From contig NC_089433.1 in the NCBI RefSeq assembly GCF_026210795.1, positions 5,394,001 to 5,458,000 on the forward strand: DNA of 64,000 bases. The letters run 5' to 3'. Positions 1 through 64,000 of the stretch are shown one piece after another. The notes under the pieces are model-generated. The model made no database searches and had not been told where the DNA came from. It saw only the letters and a program-made list of their open reading frames with translations. Source of the stretch: Rhizophagus irregularis (lineage: Eukaryota). How positions within the stretch are numbered: position 1 is the stretch's first letter; each line of letters starts with the position of its first letter. The position numbers and the translations under genes were made by a program.

Positions 1-744
1 TTATAGATCCAATTTATAAATTTAGAAAAGTTTTAAATTAAATAATATTGTACTCTCAAATATGCACAAAATTTTTAGGAAATATGCAAAAAAAACATTA
101 ATGTTAAAATTAAATATTAATATAACCATTTGTTTATTGTCATTCTATTGGAACGAAAATATTTATTATTTACAGTACATGCGTATAATTTTTTATTTCT
201 AGTTCGTACAAATTCTCGACTAGCGATCATCCATACAGTACATGGCTTAGACATCGTGAATTTCATGAGATTTCACAGTTAAATGCAGCAATTATGTAAT
301 GTGTATTTATAATATTCATAATGTACTATATAATTATTATGAATAATATGCAGCAAATATCCGCTACATCAAAATAACCGTAAATTTATTGAATCAAGAA
401 TTCTGTTAATGAATAAAATACAAAAAAAAGAAATTAACATGTATGAAAAAACCATACATCAGTGACTCATTTAGCAGATAATAAATAACTACTTTACGTC
501 CGTGCGACTATCGCTAGTGTAAATTCGTGAAAGTTATATTTATCGCTGTTTCAAATTAGTGCGAGTGTGCGACCCCCTGTATGTCATCCCTTAAGGAAAT
601 CGGTTTTCACAAATCTGGAAATTCCTGAATTTCCTGGATAAATAAGTAGAGAAGGGTCAATTATTAGCGATCTCCGAAGGAATTCCTACAAAAATTCAAA
701 TATTTTCCTATGTGCGAGTTTTAAAATTGTGTATCACTCATATA

Positions 745-1214
745 AGTGTTCCGAAAGGGTCGGGTCAAACCCGGGTTGTTGACCCGACTCGTATTTAGGG
801 GTCGGGTTGGGGTCGCATGATTTGATGACCCGACCCGTAGATTCGTGTTATACCTTTATTTTGATTTTTTGACCCGGCGACCCGAATCTTTTTATTATAT
901 TTTTAACTAAAAATTTAAATTTTTTTATATTACAGCTGTTTTCATAAGACCTGGGACAAAATAAAATTTTCAAATCAAACTATCAAATCAGGATCACGTG
1001 CCCAGCTAAAAATACCATCGGCGAATCGGGTTCAAAAATTTAGTTTGTCCCAGGTCTTATGAAAACAGCTGTAAATACAACTTGACGGGTCGAACCCGGG
1101 TTATCCGAGTCAGACTATAATCAGGTCAAGTCGAATCCGAGTCGTTACTTTTACACTCGGGTCGAGTTCTAATACACCTCAAAATCCGACCCGACTCGAC
1201 CCCTTCGGAACACT
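745..1214. mobile_element. hAT-like MITE (middle layer)
   Basis: Ends AGTGTTCCGAAAGGGTCG / CGACCCCTTCGGAACACT, with many internal GACCCG/CGGGTC subterminal motifs. TSD not recognisable. Confidence 0.65.
933..1071. mobile_element. Tc1/mariner-type MITE (inner layer)
   Basis: Perfect 28-bp TIR CAGCTGTTTTCATAAGACCTGGGACAAA, flanked by TA on both sides. Confidence 0.9.
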
Positions 1215-1733
1215 AAGTGAGTGTGTCATATTTTCAAGTGAATCTACTTAAATAACTGAAATTTCCCAAGATTTCCTCTGGTAATCACACGCTTCTCTGC
1301 ATAGTTATTCAAGAAAATTCCAGATTCTCCAGATTGTGTAAACAGTGGATGACGCACAGGGGTCGCACTACGCACTAATTTGAAAACAGCGATAAATAAA
1401 TTTTCTTCTTTTATTTTATAACAATGAAATTGGCTAAATTAAAAAGTGTATTTGAAAACATCATCACTTTTTGTTAAAAAACACAATATAATATTTCACA
1501 ATAATTAATTGTAACGATTAAATATTTTTTAAGAAAAAACGAAAAGTCCCAGATTATCAATTTTGAGGTGATACAAAAAATAGTAAACTATTTTTATCAT
1601 GGGATAAAGTTTTATTTGTTGGCTACAATTGGCACATGATTGAATGACACCATTAAATATGAATACAATTGCGTAATTAAACAATTGATTCAATCTGATC
1701 CCTTACAAATTTTTTTCGTTATAAACATAAAAC

Positions 1734-4063
1734 ATGTCGATTTCTGGCACACAGATTTTATTATGGTGTTTGGTTCGAGGAGGATCCGTTTTTAACATTA
1801 CTATAGAAAGGAATAATCGAGTTTCTGATCTCAAAAAAGCTATCAAAAATAAGAAACCAAATGATTTTGCTAATGTCGATGCAGATAGACTCACGTTATG
1901 GATGCTTAAAAACACTGTTAATATTAACGAGATTCAAAGCCTATTTCTTCAAGATAACGAGAATGACCAAAATATAGTTTTATTAAAGGATATGCGAAAA
2001 ATTGAGAGTTATTGGCCTGAAGATCAAAACCATTCCGAAGATTATATCCACGTTGTCGTGGAACCACCAGTTCCTACCGGTAAGTTACTGTATAACAAAT
2101 TTAATCAACGTTATATAGCGTAACTTTCCTTCATTATCATATGCCAATAATATTTAATCTTGCGCCTACTTCGTCTAACACATTAGAGCAACTCTTTACC
2201 GGTAAGCGAGTCTTAATAAATTTATAAACGCGGTGGCTTGTACTTACTGTGCTATAACCTTAATAAACATAGCAACAATTTCTTCACTCTGTATTATTTT
2301 TAACAATGATTAAGTAAACTTACGCTTCTTTCCTGACCAGGCCAAGTAGGAGCTCATTCACTTTCTCCTTCTAATGCAGATAACGACATGTTAAAACGGC
2401 AAAAGCTTATAAAAGGTTAACTTTGCATGTATCATGTTTGGTCGAGTTATACTTCATGCCTTCTTATTGCTTTTTTCTCATTCATAGAGTATCAGGTGTG
2501 GCCTTGAGGCGAATAGCCCCTCGGTTAAAGCCAGACCTGAAAAGTTCTTTAAGGATCAACAAACAAATCCAATCCTTAATGGTCGACCGCTTGAAAACAC
2601 CGGTCCTCCTATTGCTCTTTTCAATAACACCTTTAGCTTATTTCTTAATGATTTTCATAATGAAAATTTGGAAATAACTTCTGATTTTTTGATATGGACT
2701 GAGGAACTTATTCTTGCAGCAGCAGATAGTTATGATAATGAGGAAGAACGGAATGAAAAAATAAGAGTGATACTTATGGAAAAATTGGAGCCATATTGTT
2801 GATTGAGTCCGGGAAAATAAAGCAAAAGTGTAAGAGTGATGGGATATTTACGATTACATCAGGCTTATTCTTCGTTCATTCGAGTAAAAATGATCCCACC
2901 ATCCAAGGAGCGATATATTACAGAGATTACTGGTCTCAACAAAATGTATGTTTAATTTTAATCCTTTGGTTAATGCTGTTCAAATCCATGTGTTCACATG
3001 GTCATATAGTAATTAATATCTTTTACTTAGGTTGAACAAATCCGAAATTGTTGTTGCGCTCCATCTTTCATTATCGCCATGGTCGGTGCGTGGTTTTGTA
3101 TTCTCGGAGGTGTCTTCCTTAGCAGGGTGGTAGTTCAGCCATTGACTGACTTGATTCCTCTCACAATAAATTTACAAGACTTTGATGAAGTGAGACGAAT
3201 TGCTCGTCTTTTTTATTCGTTATCTCGTGCATTACAACAGCTTAGTTTGTTTTACCAAAATTTGAAATTGACACCATCGGATCAACGATTCTTTCCTTAT
3301 ATTCGACAGTTCCCATTCAAAGGAGAAGATATTAATTTCACTTACATAAATGAAATATTTGATGATCATACAAGAACTATCTGGAAAGCAAAAAAAGAAA
3401 ATGGTCAAATTATTGTCGTAAAATTTACACCCAAATACAATATCGAAGCACACAACATCTGTTCGAGTATTTTCGTGCCCCAGATTTGTTCTATTGTAGC
3501 GATGATAATGAAGCAAAAACTCTTTGGGATTTAAGATGGTCATCATGGAGTATATTTCCGCTATTTCACTTGACCAAAAATTCATTAAAGGCGAAATCAA
3601 GACTGAGTCTTGTAAGGTTATTTACGAAGATATTAAGCAAGCCATTGGATTGCTACATGAGAAAAACTTTGTGTTTGCGGATCTCCGCGCTTCAAATATT
3701 TTGATTATTGACACAGAAGAAAATCAGCGGGCAATGCTCGTCGATTTTGATTGGTGTGGAAAAAGCGATGAAGACAGATACTCTCCGTCAATGAACAAGA
3801 ATATATCGTGGCCTCTCGGGGCAAAACCGCGCACCTTGCTCAGAAAAGACCATGACCTTTATTGGCTTGATGTGTTGTTGCGTGAGTTTTTGAGGTATGT
3901 TCTCTTCCTCTCATTTAATAATCTGTGCGTAATATTGGCTCTATTTATATTTACTTTACTTTATATTCCAGTCCAACAGATACTGTACACTCATATTCGA
4001 TATGCCAGTAGGTTCTCATATGTCTACCGCATCAAGAATTTGCTCTTCAGGATGAAGATATGA
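1734..4063 (+). pseudogene. CRN: Crinkler (CRN)-type effector-like gene: ubiquitin-like N-terminus, REase-like region and protein-kinase-like C-terminus; frameshifted
   Basis: The N-terminus LWCLVRG..FNITI..VSDLKKAIK..DADRLTLW..IHVVVEPP matches the CRN header. Downstream motifs are NGRP..GPPIALF, SDG..DPTIQGAIYY, VVKFT, VFADLRASNILI and LVDFDWCG. Exons seen at 1734-2079, 2187-2201 and 2341-2415, then from ~2488. Frameshifts near 2488, 2785 and 3480-3530. The 3' end is approximate. Confidence 0.8.
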
Positions 4064-4367
4064 ACATATTGTGAACATTTTAACGAGCTATTTGTTTGTC
4101 GATTATCGTAACTTTCATCTTCACAACAAAATCACATTGTGTAATTAATTAGATTACTTGTACACGTAGGGTCATGATTTTTAACAAATGTATATGTGTA
4201 GTATGGGTTTGTAACTGCATTGGAATAATAAAAGTATTTGCGTATTTGCATTTAACATTTTTATGCACAATTTAAAATTTTATTTTTGCCGTTCATCACA
4301 TTCTTTCAAACAGTGTCAAACAAAAAAAATTTTGATTTGTGGAACGGCTCTATAAAAAATATTATTA

Positions 4368-4612
4368 CAGCTGATTCCATAATATACGGGACACCCATTA
4401 TTTTTACTCCATGCGGAGAGAAACTCAGTAAGATTCGGCATAACTCAAAAACTAACACCACTGCGCTCGGACCAGTATTCTGAATCTAACAATATAATTT
4501 TTATCTTATTCTGAACTTTACCGAGTTTTATAGAATGTACCGAATTTTATCGAATATGCCGAGTTGTCTCTCGGTATGTGACTAGGTGTCCCATATATTA
4601 TGAAATCAGCTG
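4368..4612. mobile_element. Tc1/mariner-type MITE, related to 933-1071
   Basis: TIR CAGCTGATTCCATAATATACGGGACACC / GGTGTCCCATATATTATGAAATCAGCTG with TA on both sides. Confidence 0.85.
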
Positions 4613-5057
4613 TAAAATATATGCCGAAATATATATGGAATGGCGAATTGTAGATTCCAAAATCCCAAATCCCAAATCCCAAATCGTAAAGCCGGCCAGA
4701 ATTAAATGGAAGCTCAATTTAATATCACGTGACACAAATTGACCAATAGTAATATAGTCAGCGGGTTTGGGTCTTTGGGATTTAATAAATTTATTTATTT
4801 TAAAATTACTTTTCATTCCTTTCATTTATTTATTTCTTAATTTTACATTATATCCTAATTGCCTACATAAAAAAAAGTATTCAAATAAGGACACCAGATC
4901 GGTCTTTCACTTCCACCAATTGATTTTCCAATTATGCACTAAATAATTATTACCCATTAAAAATTTAAAATAGATTATTTTTAAAAAAAAAAAATTCAAA
5001 TTTATAAAAATAAAATTACATATAGTTCGATATCAATGGAATATAATAACATGGGAT

Positions 5058-5283
5058 TAGGGATTGGAATCGATTAATCGAAAATCGACAAAACATAGTA
5101 AAATCGATTCTCAAGAATCGATTCTCAGCAATTTTTTACATATAAGTTAACCTGACTCCATAGTAATTTTTCATGCCGGCCAATTGCTGATTATTTTTGC
5201 TGAAATTAGAAACTGATTCAAAGTCAGATTGGTCGTCTATAAGAAAAATCTTGAAAAGATTCGATTTTCGATTCCAATCCCTA
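5058..5283. mobile_element. hAT MITE
   Basis: TIR TAGGGATTGGAATCGA / TCGATTCCAATCCCTA. Perfect 8-bp TSD CATGGGAT at 5050-5057 and 5284-5291. Internal AATCGA repeats. Confidence 0.92.
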
Positions 5284-7331
5284 CATGGGATATTCTACGT
5301 AAAAGGTTGAATCAATCTTTAGGTACTTACATTTTCATATGCCGGTTCATATAAGATCGCCAATCTTCTATATACAAAAGAAATATACTAGAAAGATGAC
5401 AAAAGAAAAAATAAATTATTGTAAAATTTCATTAGTCAGTGGCTTGATCGGAAGACACACGTGATTAAATTTCGACTGCAAATCACAAAATAATTTTTAA
5501 AATATTATATTTTGTCGCGTATTGCAGTATTGCATAAAGTTAACATAAATGCATAATTATATAGTATTAAGTATTAACCGGTAAACTTAATTGTATACAC
5601 TCAATTCATTAGCTTCTGCAGATATAGTTTATATTGTTTTTACAAAATGTTAGCTGATACATGGAATAATATGTTAAGTTTTGGCTTCGTTGTTTATATA
5701 AACTTTATTCATAAACATTTTGTTTACAGGTATTGAAATACAAAATTAACAAAAAATTTAACTAACTTTAAGGAAAATGTGACAACAAAGGAAGAATCAA
5801 ATCTACATTCATTTTAAATACCAACAATTTAGGATCCTCCGATTAAGCTATTTAATCGAAAATTCTAGTGGTTCTATAAAATGCTTAAAGTTCAGTATGT
5901 TGATGAGCAGAAAGAAACGAAATTACTATGCTACCTAATATTATTTAAGTTATAACTAGATGAAATTTTGTAGAGATCAGTAAACAATACTAAAACATTT
6001 TGTTTTATTTGCCACGTCATTTAATTATCATGCTTTCTATACCTAAAGCATTTATAAAGGTCTACAGCAACGCAGGTTGATTGCGCCGCCAAAATTACTC
6101 CGATATACTATACTATATAATTCGGCACGTGGTCTACTAAATTTCACGTGTGCTCTCTTAAAAAAATTAGTGGTGTAAGTGTAACCCTACGTAACGATTA
6201 ACGACGAAATATGGAAATAACGGTATTAAAGGAATATGTTTTCCATCATACAAACAAAGGTAACTTTCGTCCTCATCTTCATTAATATTATTACAGTATT
6301 TTCTCAAATTCTTCGGTTGAAACCATTGATTTTTTGTATTTTTTGTTGAATAAAATAAATTTCGGAGACTTTCGGCTTTTCGATGAATGAACTTTCGCCA
6401 AATGAAAGGATTCGGTCTTAGCCTAATCTCCTTTGTTTCAGTAAGCATTCAACCATTAATTTGCCGAAGCAACTAATTTTACCCTCTTATTAATAATATT
6501 ACATTTCTTAGATAAAAGATTTAATAAATAGGTTTCTCGTTAATCTCGTTATTATTAAAAAAAATTGGCAATATGGCAATAAAAAAAAATTGGCGAGAAA
6601 AAAAAATGACGAGAAAAAATACATTTGATATTTATATATAGTTTCAAATGTATTGAACCTATTAAACCACAGAAAATCCACAAGGCTTTGCGTAAAAAAA
6701 AAGCAGATAAAAAAAAATGCAGGATTGCCCAGTCGGTGGTATCCGTTCGCAAATAAAATTTTTAAATGCCAGATTTCCCCGGATATCCTTTAAAAGGACT
6801 TTCCCCAACAAAATGACAGATAAAATGACAGCTATTTAAATTCAAGGCTCGTGACATGTATTTTTTTTCCTGTAAATGATTATAATGTTATCAACTTTAA
6901 AAAAAAAAAAATGATAAATTTAGATGATCTCGACATAAAATTCAGATGTCCCTGCACGAAAACTATTTGAGGTTTATTCTACGTTTAGGAAAAAAAAGAA
7001 ACGCCTTAGTGCCTAATGCATATAATAAAAACCAATTTAGAATTACCTAGACTGAAACGAAATCATGAGCTCCATTAAAACAGTGTCCGATTACACTTGA
7101 TCATCATGAGTCTATACAATGAGTGCCCTTATTAGTTAAATAGGGCAAAAGAATAGTACAATGCAACAATGATTGTCATTTCTAATAGATTTATTTTTTT
7201 TCCGAGTCAAAAAACCTACAAACTAGCTCATACTAACTTTTTTTTTATGTACCCACTTCGTCATATTTTTTTTTCTTTTTCTCCTTTTCCCCCCCTTTTT
7301 TAAATAATATAATTTTAAATAATAATAATTG

Positions 7332-7363
<32 letters not shown>

Positions 7364-7491
7364 TTATTCACAAAGAATCATTTCAATAATTCCCTAAAAA
7401 TGCTTAGCGTAACGTACTTTCCAATAATTGACTAATTATGTAACGTTTTTTTTTATTTTAAAAAAAAAATATTTTTTGTTCGATTTATTTA

Positions 7492-7510
7492 TTTCTCTCA
7501 CTCTCTCACT

Positions 7511-7544
<34 letters not shown>

Positions 7545-7545
7545 T
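7492..7545. repeat. (CTCTCA)n microsatellite upstream of the kinesin gene
   Basis: About 8 tandem CTCTCA units. Confidence 0.9.
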
Positions 7546-7914
7546 CTCTCTTACTTTATAGTCGATTTTTTTTTTTATTTTTCATTCGACCTTTAAAAGT
7601 TTGTGGAGAAATATTTTTTTTTAATTAATTCATATATTTAATTTTATATATATATATATATCTATCTATCTAACTATTTCTATATACAGTATATAGTTTA
7701 CTTTTATTATTTTGTATAAAAAATCCTTTTCTTGTACTTATTTATCCATCAGATCCTTTTTATATATTAATAAACCAGCGGGCTGGAGAAGAAAAAAGAA
7801 AAAAATACTTTTTTTACCCTTTATTTTTTTTTTATTTTTTTTTTTTGAAAAAAACTATTCGATAGACAATAATTTTATTATTAAAAATTTTATTTATATA
7901 ATTTCTTTAAAATA

Positions 7915-9174
7915 ATGACATCTGAAGGTGCAACTTCGGTGCAAGTTGGTAAGCAAAAAAAAAAAATTGAAATTTCTAAAAGTCTTTTCATTTTATCCTT
8001 ATTCATTTCCATTTTCGAGTCTCATTTAAGATTAATTTAACAAACAAATAAACGGTCACATGTCAATATTACATAATAACCCTAACAAAAAACCTTCTTT
8101 AAATTATACATTAGCTGTCCGAATAAAACCGATTACCGACGAAGATTTAGAAAAATTACCTACAAGATTTCAACGTCAAGTAATTACTACTCCATCTCCA
8201 CATCAAATTGTTGTTGAAGGAGAGAAAAGACAATTTTATCATTTTGATCATGTATTTCCTCCTGAAACCACTCAAGAAGAAATTTATGAAAAATCTGTTG
8301 AAAATTTAGTGGATAAATTTTTAGAAGGTATAAAAATGGTTCATTGTTTCATATTGTGTGGCGCAGCCTATTTGCATTTTAAGTTTTAGATTTATTTATT
8401 TTTTTTTTTTTCCTCCATTAGGTTACAATGTGACAATATTAGCGTACGGTCAAACATCTTCAGGAAAGACCCATACAATGGGTACAGCCGATAATTCATC
8501 TATACCATATCATAATAAAGGAATAATTCCTCGTGCTATAGCAACTTTATTTCATACAATGAATACTTCTTCATTATATATGAATCGAAAATTTTCAATA
8601 AAAGTTTCATTTATAGAAATTTATAATGAAGACTTAATTGATTTACTTGGTGAAGGTGAGGGAGAATCTAGACCTCAAGTCATGATACGTGAAGATTCAA
8701 AAGGTCATATTTATTGGAGTGGTTTACAAGAACTTCAAGTTAATAGTGTTGATGATGTTATAGCGTATGTATAAAATTATTTATTTGATTACATTTAATT
8801 ATAATTTCTAAAATCATTGTATATTTGTAGTTATTTGGCAAGAGGTTCATTAAATAGACAAGTTGGTGCTACTGATATGAATGCGAAATCTTCTAGATCA
8901 CATGCCATTTTCTCTCTTACAATGTCACAACAAAAATTAGTAAATCATAATGGTTATAATAATTATTCAAATCCTGGTTCAAGACCAACAACTCCATCTT
9001 CAAAATTAATGGGTTCAAGAGCTAATTCAAGATTAGATTCAAGATTTGATGATGAAAGTGATTGGATCACCATAACTAGTAAATTTCATTTTGTAGATTT
9101 GGCTGGTAGTGAAAGGGTAAGTTATATTGTTCAAATTAAATTTAACCTATTACATCTTTCATTTAATACATCTC

Positions 9175-9208
<34 letters not shown>

Positions 9209-12200
9209 GCTAAAACGTACTGCAGCAAGTGGAGATCGTGCAAAAGAGGGGATATCAATTAATTCAGGTTTATTAGCGTTAGGGAATGTAATTTCAGCTT
9301 TAGGAGATCCAAATAAAGCAAAACATACAACTCATATTCCTTATAGAGATTCTAAACTTACTCGTTTATTACAAGATTCTCTTGGAGGAAATGCACAAAC
9401 TTTAATGATTGCTTGTGTTTCTCCCGCAGAATTTAATCTTAACGAAACTGTCAACACTCTTAAATATGCAAATAGGGCTCGTAATATTAAAAATAGTGCT
9501 GCTATCAATCAAGAAGAAACTGGTTGGAATGACATAATACATTTACAAAATCTTGTAGTAAAGCTTCGTAGTGAAATATCAAATTTAAAAGTTGCATTAT
9601 CTAATGCAAATTCTAATAATGGAACGTTATCCCCTGGTAGAACTACACCTGTTGAAGGAATTAGTAGAATCAAATCACCAACCGCAGGTTATTATTCTTC
9701 AATACCAACGGGAAGAGTAACACCAACTCCTGGGATACCGACGGGAAGAAGCACACCCACAGCTTCTGGGATACCGACGGGAAGGAGTACACCCACAACT
9801 TCCGGTATACCAAATGGAAGGAGTACACCTACATCAGGAATTCCTGGACCATCAGGAATTCCAGGAAGAAGTACGCCTACATCAGGAATTCCTGGACCAT
9901 CTGGTATTCCAGGAAGAAGTACGCCTACATCGGGAATACCTGGAAGGAACACCCCAACAAAATCAGGAATTTCTTCAGGTATTCCAGGAAGAACTACACC
10001 AACATCAGGCGGTATACCTTCTGTAATAACACGTCGTACATCACGTCCATCACGTCCATCTTCACCACTTACAACCTTCTCACATGGAAATTATTTGGCA
10101 AATAATAGTAAAGATACGGAAGCTATGGAAGATGAATTGATGCAGCTTCGAGCATCATATGCTGAACTTTCACGAAAATATGCAAAAACTTCTGCCGAGC
10201 TTGCTATGCATCAAGATAATAATCCCGACGAATTACATAATCTTAAAGGACCTGTAATTGAAGAATATGAAAAATCAATATCATCACTTGAAAGTAATTT
10301 AGCCATGACAATTGCAGCATTAACTCATGCCGAGAATGCATTGAAAGAAATTGAAGAAAGAAATGCTATGTTGGAAAAAAACCAAGAACAAACAAAGAGT
10401 CTTAATAATAACTTACAGAAATATATTAAAGAACTTGAATCAAAACGTGATACTGAAACAAAAGTGGTGACTGCACGTGAAGATCATTCAGAAAAATTTG
10501 TTAGTGAAGCTGTGAAAGTACTTGAAGAACGATTACGCGATCGTGAGGCTGCTTATAAAGAATTAGAAGAAAAATTAAAACGTTCTGGTGTAGATCAAGA
10601 AAAACATGTACTTTTGAATAAAATCGATAGTAAAGATAAACGAATTAGTTTTCTTGATAGCAAACTTACTCAACTTGGTGATGAAGTTGATAAATTAAGA
10701 AGATTGGAAAATAAACAAAATTCAAGTACAATGAATTTTTATAATATGTCGGAAAGAGATCAATTGACCATCAAATCTCTTGAATCAAAACTTCGACAAA
10801 CTGAAACAGAACTTGATGAAGCAAAATTAAAATATCAAGAATTACAATCAAGGTTAGATAATAGTTCAGAATTCACGGCAACGCCTATTACACCCATGAC
10901 TCCTATGACACCTGCCACACCACATAATGAATACAATAATAATAATATAAATGGTTCAACAAAGCTTGGTGTACATCGAAAAGCAAAATCTTTATCAGCT
11001 GATCTCAAATCAGAAAATCATTCTGCAATTATTGAAAAACTTCAATTTGAGTTAAAATTATTCGAATCTTTTAATAAGGACAAACAACAAAGTTTAGATG
11101 CTGTTAAACGTGAATTGAACCATTTAGAAATAGATTATCAAGAAACATTACAATTGGTTAATGATCTTCAAGAAGAACTTAAAAAACGTGATGGTATATC
11201 AAATTCAGAACCAGCAAACTCATCTAATTCTCAATTACTTCAAGAAGTTGAAAAACTCAAGGAGAAAGAAAAACAACTTTTACAGAATATCGAAGTACAT
11301 GAAACCGAACATAAAAAACATGTAGAAGAAATTGAAAGGTTAGAATCAAATATTCGTGATCTTCGTAAACAAATGACCGAAGAAACTTCTGATGATAAAA
11401 ATGAAGAATTAATGATATTACGTGAATACGTGGCTAACAACAAAGATTATGAAAATATCATTAAACGACTTGAAGATGAGCTTCGAGAAGTTAAAGAATC
11501 GCATAATCAAGAGAAGAAATCAACTACATCATCAAAAGACAATAGTATTACGAATAATGATGAATCTTCGGCTGATAAACTTGAACAAAACGTTGACGAA
11601 AATGTAATAGCATTGGAAAGTACCGTTAAAAATCTTGAAAATAAACTTTCTTCTCTCAACTTGGACATTAAAAACAAAGATAACATTATTGAAAAAGAAT
11701 TGGAAAATAAAGGGTTATTACAAAAGCACCTCAAAGATAAAGAAACTGAGGTAGCTATTCTTACAAAACAATTGATGGATCTTAGGAAACAAGATGATGA
11801 TGTGCAGAGGAGAATGAAAGAGCTCCAAGCGCAATTAGGTAGCGTCAAGGAAATCAATAAGTCATTAGAAAGTGATTTGGATAATATTAAGAATGAATTG
11901 AAAGTTGTAAAAGAGAATGAAGCTCAAGCACTTGAACAATTACAAGTACTAGACGCTGAAGAGTTGAAACTTCAACAAGAATTGGCGCAATTACGCAATA
12001 CAGAAATAACGCAACGAGAACGAATTGCTGTATTAGAAGCTCAATTATCAGAGAAAGGTGCACAGATTGATAATGAACTTATAAATGTAAAATCAGAATT
12101 AGCAATTTCAAAAGAATCAGAAATTACCAACAAAGAAACAATTGCTCAGTTAACAAAAAATATTTCAGAAATTGATAATGAGCTTACAAATGTACAATCA

Positions 12201-14246
12201 GAATTAGCAATTTCGAAAGAATCAGAAGTCGCAAACAAAAAAATGATTGCTGAACTTGAATCCGAATTAAGTAAATCTGAATCTATAATAACCTCTTTAC
12301 AATCTAATATTGAGATATCGAACTCCAATGAAAATGAAATAAATGAAACACTTGTTAAACTACGAAAGGAATTATCGGATACTAAATCAGAAATGGAATC
12401 ACAAAATGAATTATTAACAGAACTTGGAAATCAATTGACAACAACCGAAAAAGAACGTGAACAATATTCCGAACGTATTAATGAATTGTCAAGAATTATA
12501 GAAGAAAGAGAAAATCAATTGACAACAACTGAAAATGAACTTAATCAGTATTCTGAACGTATCAATGAACTATCAAGAATAATTGAAGCAAGAGAAAATC
12601 AATTGACAACAACCGAAAAAGAACGTGAACAATATTCCGAACGTATTAATGAACTATCAAGAATGATTGAAGAACGTGAAAATCAATTGACAACAACCGA
12701 AAAAGAACGTGATCAGTATTCCGAACGTATTAATGAACTATCAAGAATGATTGAAGAACGTGAAAATCAATTGACAACAACCGAAAAAGAACGTGATCAA
12801 TATTCTGAACGTGTTAACGATCAATCAAGAATGATGGATCAACAAAAGGAAGAAGTAGAAGCTTTTGAATTAACAATAACGAACTTGGAGAATGAACTCA
12901 AAGATACGAAGACTGCATCCCAAACTTATCAGGATAAAATGAAATCATTGGGAGAAAAACTTTCTGATTTAGAATCTCAACTTGATGAAGCAAAAGCTTC
13001 AAATGAAGAACATGTTCGAATGATCAATAACCTTGATTCTACATTAAAAGAATCTAACATTCATCTCAGTGAGAAAGAGGAATTGATATCTACCAAAGAC
13101 TCCCATATTAAAGAATTGGAAGCAACAATTAAAAAGATTAATGAGAAATTAGCTGATGCTGAATTGTCTAGAACTTCTGAATCTGAACATGTAAAATCAC
13201 TTCGAGACAAAATTGCGGAAATTGAAGCTAAATTAGAACAAAGCCCATCACCTGAAGATCTTGAATCAGCGCAACAACTTGCAGATAAACAAACTGAGCT
13301 CGTTAAAGAATTGGAAAGGAAGATTGATGAAATTAATAAAACTAATTCATCAGACATTGCTAATATGAATGAAAATATTGACATTTTAACCAAGGAATTA
13401 AATGAGATGAAATCCGCCGAAGAAGCGCAAAATTCTTTGATTCATGAATTAGAGTCTGAACTAAAAGAAAAAGAAGACAAGACGCTTGAATTAAAAGAAA
13501 TGTTAGATAAGGCCAACGCCCAACTTATCGAAAAGAATGAACATTTAAATGTCAAAGTTAATCTTGAACGACAAGTACAAAATTTACAAGAACAACTTAC
13601 TTCTATGGCCAAGGAATTAACGGACATTACTACAAAATATGAAGACGGCGAAGCTTTATCAAATGAATACAAAGTACAGATATCGAAATTAGAAAAAGCT
13701 CTTGAAGAAGCCAAAAAATTATCAAGTGATAAACAAAAAACTGATGAAACATTAGAAACTTCTGAATCCGAATTCAAGATTCCACTGAAGGATAATACAG
13801 CACAAGATAATCTTATTAAATCACTTCATGAAAAGATTATTGAACTAGAGAGCGCAGGAAAATCAAATTCCGATATAACTAAATATGAAATTGAAATTAA
13901 AGAATTAAACGAAAAAGTTTTCAAATTAGAGGAAATGGTTGCAGAAAAATCTAAATTAATAGAAAGTTTAAAGGAAAGTGGGACAGAAATAAAAGAATCA
14001 AGACAAAAATTAGAAGTATTACAAAAGGAAAAGAACGATCTTGTAAATGAAATTGAAACATTGAAAGTTAAAGCTGACCGATATGAACAATATAGAATTG
14101 AAGTAGAAGAAGAGAAAAAAGAAATTAATAGTATTTTAACAAAAGAAAGAGATGCCAGACATAAAGCTGAAGTTCAATTAACCAATCTTGAAAATCATAT
14201 TGAAGAACTTCAAGGTGCAAAGAGGAGTAAATTTATGTGTTTTTAA
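7915..14246 (+). CDS. Kinesin-4 family (KIF4/KIF21/KIF27-like) motor with a long coiled-coil tail; exons 7915-7948, 8115-8327, 8422-8764, 8831-9116, 9210-14246
   Basis: Motifs VQVAVRIKP, P-loop [13 protein letters not shown], switch I NAKSSRSH, switch [34 protein letters not shown] and [16 protein letters not shown] introns restore the frame. A heptad-rich tail of well over 1000 aa follows. Confidence 0.95.
9700..10020 (+). repeat. Coding tandem repeat SGIP(T/G)GRSTPT within kinesin
   Basis: About 8 imperfect repeats in the translated ORF. Confidence 0.9.
12428..12835 (+). repeat. Coding 84-bp (28-aa) tandem repeat within the kinesin coiled coil
   Basis: About 5 copies of [28 protein letters not shown]. 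Confidence 0.92.
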
Positions 14247-14614
14247 ATTATTTATTGTATAGATATTTTTTTAAACCTGTATAGAATTATAAATTTTTAA
14301 AATTAAATAATTAAATAAAAGTAATCATTAACTTTAAACGTAACGAGATACCTAATACTGATAACTTGAATAAAATATTTTACACTTGTTTTATTTTTTG
14401 CGCTATTCAATTATTCATTTATCACGCTAATAGTAAATAAATACTGTACATAACGTACTATTATTAATCTAAAAACAGAAAAAAAAGTATATTTTTTTTT
14501 ATTATAATTAATATTTTTTCAACATTAACTATCTAACTTATAGTGAAAAAATTACATTATGTTCCATTTACTGTATATACATATTTACTGTATCTCATAT
14601 ATACACTTTCCAAG

Positions 14615-16670
14615 TTACCCTTCCGCACCACCAGTTTCTGCAATTCCTTCAACTTTAGTTTTGTTTAAATTTCTACTCCAAGGATTACAATCAAGGATGG
14701 GTGGATGTTCATCATGAAGATTTGGAAGATAGAAGAATGCTATGGCTATCAATACATACGATACCTAAAAGGTATTTATTTACATATTAATTACTAAGAT
14801 TTTACGAAAAAAAAAAACAAATGATTATAAAATTTGTATTGATAATACTTACAATTAGCATATAACCTTCTAACCAATGTACTTTATTGTCCTATTAATA
14901 AAATGAATAATTAATAAATTTTTTTTTTAAAAAAAAAATGTTTATAGAATGAAAAATTATTATACATACAGCGACCAGATAATTTACAATCAATATAGCA
15001 CAACCCAATACAGATATTTCCAATATATTAAAATCCAATGTTAATGGTTTACCATAAATCCATCCAACCGATACCAATATTGGTGCGATTAATAATGCCA
15101 TTTGCTTTTGAAAATATAAATAGCGTGAATATATAATTTAGAAATCTGTTTTTCAAAAGATTTGAAAAAAAAAAATTTACTCACCACAGACGTATTAAGA
15201 ATAACGCTGATAGCTGTATCTACTTTATCTCTAGCTGCTTCCGCGATAGCTTGATAATGTTCAATAAAACTCGATACAACTAATAAAAAAAATTAAATAT
15301 ATAAGATTAAAATATTTTTAAGAAAATTTTAAAATTTGCGTATTTACACGTACCACAAAGAGGTAGAAGGACTATCCCAATGAATCCAGTACCAAGTTCA
15401 AATTTATCTCCTAATTCTTCAATACTTGAAACCAAAGTTCTTGCACATATTGTAATTCCGGCTACCGATCCTGCAATCCTTTTTTTTTTAAAAAAAAAAG
15501 TGAGATCCGAATTGCAATTTTTTTTTTAAAAAAAATAAACAAATTATTATTTACACTTACAAGATTATATCAAATAACCAATTATAAATTTTATGGTGAT
15601 CAAATTCTTTAACGTCTACTATCTAAAAAATAGGTCCTATCTTAAATTAAATATTTTTATGTTTTTAAAATCATTTTTTTTTCACTTACCTCATGAGCAT
15701 GAGTTTTCAATTGAAAAACTAATAGTCCTATAAAAACCAACATAAGTATAATAGCTGTAGCATGACTAATGTTTTGTAAATTACAGTCAACTAAACGATG
15801 ATCTGTTGTATCAACAGGTACTGCAGCTATTTTAAACGCTGCCGGAATCATTAATGCAAGAAAGGCTAAAGCTAAAATGGAAGATGATGTGTCGACGAAT
15901 GTTCCAATTTCGAATTCAGTATGAAGAGCGGGTTTACCATCTCTACGACGAGCCGTAGGCCAAGAGCCCACAACGAAAGTTATACCTAGGACCTAACAAA
16001 TAATGAATAATTATTGAAAAGAACGAGTAAAAAACGACAAGTAACTAGCATTATTTTATCTTTTTCTAATATACCAGAGTAATATTACAGAGAATTGATC
16101 CTAATACAGCTGATCGTACAATCGCATATCGACCATCCATTAACGCATATGATTCAATAACAAGTTCAACAAAGTTTCCTGATAATGCATGAAGGACCGC
16201 TTGATATTTCTATTTTAACATTTTCGTTATATTAAATCAATTAAATCAATTTTTAAATTTCTTATTTTTAAAATTTACCGGTCCTAAGAATGCGGATAAA
16301 TCTTCCACACCAATTGTCATTATATTAGACAAAGGAATTATGGCCAAAAAATTGAAGATAAAATTGAGATAAAACACATCATGGAAACGTTCTTCGAGAT
16401 GCATTCGCGGTAGAACTATCGCCGGAATCAAGAAAATAAGCAAAAAGTTGGTCATTTTCCCTTTCTTTAATATGTTCCAAGTGAATTCTCTCCATGATTT
16501 TGGATGCAATAAATGACGTTTCTTGAACACTGTATGTTTGCGTTCTAAGGGTTGTTCAATTTCTATCTACATTTATAAATACATAAGCATTATTATAACC
16601 GCAGCACAAAATTAACTCGATAAACAAATAAAATTCATACATCATCATCATGACCGTTTCTATCGCTCAT
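14615..16670 (-). CDS. VCX1: Ca2+/H+ exchanger (CAX/VCX1 family), multi-exon
   Basis: Motifs FNFLAIIPLS, alpha-1 ALSGNFVEL, GSILCNITL, FQLKTHAHE, FIGIVLLP, QMALLIAPILV and HWLEGYML. ATG at 16670 and TAA at 14615-14617, with GT-AG introns. The symbol is a family-level call only. Confidence 0.88.
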
Positions 16671-17427
16671 TTTTTAAATTATTATTAACAAATAAAATAA
16701 ATAAAAATATCTTTTCACTTAAATACCAGAAATAAAAAGAAAAGAAAATTTTATTTTATGTTTTACACTTTTCTCGATTCTATTCGTTTTATTTATACTC
16801 ATTGTCAATCTGTGGGATGAGCCTCCATTAAGCAGACTGTAAATGGCTTGTTGATGCTGATGATGCATCAAATTCACGGGTATCTTTGATTAAAATTCAA
16901 GATTTCGGGAATGTTGTAACCGGGTATTTGAACTTTTTGGTTAGCCCGGAAATTTAGAAAACGCCGAGGCTTTTTATAATTACTATTTTAGGAATAATCG
17001 ACCAGCTTGCGTAATTTTAATCAAGGTTTTAGAAATTGAAATAGTTCGATTTTTTTTCCTAAACGATCTTCTCAAACTCCTTTTTTTCAACATACATCCA
17101 ACATACATCAGGTTATCTTATTTTGTTTTAATAACAATTTTGTGATAATCAACAAAGAAAAGCCATTATCTTTTTTTTAGAAAAGTATTCTTGTTTATGG
17201 TTATTTATATTATGGGAAAATTTTTTCATACTAAGCCTTTTTAACCATTTCAACAAAGTTCAACCTATAAAAACAAAATCGTATTCATTTATATACATTA
17301 TCCAATACAATTTATGTAATAATAAATATTTTACTATATATAAATAAATGGTTTACTTCAGTTTAAATATTAATGCGAATAATTTATATTATATAATTAA
17401 ACACAAAAAATGTATTTTTAGAAAATA

Positions 17428-20262
17428 ATGACTCGTAAAAAGTTTCATCACCGATCAAGCCATTATCAACAAAGTAGATTAAACAATCGAAGAACTAATA
17501 ATATAACGCGTCCTCAGTCTCAATCTAGTTCAATCGATTCTTCTAGTTCTTTATCAGTAGCTATATCTGATGAAACTCCAAAAGAAATTCCCGGATATTA
17601 TTATGATCATGAAAAAAATAGATATTTTAAGATAATGCCAAATAAGGCAGTCGGGTCAAGTAATCCTTTTAGTGCCGATTCGATTACGAAAAGAGTCGAG
17701 GAGGTAAAATCATATTTAATTTATTTAATTACAATTAATTATTAAGAAACAATTATTTATATTGCGTCTTTTTTATTTAAAGAAAGCAAGAGAACTTGTA
17801 ATACCTAACCAAATTCCCAATGGAATATCGCTTCTTTTAGATCGAGAAATAAATTTTAACAAGCCTATTTATACATTCAAAAGGTAAGGATCGATTAAAG
17901 ATAAAATCTTGTGAATCCTTCTTATTCATAATAAGATGTTGATCTTTTTTTAGTGAAAACCGACAAATTTTAATAAAATCATTACGCCAAGTTGGTTCAA
18001 TTATACCAACCGCGATAGAACGTACACCTATAAAAGATTTTCAGGTATACGAATAATTACTTGTTGTATGAAAAAAGCGATATTAGAGGCGAGATTTAGT
18101 GAGAGATGATAAACCGATAATTGATTGGGAAAGGGAAACATAAACGCCGACGCTACGTCCTGTTTTATATTTATAAGATCTTTTAATGATTTATTATTAA
18201 TTAATTTAAAGATTCATCCATATTTTAACAAGATATTATATGGTGATTCATTTGGCAACATAAGGTTCGTAAACATGTGTGCACTTCATGATTGTCTTTG
18301 GACAATGATTTATTTTGTTTTTTTTTTTGCAGTTATCCTCGAATTTATTTATATTGCAAAAGTTTAATCTGATTATAATAATTATATTTTAAATAGCCAA
18401 ATGAAGATTAAATGTACTTCCAGTTCGTGTATGGAGATTTATAATGATCAAATGGCTAAATTAACCTCGGAGGTATTGTAAATTAACTTTTATATATTTT
18501 TAAGAATAATGTTAAGTAATGATGAATAGTCTTAAATGACTCATCGCATGATCAAAGATAATATTCTGTAAGGACTTGAAAAAATCATTAATGAAGAAAT
18601 TAATCCAATAATTGTTTTATAGATATCATCGGTGCGCTTGGATCGTACTGATCTATTAATGTAATATTATGCAATTTCATTTGGTTAATTATGATGAAAT
18701 AAAAAAAGAAAGAAAATAAAAAGGAAAGAAATTAAAGAAATTAGAATTTTTTAAAATTACTTACGTAATAATTTTCCCCCTTGAAAAAATTATGTAGGGC
18801 TACTACACTGGGTGATACGGTTGCCTCGGGTAATATGTATATATTAAAATTACCTTCGGGACCTTATCGTGACACGGGTAGGTCCTTTCCTCACTCAATA
18901 TTTACATGATGGATAATCAGGGATGGGGAAGACTCGCTCGGTTCCGAACCGATAATATTGAAAACCGAGTTGAGCAGAGTCAAATCGAAAACCGAGTATT
19001 ATGTATCAAAATTTATCAAAATCGATTTGGAACGATGTACCAAACCGAATGGAACGAACCGACTCAAATCGCTCAACCCGAACTTTTTCCACCCCTATCA
19101 GGATAATTAAATACCTCTAATCACTAATTACTCAATTACTCTTTATAAATATCCTCATAAGCACTAGATGTAAGATATACATATCGGAGTGGTTCAACAA
19201 TTTGGACTAGTTCGTTTTCCGAAATAGATTCTTCGATAGCATTAGGTGAATATATAATTAATCATTTTGATTATAAAAGAATTAAGAATGTTAAAATTTT
19301 TTTTTTTCCAAAAAATATACTAGGGTCATCACGAAAATTATCTGTTATTCAAGGATGGGAAGAGTATCCTTGTGTTAATAACTTTAAGACAAACAGTGAT
19401 GTTTTCGCGTTGGATTTTGATCGATATCAGGCAAGCGGACAAGCTTTTTATAATTGATAATAAGATAATAAGATAATTTTGGCCAGATTTACGTAATTAT
19501 TTATAATTTAAAAGATACCAAACTAATTTTTCAATTTCCTATAAAGCCCGACATAGTTTTTGCAGGTTGTAGAGACGGGAAGTTACGTATATATGATATT
19601 CGTTCTGATTGTTCCAATTCACATTATGGAATTGGTCCACCGATAAGTCAACAATCTCCAATTTGTCATATAAGACAGATTGGTGCATGGTATATTTTAT
19701 CAGATGGAATGGATGGATCCGTACGTATTTATTTTATTTATTGAAATTGATATTTGAAAATTTAAAATTTTATTATTTATATGACATATACAATACTTTA
19801 TATATAAATATATTTTAACGTAGCTTTCTTTATGGGATGTTCGAAATGAAAGAAGGAATTTTGATAAAACTTATGTTTACGAACCGGTTTTAGAATTTAA
19901 AGGAAATGTTAATTCAACCAATATTCAATATGGATTCGATGTTAATTTAAAAGAAGACATTGTAGCAATAGGTACATCTTTTTCTAAGCGCGTTGAATTA
20001 TTTTTGTCATCTTAATTAAATCTTATTTATTTATTTATTAAAAATAGCTGGCCAGGATAATAAAGTTAGATTTTTTTCCATAAATACCGGAAGAGCTATA
20101 AGATATCCAATTGGACCATTTAAAGATAAAGTATCTGCGTTAAGATTTTGTACATGGGATTCGGTAGGATTAAATCCTGAATTGGATGAAAGAGGCGAAG
20201 GTATTTGGATGGCCGCTGGAAAGGAATTTATATGGTGGAGTATTGGAAATAATGATATGTAG
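17428..20262 (+). CDS. DCAF4: DDB1/CUL4-associated factor 4 (WDR21)-like WD40 protein, multi-exon
   Basis: The N-terminal EIPGYYYDHEKNRYFKI motif is typical of DCAF4/WDR21. WD-type exons follow (SDVFALDF, VFAGCRDGKLRIYDIR, LSLWDVR, AGQDNKVRFFS). Stop TAG at 20260-20262. Confidence 0.8.
18918..19097. mobile_element. Degenerate hAT-like MITE inside a DCAF4 intron
   Basis: Ends CAGGGATGGGGAAGACTCG / CGAACTTTTTCCACCCCTA, internal AACCGA repeats, and GGATAAT near both flanks (imperfect TSD). Confidence 0.55.
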
Positions 20263-20294
20263 AAACTGAAGTTTGATTGGATTTTACTTTAACC

Positions 20295-20420
20295 ACCGAG
20301 TTTTTTAACGAGTTTGATCACCGAATTTTGATCGAGTTTGACCGAGTTTGATCGAGTTTGGGTTTGACCGAGTTTGACCGGGTTTGACCGGGTTTGACCG
20401 AGTTTGGCCGAGTTTGGCGA
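20295..20420. repeat. 10-bp tandem repeat (GACCGAGTTT)n
   Basis: About 10 imperfect copies. Confidence 0.85.
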
Positions 20421-20554
20421 GCTTAGAATTTCCTGAATCATCATAAATTATGAAATCATGAAATTTCGGGAAATAAACTAGTTATTGTTTATGAGGAGAT
20501 ATTTTAATTGCTCAATTGCCGCATATTATTGATTCGCAAGGTCATGTTATTTTA

Positions 20555-20660
20555 AATCTAAAACTAATCTAAAAACTAATCTAAAAATTAATCTAAAAAT
20601 TAATCTAAAAATTAATCTAAAAAATTAATCTAAAAAAATTAATCAAATTAATCTAAAAAT
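20555..20660. repeat. ~12-bp tandem repeat (AATTAATCTAAA)n
   Basis: About 8 copies. Confidence 0.85.
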
Positions 20661-21829
20661 TATTTATAGATATTTGTTACCCGGAATTACACAAAAAAAA
20701 AATGTATTATAGATAAAAAAAAGAGAAATAAAGAGACCAAAAAAGAATTCATTTAATTGATTTTGTATTTTCAACGTACATTTGAATCAAAAAATTTTAG
20801 TTTTAGTTCATCAAATATAAAGTTTACCGTAATATACAATAATATACAGTTATAGGTAATATTAATGCTATAATAATAATATAAACAGTAAAGTTAATAT
20901 TCATTCAGGGTAATCAAAATTGTAAAAGTATAAATATCAAAAAAAAAAAAAAGAAAAAAAGTTCTTGATAATTCCATATGCAATTAGAAATCAGATGATA
21001 TTAAAAATCCGCATTAGAATGTTTCACTACTTTTTGCGACATCACTAAAAATATAATTATGACACCATCTCAAGTTTCATGTTCGCGGAGATGAGAACTT
21101 TTTACGTTCTTTATGCAGACAAAGATAGTCAGATAGATGAAATGGCATGGTAGATCATATATTAAATTAAAAATTTTCCTGTTCACAATGTTCGTTTAAT
21201 GTGTATGTAATAAAATGTAGTGCATGTAAGTCAGTGTGTACCTAACATGTATTCAATCGTTAACTTTTTTGAACAAAGCCATCGTTAACTAATTTGAACA
21301 AAGCCTTTTTTTTATTACTTTTTAGAATTTCATTTTAAAATTTTTTTTGTGGAAGAATTACAGTATTTTTTTTTTTTTACCGTGAATTAATTGTGAAATA
21401 CCTGTGAAATACAACAATTGAAAATATTTGTAAAAATTAATAAATTAATTAATATATTGAATGAATATATTGTAAAAAAAAAAATTATAGTTTTTTTTAC
21501 TCCTTTTTTTTTACTGCGCATAATAACAAAAAAAGATTAAGCGTTAAAATTTTTAGATTAATCACCTCATTTCTTATTTTAAACAACATACAAACATTAT
21601 ATTTTTTATTTCCATTTTAAAATCAATTCATGAGTAAGAGGCCCTTATCCGTTACAGGAATATGAATAAATCGTAAGGTTGAGAGAGACACTTAATTTGG
21701 ATTAGAATTAATAGGCATACCAAATTAGGATTTATTTAAAAAAAATGTAGGCGTCTTATTATGATTAGTAGGAAATGTAAGGAAATGTAAGGGAAAATTA
21801 GAATTATAGAATTTATGGAATTTATGGAA

Positions 21830-22080
21830 CCATTACATTTAGGGACTTTTTTGCTGGGATTACATTTGGGACTTTTTGCTGGGATTACATTTGGGACTTT
21901 TTGCTGGGATTATATTTGGGACTTTTGCTGGGATTACATTCGGACTTTTACTAGGATTATAATAATTTACATTTGGATTTTTGCTTGGATTACAATTTGG
22001 GACTTTTACTTACTGGGTTACATTTGAACTTAATGGGTTACATTCGAAATTATAATAATTTACATTTGGAAACTTTAACT
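21830..22080. repeat. ~25-bp minisatellite (GGGATTACATTTGGGACTTTTTGCT)n
   Basis: Five good copies, then decaying copies. This explains the ORFs at 21815 and 21973. Confidence 0.85.
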
Positions 22081-24540
22081 GGGGACTACCTTTACTGGGA
22101 TTCATATTCTGGAATCATAAATCATAATAATCTACAATCATGTAGTCATATTGTCAAGGGTGGATTCAAAGGTGGAACCTTACATCCTTACATTTAACAA
22201 AATTTAGAAATCATTAAAGAAAATCAATGAGAATCAATCAAAAAAAGAATTAATTAAAGGTGACACGATTTTTTAGCTTCAAAGGTTTTATAAAGATTAT
22301 TTAGGAAAACAAGAAGTTTTGATTAATAATAAATACAATTTAAAAAAGAATATTCTTATATTGGATTGAATGTATTGATATATGGGTTAATTGAGTTTTG
22401 AAAATCATCAAAGAAAAAATCACAAATATAGTAATTGAAAAAAAAAAACAATATCACGATTCACGAATTTAGTAATTGATCCCAAAAAATTAAAAAAGAC
22501 AAAGGACAAAAAAAAAAAATGACAAAGGACAAAAAAGACAAAGGAAAAGACAAAAAAACAAAAACAAAAAAAGAACAAAAAAAAAAAAAACGAGAAAAAA
22601 TTAAAATTAAAATTAAAAATAAATAAAATTAAAAATAAATAAAAATAAAAAAAAAACTAAAAAACTAAAAAAAGAAGGTAGAAATTGAATTTTTTTCCTA
22701 AATCAGCTTTCAACATTCAACATTTACCCGATATAATGTTATAATGATATAATGATATAATATTTCTAGATTTTTTAATATAACACAACATAAACAATTA
22801 TTAAAATTCTGGATCAAAGCTCTTTTACATTCATTATTTCATTTATGTAATTTATGTAAGGGAAAAAGCATGTAAAGTAAAAGTACGTACTGTAAAAAAA
22901 AAAAAGTGTTAATAACTATAAAAAAGTAAAAAGTAATATAAAGCATGTAAAGGTGTGATAAGTATGTACTATAATAAATATAAGAGAGATATATATAAAA
23001 TATATATATAAAATATTTTTTTTTTTAATGCATCCTAAAAATAAACTTTTTGATTCGTCAAGAGATTTTACCTTCTAAATTTTTTTTTAAAAAAAAAGTT
23101 AAAAAAAAAAAGTTAAAAAAAAGTTAAAAAAAATTCATTTTAATAAATTTAATAAAACTTTATTTTATTAGGAATTGCTTATTAAATTGAATTTCTAATT
23201 ATTTCTATTCCTTTTCTTTTTCTTTTTCTTTTCTTTTTAAATAATACCCAACCCGAGGATCCGGGTGATAAAAAAAATCGGGTAACTATCTCGGTTGGGG
23301 ATAACTAATTAACTTTGATAACAAAAACTAAACATCAATAACAACATGGATAACTAAAACTAACTTGGATAACTAACATGGATAACTAACTAACTTATTT
23401 AATTTAATTTTTTTTTTTTTTTTAATTTATTCTTTTTCGATTTTATTTGATTTATTCGTTTTTAATTATAATTATTATTTATTATAATAATCATTATTAT
23501 TTAATTTATTCTTTTTTTTTTTTTTAATTTATTCTTTTTCGATTTATTTTGTTAATTTATTATTAAAAATTTTTTTAGGGAGAAGACAATCGCGTTTAAA
23601 ATAAATGTACTGTATTAAGTTTAGATCATTATGCTTAGAACTCATGCATTTGCATGAAAAAAAAAAAAAAAAAATTTCGTAGTATTATAATAAAAAAAAA
23701 ATAAATAAATAATAAATGGTTATAATTGGTTCGCTTTATACATGCATTAAAAAAAAAATAAATAAATAATCAAAAAGAACAATTAACTTCTTAAAGAATA
23801 GATTCTTTTTTTGGTTTTCCGTCAAAAAAAAAAATAAAAAGAAAAAGAAAAAAGCGAATTTTTTTTTGTGTTAAAATGAATTATTATTAAATGGATTATT
23901 ATTAAATGAATTATTATTATTAAAAAAAAAAAACTTTAAATTTTTTAAAGGATGGACAATGATTCAAAAAAAGTTAAATAATTAGGAAATGATTCGAATA
24001 AAGATAAGATAAAAAAAAAAAGGTTGATTTAATATGGATATATGGATGGTTACCATTCATTCTTAATGATCTACAAAAACAGAAAATTTTTCGGAAAATT
24101 GCAGGAAAAAAAAGAAAATTTGTCGAAAAATGTTAATAAGAATAAACTGATAGATTAAAAATAACGGATGATAATTAAAAATGTATAATATAAAAAAAAA
24201 AATAATAAATATTTTCGTACTACATTCAATAGGAGTTAGAAAGAAGAGATTTTAAGGGGTAGGAAAAAAATAAATTATTTTTATTATTTTTTCATGTATT
24301 GTGTGGTGTATCACAAACGAATAAAGTTAGAAGTTTTTTTAAAATCCATTTTTTCTAAATAAAACGTTAAAGGAATAAAAACTCCAAAAGAGGAAATAAT
24401 AAATTAAAATTTTTAATGAACGTATGATAATACAATTCTAAAAATAATTAAAAATATTTGAAAAAGATTTCATTCATAAAGAATCTATGGAATCAATGAA
24501 ATCCATGGAATCTTGCTATGGAAACTTTTGAAATCATAAG

Positions 24541-24672
24541 ATAATAATACGTCGAATAATACGCCGAATAATACGTCGAATAATACGTCGAATACGTCGA
24601 ATGTACAGTAAGAATGTACAGTAAGAATGTACCTCACGTCGAATTGTACCTTACTTCGAATTGTACCTTACT
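24541..24672. repeat. Short tandem repeats (AATAATACGTCG)n and (GAATGTACAGTAA)n
   Basis: Adjacent 12-18 bp tandem units. Confidence 0.75.
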
Positions 24673-27600
24673 CCCCAATCATCAAATTCCATATGAAACG
24701 CCATCATCATCCCATCATCCATCAGCCATCAAAACAATAACAAAATTAACCGACCTTTGATTTTACCCTGAAACGAATAAATATTTATTTTATTAAACAA
24801 TGAGGAGCATTGATTGATTCTAAGGGGAATTTGAATTTTGTACCGTAAATTTGAATTTTGTACCGTACAAAAAAGTAAATAATTTTGATCATCCAACAAG
24901 AAACCTTAAAGGCTTAAACCTTCCTTAAACCTTTTTTTTTTTAAAAAGATTTACCAAGGGGATGATATCATGATATTAATGGATAGAATTTGCGGATTTC
25001 AAAAAAAAAAAAATTTCAAAAAAAAGTTTTGTTACCTTTTTAAGTTCATCGATTAAATGATTTACCGAAATTCTCATTCAATTTCTTTTGACGGATCATT
25101 CTTCCTAATAGGTAATATAAGTTAATTTTAAAAAAACCGTTTGACTATTTTTTTCTACCATAGAAATATTCATTGTAATTATTACAATCTCATGATTTTT
25201 TTTATTTTGGTTAAAAAAAAAATAATAAAGCAAAGCATACAATATGATAAATTTTATTGGAGTAAAATTTGTTGATGACTTGATGCATGTAATGTGAAAT
25301 CCTTTATTTATATAACAAAATGAAGGGCATAGGACATATGAAAAATAAAGAATGTAATTAGAAGATTTGGAAGGTTATTTAAAATTTTTGTAATTTTTGT
25401 ACATTTTAGAATATGTAGATTATAAAGAATGTGTATCATAATAAGAGATTTTTTTATTTTTTTCTTACAAATATACAAATAAGGTTATTTAAAATTATTT
25501 CGATTATTTGTTAATATTTTTTTATGCTTAAAAATTTCTGTATAAGCATGGAATCCATCCTAAATGTATGTTAATATGTCATGCATGTAATGTACATAAC
25601 CTAAGTTACAATTATGATATATTAATTTTTTTCGCGTGTTATGCTTGTTATGCTTGTGATAGCTTGTAACGCTTGTGATGCTTGTGCCGTTTTTTTCGTG
25701 GCAACTTAATGATCTCATTGAAGTCATTGAGGCACCATAATAACAGATCATCAATGATTAACCACGATTGGTTATTTAAAAATACTGCGAGAATCACGTA
25801 TATATATAAAATCACGATAATCACGTGTTTATACGTGGTTTACGTGGGATACGTGTTACGTGACTAAGTTACGTGTAATGTGTATCATAATTTAGAATTC
25901 GTAAAGAAGCTGAAATGGAAGCAATGATAATTGTTTTCCAGATTTGTATATCTATATAAGTATTCATTTAATTTCATATAATAATTATAGGTAAATGTTT
26001 CTTAAAAGTATCACACGTTTTTGTAACTTTCTAATTCAGTTATATGATAATGAAAAAAAAATCACGTTGAAACGCAGATGGTTTTAAATAGTAAATAAAT
26101 ATTCTTGTTTGTGATATTTTAAATATATACAAGGATTTAAATACTGTATTAGTGTATAGTGTTATATACACAAGTTACTGTAAAAAAACTAAAACTAAAA
26201 AAAAAAACGCCGCAAGTTTGAACCCCCTTTAATATATTTTTTTGTCAAAATTAAAATAAATAAAAAAATAAATAAATAAAATAAAGAAAAATAAAATATA
26301 AATTTGTTATAATTTTCCCGATTAATAATTATAAATAATAATAATAAAAAATTTTAAAACTCCGCCCCGACGCCCCCCCTTCATTTTTAAAAGGATTAAT
26401 AATCAAAATAACTTATATAACTTATATATACTTTTTTATATACTTTTTTTATATACTTTTTTTAATAAATCATCCCAGAAATCTTTTTTTTTATTTTAGT
26501 ATAAATCAAATTTTTTTTTTTTATTTATTTACCATAAATTTGATCATTCATTTGTTCGTTAGAAAAAAAAAAAAAAAATAGTAAGCCACTTTAAACCTTA
26601 TTAATTACCTTGGCGTTATTTTAGCCAATTTAAGTTGTAGAAAAATTTTTTTTTTTGTTTGATTTGTTTGATAGAATTTCTTGATTACAATCACGTTCTT
26701 AATTTGCGATTGTTATTGTTTTTTTTTTCACTTGATAAAAACTTGTTTGAATTGTTTGGATTATTTGGATCTACTTACCATACAAATTTTTTTTTTTATC
26801 ACGTTTAAAAGTTTAAAAAGAAATATATACATATATATATAAATATATATATATACGTATAAATAATACAAATAAATATACGGTAAATAATATAATAACA
26901 ATAATAATAATTATAATTATAATTATAAACAATAATGATGAATAATAATAATAAGAAAAAAAAAAGAAAAAGAGAAAGAAAATTTTACTTAATACAATTA
27001 TATAATAATTGAATTACGTTTTATGTATTATAATTGTATTATGTTTTTTTTTGTGAATTGTGATTTTGTTAATTCCGACTCCGACCCGTTCATATGAATT
27101 TAGGTATATAGAAAATTTAGAATACATTAATTTATTATCAATTTAAAGTAATTCAATCATCTGATCTTTTTTTTTCTTCCGAAGTTATCCGATTTGAACA
27201 ATAATTGTATGAAGAATGAAAAAAAAAAATAATAAATTTCTTGTTTAACGAATTTAATGGCGAATTATTTTTTAATGTATCAAATAATAATATTTTTAAT
27301 AAATTTTGTAAACAAAAAAGGATTCAACAAAAAGTAGATCAAATAACACTTTTATATGATATAATTGTAAGGATCGCGCGTAACTCTTTTAAAATAAAGA
27401 AATTTGTACCCAATACATTAAGCAAATCATCTTTACAAATGACGTAACGTATCACGTATTATATGAGCACACCTGATCATTTTATTTTAAAAACACCTCC
27501 TGAAAGGTTTTCAAAAAAATGACATGACAAATTGAACAAACAAGAATTTTTTTTAAAATTTTTTTTTTTTAAAAAAAAAAATTCTTATCATTCAATTAAT

Positions 27601-28520
27601 TTTTTAACGTTTTTTCTTTAAAAATTTTTTTTTTTATCTAATCCAAAATTTTCAAATATGCAATATTAAATTTTATATTTATATAATAAACTTTACACAA
27701 GGAAATTATGCGAACCAATAATTCAATAAATAATATAATAATAAACTAAAAAAGAAAAATTTAAAGTTTACTCATCATAATATATATATTTCGTCATCAA
27801 TTTATTTAATGTAACAAAAAAAAAAAAAAAAAAATATTCTTTTTTTTTAAAATAATAAAAAAAAAAATGGGACACATGCTTTTTCCTTTTTCTTTTCTAA
27901 TATATTTTTTTTTATAATTCGGAGATTAGCAAATTGTGTAACTTACAAATTTTTTTTTTTTTAAAATTTTTTATATGTTATATGCCTGCTTTTTTTAAAT
28001 TAACATATATAAATAAATAATAATAAAAACTTAAAAATGATATTTTGTTAAACTTAATAAAAAAAAAAAATTTTTTTTATATTATGTATTATAAAAAAAA
28101 AAAAATAATGTACTTAAAACTGACAACATAAATTAAACAATAAATACAACGTAAATTTACCCAAGTTTTTTTTTTTTTTTGTTTCAAAAAAAAAATTTTT
28201 TTTTAAATTTATTTTTTCCTTTACTTCCTTTTTTTGCTCTTTTTTTTTAATTATATAAAAAAAAGAAAAATATTAAAAAAATATTCATCATTAGGAATCA
28301 TTAAAGCAATAAATAAACAGGCGCATAAACCTGCTTTATCATTCTTTTTGGTTCATAAAGCAAAAAAAAAAAAAAAACTTATATATATCATATATATTTT
28401 TTTTGTATATTTTAGTTGTATTCTCTTTTTTTTAAAAAAAAATAAAAAAAAAAATCTTTTTTGGACGCTTTTTATTTTTCAAAGGTTTTTATTTAAAATA
28501 GAATATTTTTTTCTTTTGTC

Positions 28521-29861
28521 ATGGCAGAGCCTAAATTCAATGAGAAAAATGGAGTCGAACTTTCACCTGAACTTAAATCATCATTAGATTTAATACAGGA
28601 CGCAACATTGGTTCATGTTCATCATAATAATCATAATGAAATATTATCATTCTCACAACAATTAAATATAGCCTCACCTCATATGCCACCGCATCATTAT
28701 TTGGTAGATTCGGAAGATGAGATTGATGAGAGTGATGATGATGATGACTTAGATTATGAATTTGTAAATGATGATGATTATGATGATAGTGATATTGATG
28801 ATAACGATTTTAATGAAAAAATTAAATTGGAAGTTTTTAATAGACCTCCTTCAAGATTAGGTAGACCTTTATCAAATCCATATAAAAGACATAATAAAAG
28901 GAATGGTCCTTCAGTTGATAGAATAAAAATGGATAATGCTTTCTTAAGAAATCAAAATAGTAAATTAAGTCAAGAACTTGAACAATGTAGATTAACAATT
29001 CAAGCCCTTAAAAATATTGTTACTCAAAAAGATATCGCTTTACAAAATTCTCGTTCTGATTATCAAAAAGCAATTTTACAGGTTAGAGTATTAGAAACTT
29101 TGATTTTAAGTAAACATTCTAAAGATGGTAGTATTATCGTAAGAAGTGGTGGTATTGGTGGTAATAATTTACCTACAGTAACTTCTCTTTTACAAGAGAA
29201 AGAAATGATTTCTCTTTTTCAAGAGAAAGATTTAATATTACAAGAGAAATGTTTGGATAAACCGATTGATTCTATTGATTCTATTGATTCATTAGAATCT
29301 GATTCTCTTGAAAATACCATTATCACCTCACAAATTCCTCAAACAACTCAACCACCATCTTTAGAAACTCCTTCAGATTTTATAGGATCTTCGGATGATG
29401 ATGATGAAGATTTAATTCCACCTCCTCTTCCACCTAAAAGAGCGAATCGACATATTAGAAGATGGTCAATGGATTTTGGACCAAATAATCGTTTAGGTCA
29501 AGATGAAGAAGGATCAATACAAATGAATATGATTAATAGTAATATAACTCAAGCAACATCATCTGATGATAATACGATAATATCATCATCAGGTACCACA
29601 CCATCATCATCAACGCTAACTCCTATCAATAATGATCTACAACGCAACCTTCCTCGTATATTGAGACGTCGAACGGGTGATATAATTCAATCATTATCGT
29701 CATGTCGTTCTTCATCAACTAAAAATGGGTACGATCATTCACCACCAAGTACTCCTTTTAGTGATGATTCGAATGAAACGATCATAAATGAAAAATCGAC
29801 AAAGAAGAGAAAATCCGCTCAACAAAATTTATCGAAACTTCGTAAAATCTTTTTACGTTAA
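28521..29861 (+). CDS. Uncharacterised 446-aa single-exon protein: acidic tract, central coiled coil, disordered Ser/Thr-rich tail with PPPLPPKR
   Basis: Long uninterrupted ORF with coding-like composition inside extremely A/T-rich DNA. Heptad pattern at ~aa 135-200. Confidence 0.85.
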   Translation: MAEPKFNEKNGVELSPELKSSLDLIQDATLVHVHHNNHNEILSFSQQLNIASPHMPPHHYLVDSEDEIDESDDDDDLDYEFVNDDDYDDSDIDDNDFNEKIKLEVFNRPPSRLGRPLSNPYKRHNKRNGPSVDRIKMDNAFLRNQNSKLSQELEQCRLTIQALKNIVTQKDIALQNSRSDYQKAILQVRVLETLILSKHSKDGSIIVRSGGIGGNNLPTVTSLLQEKEMISLFQEKDLILQEKCLDKPIDSIDSIDSLESDSLENTIITSQIPQTTQPPSLETPSDFIGSSDDDDEDLIPPPLPPKRANRHIRRWSMDFGPNNRLGQDEEGSIQMNMINSNITQATSSDDNTIISSSGTTPSSSTLTPINNDLQRNLPRILRRRTGDIIQSLSSCRSSSTKNGYDHSPPSTPFSDDSNETIINEKSTKKRKSAQQNLSKLRKIFLR

Positions 29862-32800
29862 AATTTTCTTATTCGTTGGGGTGATTTTTAATCGAAATCG
29901 GGTCGGATTCTTTTATTACAAAATAGAGTCGTAAAAAAATCGTTTTTATTTTTTATTTTTTTTTTATATATTTTTTTTGTAAATAGTAATATATTTTTTT
30001 ATTAAAACACCTTTGTATACCTCTTTTTTGTAAGATTTTCTTTTCACCCTCGACATCATTTTGCACGCACGCACACTTTTTCACACAATTTTTACATTTT
30101 TTATACACAAAAAAAAAAAAAAAGAAATTAATAATTTTTAATAATAATTTTTTTTTTAGGAAATGATTATTACACAGTACTAATAATATATAATTTTCCC
30201 TCTCCCCCTCTCTTAAAAACAAATATAGATTTTTTTTTTATTATCATAAACAGATTTCAAAAAAAAAAAAACAATTTATCTTTTGTATAAATCATCAAAA
30301 CATTTCACACACAACAACACAACACACACAACCATACCCAAAAAACAACCACGATTTTTTAAATTTTTTTTTTGTGTATATATGTAGATATTTTATTATT
30401 CTATTGTTTTTTTTTTTATTTTTATTTTTATTTTATTTTTGTTTTTGTTTGTTTTTTTTTTTTACCCCCTCTTCCCTCTCCCCCCTCTCCTTTTTAGTTT
30501 AATTTTATGAAAATTTCATCATACAAGGAACATTAAGGATATGGTTAGCTAGAAAAAAAAATAATTATTTTTTTTCTTGGGATTAGAAATAATAATTATA
30601 TGGTAATTTAGGTAGGATAGATTAATGGGACAATTTTTTTTTTTTTCGGAATCGGATCTTATCGAGAAGGTTATAGTTAGTTAGTTATATGGAATCAAAG
30701 AGGTGTGCAAAGGAAATTGATTCGTTTATTTGGTTAAAAAACAGTTAAGATAGTAAGTTAGTAAGACGTAAGAAGTTAGTAGTTAGTAGTAAATAGTAGT
30801 AAATAGTAAGTAGTAACACACACATAACAATAAGAATATATTATATAATGTGAGTTGTAATAATGAAAAAAGGATAAATAATAATGAAGAAGAAAAAAGA
30901 AAAGAATTTTAATATAATTTTTTTTTTAAAAAAAAAAACTATTTTTATTTTCGGAAAATCCTATCTATTTTTTTTTTTCATTTCTAAATATCGATGTTTG
31001 TGTCGTTTGTGTCCTCGATTAAAATGACCTAAAAAAATGTGTGCTCGGAATGTATTGTTATATGTTATGTATATGTATGTCGGCATGTGTGTCGGATTAT
31101 TGTTTAATTACACACACATCATTACACTATATTACATACACTATTAAGTGATACACTCACAAAGTCCGTGAACTTTTTTTTTTTTATGAAAATAATAAAA
31201 AAAAAAGATAAGAAGTTATTTATTATATGATAAGATTTTTTTTATAATCCATTTATGGGTTGAATGCCCTTTTTTTAATATATGTATATATGTATATATG
31301 TATGAAAATATTGGGTGGGAATTTAGAATTTAATCAGGAATGTCTTTGGAATTTATGGAATTTTTTAAAGTTTTACTACATAATTACTATAATAACATAA
31401 CAAAAAAAAAAATATTATAACAAAGGATTTATTTCTTTGTAAAAAAAAAGATAAAAAAAAAATTTTTTAATGCAAGTAATAATAAATAAATCGTAAAAGG
31501 CTTATCATCCGTGAGATTATTATGGCGTGGGCATATTATGATGAATAATTTGGGCTTATGAAAAAAAAAAAATATAAATTTATACTTGTATTGTATATAA
31601 ACTTGTAACCATATTGTAAACATTTTTTTTAAAATTCCAAATTGAGAAGTTTAGAATTTTTTGTTTATCAAATTATATTTTTGAAATATTCCCATTCTAA
31701 TGGTTCCATTCTACTATTATTCTTTTACTATTCCTTTTTTTAATAACGTACAAAATTTTAAATAAGGTTTATATTTATGTCAATCAAATTTAACCAAATA
31801 CAATAACTTCATTGTGTTTTAAATAATTTGATTTTCAACAATAACACTTTTTTTTTGGTTGTTTTCAATGTTTCATTTTTTTATAAAAAAAGAATCTGAT
31901 AATTAATAATTTTTTTTTTTTTTTTTTTTTTGTGAAAAAGTTTCAGAAATTATTTGATTGGGTTTGATTGATGAATTTTCTTATTGTTCACAAAGAATAA
32001 ATATAAAGCAAACATGTAGTAAATATGGAGAATTTATTGGAGTAAAAAATATGGAGCAAATTATTGGAGTAAAAAAATATGGAGCAATTATTGGAGTAAA
32101 TATTCGAGTAAATATCTAGTAAATATTGAGAAAATATTTTTGAAGATACAATATATACAATAGATACTATACTGAGATACTGTAGATATATAGTAAATAG
32201 GGATGATCAAAAATGAAACTTATATGAAATACTTAAAAAAAATTCATTCGGGATAAAGAACGAGATAATGAACGAGATATTGAACGGGATTTATTATGAT
32301 ATAATTTATTGATGAGTAAAAATCGGGATATCATTTTTTTCCAAAAAAAAAAAATCTTCTGATTAGATAAAAAAGAATTTTTTTTTTTTTTTTTTGTAAC
32401 TGTGAAATGTAAATAAAATGTATATCTTTTTAAAAATAAAAGGTAATAACCATGTGATTATCGGTAATTTGCGTTATGACTAACATTGTAAATAATATTT
32501 ATTTTAATTTTTAGGTTTTCAAAGTTTACATTGAGAAATTTTTCAATTGTTTTTGAATAAAATCTTTTTATTCTATCATTCTTTCAATGAAAAAAAAAAA
32601 TTTAAGTTGAAAAATATTATGACAACGTTTTAAAAGTACAATTAATAATAAAATTAGTTAATGTTTGTAATAAAAAAATATTAATTTTTTTTTTTTTAAA
32701 AGAAACCTAAGTTAACGATATGTGTAATTAAGTGTAGTATAGTTATTCGTAGTAGTATGTGTAGTATTTGTATGTCACTGTAGTGTGTAGGGTTGATATG

Positions 32801-35800
32801 TGTAATTGTGCATTATATACAGTTACTAAGTGTTTAAACAGGTTTAAAATCCCGTCATTCAAGATTTTACCATGCAAGTATTTTGTAATCAGGGAACGAA
32901 AAAAAAAAAAAAGAGTCACACGATCCTTAAAATAAACCAGTTTTTCTAATTTTACTTTTTCTTTTACGAAATTCCGAATATTGAATATTATAAAAAAAAT
33001 TAAATTTTTTTTTTTTTTTTTTGTGATGAGTGAAAGAATTGATTTACCCACGCTTTAAATATATCGTGTTACTTGCACGTTTAGAAAAAAAAACACTTTT
33101 TTTTTAAATATTAAGGGGATACCATTGCGAATTTCCTTTATTAGATTACAATCGTCCAAACTTCCCTTTTTTTTTTCTTGATGGAAAATTATCCCGTGAT
33201 TTTTTATTATATAAGGAGTTAACATATTAAATGATATAAAATGATATAAATGATATAAATGATATAAATGATATTAAATGATATTAAATGTTTATTTTTT
33301 TTTATTTATAAATTTATTTATTTATTTATTTATTTTATTTATTAGTTTTTATTAGTTTTTATTTTTATTTTTATTTTTTTTTGTTATTTTTATTCTTTTT
33401 TTCATTTTTTTATTATTTATTTATTTATTTTTGGACGTAAAGAAAAAACTAAATAAAGCGAAAATAAATGTGGGGGAAATTGAAAAATTGAAAAAAGTAA
33501 ATAACGCGGGAGAAAAATAAAAAAAAAGGATGGATTTTTCATGCCATGTCATGTTATGTACAGTGTAAATGTGTAATAATAAATTAAAAAAACATCCGTG
33601 CGCAAAAAGATGTATTGTCATTTAAATGTATTGATGTCATTTATAAAATTTTTTTTTTTTTTAAATTAAAAAAATTATGTAAATTCATTGTTCTTATGAT
33701 TTATAAATCTTAAATTAATTGGTTCATATAGTTTATATAATTTTTTTTTCGTTTGATTAAAAAGTGTGAACAATTGTTGTGGTTTTATATTGTATTATCT
33801 GTTATATTATATATATAGTTATATACAGTATGATTATACTGTATGATTAAATATGGAATATATCTGATATGTAGTATGTACGGTATGGTTTTGGAATCGT
33901 AATAATATTATTAATATTATAATAAATTATGTAAATTAATAAATTTAAATAAATTTAATAAGTTTTTTTATTGTGTAAAATTAATGCTGCGCCATAACGC
34001 GCGTATGGAATTATATTATACCACTTGTTCCGGAACCAAATTACCCCGTGAATTCCGTAAATTTATACTGTTATTTTATATGAATACATGTCCAAAATTA
34101 TGTATTACTTAAAGTGAGGTAACTTTTATTGAATTTTACCCTAGACTTACTTAGACTTGTATAAAATTTTACTATAAATATATTGTTTCAGATCAGAGTT
34201 TACACGAAATACAAAATCGCAAATTATTAGAGATCTAGTGATCAGAATTTAATGAAATTTACATCATTCGATTCGTCTCATTAAGACAATTCTAATGATG
34301 GTAAGATCATGTCTTTACAATAGATATTGATGGAGATCGTCCCCATTTTCACGACTGATCATTGCACTTCAAACAGGTAAATAAATGAATTTACCTTATT
34401 TATATTACAAAGGATTTTATAAACTTATATTTAATTAATTTTTTTCCTTATTTGAATTTTGATTTTTTACTTTAACATAAAGTTTATACATTTTAAATAT
34501 TTTTTCACACAAAGAAAAATGGGATCCGATTTTACTTTAACATAAAATTTTTACATTTTAAATATTTTTAAATATTTAAAATACAAAGAAAAATAAGAAA
34601 AACTCAAAAAGTCTAAATAAATTAAAAATAAACCCAGTATACTGACTATTAACTTTAAAATACAATGATATTTGGTATAAGATTCATAAAAAAATCTTTA
34701 TTTTATAAATTTATTTTTGATCATAAAAGATCTAAAAGATTTAAACTAGTAAACCTTTTTTTAATATAAAATTTTACAAAATTTTCAAGATGTTTTACAA
34801 ATGGTTTCCATTACTGGTACCTATACTGATACTTCTGACTGATTAGAATGGTCACTGCTTTAATTGAGCAATAGAAGTTACAAAATTATAAATACATTAT
34901 TTATTTTCCAACTATAACCAAGTCCTTATTTTGCACAACTCCAATTCATAGTCAAAGAGAAATATGATGCTTAATTGCCTGTGAAATAAGGATTGCACAT
35001 CTCAACTTCATGCCCACCAAAAAGCAATGCCAAAACAAATGGAATTCTCTCAAATCAGAGTGACATAAAATTCCTTTTGAAATGTTTTTTCAAAAGTTTT
35101 TGGATTTTATCACAGACAATGTTAATAATAAGATGTACTGGTAAATTTTTTTTAATGGTTTGTAAAAAAAAATAATAAAAGTAAAGCTGAAAAAAAGAAA
35201 AAAACTTGTTCTTTTTTTCTACTAATGACTCTTTACCAAACAATTACTATATTATCATTTGGATAGAAAATAAAAAAACAAAAAACTAAAGTATAAAAAA
35301 AAATGATAACAAATTCTAAACAAAATAAATAAATAATGGTAGTATTAGTATTTAATAGTTAAATATAGTATTAAAGAAAAATTTTTACTTTCTATTAGTA
35401 AAATAAAATTTTTTAAATTTTTTTTGTTTTCATTAATTTTGGGAATTATAAAATACCATAGAACCAAAGAATTTAGGTCATTTATGACTTACAATGAAAG
35501 TTCTTTTCAAACGGCCATCAAGATGTTGATACCACCTGAATATCATATGTCAGAAGTGCAATTAGTCATTAATAGAAGTAAAAAAAAAGGCGATGGTAAA
35601 TTCCAGTTGTCATATTATCATTTGAATAGAAATCAAAAAAAAAACACAAGAAATTAAAGTATAAAAATAAAAGTGATAACAAAATTTTAAAAAAAACAAT
35701 AATAAGCAATTATCAAATATTTTTATACTTATATAAAAAGAAATTATAAAGTATAGTTATTTAATAGAGAATAATTATAGTAAAATAATATTATTATAAA

Positions 35801-36020
35801 GAATCTCTTAATAATTCAAAATTAATATATTAGTATTATTTAATAGTTAAATACAATATTAAAGAAAAATTTTTACTTTTTATTAGTAAAATAAAAATTT
35901 AAAATTTTTTTTTTTTTTTAAGCAGTTATCATATTATTATTTGGATAAAAAATTAAAGTATAAAAAAAATGATAACAAAATTTTTTAAAAAAAAATAAAT
36001 AGTGAAATAATAATTGTTAA

Positions 36021-36760
36021 TTCGTAATCCATGTACCAATCGGACCACCCTTAAATCTGCATTTCCAATATAGGAATATCCACCAATTTTTAATCGAATA
36101 AATTGAAATTTTTAATGAAAAAACTTTGACATTTGCTTTATTTTATTAAAGTATCAAAAATAATTCTTAAAAAAGTCAAACTTTCACCAATAAACTTTAA
36201 ATTTCTTCAAATCGTAATTTGTGTAACCATCGACATAAAACCGAAATTTTTTTTCACTTAATAATTTGAAAATAAATGCTTTAAATATGTTTAGAACTAA
36301 TATTTTAAGATAAAATTACCATTTTTAAATTCCTAAAGATTGATTTATAAAAGTTTCATATAGGCATTAAAAATGGGAAAATGGATTATTGTTAGTTAAC
36401 CTTAAAATAGGAAATATTTTTACATTTATTATATCATTTTTTTTTTAATATTCTATTAATATATGTCCAAAGTATATATGTGTGAATTTTGAGACTTCTT
36501 GCTAGTACTTTTATTAGAAAAAAAAATGATAAATAATTTTTACTAAAATTTCGCTAATTGATGATATTTAAAAGCAATTTGCAAAATTTTGAGTTTTGAA
36601 ATACTTAAATTTATATTTTTACAAAATAGATTTAATCTCTAAGTTTTTTTTAAAAAAAAAATTTAATTGGTTTGGCTAAAAATTGACCGACTTTACTTTT
36701 TTTGGAAGTGGAGATTTGATTTTACCAATCACTAGATCTGATTCATTCGTGAATCGGCAA
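36021..36760. mobile_element. TTAA-flanked non-autonomous element with degenerate TIRs
   Basis: TTAA at 36017-36020 and 36761-36764. The empty site AATTGTTAAACATTTT is present in sister repeats (~38040, ~38680). Confidence 0.7.
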
Positions 36761-36890
36761 TTAAACATTTTTATACTTATATAAAAAAAAAAATTATATA
36801 TATTTTTCATTGAAAATAAAAGTATAATTAATTTAATAAGAAATTTTTAAATTATAAAAATAAATATTTCTTAATAATTTAAAATTAATA

Positions 36891-37073
36891 CAGCCAAACC
36901 TTTATATAACAATATATTGGGACATATATAAAATTTTTAGAAAATATTATTATATCAAAGTTATACCGATATTTATATGTCCTCACATATAGTGGAAAAA
37001 TAGAATTTTATCAGTATATTAAATTTTTAATAGTATATCGATATATCAAATATTAGTATATTGAAATTAGACT
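36891..37073. mobile_element. Degenerate pogo-like MITE; a second copy (38811..43696) is the target of the hAT insertion
   Basis: TA-CAGCCAAACCTTTATATAAC ... TATATTGAAATTAGACTG-TA. A paralogous copy is split by the hAT. Confidence 0.6.
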
Positions 37074-37091
37074 GTATATAATATTATTTAA

Positions 37092-37871
37092 TTGCTAATT
37101 CGGTTAAGATCAGCAGTGTCCTACTATGTAAAATTGGGGAAATTGGTGCAAATAATAAAAATAATTATCATATGATCTAATAATCCAATTTTGATGAACT
37201 TTTTTTTGTTCTGTAAGTCTGGATTACCTTTATAAAATAAAAATAATTTCATTGAAATTGGACCATTAGGTTGTGAGATAATCACAAAAACATATTTTAC
37301 CGACAACGATCAGATTCCATTAATAACAAAGCAGACAATTATCTCTGATTCAGTGATCCAATTTCGATAAACTTTTTTTTGTTATTTAGATCTCAATAAT
37401 CTCTACATAATAAAAAAATTTTGTCAAAATTAGCTCTATATCGTGAGATAATTGCGAAAACATATTTTGCCGGACGATTTTTAGATTCACTGATATGGCA
37501 AAATATATCTTTGTGATTATCTTCCGATCTAGCAGTCCAATATTGACAAACTTTTTTTTATTGTGAAGAAGAGGTTAAGACCTAAAAGACAAAAAAAAAT
37601 TATTGAAATTGGATCACTGAATTAGGAATCAATTCTTTTTTTATGATTTACTAAAATTTAGTTATAATAATAATATGAAATACTTTTTCACGATTTTCTT
37701 ATAATTTAGTATTTCAATTTCAATAAATTTTTTATTTTATTGAGGAAATCAAGATCTATAAAACAAAAAAAAGTTCATTGAAATTGGATCATTGGATCAA
37801 GAGATAATTATTTTCTTTTTTTGCCCCGATTTTACATAGTAAGACACTGCTGATCTTAACCAAATTAGCAA
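37092..37871. mobile_element. TTAA-flanked foldback MITE with ~50-bp TIRs and ~4 internal inverted modules
   Basis: TIR TTGCTAATTCGGTTAAGATCAGCAGTGTCCTACTATGTAAAATTGGGG. TTAA on both sides. The empty site TATTATTTAATAGTATTAAAG is at ~43705. Confidence 0.9.
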
Positions 37872-38296
37872 TTAATAGTATTAAAGAAAATTATTAGTAA
37901 AATAAAATTTTTTTGATTTTTTTTTTAATTTTTTAAGCAGTTGTCATATTATTATTTGGATAAAAAATGAAAAAAAATGAAAAATTAAAGTATAAAAAAA
38001 TGATAACAAAATTCTAAAAAAAAATAAATAGTAAAGTAATTGTTAAACATTTTTATATTTATTGTCTGAAACGTAGCGTAGGATATTAACAGTTAGACAC
38101 ATTGTAATGCAAGATATATCTGTCCGCACACATGATTAACCAATAAGATGTATTATATATTATTATTACATGATCAGATTTTTGGTTAAATGAGTGTTTC
38201 AAATATTACAACAGATCCCATTACCTAATATATAAAAAAAATTATATATATTTTTTATTAAAAAGAATAGTTATTTAATAAAAAATTTTTAAATTA

Positions 38297-38416
38297 CACA
38301 GGTTGAAAAGTGAAAAATCAGGCATCAATCAGGCACCAATCGGTTACCAATCAGTCACCAATCAGCTACCTGATTGATGACCGATTGGTGCCTGATTTTT
38401 CACTTTTCGATCTGTA
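38297..38416. mobile_element. Short palindromic MITE; a related end lies at ~56590-56668
   Basis: ACAGGTTGAAAAGTGAAAAATCAGGCA / TGCCTGATTTTTCACTTTTCGATCTGT, with internal CCAATC(A/G)G repeats. Confidence 0.75.
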
Positions 38417-39193
38417 TTAATTATAAAATAATTATAGTAAAATAATATTATTATAAAGAATTTTTTAATAATTTAAAATTAATATATAGTATTATTTAAT
38501 AGTTAAATATAGTATTAAAGAAAAATTTTTACTTTTTATTAGTAAAATAAAAATTTAAAAATTTTTTTTTTTTAAGCAGTTATCATATTATTATTTGGAT
38601 AAAAAATGAAAAAAAATGAAAAATTAAAGTATAAAAAAAATGATAACAAAATTTTAAAAAAAAATAAATAGTAAAGTAATTGTTAAACATTTTTATACTT
38701 ATATAAAAAAAAAATTATATATATTTTCATTGAAAATAAAAGTATAATTAATTTAATAAGAAATTTTTAAATTATAAAAATAAATATTTCTTAATAATTT
38801 AAAATTAATATAGCCAAACCTTTATATTATACTTCCCAGCGAAATTAATTTAATTACGTCATTATACCTGACGTAATAAGCCGTAATAATTACGGTTTTA
38901 AATTTTAAAATGCCGATATGCCGTAATTAAATTAACCTGTCAAATTAATTACGGCAGTAAAATTTAAATTATATTAAAATAGGAAATAGATCAACTAATA
39001 AACACATGATTTAACATGAGTATATTAAATGAACGTAGTATATAATCATGTGTTATATTTCTTAAATTTTTTTTAAAATATTTCTTTGTCTTAAAAAATG
39101 CCAAATTTAAAATATTTTCTAACGCGTGTACCAATTAAACATTCTGATATAAAATAATACATTTTTTTATATATATTTTATACACTAATTATA

Positions 39194-41667
39194 ATGTCTA
39201 CTCAAGAAACAAATGGTGGAAGTTCAAGTGGCGTATTATTAAACACAAATAAAGAAAAAGGAAAACCAGGAAGAAAAAGAGGACCTGTTTGGATTCATTT
39301 TAATGATATTGGCACTAAAAAAGAAGGTCATATTGGTTGTAAATGCATGTATTGTGGCTGGACTCAAAACCGAGGAGAACCAGCCCAAATGCAAGCACAT
39401 TTAGCTTTATCCTGTTCAAAAGTTCCTTCTACAATTAAAATAGAATATTTACTTCTTATTAAACAAAATGCTGAAGAGCGAGTTACTAACTCTACTTCAA
39501 CTGTCTCAAAAAAAAGATGTGTTAATTTATCTCAAACAAGAATAGATAAATTTTATGAATCTGACCAGATTGATAGTACCAAACAAGTATTATGCGATAA
39601 AGCTGTTGCAAAATTCTTTGTTTGTTGTGGTGTGGCATTTCATTTAGTTTCTCATCCTTTTTTTATTGATATGGTTAAAAGTTTATGTAATGGATATGAG
39701 CCATCGTGTTCTACTACTTTATCCAATACACTTATGAACAACGAACTTACTAAAATAACTGTTGATCAGCAACTTACGTTAGATAAAGAATCAGATTTAA
39801 CATTAGGTAAAAAAATAAATTTTATTTTTAGATTTTTTAATTATTTAATAAATTTTGAATTTTTTAGGATTTGATGGCTGGACGAGCCCACGAGGTCAAT
39901 CATTATACGTTTTTATACTTATTACATGTGAACGAAAGGAAATTATACATAGTTTAAAAAATCTATCATCAGAATCTCATACAGCAAAATTTTTAGCTGA
40001 AAAAATTAATGAAGTAATTACAAATATTGGGCCTGAAAAATTTTCTGCAGTTGTTTCTGATCATGCTGCTGCTTGTGCATCTGCTAAACGAATCATTGCT
40101 GATACACATAAACATATTATTCCAATTAGATGTATTGCGCATCACATTAATCTCATTACAACTGATATTTGTAAAACTTCATTTGCCAAAGAGGTTATTG
40201 CGAAGTGTACAAAGTTAGTAAAATTTTTTAAAACATCACATCAAGCTGGTAAAAAGCTTAAAATGAGTATAATTGATGATTCAGTTAAAGGTGGAAATCT
40301 CAAAACTTATGTCAAAACTAGATGGACAACAGCTTGGGATTGTACGAATTCTATTTTACGTCTTGAAAATCAGTTAAAAAATGTAAGTTTATTAATTATT
40401 AATTATAAAATGAATTAAAACGTGAAATTTATTTTATTTTATTTATTTATTAGTTATTAAATGAATGCCCAGAAATATTGAATAATGAAATTAAAAGTTT
40501 ATTGCGAAGTAGATCATTTTTTAATGATGTTGATGCCGTTAATACTTTATTAGGCCCAGTCAAATCAGCAGTAAAGGCTCTTGAATTCAAATCAACTATG
40601 CTTGCTGATTGTTTTGTTGAATTAATCAAGTTATCACAAAGGATTAATTTCCTTCCACCAATATCAGATCAAAATTTTAAATCTACCTGTATTGAATTAT
40701 TTAATAAAAGATGGAAACAATTCGATTTTGATCTTTATATTTTAAGTTATATGCTTCATCCATACTACCGAGGTAAATTGTGAATTTTTTTTTGAATTAT
40801 TTATTTTTACACTAATCTTAATTAAATTATTATATTTATACTTTAGGTAAAGGTTTACATCCAATGGTCTTTCGTGATGTTTGTCTTAATGCAATGAAAT
40901 TGCTAAAAAATATGGGTGGTGGTGAAAATTCTTGTAGCGAATTAGTTGCTCAAATTCGCGCATTTACACAATATGAAAAACCTTATGATTTAGAGTATGT
41001 ATTAGGAATAGATAATGTTTTTTTATGGTGGCGATTATGCAATCCAGTACGTCCTGAAGAACATTATATTCAACAACTTGCTATGAAGATTTTATCAATT
41101 ACTCCACATAATGTAGGATGTGAACGTGTTTTCTCCATAATTGGTTGGATGGCTAATAAAAGGAGAACACGGTAAGTTAATATTTAATATTTAATATTAC
41201 TATATTAAAAAAAGTATATTATGCCTTTAATTTAGTTTTAATGTATTTAATTTAGATTAAATATTGAAAAACTTGAATCAATGGCGAAATTACATACGTA
41301 CTATATAACAAATGCAAAGTCTGAGCTCAAATTTGCATATAACACACTTTCCGAAGATCAATTTCAAAATGAAATTCAAGAAACATTATCTGATCCTTCT
41401 TTTTTTGATGATGATGATGATAATAGTGATTATGATGATGAAGATGAGGATTATGATCAAAATGAGGATGAGGGTGATGATACTGAGGCAGCTAATAATA
41501 ATAATTTGGAAATTTCACGATGGGTTAATATTATGGATAAAGAATTGCAAGAACTACTTCAAACAGAAGTTAAAGTAGTAATTGATATTTCTCCTCCACC
41601 ACCACTGGTAGATCACGGTTCTCAAGAATTTAATATGGAAGAAGTGTTAGATAGAATTCTCACTTAA
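39194..41667 (+). CDS. hAT transposase (BED zinc finger, RNase H-like DDE, C-terminal dimerisation domain); 5 exons
   Basis: Motifs VWIHF..CKCMYC..HLALSC (BED), FDGWT, VSDHAA, RCIAHHINL, KTRWTT and CERVFS. GT-AG introns at ~39807-39867, 40384-40453, 40773-40846 and 41172-41255. No in-exon stops seen. Confidence 0.92.
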
Positions 41668-42004
41668 AAACATAAAAATACATTGATAAATAAATTTTAA
41701 TATTTGTTTGGTATAATTACCCATAAATTTTTATAATGCTTAATTACGTCCAATATAAAATTGACCCGTAAACTATTTAAAATTATTTATTTATTGAAAT
41801 TAATCGCTAAACGCTAACACATTTTATACATTTTATTAAAAAAGAAAAAAATTTTTTTACGTCGAAAATATGATTCCGATGATTGGGTTGATCAGATGAC
41901 AGATCACAGATCCATAAATTCGATCTCATCGATCATTTTTTTTTTATTTTAATCTTTTTCTTTAAAAAAAACAATTTTAAAACCGATTTGTTTTAAAAAA
42001 AAAT

Positions 42005-42560
42005 GATATTTCGGTTTTCTTAAACCGATTTTTTTTTATTTTTAAAAATTTAAAATCATTTATTTATTTTTTATTTATTAATTATTTTTTTAAAAACAAT
42101 ATTTCGGTTTTTTAAACCGATTTCTTTTTATTTTTTTAATTTTTTTTTTTTAAAAAAAATAATATTTCGGTTTTCTTAAACCGATTTTTTTTCTTTTTTA
42201 AAATCATCATTTATTTATTTTTTATTTATTAATTATTTTTTTAAAAAACAATATTTCGGTTTTTTTAAACCGATTTTTTTTTATTTTTTTAATTTTTTTT
42301 TAAAAAAAACGATATTTCGGTTTTCTTAAACCAATTTTTTTTATTTTTTTTTATTTTTTTTCTTTAAAAAAATAGATATTTCGGACCAATTTAAAAAAAC
42401 TGATTTTTTTCTTTTTTAAAATTTAAAATTATTTATTTATTTTTTATTTATCAATTATTTTTAAAAAAAACAATATTTCGGTTTTCTTAAACCGATTTTT
42501 TTTCATTTTTTAAAATATATTTTTTAAAAAAAAACATTTCGGTTTCTTAACCGATTTTTT
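42005..42560 (+). repeat. Array of ~8 TCGGTTT-loop-AAACCGA hairpins in the hAT 3' region
   Basis: ATTTCGGTTTTCTTAAACCGATTTT recurs every ~60-100 bp, separated by T/A tracts. Confidence 0.85.
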
Positions 42561-42653
42561 TTTCTTTTGCTTTTTAATTATTTTTTTTTATTACAATTAT
42601 TTACTCTGAAGTCAGAATTGTAACTTTTTTAAGATCAAGAATACGGATCTTGG

Positions 42654-43038
42654 GTAAGTTGCCTTTTTTTTAAAAAAAAATTACTTTTAGAAACGTTATT
42701 AACGTTTCTTTTGTCTTATTTTTTAGGACTTATACTTTTTCGGGTTGAAATTTCAACTTGAAAGGTATGAGGTTTTTTTAAAATTTGCTTTTTTTTTAGA
42801 AATTATTAACGTTTATTTTATTATATTTTGTAGGGAAACATTTTCGGCTTCCTGGATTCTTCTAAGACATGAGTATGTTCTGTGTGGGGTTATTTTTATA
42901 ATTTCTTTAAAGAATCATATTAACGTTTTTTCTTTTAATTTCTCTGTAGGTTTTGGCTTCCTAATTCCTTCAGGATACAGGTATATGTGTGGGTGGGTAT
43001 TCTTTTAATATTAACATTTCTTTTTTTATTTTTTATAG
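42654..43038 (+). ncRNA. Putative spliced non-coding micro-exon cassette in the hAT (4 predicted introns)
   Basis: GT..ATTAAC..YAG units at 42654-42726, 42765-42833, 42873-42949 and 42981-43038, separating 31-39-nt exons. No ORF recognised. Confidence 0.5.
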
Positions 43039-44213
43039 GGTTTTCCATAAACTGCTTTTCCATTTGTAATTTTTGCGATCTAATCATTATTGTTACATAT
43101 ATTAATAATTACGTCATTTAATTTGCAGTCTGTCCTAACAAATAAATGAAAAATATCAATAGTGCTAAAACTAAAACTAAAAAAAAATAAAATAAAATAA
43201 TTAAGTATATTGTTTAAGAACTCTTTTTTATGTAATAAATAATAATTGAATTAATTGAATAATATAAACATATAATTTTTAAAAATCGGTTGTACAATTA
43301 GTTATACGTAATATAAATTATTTTAATAGCAATAAAGATAAATGGAATAATGGATCAATGGATCAAAGATTCAATTCTAATATAAAATCAATTCCGTCAG
43401 TACAAATTAATACGTCAGTACAAATTAATTACATCAGTACAAATAAATTACGTTACGTCAATATGCAATTCGGCATTGTGCCGTTATATTACGGCATTCA
43501 AAAATCAATTACGCTGGGAAGTATACTTTATATAACAATATGTTGAGACATATATAAAATTTTTAGAAAATATTATTATATCAAAGTTATACCAATATTT
43601 ATATGTCCTCACATATAGTGGAAAAATAGAATTTTATTATATCAAATTTTTAATAGTATATCGATATATCAAATATCAGTATATTGAAATTAAACTATAT
43701 ATAGTATTATTTAATAGTATTAAAGAAAATTTTTACTTTCTATTAGTAAAATAAAATTTTTTAAATTTTTTTTTGTTTTCATTAATTTTGGGAATTATAA
43801 AATACCATAGAACCAAAGAATTTAGGTAATTTATGACTTACAATGAAAGTTCTTTTCAAATGGCTATCGAGATGTTGATATTACCTGAATATCGTATATC
43901 AGAAGTGCGATTAGTCATTAATAGAAGTAAAAAAAAGGTGATGGTAAATTCCAGTTGTCATATTATCATTTGGATAAAAATCAAAAAAAAAACACAAGAA
44001 ATTAAAGTATAAAAATAAAAGTGATAACAAAATTTTTTAAAAAAACAATAATAAGCAATTATCAAATATTTTTATACTTATATAAAAAGAAATTATATAT
44101 ATTTTCATTAAAAACAAAAAGTATAGTTATTTAATAGAATAATTATAGCAAAATAATATTATTAGAATCTCTTAATATAAATATAATATTTTTCATTTTA
44201 GAAATTAACTAAG

Positions 44214-45423
44214 TATAACCGCAGGTGATATCACCTAACCAAAATCACATGATCAATATAATATGATATTATTTTTAATAGTTAATCAAAATTAGACTAT
44301 TTATACTAATTCCCACATTCCCTTCTTTTTTGCTCTTCTTTTCTTTTACTATATTATATATACAATGGAGTATAAAAACCCTAAATAAAAATAATCCTAT
44401 GGTTGAAAGTGATAAAGATGATTCTATATTAGATAAGTGACGAAGGTGAATATCATGATACTAAATTACTAATGTAGAAATTACACTATGTCCTGGTATG
44501 CAATTTCAGTTGTAGGAAGAATTAGAAACCCACCTTAATATTTACGCTCTTCAAGAAGGTTTTTCTTACAAAAAAAATAAGGCTTGAATATTACATGAGT
44601 CTAGTGGTACAGCCATCCCGATTTTTTGAGGAGATTAATAATATTTGCAAAAGAATTTTTTAACATTACATATACTTTCAACAGTTCAAAACCAAATGAA
44701 ACAAATCTTTTTTTTTGATGCTTCAAGAATATATAGAACAGGTATGGAGTAATTGATTATTTAATGACATGGTATTAAGATTAGGGTGTGGGATTAGGGT
44801 TAAGATTAGGGTGTGAGATTTAGTTAGGGTTAGGATTAGGGTGTGGAATTAGGGTTAGGGTGTGGATTAGGGTTAGGATTAGGACTTGGAATTAGGGTTA
44901 GGCTTAGCATGTTTATTGTTTCTAACTTTATTTATTTCTTTTTTTTTAATTTTTGATTGATGGTTCAACTTGCAAAGATGGATTCCGGGAATATGATTAT
45001 AAAATTAAACTAATTCTACTCAAAAATTTGATTGAAAATGTGCTATTAGATTCTATTGTAGAAATTTGGCAAATTAAGCCTGAATTATTACCAACACATT
45101 CACAGTTCATCATTTATTTATACCAGCGTGAACGTCCGCCAAAACTGTATCAAAGTGAAGGAGAACCACAAAAAATAATTAAAGAAAACAAAGAAAATCA
45201 AAGTGTTAATATAATGATAGCACTCTGAAAAAATTACAAAACTGTAGAGGTTTGTCATAATTTACGAAATTGCAAGGTTCTTAGCGATAAAAATTGATGT
45301 TATATTATTTGTAGATAATTAATTTATTTTAGTAGATGTTATAAATAAATTTTATTGTATATGCCATATCAATAATAATTCAATCATGTGACCATACTGG
45401 AGGTGATATCACCTGCGGTTATA
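44214..45423 (+). mobile_element. Internally deleted TIR element with FAR1/MULE transposase remnants
   Basis: Perfect 23-bp inverted ends TATAACCGCAGGTGATATCACCT. Remnants PGMQF..EELETHLNIYALQEGFSYKK (FAR1-like), IVEIWQIK, RERPPK and HNLRNC. Confidence 0.75.
44775..44907 (+). repeat. Interstitial telomere-like TTAGGG variant repeat
   Basis: Roughly ten TTAGGG/TTAGGA units interspersed with TGTGGA. Confidence 0.85.
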
Positions 45424-45539
45424 ATTAGCAATTTTCTTAATTTTATTACTATATACTGATTTTATTATAAATTCTGCAATATTACATATATTTTTTCCGC
45501 CTAACCACATATAGTCTTTGAAGTATAAGAACGATCATC

Positions 45540-46652
45540 TCAATTAGCTTCAAAAGGATGTGAAGATATTGCGATCTTACCATCTTTCAAATGATTAAGA
45601 TCAGCCCTGAGGCTTATATAACAATGTATGCGCTTCACAACCCACTGTGGTGCTTTACCTATTTTTCTTTTGCAATCATCGCACAATTGAAATCCTTTGC
45701 ATGGATTTGTGCAATTGCAACATAGTATTTTGCATGGACTTGGATTCTCGCAATCTCCACGTAGTCTTTTACAATCATCACACAAATTCAGCTTATTCTC
45801 ATCACATTTTATGAGGATATTGCAATATATTAATTGTACTATAAACCATTGTATATGATCCATTATCCAGAGTAAACCTCCATCTTTACCCTTGCGAACC
45901 TTTTTAATAAAGTTAGCCGATTGAGTCAAAAAGACTAGCATGCATATGAAGACAATTTTTATGGCTAATGAATTTTTGGTCATGACCAAACCAATGAAAG
46001 AAAGGAACAAAAACGAGGTTGAAATATAATATGCATAGTAGAAATTTGATACTATAAAATAAAAAATGAAAATTGCGATGGTCATTAGGAATATTAAAAT
46101 TCGAATGAATATTGCTTGAAAGGATAGATGGAAATGTAAAAAATCGATATATAAAAAATAGCCTATCATTACTAAAACATGGATAAGTACTTGATAAATT
46201 AGGGGATAAAAGAAATCAAAAAATATGAAAAGATATCGTTTTACTCCCACCAAATTTTCAAACGAGTGTATATTAAGTAAAGAAACTTCCGGGTTACGTG
46301 ATTTGTTGACGGAATAGTGAAAAAAACGTGAAATAATTTTTATAATTATGCAAATAATCATATAGATGGTAAACCAACTAATCGCTCTTGGTGCATCTTC
46401 TGTAGCGAATTCATTGATGATAGATAATACCAATGGTAAAAGGTGAGAAGAAACGACAGTGTGGAAAAGATTGACCCAGTATCCATAATGAATATGGTCA
46501 TTTTCTTTGTCGGTAAATGCAATTATCGAAATAATAATTGGCAAAATTGTAAAGAATAAATTATCAATAAAAGCATCATCATTATTTTGTTCTTTGTCGC
46601 TTTGAGCAATTACAATGCTAGGGAAGAAAATTAAGATATAGGAAATATCCAT
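45540..46652 (-). CDS. Uncharacterised multi-pass membrane protein with a Cys-rich C-terminal tail
   Basis: 370-aa intact ORF with about 7-8 hydrophobic segments. The tail has duplicated LCDDCKR and C.NP(S)PCK motifs. Confidence 0.75.
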   Translation of the reverse strand: MDISYILIFFPSIVIAQSDKEQNNDDAFIDNLFFTILPIIISIIAFTDKENDHIHYGYWVNLFHTVVSSHLLPLVLSIINEFATEDAPRAISWFTIYMIICIIIKIISRFFHYSVNKSRNPEVSLLNIHSFENLVGVKRYLFIFFDFFYPLIYQVLIHVLVMIGYFLYIDFLHFHLSFQAIFIRILIFLMTIAIFIFYFIVSNFYYAYYISTSFLFLSFIGLVMTKNSLAIKIVFICMLVFLTQSANFIKKVRKGKDGGLLWIMDHIQWFIVQLIYCNILIKCDENKLNLCDDCKRLRGDCENPSPCKILCCNCTNPCKGFQLCDDCKRKIGKAPQWVVKRIHCYISLRADLNHLKDGKIAISSHPFEAN

Positions 46653-47270
46653 TTTTTTAAAGTTGAAAATAAAAGTAATTTTAAAAATCTTTTATATAAT
46701 TTGTATGTTCCACAATTGCTCCATCAAAAATCGTCTGATAAATTGTGGACAGTTAATTCCGAGCTCAGCTAATTCTGAACTCTGAAGTGATTGTAACATG
46801 AATTAGGTAACAATAACAAATAATAATCATTTATGCAAAATATTTATTCTTGATCCCGACAATAATGACGTGATCGGTTTTAAAAATAGGCTGACTCCGA
46901 TAACAAAACATTGAACTGTAAATACATATCTGATATGAAAAATGTTCATATCCGCCGATCTTTGGAATTGGCCAAAATTAATAAAAATATATTAGTTCGG
47001 TATAATAAAATTATTTGTTTTATCGAATATTTGAAATAACGACTTCGTTATATCGAGTTCTGACTGCACATTGCTATATTGTAAATTTTGATACACGATT
47101 TTCCTGCTATACCTTTATTTTTATTTCACAAGCGATATCACAATAATGAATAATACATTTGTTTTGTAATCTATTGTGCCCTGCCCACCCACTGTGTTCA
47201 CGCCCTGAAAAAATAGTAGCTAACATAACCGCCACTTAATAAAAAACAGACTAACTCTGCTTGACATTAA

Positions 47271-47964
47271 TTACATTCGTGTTTTGCGAAAGGAAGGAAG
47301 AATTGTAGGTGTTACAGGCCTAGAAACAGCAGGTTCTTCTATGGATGGTGTCACTGATCTTGATGGCACCTCCTTGTCAACTTTTGATGATTTCTTAGAT
47401 ATGCTACGAGGGGGAACTGATTGCTCAGTTTCAGAACTCAACCATTCAGGTGTAGAGATCGAAGATACTCTTGAAGACAACTTGGCCGTTGAAGGTGAAC
47501 CCTGACCTAATATTTTCATTCGAATGGAAGTTCTAGCAAATGAAAAAAAAATTGTGTTAATTTTGGGTACCACTCACTTATTTTCCCAGAAACAATTACC
47601 TGGTTCTGGCTTCGTTGAGAACTCCTCATATAACTTCTCCCCAACTTTCTCTTGTTCCCAGTTCTTTCTCTATATTTTTTTCATTGTCTAATAAAATAAT
47701 AAATAAATTAACCAGACAAGTCTTCGTAGGACGCAAGCAGTTGCAAGCAATCGGCCAGTACTACTTACGTAAAAAGCTTTCATGAGACTTAAGAATTTTT
47801 ATAACAATCTTCGCCAGTGAAGTAATTTATATTTTCTTGTTTGTTTATTTTCCAGCAATATTATCCCAAAAGAAATATTTCTTCTTACTCAGAGCATGAT
47901 ACTCAGCATTTCTTTGTTTTCATTCATCAATGAGAATGCAAAGCTGGGCGTCAGAGAACTCCAT
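47271..47964 (-). pseudogene. Decayed Myb/SANT(MADF)-like gene, probably a transposon accessory ORF
   Basis: Minus-strand MEFSDAQLCILIDE*KQRNAEYHAL... with stops and frameshifts. Later exons include GEKLYEEF and a Ser/Pro-rich tail (ORF 47271-47573). Confidence 0.5.
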
Positions 47965-50104
47965 AGTTGACTACATGGTGAGAAGCTTTTCTAGGAGCGC
48001 TTATTTTATGGAAAAAATATCGAGTGATGATCAATTATAACGGTGGCTTAGCTATTTTATTTAACTAGCCCCCCAAAAAAGCACTGGTCGGCCGGCATTA
48101 TGCGGAATTATGTACTGTCACGTGAGCAGTGCGTGGTGACAAATAATGCACCCCTTTTTTGTGTGCCAGGTTCATAGCTTAGCAAGCCACGCACCACAAA
48201 ACTTATTTTGGCCAGAATTAAAATGAATTAAAATTAAAGTATATAGTCCACGCGGTACCACAAAACTTATTTTGGCCAGAATTAAAGGGAATTAAAATTA
48301 AAGTGTATATATCGTATCAATAATGCAAAATTTTAAGAATATAATTAAACGAATTATTAAAAATACTAAACTTTTAAGAAATTAAATGAATAATAAGTAT
48401 CTTTTTTAATAAATTTAAAGTGTATATATATATAATAAATATGGACAAAGTAAAAATATTGCAAATTTATTTAATAAAGCACAAGTTAAAATTAAAAATA
48501 TAATTTAATTCAACTGATTTCTTAGAATATTTTTGCTTAAATTGTGTTCTTTTTTACCAGTTTTCTTTTTTTTCTGACTTGGAATTATTTATGAATCTAA
48601 ATTTTCTTTTCTGTCAGCTTGCTTATTAGTGCCACCTGATTTATTTTTTTACACCGCTTAACAGACTCTATCTGAACACGAATTATTGCACCACTCTTAA
48701 TGCGTGTTAGATCTACATTGTGGTTAATATCATAAAGGAAGGAACACAAGTGAGGAATTGATTTTGATTTGATGTATGGTATCGTTCAGCAAATTTGTCT
48801 AATGCAGTACGAAACTGTGGACCACAATTTTCATAATCTACTTTAATTTCTTCCAAGAAATCGCCCAAAGTAGATGTGTTGATTTCATTCTCTTTTATTT
48901 TATTATTTTCATTTAATTCTCTCAGAAATTAGTTGTCAGTTATAGAATTCAATTGATAGCTGCAGTTCAGAATTGTCAATTGTTTATCATTTTCGTTATG
49001 CGATTCTATCTGCAGAGTTTGAACTTGTGAGAAAGGACCTGCATGTAGTGAAGCATAAAAAGAACCATTTTTTGCAATGTAGCTTAAAATAATAATAAAT
49101 TATGTGAGTGATAATTATAATAAATATCAAATTTAATGGAATCTGTTTGCCAAGTGCGATATAGAAATAGATCATATGATCATTAAGAGTTAATGATGGT
49201 AGAAAATTAAAATTTGAAATGTGAAATTTTACAGAAACAGCTTGCACGGTGTGCCTATCATCCTAACATGACAGCTACAAGTTCCAATAGCACTGTTAAA
49301 CAACATAAAAACAACCCATTTTTTTTGTACTTGGAACTAAATATTCATTTTTGAAAGTTGTTGGTTAAATGGAATTACTATTCACTTTTTCCCAATCTGG
49401 ACAAAAGAACCTTTTTGTGATCGTATGATCCAGGTGTTTATATGCAATTCTGAGCAGTTTAAATTTATAAAAATGGTCTATGTTATCTGTAACAAAATGA
49501 AAGACTTGAACTGGATTAAAAGCTTGAGTTCTAGAAAAAATGATATTCTTAAGTATGCTAAAGCTACATTCAATATAATTATTTGTATTGTTTCCACGTA
49601 TCAGTAGCATCAAACGAAAAGATAAAGCCCATAATTGGCGCTGTTTCCATAAAAGATCAAAGTGTTTTTGTAATTGAGAATATAAGTGAAAAAAATTATG
49701 TTTAAAGTCTTGATAATGGTTATCCATCTCTGGCTCTGTTAATACGTAAAGAATTTTTTTCATCATCTTTATAATAGGTATTTGATCATTTTTATTTATA
49801 TGATGTTTTGAATCGTACAACCATCTTCAAAATACCTGGAGTATATGGAAAGTACATAAAAGACGTATTCCCGTGGCCAACAGAGCTTTAGAGCGTTTCT
49901 TTCTGCGCTTGAATCATCTGTAAAAAATACTATAAGACCAACTTGAGAACTACATTTATAGAAGGCATATGAAGGTAAAATCATCTTTAGCAAATTTAGC
50001 TAATCGTAAAAAAGAACAATAATTAGAAATTTGTAATTACCGAGAAAAAAATCATAGGAAAATTACCGCTTTTTCCAATATTATTTCTGATTTATCTGAT
50101 GTAA

Positions 50105-53100
50105 CACTGGTCAAAATCAAAACTTTCGACCGTTAAGAGCTTTCGGTATAATTTTTGCTGATTGGTCATATGATTCATCACATTTTTTGACCAATGGCAA
50201 AAATCAGTAAAATCAATCACAAATCAACTAATACTGATTGTTAAACGAAAACTCATTCAGTCTTTTGGTGAAAAATCAACTTATACCGATTGTTATACAA
50301 AAAATTGCTCTTTTAAGATCATTCAGTAAAATTATACTGATTGGTCATATAAATCAACACAATTTTGCCAAATTTGCCAAACGGTAAAAATCTGGCAATA
50401 ATTCGGCAAATCAGTTGATAAATGACTGAAAAAATCAGATGATCCAGATCGATATTTTACAGGTCTTTTTAAAATAAACTTTTTTAAACTTTTTAAACTT
50501 TTCGCCTCTCTCTTTCATTCGTAAATGTACACATTAAATTCGGTAACTTTTTATTAAATCAAAAAAGTTTCGAAACTTTCTTTAAAAAAACATTTTTTAC
50601 ATTAAAAAACGTTTTTTTTTATACTTTTAGTGAAGAAAATCGGTTCCAGCGTGGATACCGATATTACAGGTAAAGTTTTGAAAAATTTTGAAACTTTCTT
50701 TTAAAAAAAAAATGTTTTTAGCTAAAAACGTTTCTTTTTTATATTTTTTGCAGAAAATCGGTTCCGATGTGGATACCGTTTTCCTAAGTAAAGTTTCGAA
50801 AAAAATTTTTAAAACTTTCTTTAATAAAACATTTTAATAAAACGTTTTTTTATTTTTGTATAGGAAATCGGCTCCAGCGTGGACGCCGATATTCCAGTTA
50901 AGTTTCAAAACTAAATGGTTTAAAACTTCTTTAAAACGTTTTTTAATAAAAAAAACATTTTTTTTTTATTTTTTTTATATAGGAATTCAGCTCCAGCGTG
51001 GATGCCAATATTCCAGTTAAGTTTCGAAACTAAAGTTTCAAAACTTTAATAAAACGTTTTTTAATAAAAAAAATGTTTTTTTTTTATTTTTTTTATATAG
51101 GAATTAAGCTCCAATGTAGACGCTGATATTCCAGTTAAGTTTTGAAACTAAAGTTTCGAAATTTTAATAAAACGTTTTTTAATAAAAAACGTTTTTTTTT
51201 ATTAATTTTTGTAGAAAATCGGTTCTGGCGTGGATACCGATATTCCAGGTAAGTTTCAAAACAAATGTTTTGAAACTTCTTTAAAAACATTTTTTTTATA
51301 TTAAAAAACATTATTTTTTTATTTTATTGTATAGGAATTTGGCTCCAGCGTGGACGCCGATATTTCAGATAAGTTTCAAACCATTTTTGAAACTTCTTTA
51401 AAAAAAAAACGTTTTTTAACGTTTTTTTTTATACTTAATTGTAAAGCTATCAGTTCCAGTGTGGATACTGAACCCCAAAGATAAGTTTTGAAAAATTTTG
51501 AAACTATAATAATAAACGTTAAAAATTAACATTTTTTTTTTATTTTTTGTAGGGATATCAGTTCCGGTGTGGATACCAAAATCCCAAAGGTAAGTTTCGA
51601 AAAAAAATTTTAAAACTCTTTTTAATAAAACGTTTTTAATAAAACATTTTTTTTTATGTTTGTATAGGAAATCGGCTCCTACTTGAATACCAAATTCCAA
51701 AGGTAAGTTTCAAAACAAAGTTTTGAAACTTTAAAACATTTTTTAATATTAAAAACGTTTTTTTTTTACTTTTGTATAGGAATTCGGCTTCAGCGTGGAT
51801 GCCGATATTCCAGTTAAGTTTCATTTTCAAAACTTCTTTGAAAAAAACGTTTTTTAACGTTTTTTTTTTAATATTATTGTAGAGTTACCGTAAAGTTTCA
51901 AATTTTTAAAACTTTACGAAACTTAATAAAAAAAACGTTTAAAGTAACGTTTTTTTATTATTTTTTATTATTTTTTTTTGTAGAGAATTGGCTCTGATTT
52001 GGATACCAATTCTACAAGTAAAGTTTCGAAGTTTTTTTTTCGAAACTTAATAAAAAACGTTTATTTTAAACGTTTTTTTTATTTTTTTGTAGGAAATCGG
52101 CTTCAATATGGACGCTAAAATCTCTTCGGTCAGGTTTCAGGATGAGTTCAACATGGAATTTCGAAGGTAGAACTTCAAAATATTTCATTAATTTATCTAA
52201 TAAACATTACTAACATTCCTTTGTATTTAGAAAATTTTTTTTTTTTTATTTGAACGAAACGTTTGCTAACGTTTTCGTTCTTTTTTTTTGTAGATTCAAG
52301 ACGCCCTCAAAGTATAATAGGGGTTTAGGGCATGGAATGGTTGATGGTAAGTTTTGAAGTTGGTTTAATTTTGAAACTTTAAAAGAAATGATTTACTAAT
52401 CATTTCTTTCTTCTTTTTGTAGGCTTTCACTTCAGGCTGATGGATCGGGTAAGTTTCGAACTATTTTGAAACTTTTCAAAATTTTTTTTTTATAAAAGAA
52501 TCGGTTTGCTAACCGTTTCTTCTTTTTTTTTGTAGATTTCCCCCTTCGACTTTTTATTGGATGGGTAAGTTTTTCGAAACTTCATTTTTTATTATTATTA
52601 AAGAAACGAACTAACCGTTTCTTTTTTTTTGTAGGTTTCCATTAACGAATTGGAGGTAAGTTTCGAGTATCGAAACTTTAACTTTTTTTATCGAAGAAAC
52701 ATTAAACTAATTGTTTCTTCTTTTTTTTTGTAGGTTTCCCACCCTTCGGACTTTATTGGATGGACAGGTAAGTTTCGAATTTTTTCAAAACTTTATTTTT
52801 TTTATTGAAGAAACGTTAAACTAATTGTTTCTTCTTTTTTTTTGTAGATTTTCTTCTTCGGACTTTATTGGATGGGTGGATAAGTTTCGAATTTTTCGAA
52901 ACTTTATTTTTAATTATTATTAAAGAAACGAACTAACCGTTTCTTTACTTTTTTTTTGTAGGTTTCCCCTTCAGATTTTATTAGATCGGGTAAGTTTCTT
53001 TTGAAACTTTAACTTTTTTTATTTAAAAAATAGGTTACTAACCATTTTCTCTTTTTTTTTGTAGGTTTTCTACGGATTTTTATCAGGTTAGGTGAGGATG

Positions 53101-54943
53101 ATGGGTGGATAATGGATGGTGGATGGTGTATATAGATGATAGATAGCTATATATTAATTTAATATGTAATTTTTAATACATATGGGCCGATCCTTGGAAT
53201 CTAATTTTTTACACAAAAATAATTTTATTAAAGCAAATATAAATTATCATTTATATAAGAATAATAAATTTATACTAGGTAATGCAAAAAAAACTAATTA
53301 ATTATATAATTTTTAATTTTTTTTTAATATATGATATCATTAAAATTTAAAAGATCAAATATAACTCTCATGACAAAATCATTGATAATTCTTCGTAGAA
53401 ATAAGCTATACAAATAAATTTACATTCATTTGAAAGAGAAAATCGAGATCTATCTAATGAATCTAAAATCAAGTGAATTGAATCACTAGTTGTTCAGTAA
53501 TCACGTTCAGTATATTTATTGAATTTTATCTAAATTTGATCATTAATTACTTCACATGTAGTGATTCAATTTGAATGATCTTTGCTCCCTAAGGTGATGC
53601 CAACTTTTATCTTTAAAATAAATTTAAAATAATTCGTTTAATATATGTAGAATCATCAATTATATTATTAATATAAAATTTTATAAGTTTGATAAAATCT
53701 GATATAAAAAAATTTATTAAATACCTGTAGATGCAAGCTACACGAATGAAATTATATTCATTTGAAAGAGAAAATTGAGGTCTATCTAATAAGCCTAAAA
53801 TCGAATGAATTGAATCACTGGATTGTGAATAATTACGTCTAATATATTTATTTTTAATTTTTAAATTTGATTTGACTTTGATCGTTAATTACGCCTCATC
53901 CAGTGATCCAATTTTCCTGATCTTTGATTCTTACGATAGAGCAAATTCTCAGCTTTCAAATGAATGTAAAATGATGACGTTAGCATATCTCCAGGAATAA
54001 TAATGCACGATTTTGTCACCTGCATAAAGTCCGATCTGAAAATTTTATTTCTTACCAAAAAATGCTTTCATAAGAGAATCCCAAATTCTTTTACTTTATT
54101 TAAAAGATTTTATTTGCCATTTAAGGATTTTAGTAGAATAAATCTAATAAAATAATTTTAAAAGATAAAAAACAAATATATAATTAGTTATTTTGAAAAA
54201 AAAAGAATATCTTATTATTCATTTTACAACTATTTTACATCATAATTATTTTTTATTTGCATGTATTTTTTACAAAGAAAAAACAATAAATTAAAGCTAA
54301 AAATTATGAAAAAATATGTCTTATCTATGTATATAAAATATTAAGTTTTTTCTTTTACTTACCACTTAAAAATAACTGCTATATTTGCTTATAAACTTTT
54401 TTGTCATATTTAATAAAAGTGAATAGAAAAATGATGGAAAAGTGATGGGCAGTGATGGGAAAAAAGAAGTGGTTATTACCGTTATTTTTGAATATTGATT
54501 AAAAAAATTTTTTTATTTTTTATTAAATCTGAGTTACGTAAATATGTAACACATATTTAATTTAGATTTGTGTAATGTTAATCTTACTAAAATATTAAAT
54601 TTTTATAAAAATCTTAATTTAGACTAATTCCAAAAATCGGCACATATGAAAATGAATTAATAAAATTTAATTAATAAATTATTATAAAATTAAATCAGTA
54701 ATCAGTTAAATGTACAAAAATCGGTAATAAATTATTAGGTTTATTAACAATCGTCAATTTGATTTTACCGATTTGTTGCCAATTTTTACTGATCAATTTG
54801 TTGACAAATGGCAGGCGTTATGGTGCAAATCATCTATATAATTAGTTGCCGATTTTTTGGTACTGATCGGCTAAGGTAAGACTGAATTTCGTCCAACATT
54901 CAGCAATTTAAAATTTTGCCAAAATGAACTATTCTGACCAGTG
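50105..54943. mobile_element. Non-autonomous CACTA/CMC-type element inserted in the MULE transposase
   Basis: TIR CACTGGTCA(A/G)AAT. 3-bp TSD TAA at 50102-50104 and 54944-54946. Subterminal (C/T)GATT repeats. Removing the element rejoins the transposase motif LITSD. Confidence 0.9.
50543..53064 (+). ncRNA. Putative multi-intron structured ncRNA: ~22 tandem micro-exon/intron modules
   Basis: Period ~100-120 bp: polyT-(G/A)TAG | 21-37-nt exon | GTAAGTTTCG. CTAAC/CTAAT branch sites occur in the distal 8-9 introns. Exons fold into covarying hairpins. No long ORF. Confidence 0.65.
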
Positions 54944-57449
54944 TAATTAACATCCAAGTGGCAGCACACCTGCTGCATAACTTGTATATAAAAGTGTAAT
55001 TGAGGTTCAAACGATGCAGATGCATCAACATAACAAATTTCTCCAACTTGCAGAATTTTTTCATGAATGCGGCACATTAAACTGGATACAATGCATAAGA
55101 TGAACGCTTTTTCAGTTTATATATCATATTCCTGTATAATCGCTTTACCATTACCCAAATTGTTATAATGATCAATTACTTCTACTAAGTGTTCAAACAT
55201 TTTCTCACCATTACAACTGCCAAGCATATTATTATGGTATTTATGGAAAAGTCTAACAATATAACCATAGTCTGACTTGATAGCTCGATCTGCAAGCATT
55301 TCAAGCAACTCCTGATTACTTTCTGCAGTAGTGTGAAACCTATCTTCATAGAAATATATTGTCAAAGCAGACGAATGCCCATCTTCAAATAACTCTAAAA
55401 ACCTTTCATGTACCTCTTCCTTAACATGCTAAAAACTTAATGATTCTGCCAAATTTATTACATGATTGTGCGTAAATCTAATATTGATTTCCAGCAGATT
55501 GCTATGCGACTCAATATGCCAATTTTCTAGCTGAATTTTAATACTTGCATTGCAGTGAACATTTCTTATTCAAGTTGACTGCTGAAACTTTATTTCACGA
55601 TTACCTTATTTTTTTTTAACATCATTTCCATGTATACAATGTCGTTTTAAAAGCACCTTTTTTCCTTTTACTCTGTATCCCTTTGTTTGAGACATCGTGA
55701 TTTTAGAATGACTGATATTAATAAATGCTTTTAGTTCAAATTGTGGGATCGAAAAATTCTCAAAAGTTTGATAAGATAGTAGTTAATTAAACTTTTTAAT
55801 TAAGTATGAGTAACCTGATGAAAGAACTAATTTCAAAAGATCGGGTAATGAACTCTAAACTAAAATCTGTAAGAATTAAGAAATAACAATTATGACAAGT
55901 TTAGCAACAATGGTGACTTTGACAAAATAAAATATTTTAACAAATCGGAATAGTAAAATTTTTGCAATATATTAATATATTAATATTTAATGAAAATAAT
56001 TTACAATAGTACAAATTTGATAAATTAAAATATAAAATATAGTTATATAATACTAATAAAACTTTGTAATTTGTACTTTAACCTCGTCTATACTATTATC
56101 GTTCTCTATAATTTTAGACAGCAAAAAAAAAACAAAACTATTTGGTTTTATTTAACTAAATAAAACGTTAAATAAAAATATTTATTATAGTCTATGTGGT
56201 TTTATATTTCGCTTCAAAAAATGGTAAATAAGATGGGAAGAAAAAGAGATGGTTAACACGACACAAATAAAATCAATAAAATCTGTGTACAATGCGAAAT
56301 TAGGTCACGTAAATAAGTAAATTATTAGAAGAGTGGTGGCGCGTGACGTATGGTGCAGCTGTGCTACACATTTTTGCCATGAACCTGGCACACAAAAAAG
56401 GGATGCAAAATATATTATTTATATTTTATTTAATTTTTTATTAACTATTAATTCTAAAAATGCGATTTTACTATCATTAGATTCGTCTTGTTGAGGCGAT
56501 TCCAATGAGCTATATTTCATCCTTTTCTGATCATTGGATCAAAAGTTAGCAAACTGCCTGATTGGTGATAGTATTTGGCGAAAATGCCAATCAGTTACCA
56601 ATCGGTCACCAATCAGCTAACAGATTGGTGACTGATTGATACCTGATTTTTCACTTTTTGACCTGTGTTTATTCAGTAGATATAGTTGGTTGAAAAATAT
56701 TTTCACAGATTTCTGACTGCATATTATTTCAGTAATTTCTTGCTGGATCATCCACAATTGTATTTCAGCTTCCAGTACTATAATATATAATAGTTCAGCC
56801 TAGTAAAGTTAAATTTAATTAGAAAAGTGTAAGGAAAAGCATAATGCTATATTTAATAAGATTGGTATATATTAGTATTACCTGTCGTAAATAGTTGTAA
56901 GTTTAAAAATTAAGTAATTATAATGGTTGTAAATTAGAATTATTATTTTTTAGTTAATCACAATAATATTTTACATTTTTCATTTAACTATTATTTATTA
57001 TCAATAATTCTTGTAAATATTATTGAAATTTACCAATTATATCTTGATATACTTATCCTAAATGTTTATATTTCTATAAATATAAATATGTTTCTTTATC
57101 TTTTAAGTTTTAAATATATAAGATATTTTCATTTAGAATTATAAATATGTGGTTTTCTTTGATAATTTATTCTTAATCTTTAGTATAATTTTTATTTTAA
57201 ATTTTGTTATAATTTTCATTTTTAATTTTTAATTTTATAGTAATTTTATTTTTAATTTTTAGTATAATTTTTATCTTGATTTTTAATATAATTTTAATTT
57301 AATTTTTAATTTAATAGTAATTTTATTTTTGATTTTTGGTAGATTTTACTATAACTTGCATTTTTGATTTTTAGTGATAATTTTCATTATTAATTTTTAA
57401 TTTTAATTTTAATGTAATTTTTATTTTGAATAATATTTATAATGTTTAA

Positions 57450-57954
57450 TTCATGATCCGCCAGTGAACCATAAAATTTGACTATTAAAAGGCGGTGATA
57501 AGTTCATATATATATTTATCAATAATTTAGAATCTGCGATTCCAGAGAAAAAATATGGGATAACTCGCCTTCTATTGGTCATGGAGACATAAAATCATTA
57601 CCATTAGATGCGTCTCGATGAGACGAATCCGATGAACCAAATTTTATTTTCCTACGACCACTAGATGATGAGTTATCTTTAAAATTTTTAAAATACTAAA
57701 TTTTTTTTTTTTCAAATTCAAATTTTCAGCTCTTATGAAAGTGTCTTTTGGTGCTTAAAATTTTTACCGGTCTTTTATTATTAAGACAGCCAAATGGCAT
57801 ATTTTTATGGCTATAATATTAGTTTTCATATTATATTTTAGTAATTTGTACCTTGCATTGCCGGAACTGTAGATTCCGCGCTATTAGTAAATATATATAT
57901 AACTTTCACCGGAATTTAATAGCCAAGTTTTATGGTTCACTGGCGGATCACGAA
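57450..57954. mobile_element. TTAA-flanked foldback MITE
   Basis: TIR TTC(A/G)TGATCCGCCAGTGAACCATAAAA..TG.CTATTAAA. TTAA on both sides. Internal GTCTC-N3-GAGAC palindrome. Confidence 0.9.
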
Positions 57955-58587
57955 TTAATGTTTTTATTTTTAGTTTAATAGTAATTTTATTTTTAATTTT
58001 TTTTTATTATATAATATTAATATAAATTATTAGTTTTGCAAAAAAATATATTGATATAATAAAATTTAGTAGTAAAATTTTAATATTTATTTTGTAAGAT
58101 TTATGTATATTGTATTTTAAATGTTAAATTTAAATATTATTTATTTATTTTATTTGTTATTTTTATAATATTTTATTTTTATTTTTAATTTTTATTATAA
58201 ATAATATTAGAATTTTATTTAATTAAATGTTATATTAAAATATTCAAATTATATTATTTTTAGTAGTATAATTACTATATTTTTCATTATACAGTCAACT
58301 CCCTCTATAGTCACTCCCGTTATAGTCACATTCTACTATATAGTCACACCAGTTGAATGTTCAAAACACTTTATTATTAAAATCTATCCTATATAGTCAC
58401 AATCTATCTATAGTCACTATCACACCTATCCTCAAAAAACTTATATTAAAAAGAACCGTTTATAATCACAGTTATATAAAGAATATATTAAATAACTTGG
58501 CATCTAATAATCGTACAAAGATGTATCATAGCTTGTTAGAATCGTCTCACTAAGACGAATCGAATGGTAGTAGTTTTATCCTTTTCC

Positions 58588-58833
58588 TTTGCTAGTGTTT
58601 ACGGCCAGACCACCCATTGCCTCTTATGAGACTAATCTCGGGTCTGTGTCCTATCATCTTCAATGGGCAACCATTATACCGAGTACTTAATTCCTCAGGT
58701 AACAGCACCACTATAGAAGACATCCCCCATCGGGCCATTATAGGCTGATCTGAAGCTAGGTACACGCCGCCTACTCATCCTATACCCATTGCATGATACT
58801 GATACTCAATTTATTTAACGACCTTTAGAGAGT
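58588..58833 (-). mobile_element. SINE-like retroposed insert 1
   Basis: 15-bp direct repeat GTTTTATCCTTTTCC at 58573-58587 and 58834-58848. GC-richer body with a core shared with insert 2. Confidence 0.75.
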
Positions 58834-59475
58834 GTTTTATCCTTTTCCGATTACTGGCTGACGAGTTATTCAACAAAATGTTAAACATCGGCATTATAAT
58901 ATTTCTTGATTTACGTTTACTGCACCATTTAACATTTTGCTAGATTTCTCGGTACCTAGTGATTGTAAAAAGACGATTTATAGCTCGTTGGAATCGTCTC
59001 ATCGAGACGAATCGAATGGTGGTAAGCTCATCTCTCTGTGATCGATATTGACGGAGTTATTACTTAAAAACCATTTAATATTTTTTAATTTCGGAAATTG
59101 ATCTAGTGATTGGATTTCGATGTATATTATACCATTAGATTCGTCTCATCAAGACGAATCAAATGGTAGTACGATCGTCTTTCTAGGATCAATATTGGCA
59201 GAGTTATTACACAAAAACCATTAATATTTTTTTTAATTTCGGAAATTAATTTAGTGATTGGATTTCGACATATTTTATACCACTAGAACCGTCTCATCAA
59301 GACGAATCGAATGGCGGTAAGATCATCTCTCTACGATTAATATTGGCGAAGTTACGATACAATAAAGTTTTAAGTATAATTCTGGCTAAAATTATGTTAA
59401 TTTTTGGCCAGAATTATGATATACAAATATAAGAAATTTTTTATATAGTCACATCTCTTTATAATCACCAAATAT

Positions 59476-59784
59476 TTTGAAGGTTATCTGATGAAAGTCC
59501 TCCGTGACAGTAGTAGTGGTGAGGGGTTTATAATAGTAGCCATTACAGTATCATGCAACGGATTAAAGGACAAGTAGGGTGGTGTTCAGCAGATTCGAAG
59601 GCCTTCGGGTCCCTGGGATAAGTCCTTGCGTCTCGGTTGTGGTGTTGAATTGTCCTTGTTAAAAGGCGGCGGGAATGGTTACATCATGGCTTAGTGAGGA
59701 TGATGCATTGAACGACCTACCTCTATAACCTTCAGTAGAGGATGCGGAAAGTAGTGGCCACTAAACGTACAATACACTTGTAAA
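59476..59784 (+). mobile_element. SINE-like retroposed insert 2
   Basis: 15-bp direct repeat ATAATCACCAAATAT at 59461-59475 and 59785-59799. GC-richer body with hairpins. Confidence 0.75.
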
Positions 59785-60559
59785 ATAATCACCAAATATG
59801 GACTGTCCCAAATGTGTGACTATAAAGAGAGTTGACTGTATATAAAATTAAAGATAGTATTAATTTAAGTAAAACCAGTTTAACTGCAGTTTAAAACTAA
59901 ACTAATATAAAATAGTAACTTTTGATTAAAAGTAATATTAAGCAATTTACCTTCCAATCCAGCCACTACATGAAATACATCTTATGGTATTTGTGTATGA
60001 CGATCTTGAAATAATTGATCCAAAACATTTAGTTTAATAATTTAAATTTTTTATTTTTTAGATAAAAAACCATTATTAGTAAAAAGGATTTTTTTTAATT
60101 ATTATGTTTAAAAAATCTGATTACTGAAAAAATTAGCAAAGATAATAATGAGAATAATCAATCTGATAATAATAATAATAATAATGGTAAGAAAAAAAAT
60201 GAAAAAATGAATAAGTTTTTGATGTTAATAAATTATGAAATAAATAAATAATTGTGAATGTTATTTCTAATTGTTATGATAAATTATAAATTATATAATA
60301 ATTTAATAATTAAATATATAAATTGCAGTTTAAACTGTAGTTTGCATTAAATAATAAGCCACGATCAGTTCAGTTTGTTGTTTAAACTGCCAGTTCATAA
60401 ACTAAATTAAACTAAATTAAACTAAATTGAATTAATATCATTTCTATATAAAACTTTAAATTATTTTAATAAAAGCATAATTTCTTTAACTGTATTTTTA
60501 TTATTATATAATTAATTACTAATTAATTTTATTTATTATGAAATAAATAAATTAAAAAA

Positions 60560-61565
60560 ATCAGTTTATAGATGAGTTCATGACATTAAATAGGAATAGA
60601 ATAAGATATCAGTCAGAAGTATTAGAATTGATTGACTGGAAAACATCATTAAAATTAAATTGTATTGATCAACACTATACTTTATTTGAAGATTATTTTC
60701 TGCAATCGTTTAGGACTAAAATTTGTTGTAATGAATTACCAACATGTGTAAATTTAAGGAAGCGCAAACCTGATTTATATGATGATAGTTAGAAGTGTAA
60801 CTTCTGTAAAATTGAAGAAGAAATGTTTGACCATTTTTGGAAATGTATTAAGATCCAAGATATTGTGCAGAATATAATTAAAAGATTCAAAATGTTTTTG
60901 GTAAATATAATAGGTGAATTTTCAAAAGAAGAAATATATAAATAACAACTTGAGGATAAGGTTGAAAAGTTAAATATGTGGGATATTGGTTATTTTTATG
61001 ATTTCACTTTTTTGATGAAAAATCAAGTTAGTCACCAGTTAGTTGATCTGTTGAAGTTTTACAAGATAACAGATGTAAAAGTATTACGAAGGATGTTAAA
61101 ACAAATAGTTAGAAAAATTATTTTAGAGTTTAAGATATTGATTTGGGAACCAAGGAATGAATTGCAGATTGCGAAAGAAAAGAAGTTTGATATTAATAGT
61201 AAAGATAAAAAAATGAAGTTGAATAGTAAAAAACGTGATGATACAAATGTTAATGTATTAGGCTTCAGTGATGAGACTAAATGGAACAAATGGAATAATT
61301 TAGCATTCTATGATCGAGAGGGGCACTGAGCAAATTTTTAGGTAGATCTTGACAGTTACCTAGGAATTTGAGTTGTATTATTGTTTTTAATAGTGATATA
61401 ACCATTTAGGTGACAGGTCAACTTGTTCTTAGGAGAAGTAATCTTGTTTCATAATGCTTAATTCTTATATGTATTTTGTTTATCTTATTTTAACTTTTAT
61501 ATATGTAAGTAAGCGTAGTTATAATAAGACAAGATCGCATCTAAAATAAAAAAAATAAATAAATA
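60560..61565 (+). mobile_element. 5'-truncated non-LTR retrotransposon (LINE): ORF2 C-terminus, 3'UTR and A-rich tail
   Basis: NELPTCVNLRKRKPDLYDDS*KCNFCKIEEEMFDHFWKC (zf-RVT-like) and IWEPRN. Tail A(n)/(TAAA)n. AAATAAATAAATTAAAAAAA occurs on both flanks. Confidence 0.85.
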
Positions 61566-61649
61566 AATAAATAAATTAAAAAAAATAATTAGATAAATAA
61601 ATGAATTAGTGAATATTACTATAAAATTATTTTAAATTTTTAATAATTA

Positions 61650-64000
61650 CAGTCTGTCCTTTTTATAGCGAATTTTGATATAACGAATAACACGATATAG
61701 CGGATCTTTAGCGTGGTACAGATTTTGACATATGAAAAAAACCTTGTCAAACCGAACTTTACTAATTAAATTTCGTACAACGTTTAACGAAATAAAGTGT
61801 GTGAACATGCTTATATAAAATGATCCTTTTTATAACGGATTTTTTTTATAACAGATTTTTTCTGATTTTTTTATGAATATACCGAAGAATTATTTTTTAT
61901 AACGAATTTTTTGAATTTTTATGAATATACCGAAGAATTTTTGCGAAATGAATCTTACTATAAAGGACTATTTATCATGAAATATTTTCTCAATGTAAGA
62001 ACTACATCATAAAATTAATTTATAATGGATACTTTCATACTTCATATTTTATTTTACACTTCATTGTTACTCTGGATATTTTTTAAAAATGCCAAAAGCC
62101 AAATCTGTAAAACCTGGTAATAAACAACTTAATGGAATCCCCAGAAAACGTAAATCTCTTATAGCAGCACAAAAGAAAGAAATTTGTTTGAAAAAAATTT
62201 CTACTCCCTCCTTAAAACAAAAAGAACTAGCCAACGAATATGAGGTTAGTGAAGGAATGATCAGTGATATTTTAAAGGAAAAAGACCGTTGGCTTGTTGT
62301 AGATCTTGATTCACATCAAGCTGGATTACGACGCGAAAAAAGATTCCTTTTCCTATCATTGAAGAGGCTTTAACTCTTTGGGTAGAAAGTGCACTTCAAG
62401 CCAGTCTTATCATCAATGATGATATTCTTTCAAGCAAGGCCTGCCTGAGCTTGCTTTTTTGTGTGGAGAAGATAAATTCAAAGGGTCAAATGGTTGGGTT
62501 GACAATTTCAAAAAGCGGCACAATCTTAGGCAATACAACATGCATGGAGAAGCAGCAAGTGCACCTGTTCAAGAACTTGATACAATGCGTGAAGAAATTC
62601 GTAGAGTTTTAAAGAATTATGCCCTGAAGACATCTTTAATTGTGATGAGACAGGTCTTTTTTGGAAAATGCGACCTAGTCGTACAATTTCTAATGCCCCA
62701 ATTTCTGGAACAAAACAGTCAAAAGATCGTGTAACTGTTTTGCTTACTTGCAATGCAACTGGGAGTGAAAAATTATGTCCATTATTCATACACAAATATG
62801 AAAACCCTCGAGCCCTCAAAAACATCAATAAGAAAACTCTTCCAGTAGATTATCACTGGAATCCAAAAAGTTGGATGCAAGTTTCGATCTGGGCCAATAT
62901 CTTAAAAAACTTGATGCTCGAATGAGAACACAAGGTCGAAATATTCTTCTTTTAGTCGACAATGCTCCAACTCACGCCCTATTTGAAACCACACGCCTTA
63001 CAAATATCACGCTTGAATTTCTTCCTCCAAACACTACTGCACACCTCCAACCATGTGATCAAGGTATTATAAATAGCTTCAAGCGTAAGCTTCAATTAAT
63101 GAACATTCAATTCAGAATGTAGTAATGTTTTATACTTGAAATTTTAAAAATTCGTTGTTTATTTTAGGCACAATATCGAAAGCTATATTTACACAATCGA
63201 GTCAAATCATATGATAATTTTAATGAATATGGCACTGAACCCGTTGAAATTAATATTAAAAAATGCATCAAATATGTTGCACGTGTATGGGATAGTGTTA
63301 CAAAAACTACCATTGAAAACTGTTGGCTAAAAGCGGATATCCTGCCTAAAGATGATGATGGAGACGAAGTTAGAGATGATGATTGTGAGCATGATGATCA
63401 TGTCCATGATGACCATGACTCCAATGACCATGCCGATACTCAAATTTATCTTACACATATTAAGGAATTGGAAGAGATTCAAATGTTGATTGATAAACTT
63501 GATTTTGAAAAACCTTTTACTGCTGAAGAATTTATTCAATGTGATAGGGAAGAAATTACAACGGAAATGATATCCAATGAAGAAATTTTGAAAACCGTTC
63601 TTCCCAATAATAATCGAAGAGGAAGTAGAGGAGATTCCTTTACCTAGTATCTTCTATGTGTATTGAATTTTATGATAAGGTGATTTTATATTTGGAGCAA
63701 CAGGAAGACGGTTTTGATACAAAAAAAGAAGAGTTGAAATTTGTTAAAAAGCTAAAAAAAGAAGCTTTAAAACAACGGTTTATTTCTGCAAAACAGACTA
63801 ATCTTGATAGTTATATTAATATAATTGAGTAAATTTATTCGTGTAATTAAGAGGCTCAATTTTTGTTACATTTTCATAAATAATTCAGTATAATAAAATG
63901 TTGTTAAAAATTTAAAAATCGCGTAATTTATTATTTATAGTTATCTCTTAAAATAAATAATAATAAATTTTTAATGAATATTCGGTATAATATAATGAAA
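61650..64000 (+). mobile_element. pogo/Tigger-like DNA transposon (right end beyond the window)
   Basis: Left end TA-CAGTCTGTCCTTTTTATAGCGAA with TATAACG(A/G)A subterminal motifs, followed by a transposase. Confidence 0.8.
62089..63832 (+). pseudogene. pogo/CENP-B-like transposase (HTH plus DDE_1), frameshifted
   Basis: Motifs FKGSNGWVDNFKKRH, HGEAAS, FNCDETGLFWK, LLVDNAPTH and QPCDQGII are spread over several frames. One intron at ~63085-63167. Confidence 0.88.

Follow-up and report, generated by a model that had tools for sequence, protein, structure and literature searches.

The DNA transposons Ac, Spm/CACTA and MuDR carry subterminal tandem repeats or long terminal inverted repeats with promoters. 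Introners, structured introns that form families of similar members and are tied to DNA transposons, have been dispersed into unrelated genes, and PATCs provide an intron-based recognition of self versus non-self. In Cryptococcus, poorly spliced transposon RNA is sent to RNAi through stalled spliceosomes (PMC6232588), and in a HUSH study protection needed long introns, with short introns protecting little and efficiently spliced stuffers not at all (PMC8770142); both systems supply a logic by which intron-dense, well-spliced RNA could escape silencing. These two and PATCs are, however, host systems, and the amplification of introns by a transposon as a counter-measure is not reported in the sections of these papers available to us. 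The transposon-derived lncRNAs of the fungus Blumeria hordei have been proposed to regulate transposons; according to the accessible part of the report, they are antisense to coding genes and mostly have two exons, with more than five in under 1.9% (PMC10648671). In Rhizophagus irregularis, a recently expanded hAT family has many copies with low methylation, and neither 'intron' nor 'splic' occurs in the main text of that paper in the form available to us (PMC8647823). Our literature search, beyond whose scope lay Repbase-style reports, subscription journals and supplements, found no account of transposons with tandem arrays of introns and micro-exons; curated repeat libraries in supplements may already hold these consensus sequences.

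We analyzed a 64,000-nucleotide stretch of R. irregularis DNA (hereafter the window), in which a hAT transposon carries, downstream of its transposase stop codon, a unit of introns and micro-exons that is transcribed on the transposase strand, with two introns spliced. Similarly to the Blumeria lncRNAs, this RNA is spliced (in one contig), apparently non-coding and derived from a fungal transposon; it differs in not being antisense to a coding gene, since it lies outside the coding region in sense orientation, and in that its relatives are tandem micro-exon arrays. The likeness to Ac, Spm/CACTA and MuDR lies in CpG-bearing arrays near the element ends, sometimes inverted at both, as in the related loci L052 and L031, but here each repeat is an intron plus an exon and is spliced, and there are separate ATTACG-type subterminal repeats. 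As with introners, similar structured introns are tied to DNA transposons; unlike introners, the units of the window are tandem, lie inside the element and have probably non-coding exons. The architecture is real, spliced and recurring, and its function is a proposal only. If functional, it would be a response of transposons to genome surveillance that relies on introns. Methylome, small-RNA and long-read data of this fungus are public, so that families with and without arrays can be compared. Even if it is neutral, gene predictors read the units as coding exons (gene models P0155 and P0167), an annotation effect that could inflate the orphan gene count in these genomes.

The hAT element and its intron and micro-exon unit

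The hAT element is an intact insertion, and probably a recent one. It has short terminal inverted repeats and an 8-bp target-site duplication on both sides, and the corresponding empty site is present in a duplicated segment. The transposase frame is uninterrupted once four introns are removed and matches R. irregularis proteins at 98-99%. Pfam places DUF659 in the transposase at 3e-22, and the source names 'BED-type' and 'ribonuclease H-like' indicate a BED finger and an RNase H-like transposase. At E 0.01, Pfam gave no C-terminal hAT dimerisation match in P0002, a model that is incomplete there; a CERVFS-like motif in the transposase may mark this region. A short motif directly after the stop codon (41675-41695), common to the Myb-clade elements described below, is possibly the poly(A) signal closing the transposase mRNA.

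Table 1. Features of the hAT and CACTG elements, in window coordinates
Feature	Position	Strand	Remarks
Empty insertion site, duplicated segment	36888..36935		CTTTATAT once only
Target-site duplication, left copy, 8 bp	38820..38827		CTTTATAT
Intact hAT DNA transposon	38828..43525	+	14-bp perfect terminal inverted repeats
Transposase gene, 727 aa + stop	39194..41667	+	Introns 39807-39867, 40383-40453, 40773-40846, 41172-41255
Internal GT donor, last transposase exon, micro-exon frame	41608..41613	+	Predicted use in gene model P0155
About 8 TCGGTTT/AAACCGA hairpins in A/T tracts	41980..42556	+	Period ~61-63 and 150 nt
Intron 1, 73 nt	42654..42726	+	Branch-point hairpin at 42689-42709
Micro-exon 1, 38 nt	42727..42764	+	11-bp hairpin
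Intron 2, 69 nt	42765..42833	+	Spliced in X6 RNA contig
Micro-exon 2, 39 nt	42834..42872	+
Intron 3, 77 nt	42873..42949	+	Spliced in X6 RNA contig
Micro-exon 3	42950..42992	+	31 nt to predicted donor; 43 nt in X6 contig
Predicted intron 4, 58 nt	42981..43038	+	In gene model P0155; unused in X6
Observed last intron, 136 nt, GT..AG	42993..43128	+	X6 joint plus 12 intervening letters
Last exon	43129..43269	+	X6 contig continues ~92 nt beyond 43177
Right subterminal ATTACG-type repeats of hAT element	43385..43511
Target-site duplication, right copy, 8 bp	43526..43533		CTTTATAT
Non-autonomous CACTG..CAGTG element (earlier 'CACTA')	50105..54943		3-bp TAA duplication
CACTG array A, 14 intron-like units, mostly 34-nt hairpin exons	50543..52092	+	7/14 donors decayed
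CACTG array B, 8 introns, 21-53-nt exons	52215..53064	+	Donor and branch hairpins

Hairpins and then introns follow the transposase gene. Strict matches to TCGGTTT..AAACC[GA]A numbered six in the whole window, all within 42011-42495, and a looser pattern gave seven in the two examined parts of the hairpin array, against a maximum of one in 1000 shuffles; together with a degenerate unit at 42379, the seven make about eight hairpins. There are no splice sites in this hairpin array, and it was found in none of the 80 hAT relatives described below, among which no close relative includes its 3' flank. The four predicted introns that come next all have the form GT..TTAAC..AG and separate internal exons of 38, 39 and 31 nt, and a chain of three internal micro-exons arose in one of 1000 shuffles of the region. 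Compared with shuffles, the hairpin around the branch point of intron 1 folded with a z of -3.8 and exon 1, a hairpin with three G.U pairs, with a z of -4.7; exons 2 and 3 folded no better than shuffles (z +0.7 and +1.1). The three micro-exons are not copies of one another, and one of the four donors is GTAAG. A search with Rfam 15 of 42590-53400, comprising the intron region and the CACTG arrays, returned nothing at the gathering score, its one match having an E of 0.23 and lying 21 bits under the cut-off. The intron ends with branch hairpins (42689-42723 and 42803-42834) recur elsewhere in the genome next to different flanks; among these recurrences, one had a depth several times that of the rest, and one was present in poly(A) reads.

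Reads from four of 24 listed runs were compared with region 42590-43178. In X6, a single 268-nt RNA contig with a depth of 3.9 skipped introns 2 and 3 exactly and used donor 42993 and acceptor 43128 in place of predicted intron 4. Its splice joints, which lie beyond the stop codon, read GT..AG on the strand of the transposase. At its start, the contig has five unmatched letters at the acceptor of intron 1, which was therefore likely used as well. The poly(A) raw run X21, of which 24% was read, gave 37 records and no junction at a three-read threshold; it contained unspliced reads over introns 3-4, whose C>T and G>A changes mark them as coming from another copy. X24 yielded seven partial reads. 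The matches in X15, probably a DNA run, were limited to intron ends of other loci, and gaps in its coverage prove nothing. With no junction row in X21 and partial reads in X24, splicing was thus shown once, in the X6 contig. These results agree with the sequence-only reading of the locus in the eight or so hairpins downstream of the stop codon, the first branch point within a hairpin, the first internal exon as a hairpin with G.U pairs, and the exact junctions of introns 2 and 3 expected in RNA-seq; as for its four introns with 31-39-nt exons, the layout stood, with introns 2 and 3 spliced and intron 1 compatible, and intron 4 was replaced by a longer one in X6.

The gene model P0155, found on two contigs in a different assembly, links the transposase with the micro-exons via introns 2-4, and the model P0167 uses introns 1-3. 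Although these models are predictions, they place the unit in at least three other R. irregularis contigs, in line with the expectation that other copies of this hAT family carry it. The open frame comprises 39 codons in the predicted form or 46 in the X6 form, in phase with donor 41608, and shuffles are open for such a length in 19% of cases in that frame and in 48% in any frame. The peptide of the window differs from that of P0155 in 2/39 residues and from that of P0167 in 7/42, all three of the exon-3 variants in X21 alter the residue, and in three other arrays exon lengths are a multiple of 3 in 2/21, 4/26 and 1/13 units. The residue-altering variants, the exon lengths and the frequency of open frames in shuffles indicate that the unit is likely non-coding. 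The predicted peptide had no homologue outside R. irregularis, its Atlas matches scored 0.90 or lower and were unnamed or unrelated, and reading through from exon 1 via intron 2 into exon 2 gave no match in a homologue search either. No conserved reading frame of a second protein-coding gene was found, nor was any Myb remnant in the window at E 1. In sister hAT families, the gene models P0014, P0020, P0076, P0161 and P0005 end in or contain repetitive peptides, which, judged from the protein models alone, look like micro-exon arrays read as coding.

Related hAT loci and the CACTG element

A metagenome scan yielded 80 hAT loci at 35-68% identity, which by protein kinship and intron style we infer to come from mycorrhizal fungi. 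Since the chain detector gave false positives within coding regions (L032, L033 and L111), only chains of at least three micro-exons outside the coding region were counted. Such chains were found in eight of the 80 loci (L026, L028, L030, L031, L046, L052, L053 and L064), and across all data chains of this length numbered 11, against 0.15 per shuffled set. In a quick tree of 61 rows, from which 20 short loci were omitted, arrays occurred in three clades beyond the one of the window. L052 and L031 have arrays at both ends, facing inward, the left one preceding the transposase start, and in L045/L046/L065 the array is at the right end in sense orientation, as in the window. The arrays adjoin subterminal repeats in other hAT lineages and reach up to 10 micro-exons. 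However, most loci whose ends were reached have no array: chains of at least three were present in 5/21 and absent in 16/21 loci reaching the left end, and present in 3/21 and absent in 18/21 loci reaching the right end. The arrays are therefore optional rather than general among related hAT elements, and the earlier proposal of a general transposon function overreaches.

What is repeated, in several lineages, is precisely a single intron with a single exon. GTAAG donors were found in 21/21 and 24/25 distinct array introns compared with 40/120 control introns; the controls were picked automatically, under a filter for low GC and a less strict pyrimidine cut-off, so that contrasts in GC, CpG and tract are partly circular. 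L020 and L067 contain decayed units. Intron-less tandem repeats of 23-27 nt, facing inward at hAT ends, were observed at L054:1-800 and 3950-4274 and at L064:4500-4860; in L054/L055, tandem repeats lacking introns occupy both ends, and the repeats of L054/L064 hold TTGGAC/TTGGTC, which resembles a motif in array exons of related families. GGACU, presumably an m6A-like motif, was enriched in two hAT array types (24 vs 5.5 and 19 vs 5.3); it was dropped as a signal, as it is absent from the exons of the window and the units are tandem copies. L019:560-1750 belongs to a 2.2-kb 5' region ahead of the transposase with several non-repetitive introns and 58-129-nt exons. The viral collection contained no relative of the transposase, three pattern scans gave single scattered matches, the first set of which was judged to be chance, and the prokaryote genomes gave one fungal-looking contig, whose flank is without an array. 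L111 is a fungal-looking, intron-containing hAT contig within a bacterial MAG labelled Puia sp., probably a contamination.

In the clade sister to the family of the window, a small Myb/SANT gene occupies the slot of the micro-exons (14 of 60 tree loci). It is seen, for instance, at L013:3533-4060 as a second gene with introns downstream of the transposase (PF13837, E 3e-7), and also in L010-L012, L014, L016, L036, L037, L040, L041, L045, L046, L060, L061, L065 and L082. This two-gene layout recalls PIF/Harbinger, and our literature search found no paper on a Myb/SANT second gene in fungal hAT elements. The Myb gene at this position and the common motif after the stop codon suggest that the region is a slot for a separate unit.

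The second element in the window has CACT[AG] termini and a 3-bp duplication, as expected for CACTA/CMC, and no long ORF inside 50105-54943 that could be its own transposase. Together, its arrays comprise 22 intron-like units, which have hairpins at donor and branch point. The CACTG element lies within a broken one (48147-56407) that has ~30-bp inverted ends, and interrupts its transposase; we take this broken element to be Mutator-like by its motifs, and it had no Pfam match.

Compared with shuffles, arrays align mainly in the branch zone, with a motif like AAGAAACG..YTAAC..CGTTTC. The z scores there were 9.5 for the window and L045, 6.5-9.6 for L052 and CACTG array B, and 4-6 for the window and L052; between the hAT unit of the window and the CACTG arrays the alignment was weak even in the branch zone (z 0.7-2.1), and exon sets did not align above chance between the superfamilies (z at most 2.3). 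Branch hairpins of at least 7 bp occur in 17/21, 6/8, 2/3 and 1/4 introns of four arrays, in 0/25 L028-type introns and in 4/120 control introns, counts that are not independent because the units within an array are tandem copies. The branch motifs sit at the loop or the stem edge of 7-12-bp hairpins, and the stems stay paired through base swaps in distant lineages. Stem mismatches had no clear bias of G.U over A.C (11:6 and 3:4, with three patterns used). Given this lack of bias, palindrome correction at the DNA level may be what keeps the stems paired here. The CpGs of the arrays have decayed from CG to TG/CA, and the array copies therefore get methylated.

The sequence-only reading had likened the core of the TCGGTTT hairpins to the exon stem of the 'CACTA' element and proposed a hairpin array plus micro-exon module that the two superfamilies share by exchange or convergence. 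TCGGT/ACCGA is literally present in the stem, but the resemblance does not exceed chance (z 1.6). The intron and micro-exon design does recur in hAT and CACTG elements far above chance; the hairpin array occurs in none of the 80 hAT relatives, and the exons remain unaligned between superfamilies. By alignment, the superfamilies seem to share only a branch-point hairpin of ~25 nt. As exons and hairpin cores differ, wholesale exchange of a cassette is unsupported, and independent amplification from a common intron style appears to fit better.

Explanations for the arrays

The explanation that we favor, tentatively, is that gene-like splicing makes the end of the element resemble an efficiently spliced host gene and thereby avoid silencing, the anti-silencing benefit being the presumed part. 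A promoter of its own behind the 3' end of the transposase gene would start transcription of the unit, and each lineage would have built up its own units through tandem amplification. Strong splice signals, spaced at roughly 110 nt, could help RNA polymerase II across AT-rich DNA and prevent the RNA from entering the small-RNA pathway, and the CpG-bearing subterminal repeats would then remain accessible to the transposase. This mimicry is favored by the two exact GT..AG joints and the third junction in X6, by the excess of chains over shuffled sets and their occurrence in eight loci of three clades, by the position of the arrays beside subterminal repeats, inward at both ends in L052 and L031, and by the retention of splice signals while exon similarity was lost. 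The low methylation of many hAT copies in R. irregularis (PMC8647823) and the Cryptococcus pathway for poorly spliced transposon RNA (PMC6232588) provide a fitting context. Its main weak points are the many intact relatives that are array-free, the CpG decay within arrays and the poor protection by short introns in the HUSH study. The low depth of the X6 contig, the unspliced introns 3-4 without a junction row in X21 and the single GTAAG donor among four in the unit of the window also count against it, and hairpins over a donor or branch point could slow splicing instead of helping it. A wider claim, namely that DNA transposons of arbuscular mycorrhizal fungi, both hAT and CACTA, repeatedly evolved end arrays with a shared branch-point hairpin as a counterfeit 'self', we consider unlikely.

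Neutral amplification is a close rival to gene mimicry, although we regard it as somewhat doubtful. Here, an intron plus exon unit would have been amplified by slippage or unequal exchange in a transcribed non-coding part without any dedicated function, and splice sites would persist since unspliced forms harm the transposase mRNA (in the case of 5' arrays) or since amplification was recent. The patchy distribution and variable position of the arrays, the exons unrelated between lineages, the decayed arrays of L020, L067 and CACTG array A, the intron-less tandem repeats of L054/L055 at the same positions and the few spliced reads are all in agreement with such tolerated cargo. It accounts less well for a unit of exactly intron plus exon with near-invariant donors in several lineages, for branch hairpins that keep pairing via base swaps in distant lineages and for three exons in the window that are no copies of one another.

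Quite unlikely, in our view, is that the arrays act as DNA, with CpG-centred inverted motifs (AAACG..CGTTT, TTCGAA and TCGG..CCGA) bound in a methylation-sensitive manner by the transposase or a Myb-type partner, and with splicing incidental. Ac transposase binds AAACGG, and sister families encode a Myb/SANT protein. In the two measured parts of the hairpin array, the observed to expected ratio of CpG is 5.6-7.2, while that of CACTG array A is 2.3 and that of the transposase gene 0.68, and both the missing splice sites of the hairpin array and the lack of an RNA-type G.U bias in the stems point in the same direction. However, the array of the window element is at one end only, 1-1.5 kb inside, the L028-type introns lack the hairpin altogether, and the donor, branch point, tract and acceptor all share a register on a single strand.

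A self-limiting device, in which hairpins stall the spliceosome or introns after the stop codon trigger decay, leading to small RNAs or less transposase mRNA, is improbable, as mature spliced RNA exists and the element is intact and probably recently inserted. The Cryptococcus precedent, in the available text of that paper, speaks for it (PMC6232588), as do the branch motifs at the loop or stem edge of hairpins, the mostly unspliced reads in X21 and the inward right-end arrays of L030, L031 and L052, which are predicted to yield antisense RNA. Least of all do we expect a coding role of the micro-exons, reached via the internal donor 41608, as another transposase C-terminus or as a small peptide: the frame is open and P0155 joins it to the transposase, but such frames are common in shuffles, every observed change between copies alters a residue, the searches found no homologue outside R. 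irregularis and the gene models are predictions.

Elsewhere in the window, a gene in pieces at 1734-4063 encodes a Crinkler N-terminal and a kinase domain, and interstitial degenerate TTAGGG-type repeats are found at 44775-44907. Further features, at 58991-59354 and 62000-63830, are a repeat of 148 nt from a dispersed element and a pogo/Tc1-like DDE_1 transposase with a frameshift (weak Pfam match, E 0.03).

Follow-up and report, generated by a model that had tools for sequence, protein, structure and literature searches.

The DNA transposons closest in build to the locus described here are the fungal EnSpm elements, which have CAC..GTG termini, a 3-bp target-site duplication (TSD) and transposases resembling Plavaka (PMC12730594). 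Plavaka and CMC elements are abundant in Rhizophagus irregularis, and some fungal members bear TET/JBP (PMC12730594, PMC11075540); the main text of PMC12730594 has no mention of Rhizophagus. Transposons of Blumeria hordei give rise to non-coding, polyadenylated and spliced RNAs from within the element (PMC10648671). In Cryptococcus, introns favour expression and splicing state matters for RNAi (reviewed in PMC5851062), and in C. elegans introns form a barrier to nuclear RNAi (PMC5554785); in these systems the splicing state of transposon transcripts sets expression versus silencing. Three further systems come to mind for their architecture: VANDAL elements and their VANC proteins (PMC5735166), the Schistosoma micro-exon genes (MEGs; PMC4015677) and SmPoMuc (PMC2576457), and introner-like elements (ILEs; PMC4457414).

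The locus examined here lies in a 64,000-nucleotide stretch of R. irregularis (contig NC_089433.1, positions 5,394,001 to 5,458,000), which we call the window; one protein encoded there is 100% identical to proteins recorded under that species name. The locus has the CAC..GTG ends and 3-bp TSD of fungal EnSpm elements, fast-evolving tandem repeats in non-coding transposon DNA as in VANDAL, many very short successive exons as in MEGs and SmPoMuc, and, as in ILEs, numerous copies of a structured intron of the spliceosomal type that belong to one family; a transcript from its minus strand fits the Blumeria description.

The element and its ends

The element measures 4,839 bp (Table 1), and no ORF of ≥100 aa is present between 50105 and 54943; it contains no transposase. 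A previous sequence-only reading had described a 4.8-kb CACTA-type element without transposase. The size and the missing transposase held, and the label is here corrected to CAC..GTG EnSpm/Plavaka-like. The CAC..GTG terminal inverted repeats and the 3-bp duplication (TAA/TAA) fit fungal EnSpm/CACTA-like (CMCT) elements and point to a non-autonomous EnSpm/Plavaka-like transposon. Assignment to Plavaka A or B, as defined in PMC12730594, was rejected, as these need TGT..ACA or CATCA..TGATG termini and the element has CACTG..CAGTG. The insertion splits a decayed minus-strand transposase-like relic, the reading of which resumes past the TAA site. By its motifs this relic may be a MULE; a Pfam search of it gave no match. 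The left 119 bp of the element are 93% identical to one metagenome locus (L023) and the right 113 bp 77% identical to another (L008).

Table 1. Features of the element, its array and the minus-strand transcript (positions in the window)
Feature	Position	Strand	Basis and remarks
Left TSD, TAA	50102..50104	.	sequence
Non-autonomous CACTG..CAGTG DNA transposon, EnSpm/Plavaka-like ends	50105..54943	.	4,839 bp; TIR + TSD
Left terminal inverted repeat, CACTGGTCA	50105..50113	+	sequence
Predicted pyrimidine-rich leader / first exon	50500..50542	+	sequence; just before the GTAACT donor (50543) that opens the array
Array part A, 14 intron-like units, ~118-bp period	50543..52128	+	6/15 donors without GT
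Linker intron, 165 nt	52129..52293	+	GTCAGG donor, CTAAC branch motif, GTAG
Array part B, 8 exons of 21-53 nt	52294..53086	+	7 introns with CTAAC/CTAAT; donors 6 GTAAGT + 1 ATAAGT
Predicted terminal region of array unit, GGAT-rich then AT-rich	53087..53260	+	sequence, inference
Exon 4, paralogous hairpin	53290..53610	-	z -3.75; shares 73% identity with exon 3; approximate 3' end, with read ends at 53290 and 53367
Intron 3, 114 nt, often retained	53611..53724	-	1,139 junction reads; internal depth 139-604
Exon 3, long imperfect hairpin	53725..53952	-	-51.1 kcal/mol, z -4.1; 88 skipping reads
Intron 2, 103 nt	53953..54055	-	1,332 junction reads
Exon 2	54056..54143	-	reads
Intron 1, 219 nt, GT..AG	54144..54362	-	4,015 junction reads (four runs combined)
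Exon 1	54363..54481	-	read ends cluster at 54474-54481
Right terminal inverted repeat	54935..54943	-	sequence; element's outer ends CACTGGTCA…TGACCAGTG
Right TSD, TAA	54944..54946	.	sequence

Anatomy of the array

Hand curation of the array gave 22 acceptors and 23 donor positions. The acceptors (50630-53064) are all on the + strand and mostly of the poly-T-GTAG/ATAG type; the 21 internal introns span 69-94 nt, with the linker intron as the single exception. Acceptor-micro-exon-donor units within the array numbered 17 on the + strand and 0 on the - strand, compared to a mean of 0.62 and a maximum of 4 in 500 dinucleotide-matched simulations; the remaining 61.4 kb of the window contained 4 such units on + and 1 on -. 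The ~22 modules of micro-exon and intron proposed by the sequence-only reading, with all signals on one strand, were recovered. With GT donor, branch motif, pyrimidine tract and YAG ordered on that strand, the units may be classed as candidate U2 introns.

Two exon families make up the array. Family A (50631-52128) has 13 exons between 34 and 39 nt long, nine of which measure exactly 34 nt; they mostly fold as small hairpins and are joined by one 7-nt remnant. About 13 such units, with exons of 33-37 nt, had been proposed. The second family, put at about 8 units with CTAAC/CTAAT branch motifs, comprised 8 exons, and the motif preceded the acceptor in introns 14-21 (8/8) vs none of introns 1-13 (0/13), 9 of which have TTAAY; the branch motifs of family A are thus the weak ones of the array. 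Sixteen of the 23 donors start with GT, including nine GTAAGT, and seven lack it (3 ATAAGT, 4 TTAAGT), each of the four TTAAG donors having a weak GTTAAG one base upstream. Mutated ATAAG donors, as noted before, are present, and the decay is larger than the few mutated donors first reported. When joined, the exons give 705 nt with stop codons in all three frames. The CpG observed/expected ratio is 1.91 in the array compared to 1.09 elsewhere in the window; within the 64 kb searched, every match to GTAAGTTTC (7/7) and AAAACGTTTT (10/10) falls inside the array. A CT-rich leader comparable to that of the element follows an identical-type left end in L023.

Relatives across metagenomes

Searching for the unit elsewhere, as had been suggested, yielded a family: a single pattern scan of metagenome contigs found 36 loci with the array layout, which form 22 clusters at 90% identity and whose longest matches to the window array are 64-83% alike. 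The scan pattern required two donors and one acceptor, so that those positions are ascertained and the other units are free. In the 24 of the 36 loci inspected whole or in part, the same intron with local palindromes recurred with differing exons, and the order of donor, branch, poly-T and AG was kept on one strand in 24/24. Exon families could not be aligned between or even within arrays, and the intron grammar persisted over the 22 clusters. Gain and loss of units and chimaeras were common, and some relatives (L008, L012, L017) contain long acceptor-only runs. From the window and its relatives we extracted 143 intact units (median 81 nt), of which 138 have a TAG and 5 a CAG acceptor. The scan of viral contigs for the array pattern gave 0 matches. 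The sole match in a prokaryote genome (L037) sits among bacterial genes; it was regarded as chance and left out of all counts.

Ends of the CAC(A/T)GGT type, a short motif for which chance occurrences are expected too, were found upstream of the array at 6 loci (L002/L013, L007, L023, L030, L034) and downstream of it at at least 5 (L008, L009, L026, L029, L033). At L033, the element of which is seen at one end only, a Plavaka transposase (PF18759, E 5e-32) lies upstream of the array and shares its strand, and the array ends in GACCAGTG. An 80-bp stretch between this transposase and the array is 91% identical to the region just within the L030 terminus, as expected if internal deletion produced the short copies. 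At L028, a Tet_JBP gene (PF12851) follows the array on the same strand; this is the sole array beside which TET/JBP was seen. A gene faces the array at L002/L013, and its product has only hypothetical Rhizophagus and Glomus proteins as relatives and no Pfam family at the cut-off. Judged by sequence, the array is a family-wide feature, and several relatives appear to share the element's ends.

Constraint on splice signals

For the conservation test, each intact unit was aligned with homologues that had been picked by sequence similarity and no other criterion. In the less redundant set (102 units at a mean identity of 80%, from 25 sets of sequences that include the window and, for the most part, a single representative of each cluster), the acceptor AG was changed in 3 of 100 cases compared to 80 of 211 (38%) for other AG, and the donor GT in 10 of 96 compared to 90 of 209 (43%) for other non-CpG GT. 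After halving of the control rate these differences correspond to p = 7e-5 and p = 0.024, respectively, values that overstate independence because the units share ancestry, so that the figures are to be read as contrasts and not as independent trials. Splice-site AG and GT were 4-12 times less prone to change than other occurrences of these dinucleotides. The refuting outcome named in the first reading, splice dinucleotides no better conserved than neighbouring bases, did not occur, and the splice sites of the array introns appear to be under constraint, with the units non-independent.

Across 164 partly redundant units, the branch A was changed in 6 of 152 cases and the +5 G in 3 of 162, with the letters flanking the AG changed in 14-17%. 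All 11 changes at -3 were T/C, and 13 of the 14 at +3 were A/G (same 164 units); such exchanges are the commonest mutations in any case. The palindrome arms were changed in 10/104, 17/103 and 8/58, a conservation about that of the donor. Acceptors were kept better than donors, and this, together with the acceptor-only runs, hints that binding at the 3' splice site may matter most.

Coding potential and RNA structure

Exon lengths over 64 exons of the window and its relatives fell into the three classes modulo 3 as 25/22/17 (p = 0.47), with no frame bias, and the long exon chains in L016, L019, L033 and the window had stop codons in every frame. This agrees with the first reading, which had called the exons frameless and the array non-coding, and speaks against the outcome that it named as fatal, namely spliced copies joining into a conserved protein ORF. 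Membership among the MEGs, with their frame-preserving coding exons, is contradicted by these lengths and stops.

An inverted motif is present at the donor in 106 of 143 introns and at the branch site in 69 of 143. Over 93 non-redundant introns, donor and branch regions folded better than base shuffles (mean z -2.0 and -2.7, respectively), and at least 3 of the 6 donor bases were paired in 79 of 93 predicted folds. Variant stems retained pairing with altered letters, e.g. in L019 and L033. Selection on the branch stem as sense-strand RNA was not found, with G-U mismatches at 22 vs A-C at 29 (14 vs 18 in the non-redundant set). As the two are about equal, the stems could act as DNA or could arise through template switching.

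Several classes of structured RNA were considered and set aside. In a scan with snoRNA box motifs, a C box was found in 0/143 introns, a D box in 4 and a terminal ACA in 0, and no Rfam match reached the curated score; a snoRNA host gene was rejected. One match to a bacterial sRNA, below the curated score, was taken as chance. A mirtron cluster was rejected, the intron ends pairing as one hairpin in 1/143. Nor do the exons copy the element's subterminal motifs, as 6-mer sharing was 0.31 for family A vs 0.27-0.29 for controls and below controls for family B.

RNA reads over the array

Four raw-read RNA runs (X21-X24; at most three samples from two studies, unstranded, about a quarter of each run's reads) were mapped on 49900-55200. 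Read depth per direction over the array was mostly <20 and at most 36, compared to as much as ~800 at 53600-54500. No + strand GT..AG joint over the array was among the 15 joints listed of 69, or among the 15 listed of 71 when X21, X22, X24 and X2 were mapped on the array only. X2, considered as possible RNA, looks like DNA, both in its size (contigs totalling 148 million letters) and in that no bin is left uncovered. The weakest joints listed had ~18 reads and ~14 units of contig depth, with minus-strand junctions at 1,100-4,000 reads; if the joints are ranked by support, any + strand array junction should have fewer than ~14-18 reads.

Intact donors were crossed by unspliced reads. The intact GTAAGT donor of intron 21 was spanned at 52994 by 151 unspliced reads, and at 52880, 29 of 47 reads carried the G of an intact GT, still unspliced. 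The earlier supposition that the array RNA is spliced is so far without support. These reads could represent retained introns, antisense read-through or DNA, and, the libraries being unstranded, they may be antisense or captured by internal A-runs. The negative has a limited reach, as the array reads derive mostly from diverged copies: 80-89% of the raw reads on the array continue into unlike sequence, just 49-59 per run are 99% alike, and the largest share of the element's words in any listed run is 0.67, so that the sampled strains may lack an exact copy of the array.

A convergent minus-strand transcript

The right third of the element yields an abundant spliced non-coding RNA on the minus strand (54480→~53290; Table 1), which the first reading had overlooked. 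Its strong joints appear on the reads as CT..AC, i.e. GT..AG on the minus strand, and it has no ATG ORF over 27 codons. It ends ~200 bp short of the array and converges on it. Most reads at 53649 contain a 9-base insertion, which shows that a near-identical copy or allele, not provably the one in the window, gave rise to the RNA. One unit at L010, upstream of the array and on the same strand, is 70% identical to the hairpin unit and has splice-site motifs at matching places.

The RNA has a long hairpin within a spliced non-coding transcript, as expected of a miRNA-like precursor; its stem words were absent from the R. irregularis entries in the available supplements of PMC6399891 and PMC9757828. 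Both hairpins fold nearly equally on the opposite strand (-51.1/-49.9 and -46.7/-41.2), so that they may represent a foldback repeat of the DNA that is simply transcribed.

Discussion

The original observation is confirmed and extended to a family: the array is non-coding and under constraint, with no + strand splicing in the reads among the joints listed. It has a fixed layout on one strand, a spread over many relatives, frameless exons, and AG, GT and branch letters preferentially conserved amid exon turnover. The right end of the element drives a separate, abundant, spliced RNA with two hairpins, the reads of which come from near-identical copies. The copy in the window is probably either in decay or silent at present.

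To account for this we favour, at a probability of roughly 0.4, the reading that the array is non-coding cargo of a CAC..GTG transposon, whose repeated loading with spliceosomes would blunt host silencing. Tandem duplication of an intron-plus-micro-exon module would build the array in transposons of arbuscular mycorrhizal fungi; the array would be transcribed inward from the element's left end on the + strand, and its introns would be removed. Repeated spliceosome loading could then lend a gene-like mark to the RNA and chromatin of the element and thereby weaken silencing, by analogy with intron-dependent expression in Cryptococcus and the intron barrier to nuclear RNAi in worms. Since the family preserves its splice grammar but not the sequence of its exons, the loading is more likely to be useful than the product. 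Weighing against this reading are the unspliced reads across intact donors, the seven donors of the window copy that lack GT, the acceptor-only runs of some relatives, and the conserved palindrome arms and balanced stem mismatches, for which a role as DNA would account. A wider version is somewhat less probable: that a transposon superfamily in Glomeromycotina evolved a dedicated, expandable non-coding module of 10-25 working introns with the spliceosome as a licensing or silencing switch, an RNA-level counter-defence through the multiplication of introns, beside the protein counter-defence of TET/JBP and opposite the hairpin RNA.

The same stems can be read as brakes. Donor and branch stems would stall spliceosomes, and retained RNA, or its pairing with minus-strand read-through, would feed an RNAi response that limits the family's own activity, in the manner of the Cryptococcus SCANR mechanism described in PMC5851062. 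Folding of donor and branch regions beyond shuffles, intact donors crossed by unspliced reads and a hairpin RNA terminating ~200 bp from the array are all in keeping with this. However, 17 of the 23 donors match the U1 consensus well (7-9 of 9 positions, non-GT donors included), their predicted accessibility (mean 0.27) overlaps that of confirmed or ordinary introns (0.05-0.68), the sense strand shows no G-U bias, and the unspliced reads are possibly antisense or A-run products; we regard stalling as unlikely. Similarly unlikely, in our estimate, is a platform made of DNA, in which CpG-centred inverted motifs (AAGTTTCG..CGAAACTT, GAAACGTT..AACGTTTC) would bind a protein of the element that prevents methylation, in the manner of VANC, the splice-like look being ancestral. 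VANC targets are themselves fast-evolving tandem repeats (PMC5735166), and the conserved palindrome arms, strand-symmetric mismatches, CpG enrichment of the array and Tet_JBP gene of L028 would suit such a platform. Yet the best-kept letters are the acceptor AG, which lie outside the palindromes, the one-strand order of signals held in every locus inspected, and TET/JBP was seen beside one array only, where joint membership in an element is putative.

That the array is a functionless satellite, produced when slippage and unequal exchange multiplied one ancestral intron along with its flanking sequence, seems less likely still. The frequent gain, loss and fusion of units, the loss of GT at 7 of 23 donors in the window copy and the lack of a + strand array junction among the joints listed would all follow from neutrality, but the sparing of AG and GT relative to other AG and GT and the persistence of intron grammar over 22 clusters despite unalignable exons would not. 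A protein gene of the MEG kind, encoding a repetitive peptide, is largely refuted and very improbable. Family A exons can each read EIGSSVDADIP if GTTAAG donors are used, the L026 exons are 30, 45 and 30 nt long, and one 5-exon chain of L001 is open in one frame (as in 3% of shuffles). Nevertheless, lengths over the family show no frame bias, longer chains are closed, and the seemingly synonymous changes (GGY with RCC) also compensate for each other within the hairpin of the exon, GGT/ACC, GGC/GCC or GGC/GCT pairs occurring in 7 of 9 scored exons.

If the introns are spliced, a selfish element has multiplied introns without a protein to interrupt, and it would offer a natural test of splicing itself as a self-mark on RNA, for which reporters in Cryptococcus and worms have served so far. 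The family provides graded material, with intact, decayed and acceptor-only arrays, accompanied or not by the convergent hairpin RNA. Part of the unclassified repeats, which amount to ~24% of the R. irregularis genome (10.1101/2021.03.30.436303), can through it be recognised and named, and it carries a warning that gene callers will invent multi-exon genes over such arrays.

Tandem intron arrays as transposon cargo were not found described in the full-text literature, of which the available portions covered included R. irregularis transposon, small-RNA and long-read papers (PMC6399891, 10.1101/2021.03.30.436303, PMC11075540, 10.1101/2022.10.19.511543); they may stand under other names in TE libraries or supplements. 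The accounts of fungal EnSpm/Plavaka examined (PMC12730594, PMC11075540) contain no intron-array cargo, and the PlavakaA/B termini do not match. The transposon RNAs of B. hordei average 2.3 exons, with <1.9% having more than 5, and the part of the report available describes neither a module of tandem introns nor a splice array under selection across a family (PMC10648671). The introns of Glomhopper lie within a coding gene (PMC13465315), which makes that comparison inapplicable to the array. Schistosoma MEGs encode proteins with frame-preserving exons and signal peptides (PMC4015677), unlike the non-coding array inside a transposon, and VANC targets are short DNA motifs (PMC5735166), whereas the window array consists of complete introns for which a binding protein is hypothetical. 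SCANR and the C. elegans barrier are host mechanisms acting on ordinary introns (PMC5851062, PMC5554785); here the element itself has apparently multiplied the introns. ILEs insert singly in unrelated genes (PMC4457414), whereas in this family an intron and its exon are copied as a single unit, one after another, within the same mobile element.

Variant arrays in related loci

Among metagenome loci carrying related intron arrays, acceptor-only units, in which donors were absent, formed runs of up to ~30, which adjoined complete units. Each consisted of a 25–35-nt GC-richer spacer followed by poly-T-GTAG. Such runs were recognized from the sequence as read in L012, L008 and L017, and from counts in L004 and L035. 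Several units in L005, L001 and L033 had GCAAGT instead of GTAAGT as the donor, and the L009 array included a putative tRNA-like stretch, recognized only by eye. At L033 and L020, a pair of related arrays ran in opposing directions along one contig. This arrangement probably reflects nested or adjacent insertions; if both arrays were transcribed, long double-stranded RNA could form.

Hairpin RNA and neighboring genes

An abundant, polyadenylated four-exon non-coding RNA mapped to the minus strand of the element, with some exon skipping and intron retention. It contained two long hairpins, paralogous to each other, and a hairpin unit in L010 was 70% identical to its own. This RNA is possibly a hairpin-RNA or miRNA-like precursor. 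We take the decayed gene split by the element to be MULE-like, from its motifs.

Features of the window and related loci
Feature	Position	Strand	Remarks
Crinkler N-terminal domain, then kinase-like ORF	window 1731-4063	+	
Kinesin-like gene	window 8036-14246	+	labeled by eye; 1,678-codon exon with Pro/Gly-rich and 84-bp coiled-coil repeats
hAT-type transposase gene, fragmented	window 39158-41667	+	DUF659 match, weak hAT dimerisation match
Palindromic AT-rich tandem array	window 41986-42590		61/150/222-bp
TTAGGG-like tandem tract	window 44775-44907		
Decayed transposase-like gene, split by element	window 49365-50101 + 54947-55428	-	no Pfam match
Four-exon hairpin RNA	window 53290-54481	-	
148-bp tandem repeat	window 58991-59354		
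DDE_1 (Tc1/pogo-like) transposase, fragmented	window 62026-63647	+	
TET/JBP dioxygenase gene	L028:708-2189	-	
Hairpin unit	L010:521-840		
Opposed arrays	L033:700-5900		
tRNA-like stretch, putative	L009, oriented 1100-1200		

In L028, a TET/JBP dioxygenase gene directly followed the intron array. It had 107 relatives, those named being from Rhizophagus, Diversispora, Gigaspora, Racocetra, Entrophospora and Paraglomus; PMC12730594 describes TET-bearing transposons only from rusts, mushrooms and Pezizomycetes.

Follow-up and report, generated by a model that had tools for sequence, protein, structure and literature searches.

The window, a 64-kb stretch of AT-rich eukaryotic DNA from Rhizophagus irregularis, contains a tandem array at 50543-53064 with approximately 22 units repeated at a period near 115 nt. 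The species assignment agrees with a 446-aa protein encoded at 28521-29858, which matches R. irregularis records at 100% identity. The units have a common order of parts, with a donor, a hairpin, a T-rich spacer, a second hairpin, a U-tract and a YAG, and then a short, GC-richer exon; the exons are 21-50 nt long and the intron-like units 70-90 nt. The GT donor, branch motif, pyrimidine tract and YAG follow the order and spacing of U2-type introns; in this copy the 5′ half has decayed. We are highly confident in this anatomy as regards its boundaries, units and signals. The array and its surroundings are composed as follows.

48508..50104, minus strand: 3′ half of a MULE/SWIM transposase pseudogene, from residue 308
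50102..50104, no strand: left target-site duplication TAA
50105..50117, plus strand: left terminal inverted repeat CACTGGTC, of EnSpm/CACTA type
50118..50542, plus strand: subterminal repeats and probable promoter/first exon (from sequence; read depth 0-1.7 at 49900-50504)
50543..52092, plus strand: 5′ half of the array, 14 units with decayed splice signals (from sequence and folding)
52093..52166, plus strand: 74-nt exon-like segment
52167..52294, plus strand: intron-like unit with two branch hairpins, including one at 52252; non-consensus donor GTAGAA at 52167
52347..52422, plus strand: intron-like unit with donor hairpin and branch hairpin (52382), z -4.0
52449..52535, plus strand: intron-like unit, z -3.0
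52565..52634, plus strand: intron-like unit with branch hairpin at 52601, z -1.6
52656..52733, plus strand: intron-like unit with branch hairpin at 52693, z -3.6
52768..52847, plus strand: intron-like unit, z -2.3
52880..52961, plus strand: intron-like unit with dead donor ATAAGT, z -4.9
52990..53064, plus strand: last intron-like unit, z -1.4
53065..53200, plus strand: likely terminal exon (from sequence; read depth 1-5 per direction)
54931..54943, minus strand: right terminal inverted repeat GACCAGTG, ending at 54943
54944..54946, no strand: right target-site duplication TAA
54947..55875, minus strand: 5′ half of the MULE/SWIM transposase pseudogene, to residue 305 of P0014

A GT is present in six of the seven units at 52347-53064, and at the mutated donor position of the 52880 unit reads from other copies carry a G. 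In the 5′ half, a GT in register is absent from 6 of the 13 folded units and CTAAC from all 13, and after nine of the 13 comes a 34-nt exon that forms an imperfect inverted repeat in its own right. The four branch hairpins quoted in an earlier, sequence-only reading of this DNA (at 52252, 52382, 52601 and 52693) are all present at those positions, the first with one bulged T, and there are others at 52807 and 52921. The donor and branch hairpins have a GAAAC/GTTTC core in common. A search of 50000-54000 against Rfam gave nothing above the gathering threshold and two weak chance matches.

The carrier transposon and other features of the window

The alignment of R. irregularis MULE/SWIM proteins stops at residue 305 on one side of the array-bearing segment and resumes at residue 308 on the other, and with a TAA on both sides this identifies the 4.8-kb element (50105-54943) as cleanly inserted, with a duplication of 3 bp. 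PMC12730594 gives CAC..GTG terminal inverted repeats and 3-bp duplications as the criteria for EnSpm elements; both are found here, in agreement with the EnSpm/CACTA (CMC) type. The same left terminus occurs with different flanks in two of the metagenome loci described below (L004 and L029), and the last 113 nt of the element are 77% identical to an end in a third (L023). There is no transposase ORF inside 50105-54943, and no substantial coding ORF between the array and the right terminus. The array is thus the cargo of a non-autonomous EnSpm/CACTA-type DNA transposon. CMC elements are described as recently active and expressed in R. irregularis in parts of bioRxiv 10.1101/2021.03.30.436303 and PMC11075540. 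L004 (1943-3203, minus strand) and L029 also contain, within the same CACTG element and convergent to the array, a multi-exon gene belonging to no Pfam family, possibly encoding an accessory or transposase-related protein.

A related module is carried by a second superfamily, as seen in a hAT element elsewhere in the window:

38828..43525, plus strand: hAT element with TATACTTCCCAGCG termini, 8-bp duplication CTTTATAT and an open four-intron transposase gene (DUF659)
41986..42580, plus strand: hAT cargo, eight tandem branch-like hairpins, each followed by poly-T, with neither AG nor donor
42654..43038, plus strand: hAT cargo, four intron-like units with 31-39-nt exons

This is apparently an intact autonomous element, with a perfect duplication and an open transposase, and it is a candidate for recent activity. 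Its cargo lies behind the transposase gene, the eight hairpins coming first and the short-exon introns (42654-42726, 42765-42833, 42873-42949 and 42981-43038) after them; only the first of these introns has a full branch hairpin (42689), and the folding energies of all four are approximate, the ends being off by 1-2 nt. The eight poly-T hairpins are reminiscent of a branch-point-protein sponge.

We note several other features of the window. A Crinkler-domain kinase gene at 1735-4000 appears frameshifted, and a kinesin at 7916-14246 has a long coiled coil, 12-16-residue SGIPG repeats and 28-residue tandem repeats. A small repeat insertion (18879-19170) lengthens an intron of the WD40-like gene, and degenerate TTAGGG telomere-like repeats lie at an internal position (44775-44907). 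Two copies of a small inverted-repeat element (38298-38424 and 56550-56673) have AATCAG/CTGATT repeats resembling sequence upstream of the array in L016.

Structure and signals of the intron-like units

We compared the seven units at 52347-53064 with 32 ordinary introns from six genes of the window (4 kinesin, 9 exchanger-like, 10 WD40-like, 4 hAT transposase, 4 Crinkler-kinase and 1 DDE), those of the kinesin and hAT genes being validated by their open reading frames, those of the exchanger-like and WD40-like genes partly so, and the Crinkler and DDE introns being called by eye. Relative to dinucleotide shuffles the median folding z is -3.0 for the array units and +0.37 for the ordinary introns, a difference whose significance is inflated because the array units are tandem relatives. 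Values below -2 are found for the whole intron in 5/7 array units versus 1/32 ordinary introns, for the 5′ end in 6/7 versus 0/32, and for the 3′ end in 6/7 versus 2/32. The array units are far more stable and the host introns do not fold equally often, which bears out the proposal of a distinct structured intron-like class whose pattern the ordinary introns of the window lack.

Two hairpins are predicted to form in the cell, one covering donor positions +3 to +10 and a separate one surrounding the branch motif. The sequence-only reading had the donor locked in a hairpin and the branch motif at the apex of a stem, and both claims need qualifying. Positions +3 to +8 are indeed paired (probability 0.95, compared with 0.59 in the controls) but the GT itself is largely free (median 0.16); and the branch hairpins exist, but the motif is often not wholly apical, with the branch A predicted to be paired in 97 of 121 hairpins across the family. 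Pairing touches the final 8 nt before the AG in just 13 of these 121. The donor hairpin pattern has six matches in the window where shuffles give 0.01, one of the six being the minus-strand mirror of a palindrome, and a scan of the window for a branch-motif hairpin followed by a U-tract and YAG yields ten matches, of which seven are in the array, one is in the hAT element and two have no intron context.

Could the introns yield mirtron-like products, as the sequence-only reading had proposed, or be other Dicer substrates? Hairpins are present, but they are two separate and short stems, those around the branch site having a median of nine pairs and a maximum of 18, the predicted folds leave the intron ends unpaired with each other, and Rfam matches above threshold are absent. 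We rejected the mirtron assignment, since a mirtron is a single long hairpin spanning the whole intron and here the 3′ end is free; that these introns serve as Dicer substrates of any kind is most improbable.

A different possibility is that the hairpins help splicing, compacting the mini-introns and preventing mispairing with neighboring repeats, so that efficient splicing yields a short micro-exon RNA and any retained-intron reads come from precursors or dead copies. The splice signals of the array are stronger than ordinary ones, with CTAAC in 4/7 units versus 1/32 control introns, and the GT and the final U-tract and AG are predicted to be free, both of which fit this explanation. It fits less well that pairing is predicted at donor positions +3 to +8 and, in most cases, at the branch A, and that yeast introns are depleted of stems at donor and branch sites, as reported in sections of PMC12350175.

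Relatives in metagenome contigs and the history of the stems

Scanning metagenome contigs for the donor hairpin gave 124 stretches, of which 123 were taken further. Fifty loci were kept, being GC-poor with repeated donors or with a donor plus a U-rich acceptor; nine without an array were dropped by eye, and the remaining stretches are apparently isolated chance matches. The 50 loci, from soil, form 17 clusters together with the window, with similar arrays and diverged exons. Their composition, a flanking kinase and shared transposon ends suggest an origin in arbuscular mycorrhizal (AM) fungi. Most are too short to show element ends, although the right terminus is present in L023 and an end of hAT type in L076. 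The branch-hairpin pattern has no matches in viral contigs and none in prokaryote contigs.

Units were called on splice signals alone in the 50 loci and the window, giving 216 with a branch motif and AG, 210 of them on the strand of the donor. After de-duplication there are 152 units in 15 clusters; the branch-to-AG spacing is 20-27 nt in 135 of these, and 111 form a hairpin at least as stable as -4 kcal/mol. The median intron length in the family is 81 nt. Among the 72 donors not used as scan seeds, 40 are locked and 32 unlocked.

Some loci have other arrangements. L012 and L076 hold head-to-head arrays (L012 1-1300, L076 1-3000) that point away from a shared center, which in L012 is a long palindrome, and such pairs could allow divergent transcription. 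Runs of repeats with 3′ splice sites only, each an approximately 40-nt exon with a U-tract and TAG and no donor, are interleaved with full introns in L023 (1-370 and 1100-1600), L060 (1-1600) and L030 (800-1300), and in L046 the loop of one donor hairpin holds a coding-like insert of about 150 nt (approximately 350-500) that is bordered by a short duplication; coordinates in these four loci are in array-strand orientation.

The exons (n = 82) have a median length of 34 nt and 47% GC, and a G at the first position in 66 and at the last in 64. Their lengths modulo 3 are distributed 32/30/20, with no frame preference, and they are therefore likely to be non-coding. This bears on the suggestion that, in autonomous copies, the array supplies a protein-coding gene with its spliced leader or micro-exons, for which one can cite the longer exons that follow the array in L008, L060 and L077 and the 89-codon open stretch left when the 3′ exons are joined. 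We rejected a coding micro-exon reading on the grounds of the missing frame bias and the absence of a substantial downstream ORF as far as the right terminus; in addition, the neighboring gene in L004 and L029 is convergent, and among ten ORFs flanking the loci a kinase is the sole clear Pfam match. A coding role for the array is very unlikely.

The branch stems co-vary between subfamilies. The arms of a unit pair better with each other than with those of units in other clusters when the two are exchanged (-6.3 vs -4.3 kcal/mol), an advantage seen in 106/152 units and 13/15 clusters. RNAalifold gave no consensus pairs on an ungapped branch-anchored alignment because the loop length varies, and we used a register-aware permutation and double-change tests in its place. 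Perfect 7-bp stems occur in 20 of 69 branch-anchored units versus 6.6 when permuted (maximum 14 in 2000), and these 20 comprise 12 different sequences, so that the claim that the stems differ in sequence and keep pairing among family copies is upheld. Double changes at the modal register fill 56 cells versus 37.8, a value reached in 0/500 shuffles, with relatedness uncorrected; slid controls score similar covariation (0.193-0.219 vs 0.199). The closest comparison within the family, between the 52347-52422 unit and its homolog in L086 (83% identical), shows a loop change and one wobble with no double compensation. Template-switch repair could also hold palindromes matched.

The decay of CpG dinucleotides within stems gives a less definite picture. 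Among standing states, single decays that make a mismatch are favored over those that keep a wobble (13 vs 3). In aligned events the ratios are 17:6 in stems versus 43:41 elsewhere at an 80% identity cut-off (p 0.06) and 69:51 versus 181:134 at a 70% cut-off (p 1.0), and a wobble excess first seen in stems (27:8) was gone after de-duplication and removal of the seeds. Decay that keeps a G-U pair is thus not clearly favored.

An alternative explanation for these patterns operates at the DNA level: a captured intron-exon unit was amplified within transposons, splicing is irrelevant today, and the inverted repeats are protein-binding motifs or are maintained by template-switch repair. Consistent with this, the same GAAAC/GTTTC core recurs in both hairpins, the wobble bias is not clear, no spliced read was seen, and many units are missing the donor or branch site; tandem repeats inside CACTA elements are also known. 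A DNA motif, however, needs no particular order of splice signals, and in 15 clusters the donor, branch site, U-tract and AG keep to one strand with their order and spacing preserved even though the exons have diverged; these exons moreover have a G at both edges. Because signal order and spacing are conserved across diverged subfamilies, recognition by the spliceosome is likely, and we regard a purely neutral origin as unlikely. The sequence-only reading overlooked the transposon cargo, the exons without frame bias and the related modules in more than one superfamily.

RNA reads, a possible function and known systems

We examined three polyA runs with the same species label, representing at most two samples from one study. 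Depth per direction is 6-45 over 52441-53045 and 0-1.7 over 49900-50504, a contrast that speaks against simple carry-over of DNA; in a fourth run, belonging to a different study, most of the array has almost no coverage. The majority of reads match at 88-99% and therefore derive from other copies. Reads cross the exon-intron borders of the array, and at their loose ends one intron type appears next to different exons. Of 37 joints in the array across the three polyA runs, 15 are listed and none of these is a GT-AG joint, and the hAT module has no joint in two polyA runs, where the depth is 20-22 in its last intron and 13-20 in its last exon. Both read strands are about equally represented and the libraries look unstranded, so an antisense source is possible; the strand antisense to the array is A-rich, and oligo-dT could catch such RNA. 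The reads suggest that introns are retained in related copies. They are consistent with slowed splicing, subject to a strong ascertainment bias, as fully spliced reads of diverged 21-37-nt exons are unplaceable and read placement favors unspliced RNA, with no ordinary-intron control.

This placement bias works in favor of hairpins that help splicing. Against them, no joint is seen in the hAT module even into its long last exon at a depth of 13-20, although the intron concerned is weakly structured, and with the pairing of the splice signals noted above we think it rather unlikely that the hairpins promote splicing. Retained-intron reads also fit a further explanation, in which stalled splicing feeds RNA interference and the element is a source of siRNAs that limit its own copy number. 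Stalled splicing of transposons reportedly feeds RNA interference in Cryptococcus, and CpG decay is plentiful in the arrays. It is also in keeping with this that 49% of the small-RNA loci of R. irregularis are TE-derived, a figure from the accessible part of bioRxiv 10.1101/2021.03.30.436303. It is nonetheless hard to explain why several superfamilies should keep a costly self-silencing signal, and such a role seems quite improbable.

The variants with branch hairpins only (hAT) and with 3′ sites only (L023, L030 and L060) suggest that the display of splice signals is of more importance than any defined product, and we therefore favor a factor-attracting, slow-splicing transposon module. The bases covered by the stems are those that U1/U6 and U2 need. 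The module would be transcribed in the sense direction from the subterminal region; hairpins over the donor and branch site would slow the splicing of the intron-like units as the array signals attract splicing factors and engage the spliceosome; and the slowly spliced RNA would stay intron-containing and loaded with these factors, which may shield the element from RNA-guided silencing. The proposed benefit is by analogy with C. elegans, where introns are a barrier to nuclear RNAi according to PMC5554785, and the transposable elements of R. irregularis are methylated and yield small RNAs, as stated in part of bioRxiv 10.1101/2021.03.30.436303. To this mechanism as a whole, a transposon-borne non-coding module of slowly spliced introns that shields its carrier from silencing, we assign a probability of roughly one in three. 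Its broader form is a doubtful conjecture: that AM-fungal DNA transposons of unrelated superfamilies share an interchangeable, protein-free module whose hairpin-caged splice signals bait and hold the spliceosome, blocking RNAi and methylation.

The feature is apparently undescribed so far, the carrier itself being an ordinary EnSpm-type element. Literature on AM fungi, introns, introners, CMC transposons and silencing yielded no description of such arrays, with most subscription papers, Repbase, TE libraries and bioRxiv supplements lying outside this coverage. By term search the arrays are unmentioned in the accessible portions of PMC11075540, bioRxiv 10.1101/2022.10.19.511543, bioRxiv 10.1101/2021.03.30.436303, PMC12730594 and PMC13465315, and the names Rhizophagus, Mucoromycota and Glomer do not occur in the main text of PMC9860276. 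Repeats make up about half of the R. irregularis genome, two-thirds of them unclassified (from part of PMC11075540), and the array provides a recognizable signature for a portion of this unclassified fraction; it may also account for spurious multi-exon 'hypothetical' gene models. The introns form a natural series with strong signals under structure, the reverse of the situation in yeast, and the compensated variants are suited to tests of U1/U2 gating. If the module does protect its element it would constitute an RNA-based counter-defense, for which the TET/JBP proteins carried by other fungal transposons (described in part of PMC12730594) offer a parallel.

Several known systems share some of these properties. 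Non-autonomous CMC transposons have the same 5′-CAC..GTG-3′ termini, 3-bp duplication and subterminal repeats, but here the internal sequence consists of exons and introns in an ordered array, bearing spliceosomal signals and paired hairpins. The introner-like elements (ILEs) of Dothideomycetes are likewise multi-copy, with canonical signals, a stable fold, compensatory changes and rapid decay, but they insert singly in unrelated genes and are longer than normal introns, as set out in sections of PMC3609843. The array introns have the stable structure and compensatory changes of introners; they are, however, of normal length, in tandem, inside transposons and next to likely non-coding exons, they are absent from the 32 ordinary introns, and within the window they do not occur as single insertions at unrelated gene positions. 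The sister stwintrons and cropped sister introns of Hypoxylaceae are also repeated U2 introns with internal symmetry, but theirs takes the form of 45-55-nt terminal inverted repeats joining donor and acceptor (part of PMC8469720); we rejected a sister stwintron assignment, as the array units have no such terminal repeats or nested intron, and their predicted folds contain two local hairpins with unpaired ends. Zipper and downstream stems in yeast also shape splicing, but they are situated between the splice signals and are scarce at the signals themselves, in the accessible text of PMC12350175, whereas the array stems overlap the signals. Closest to the proposed function are Aquarius/EMB-4 in C. 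elegans, where RNA loaded with splicing factors resists silencing (PMC5554785), and Gomafu, whose tandem branch motifs bind splicing factor 1 (PMC3116199). Both of these are host features, whereas the device described here would be borne by a transposon.
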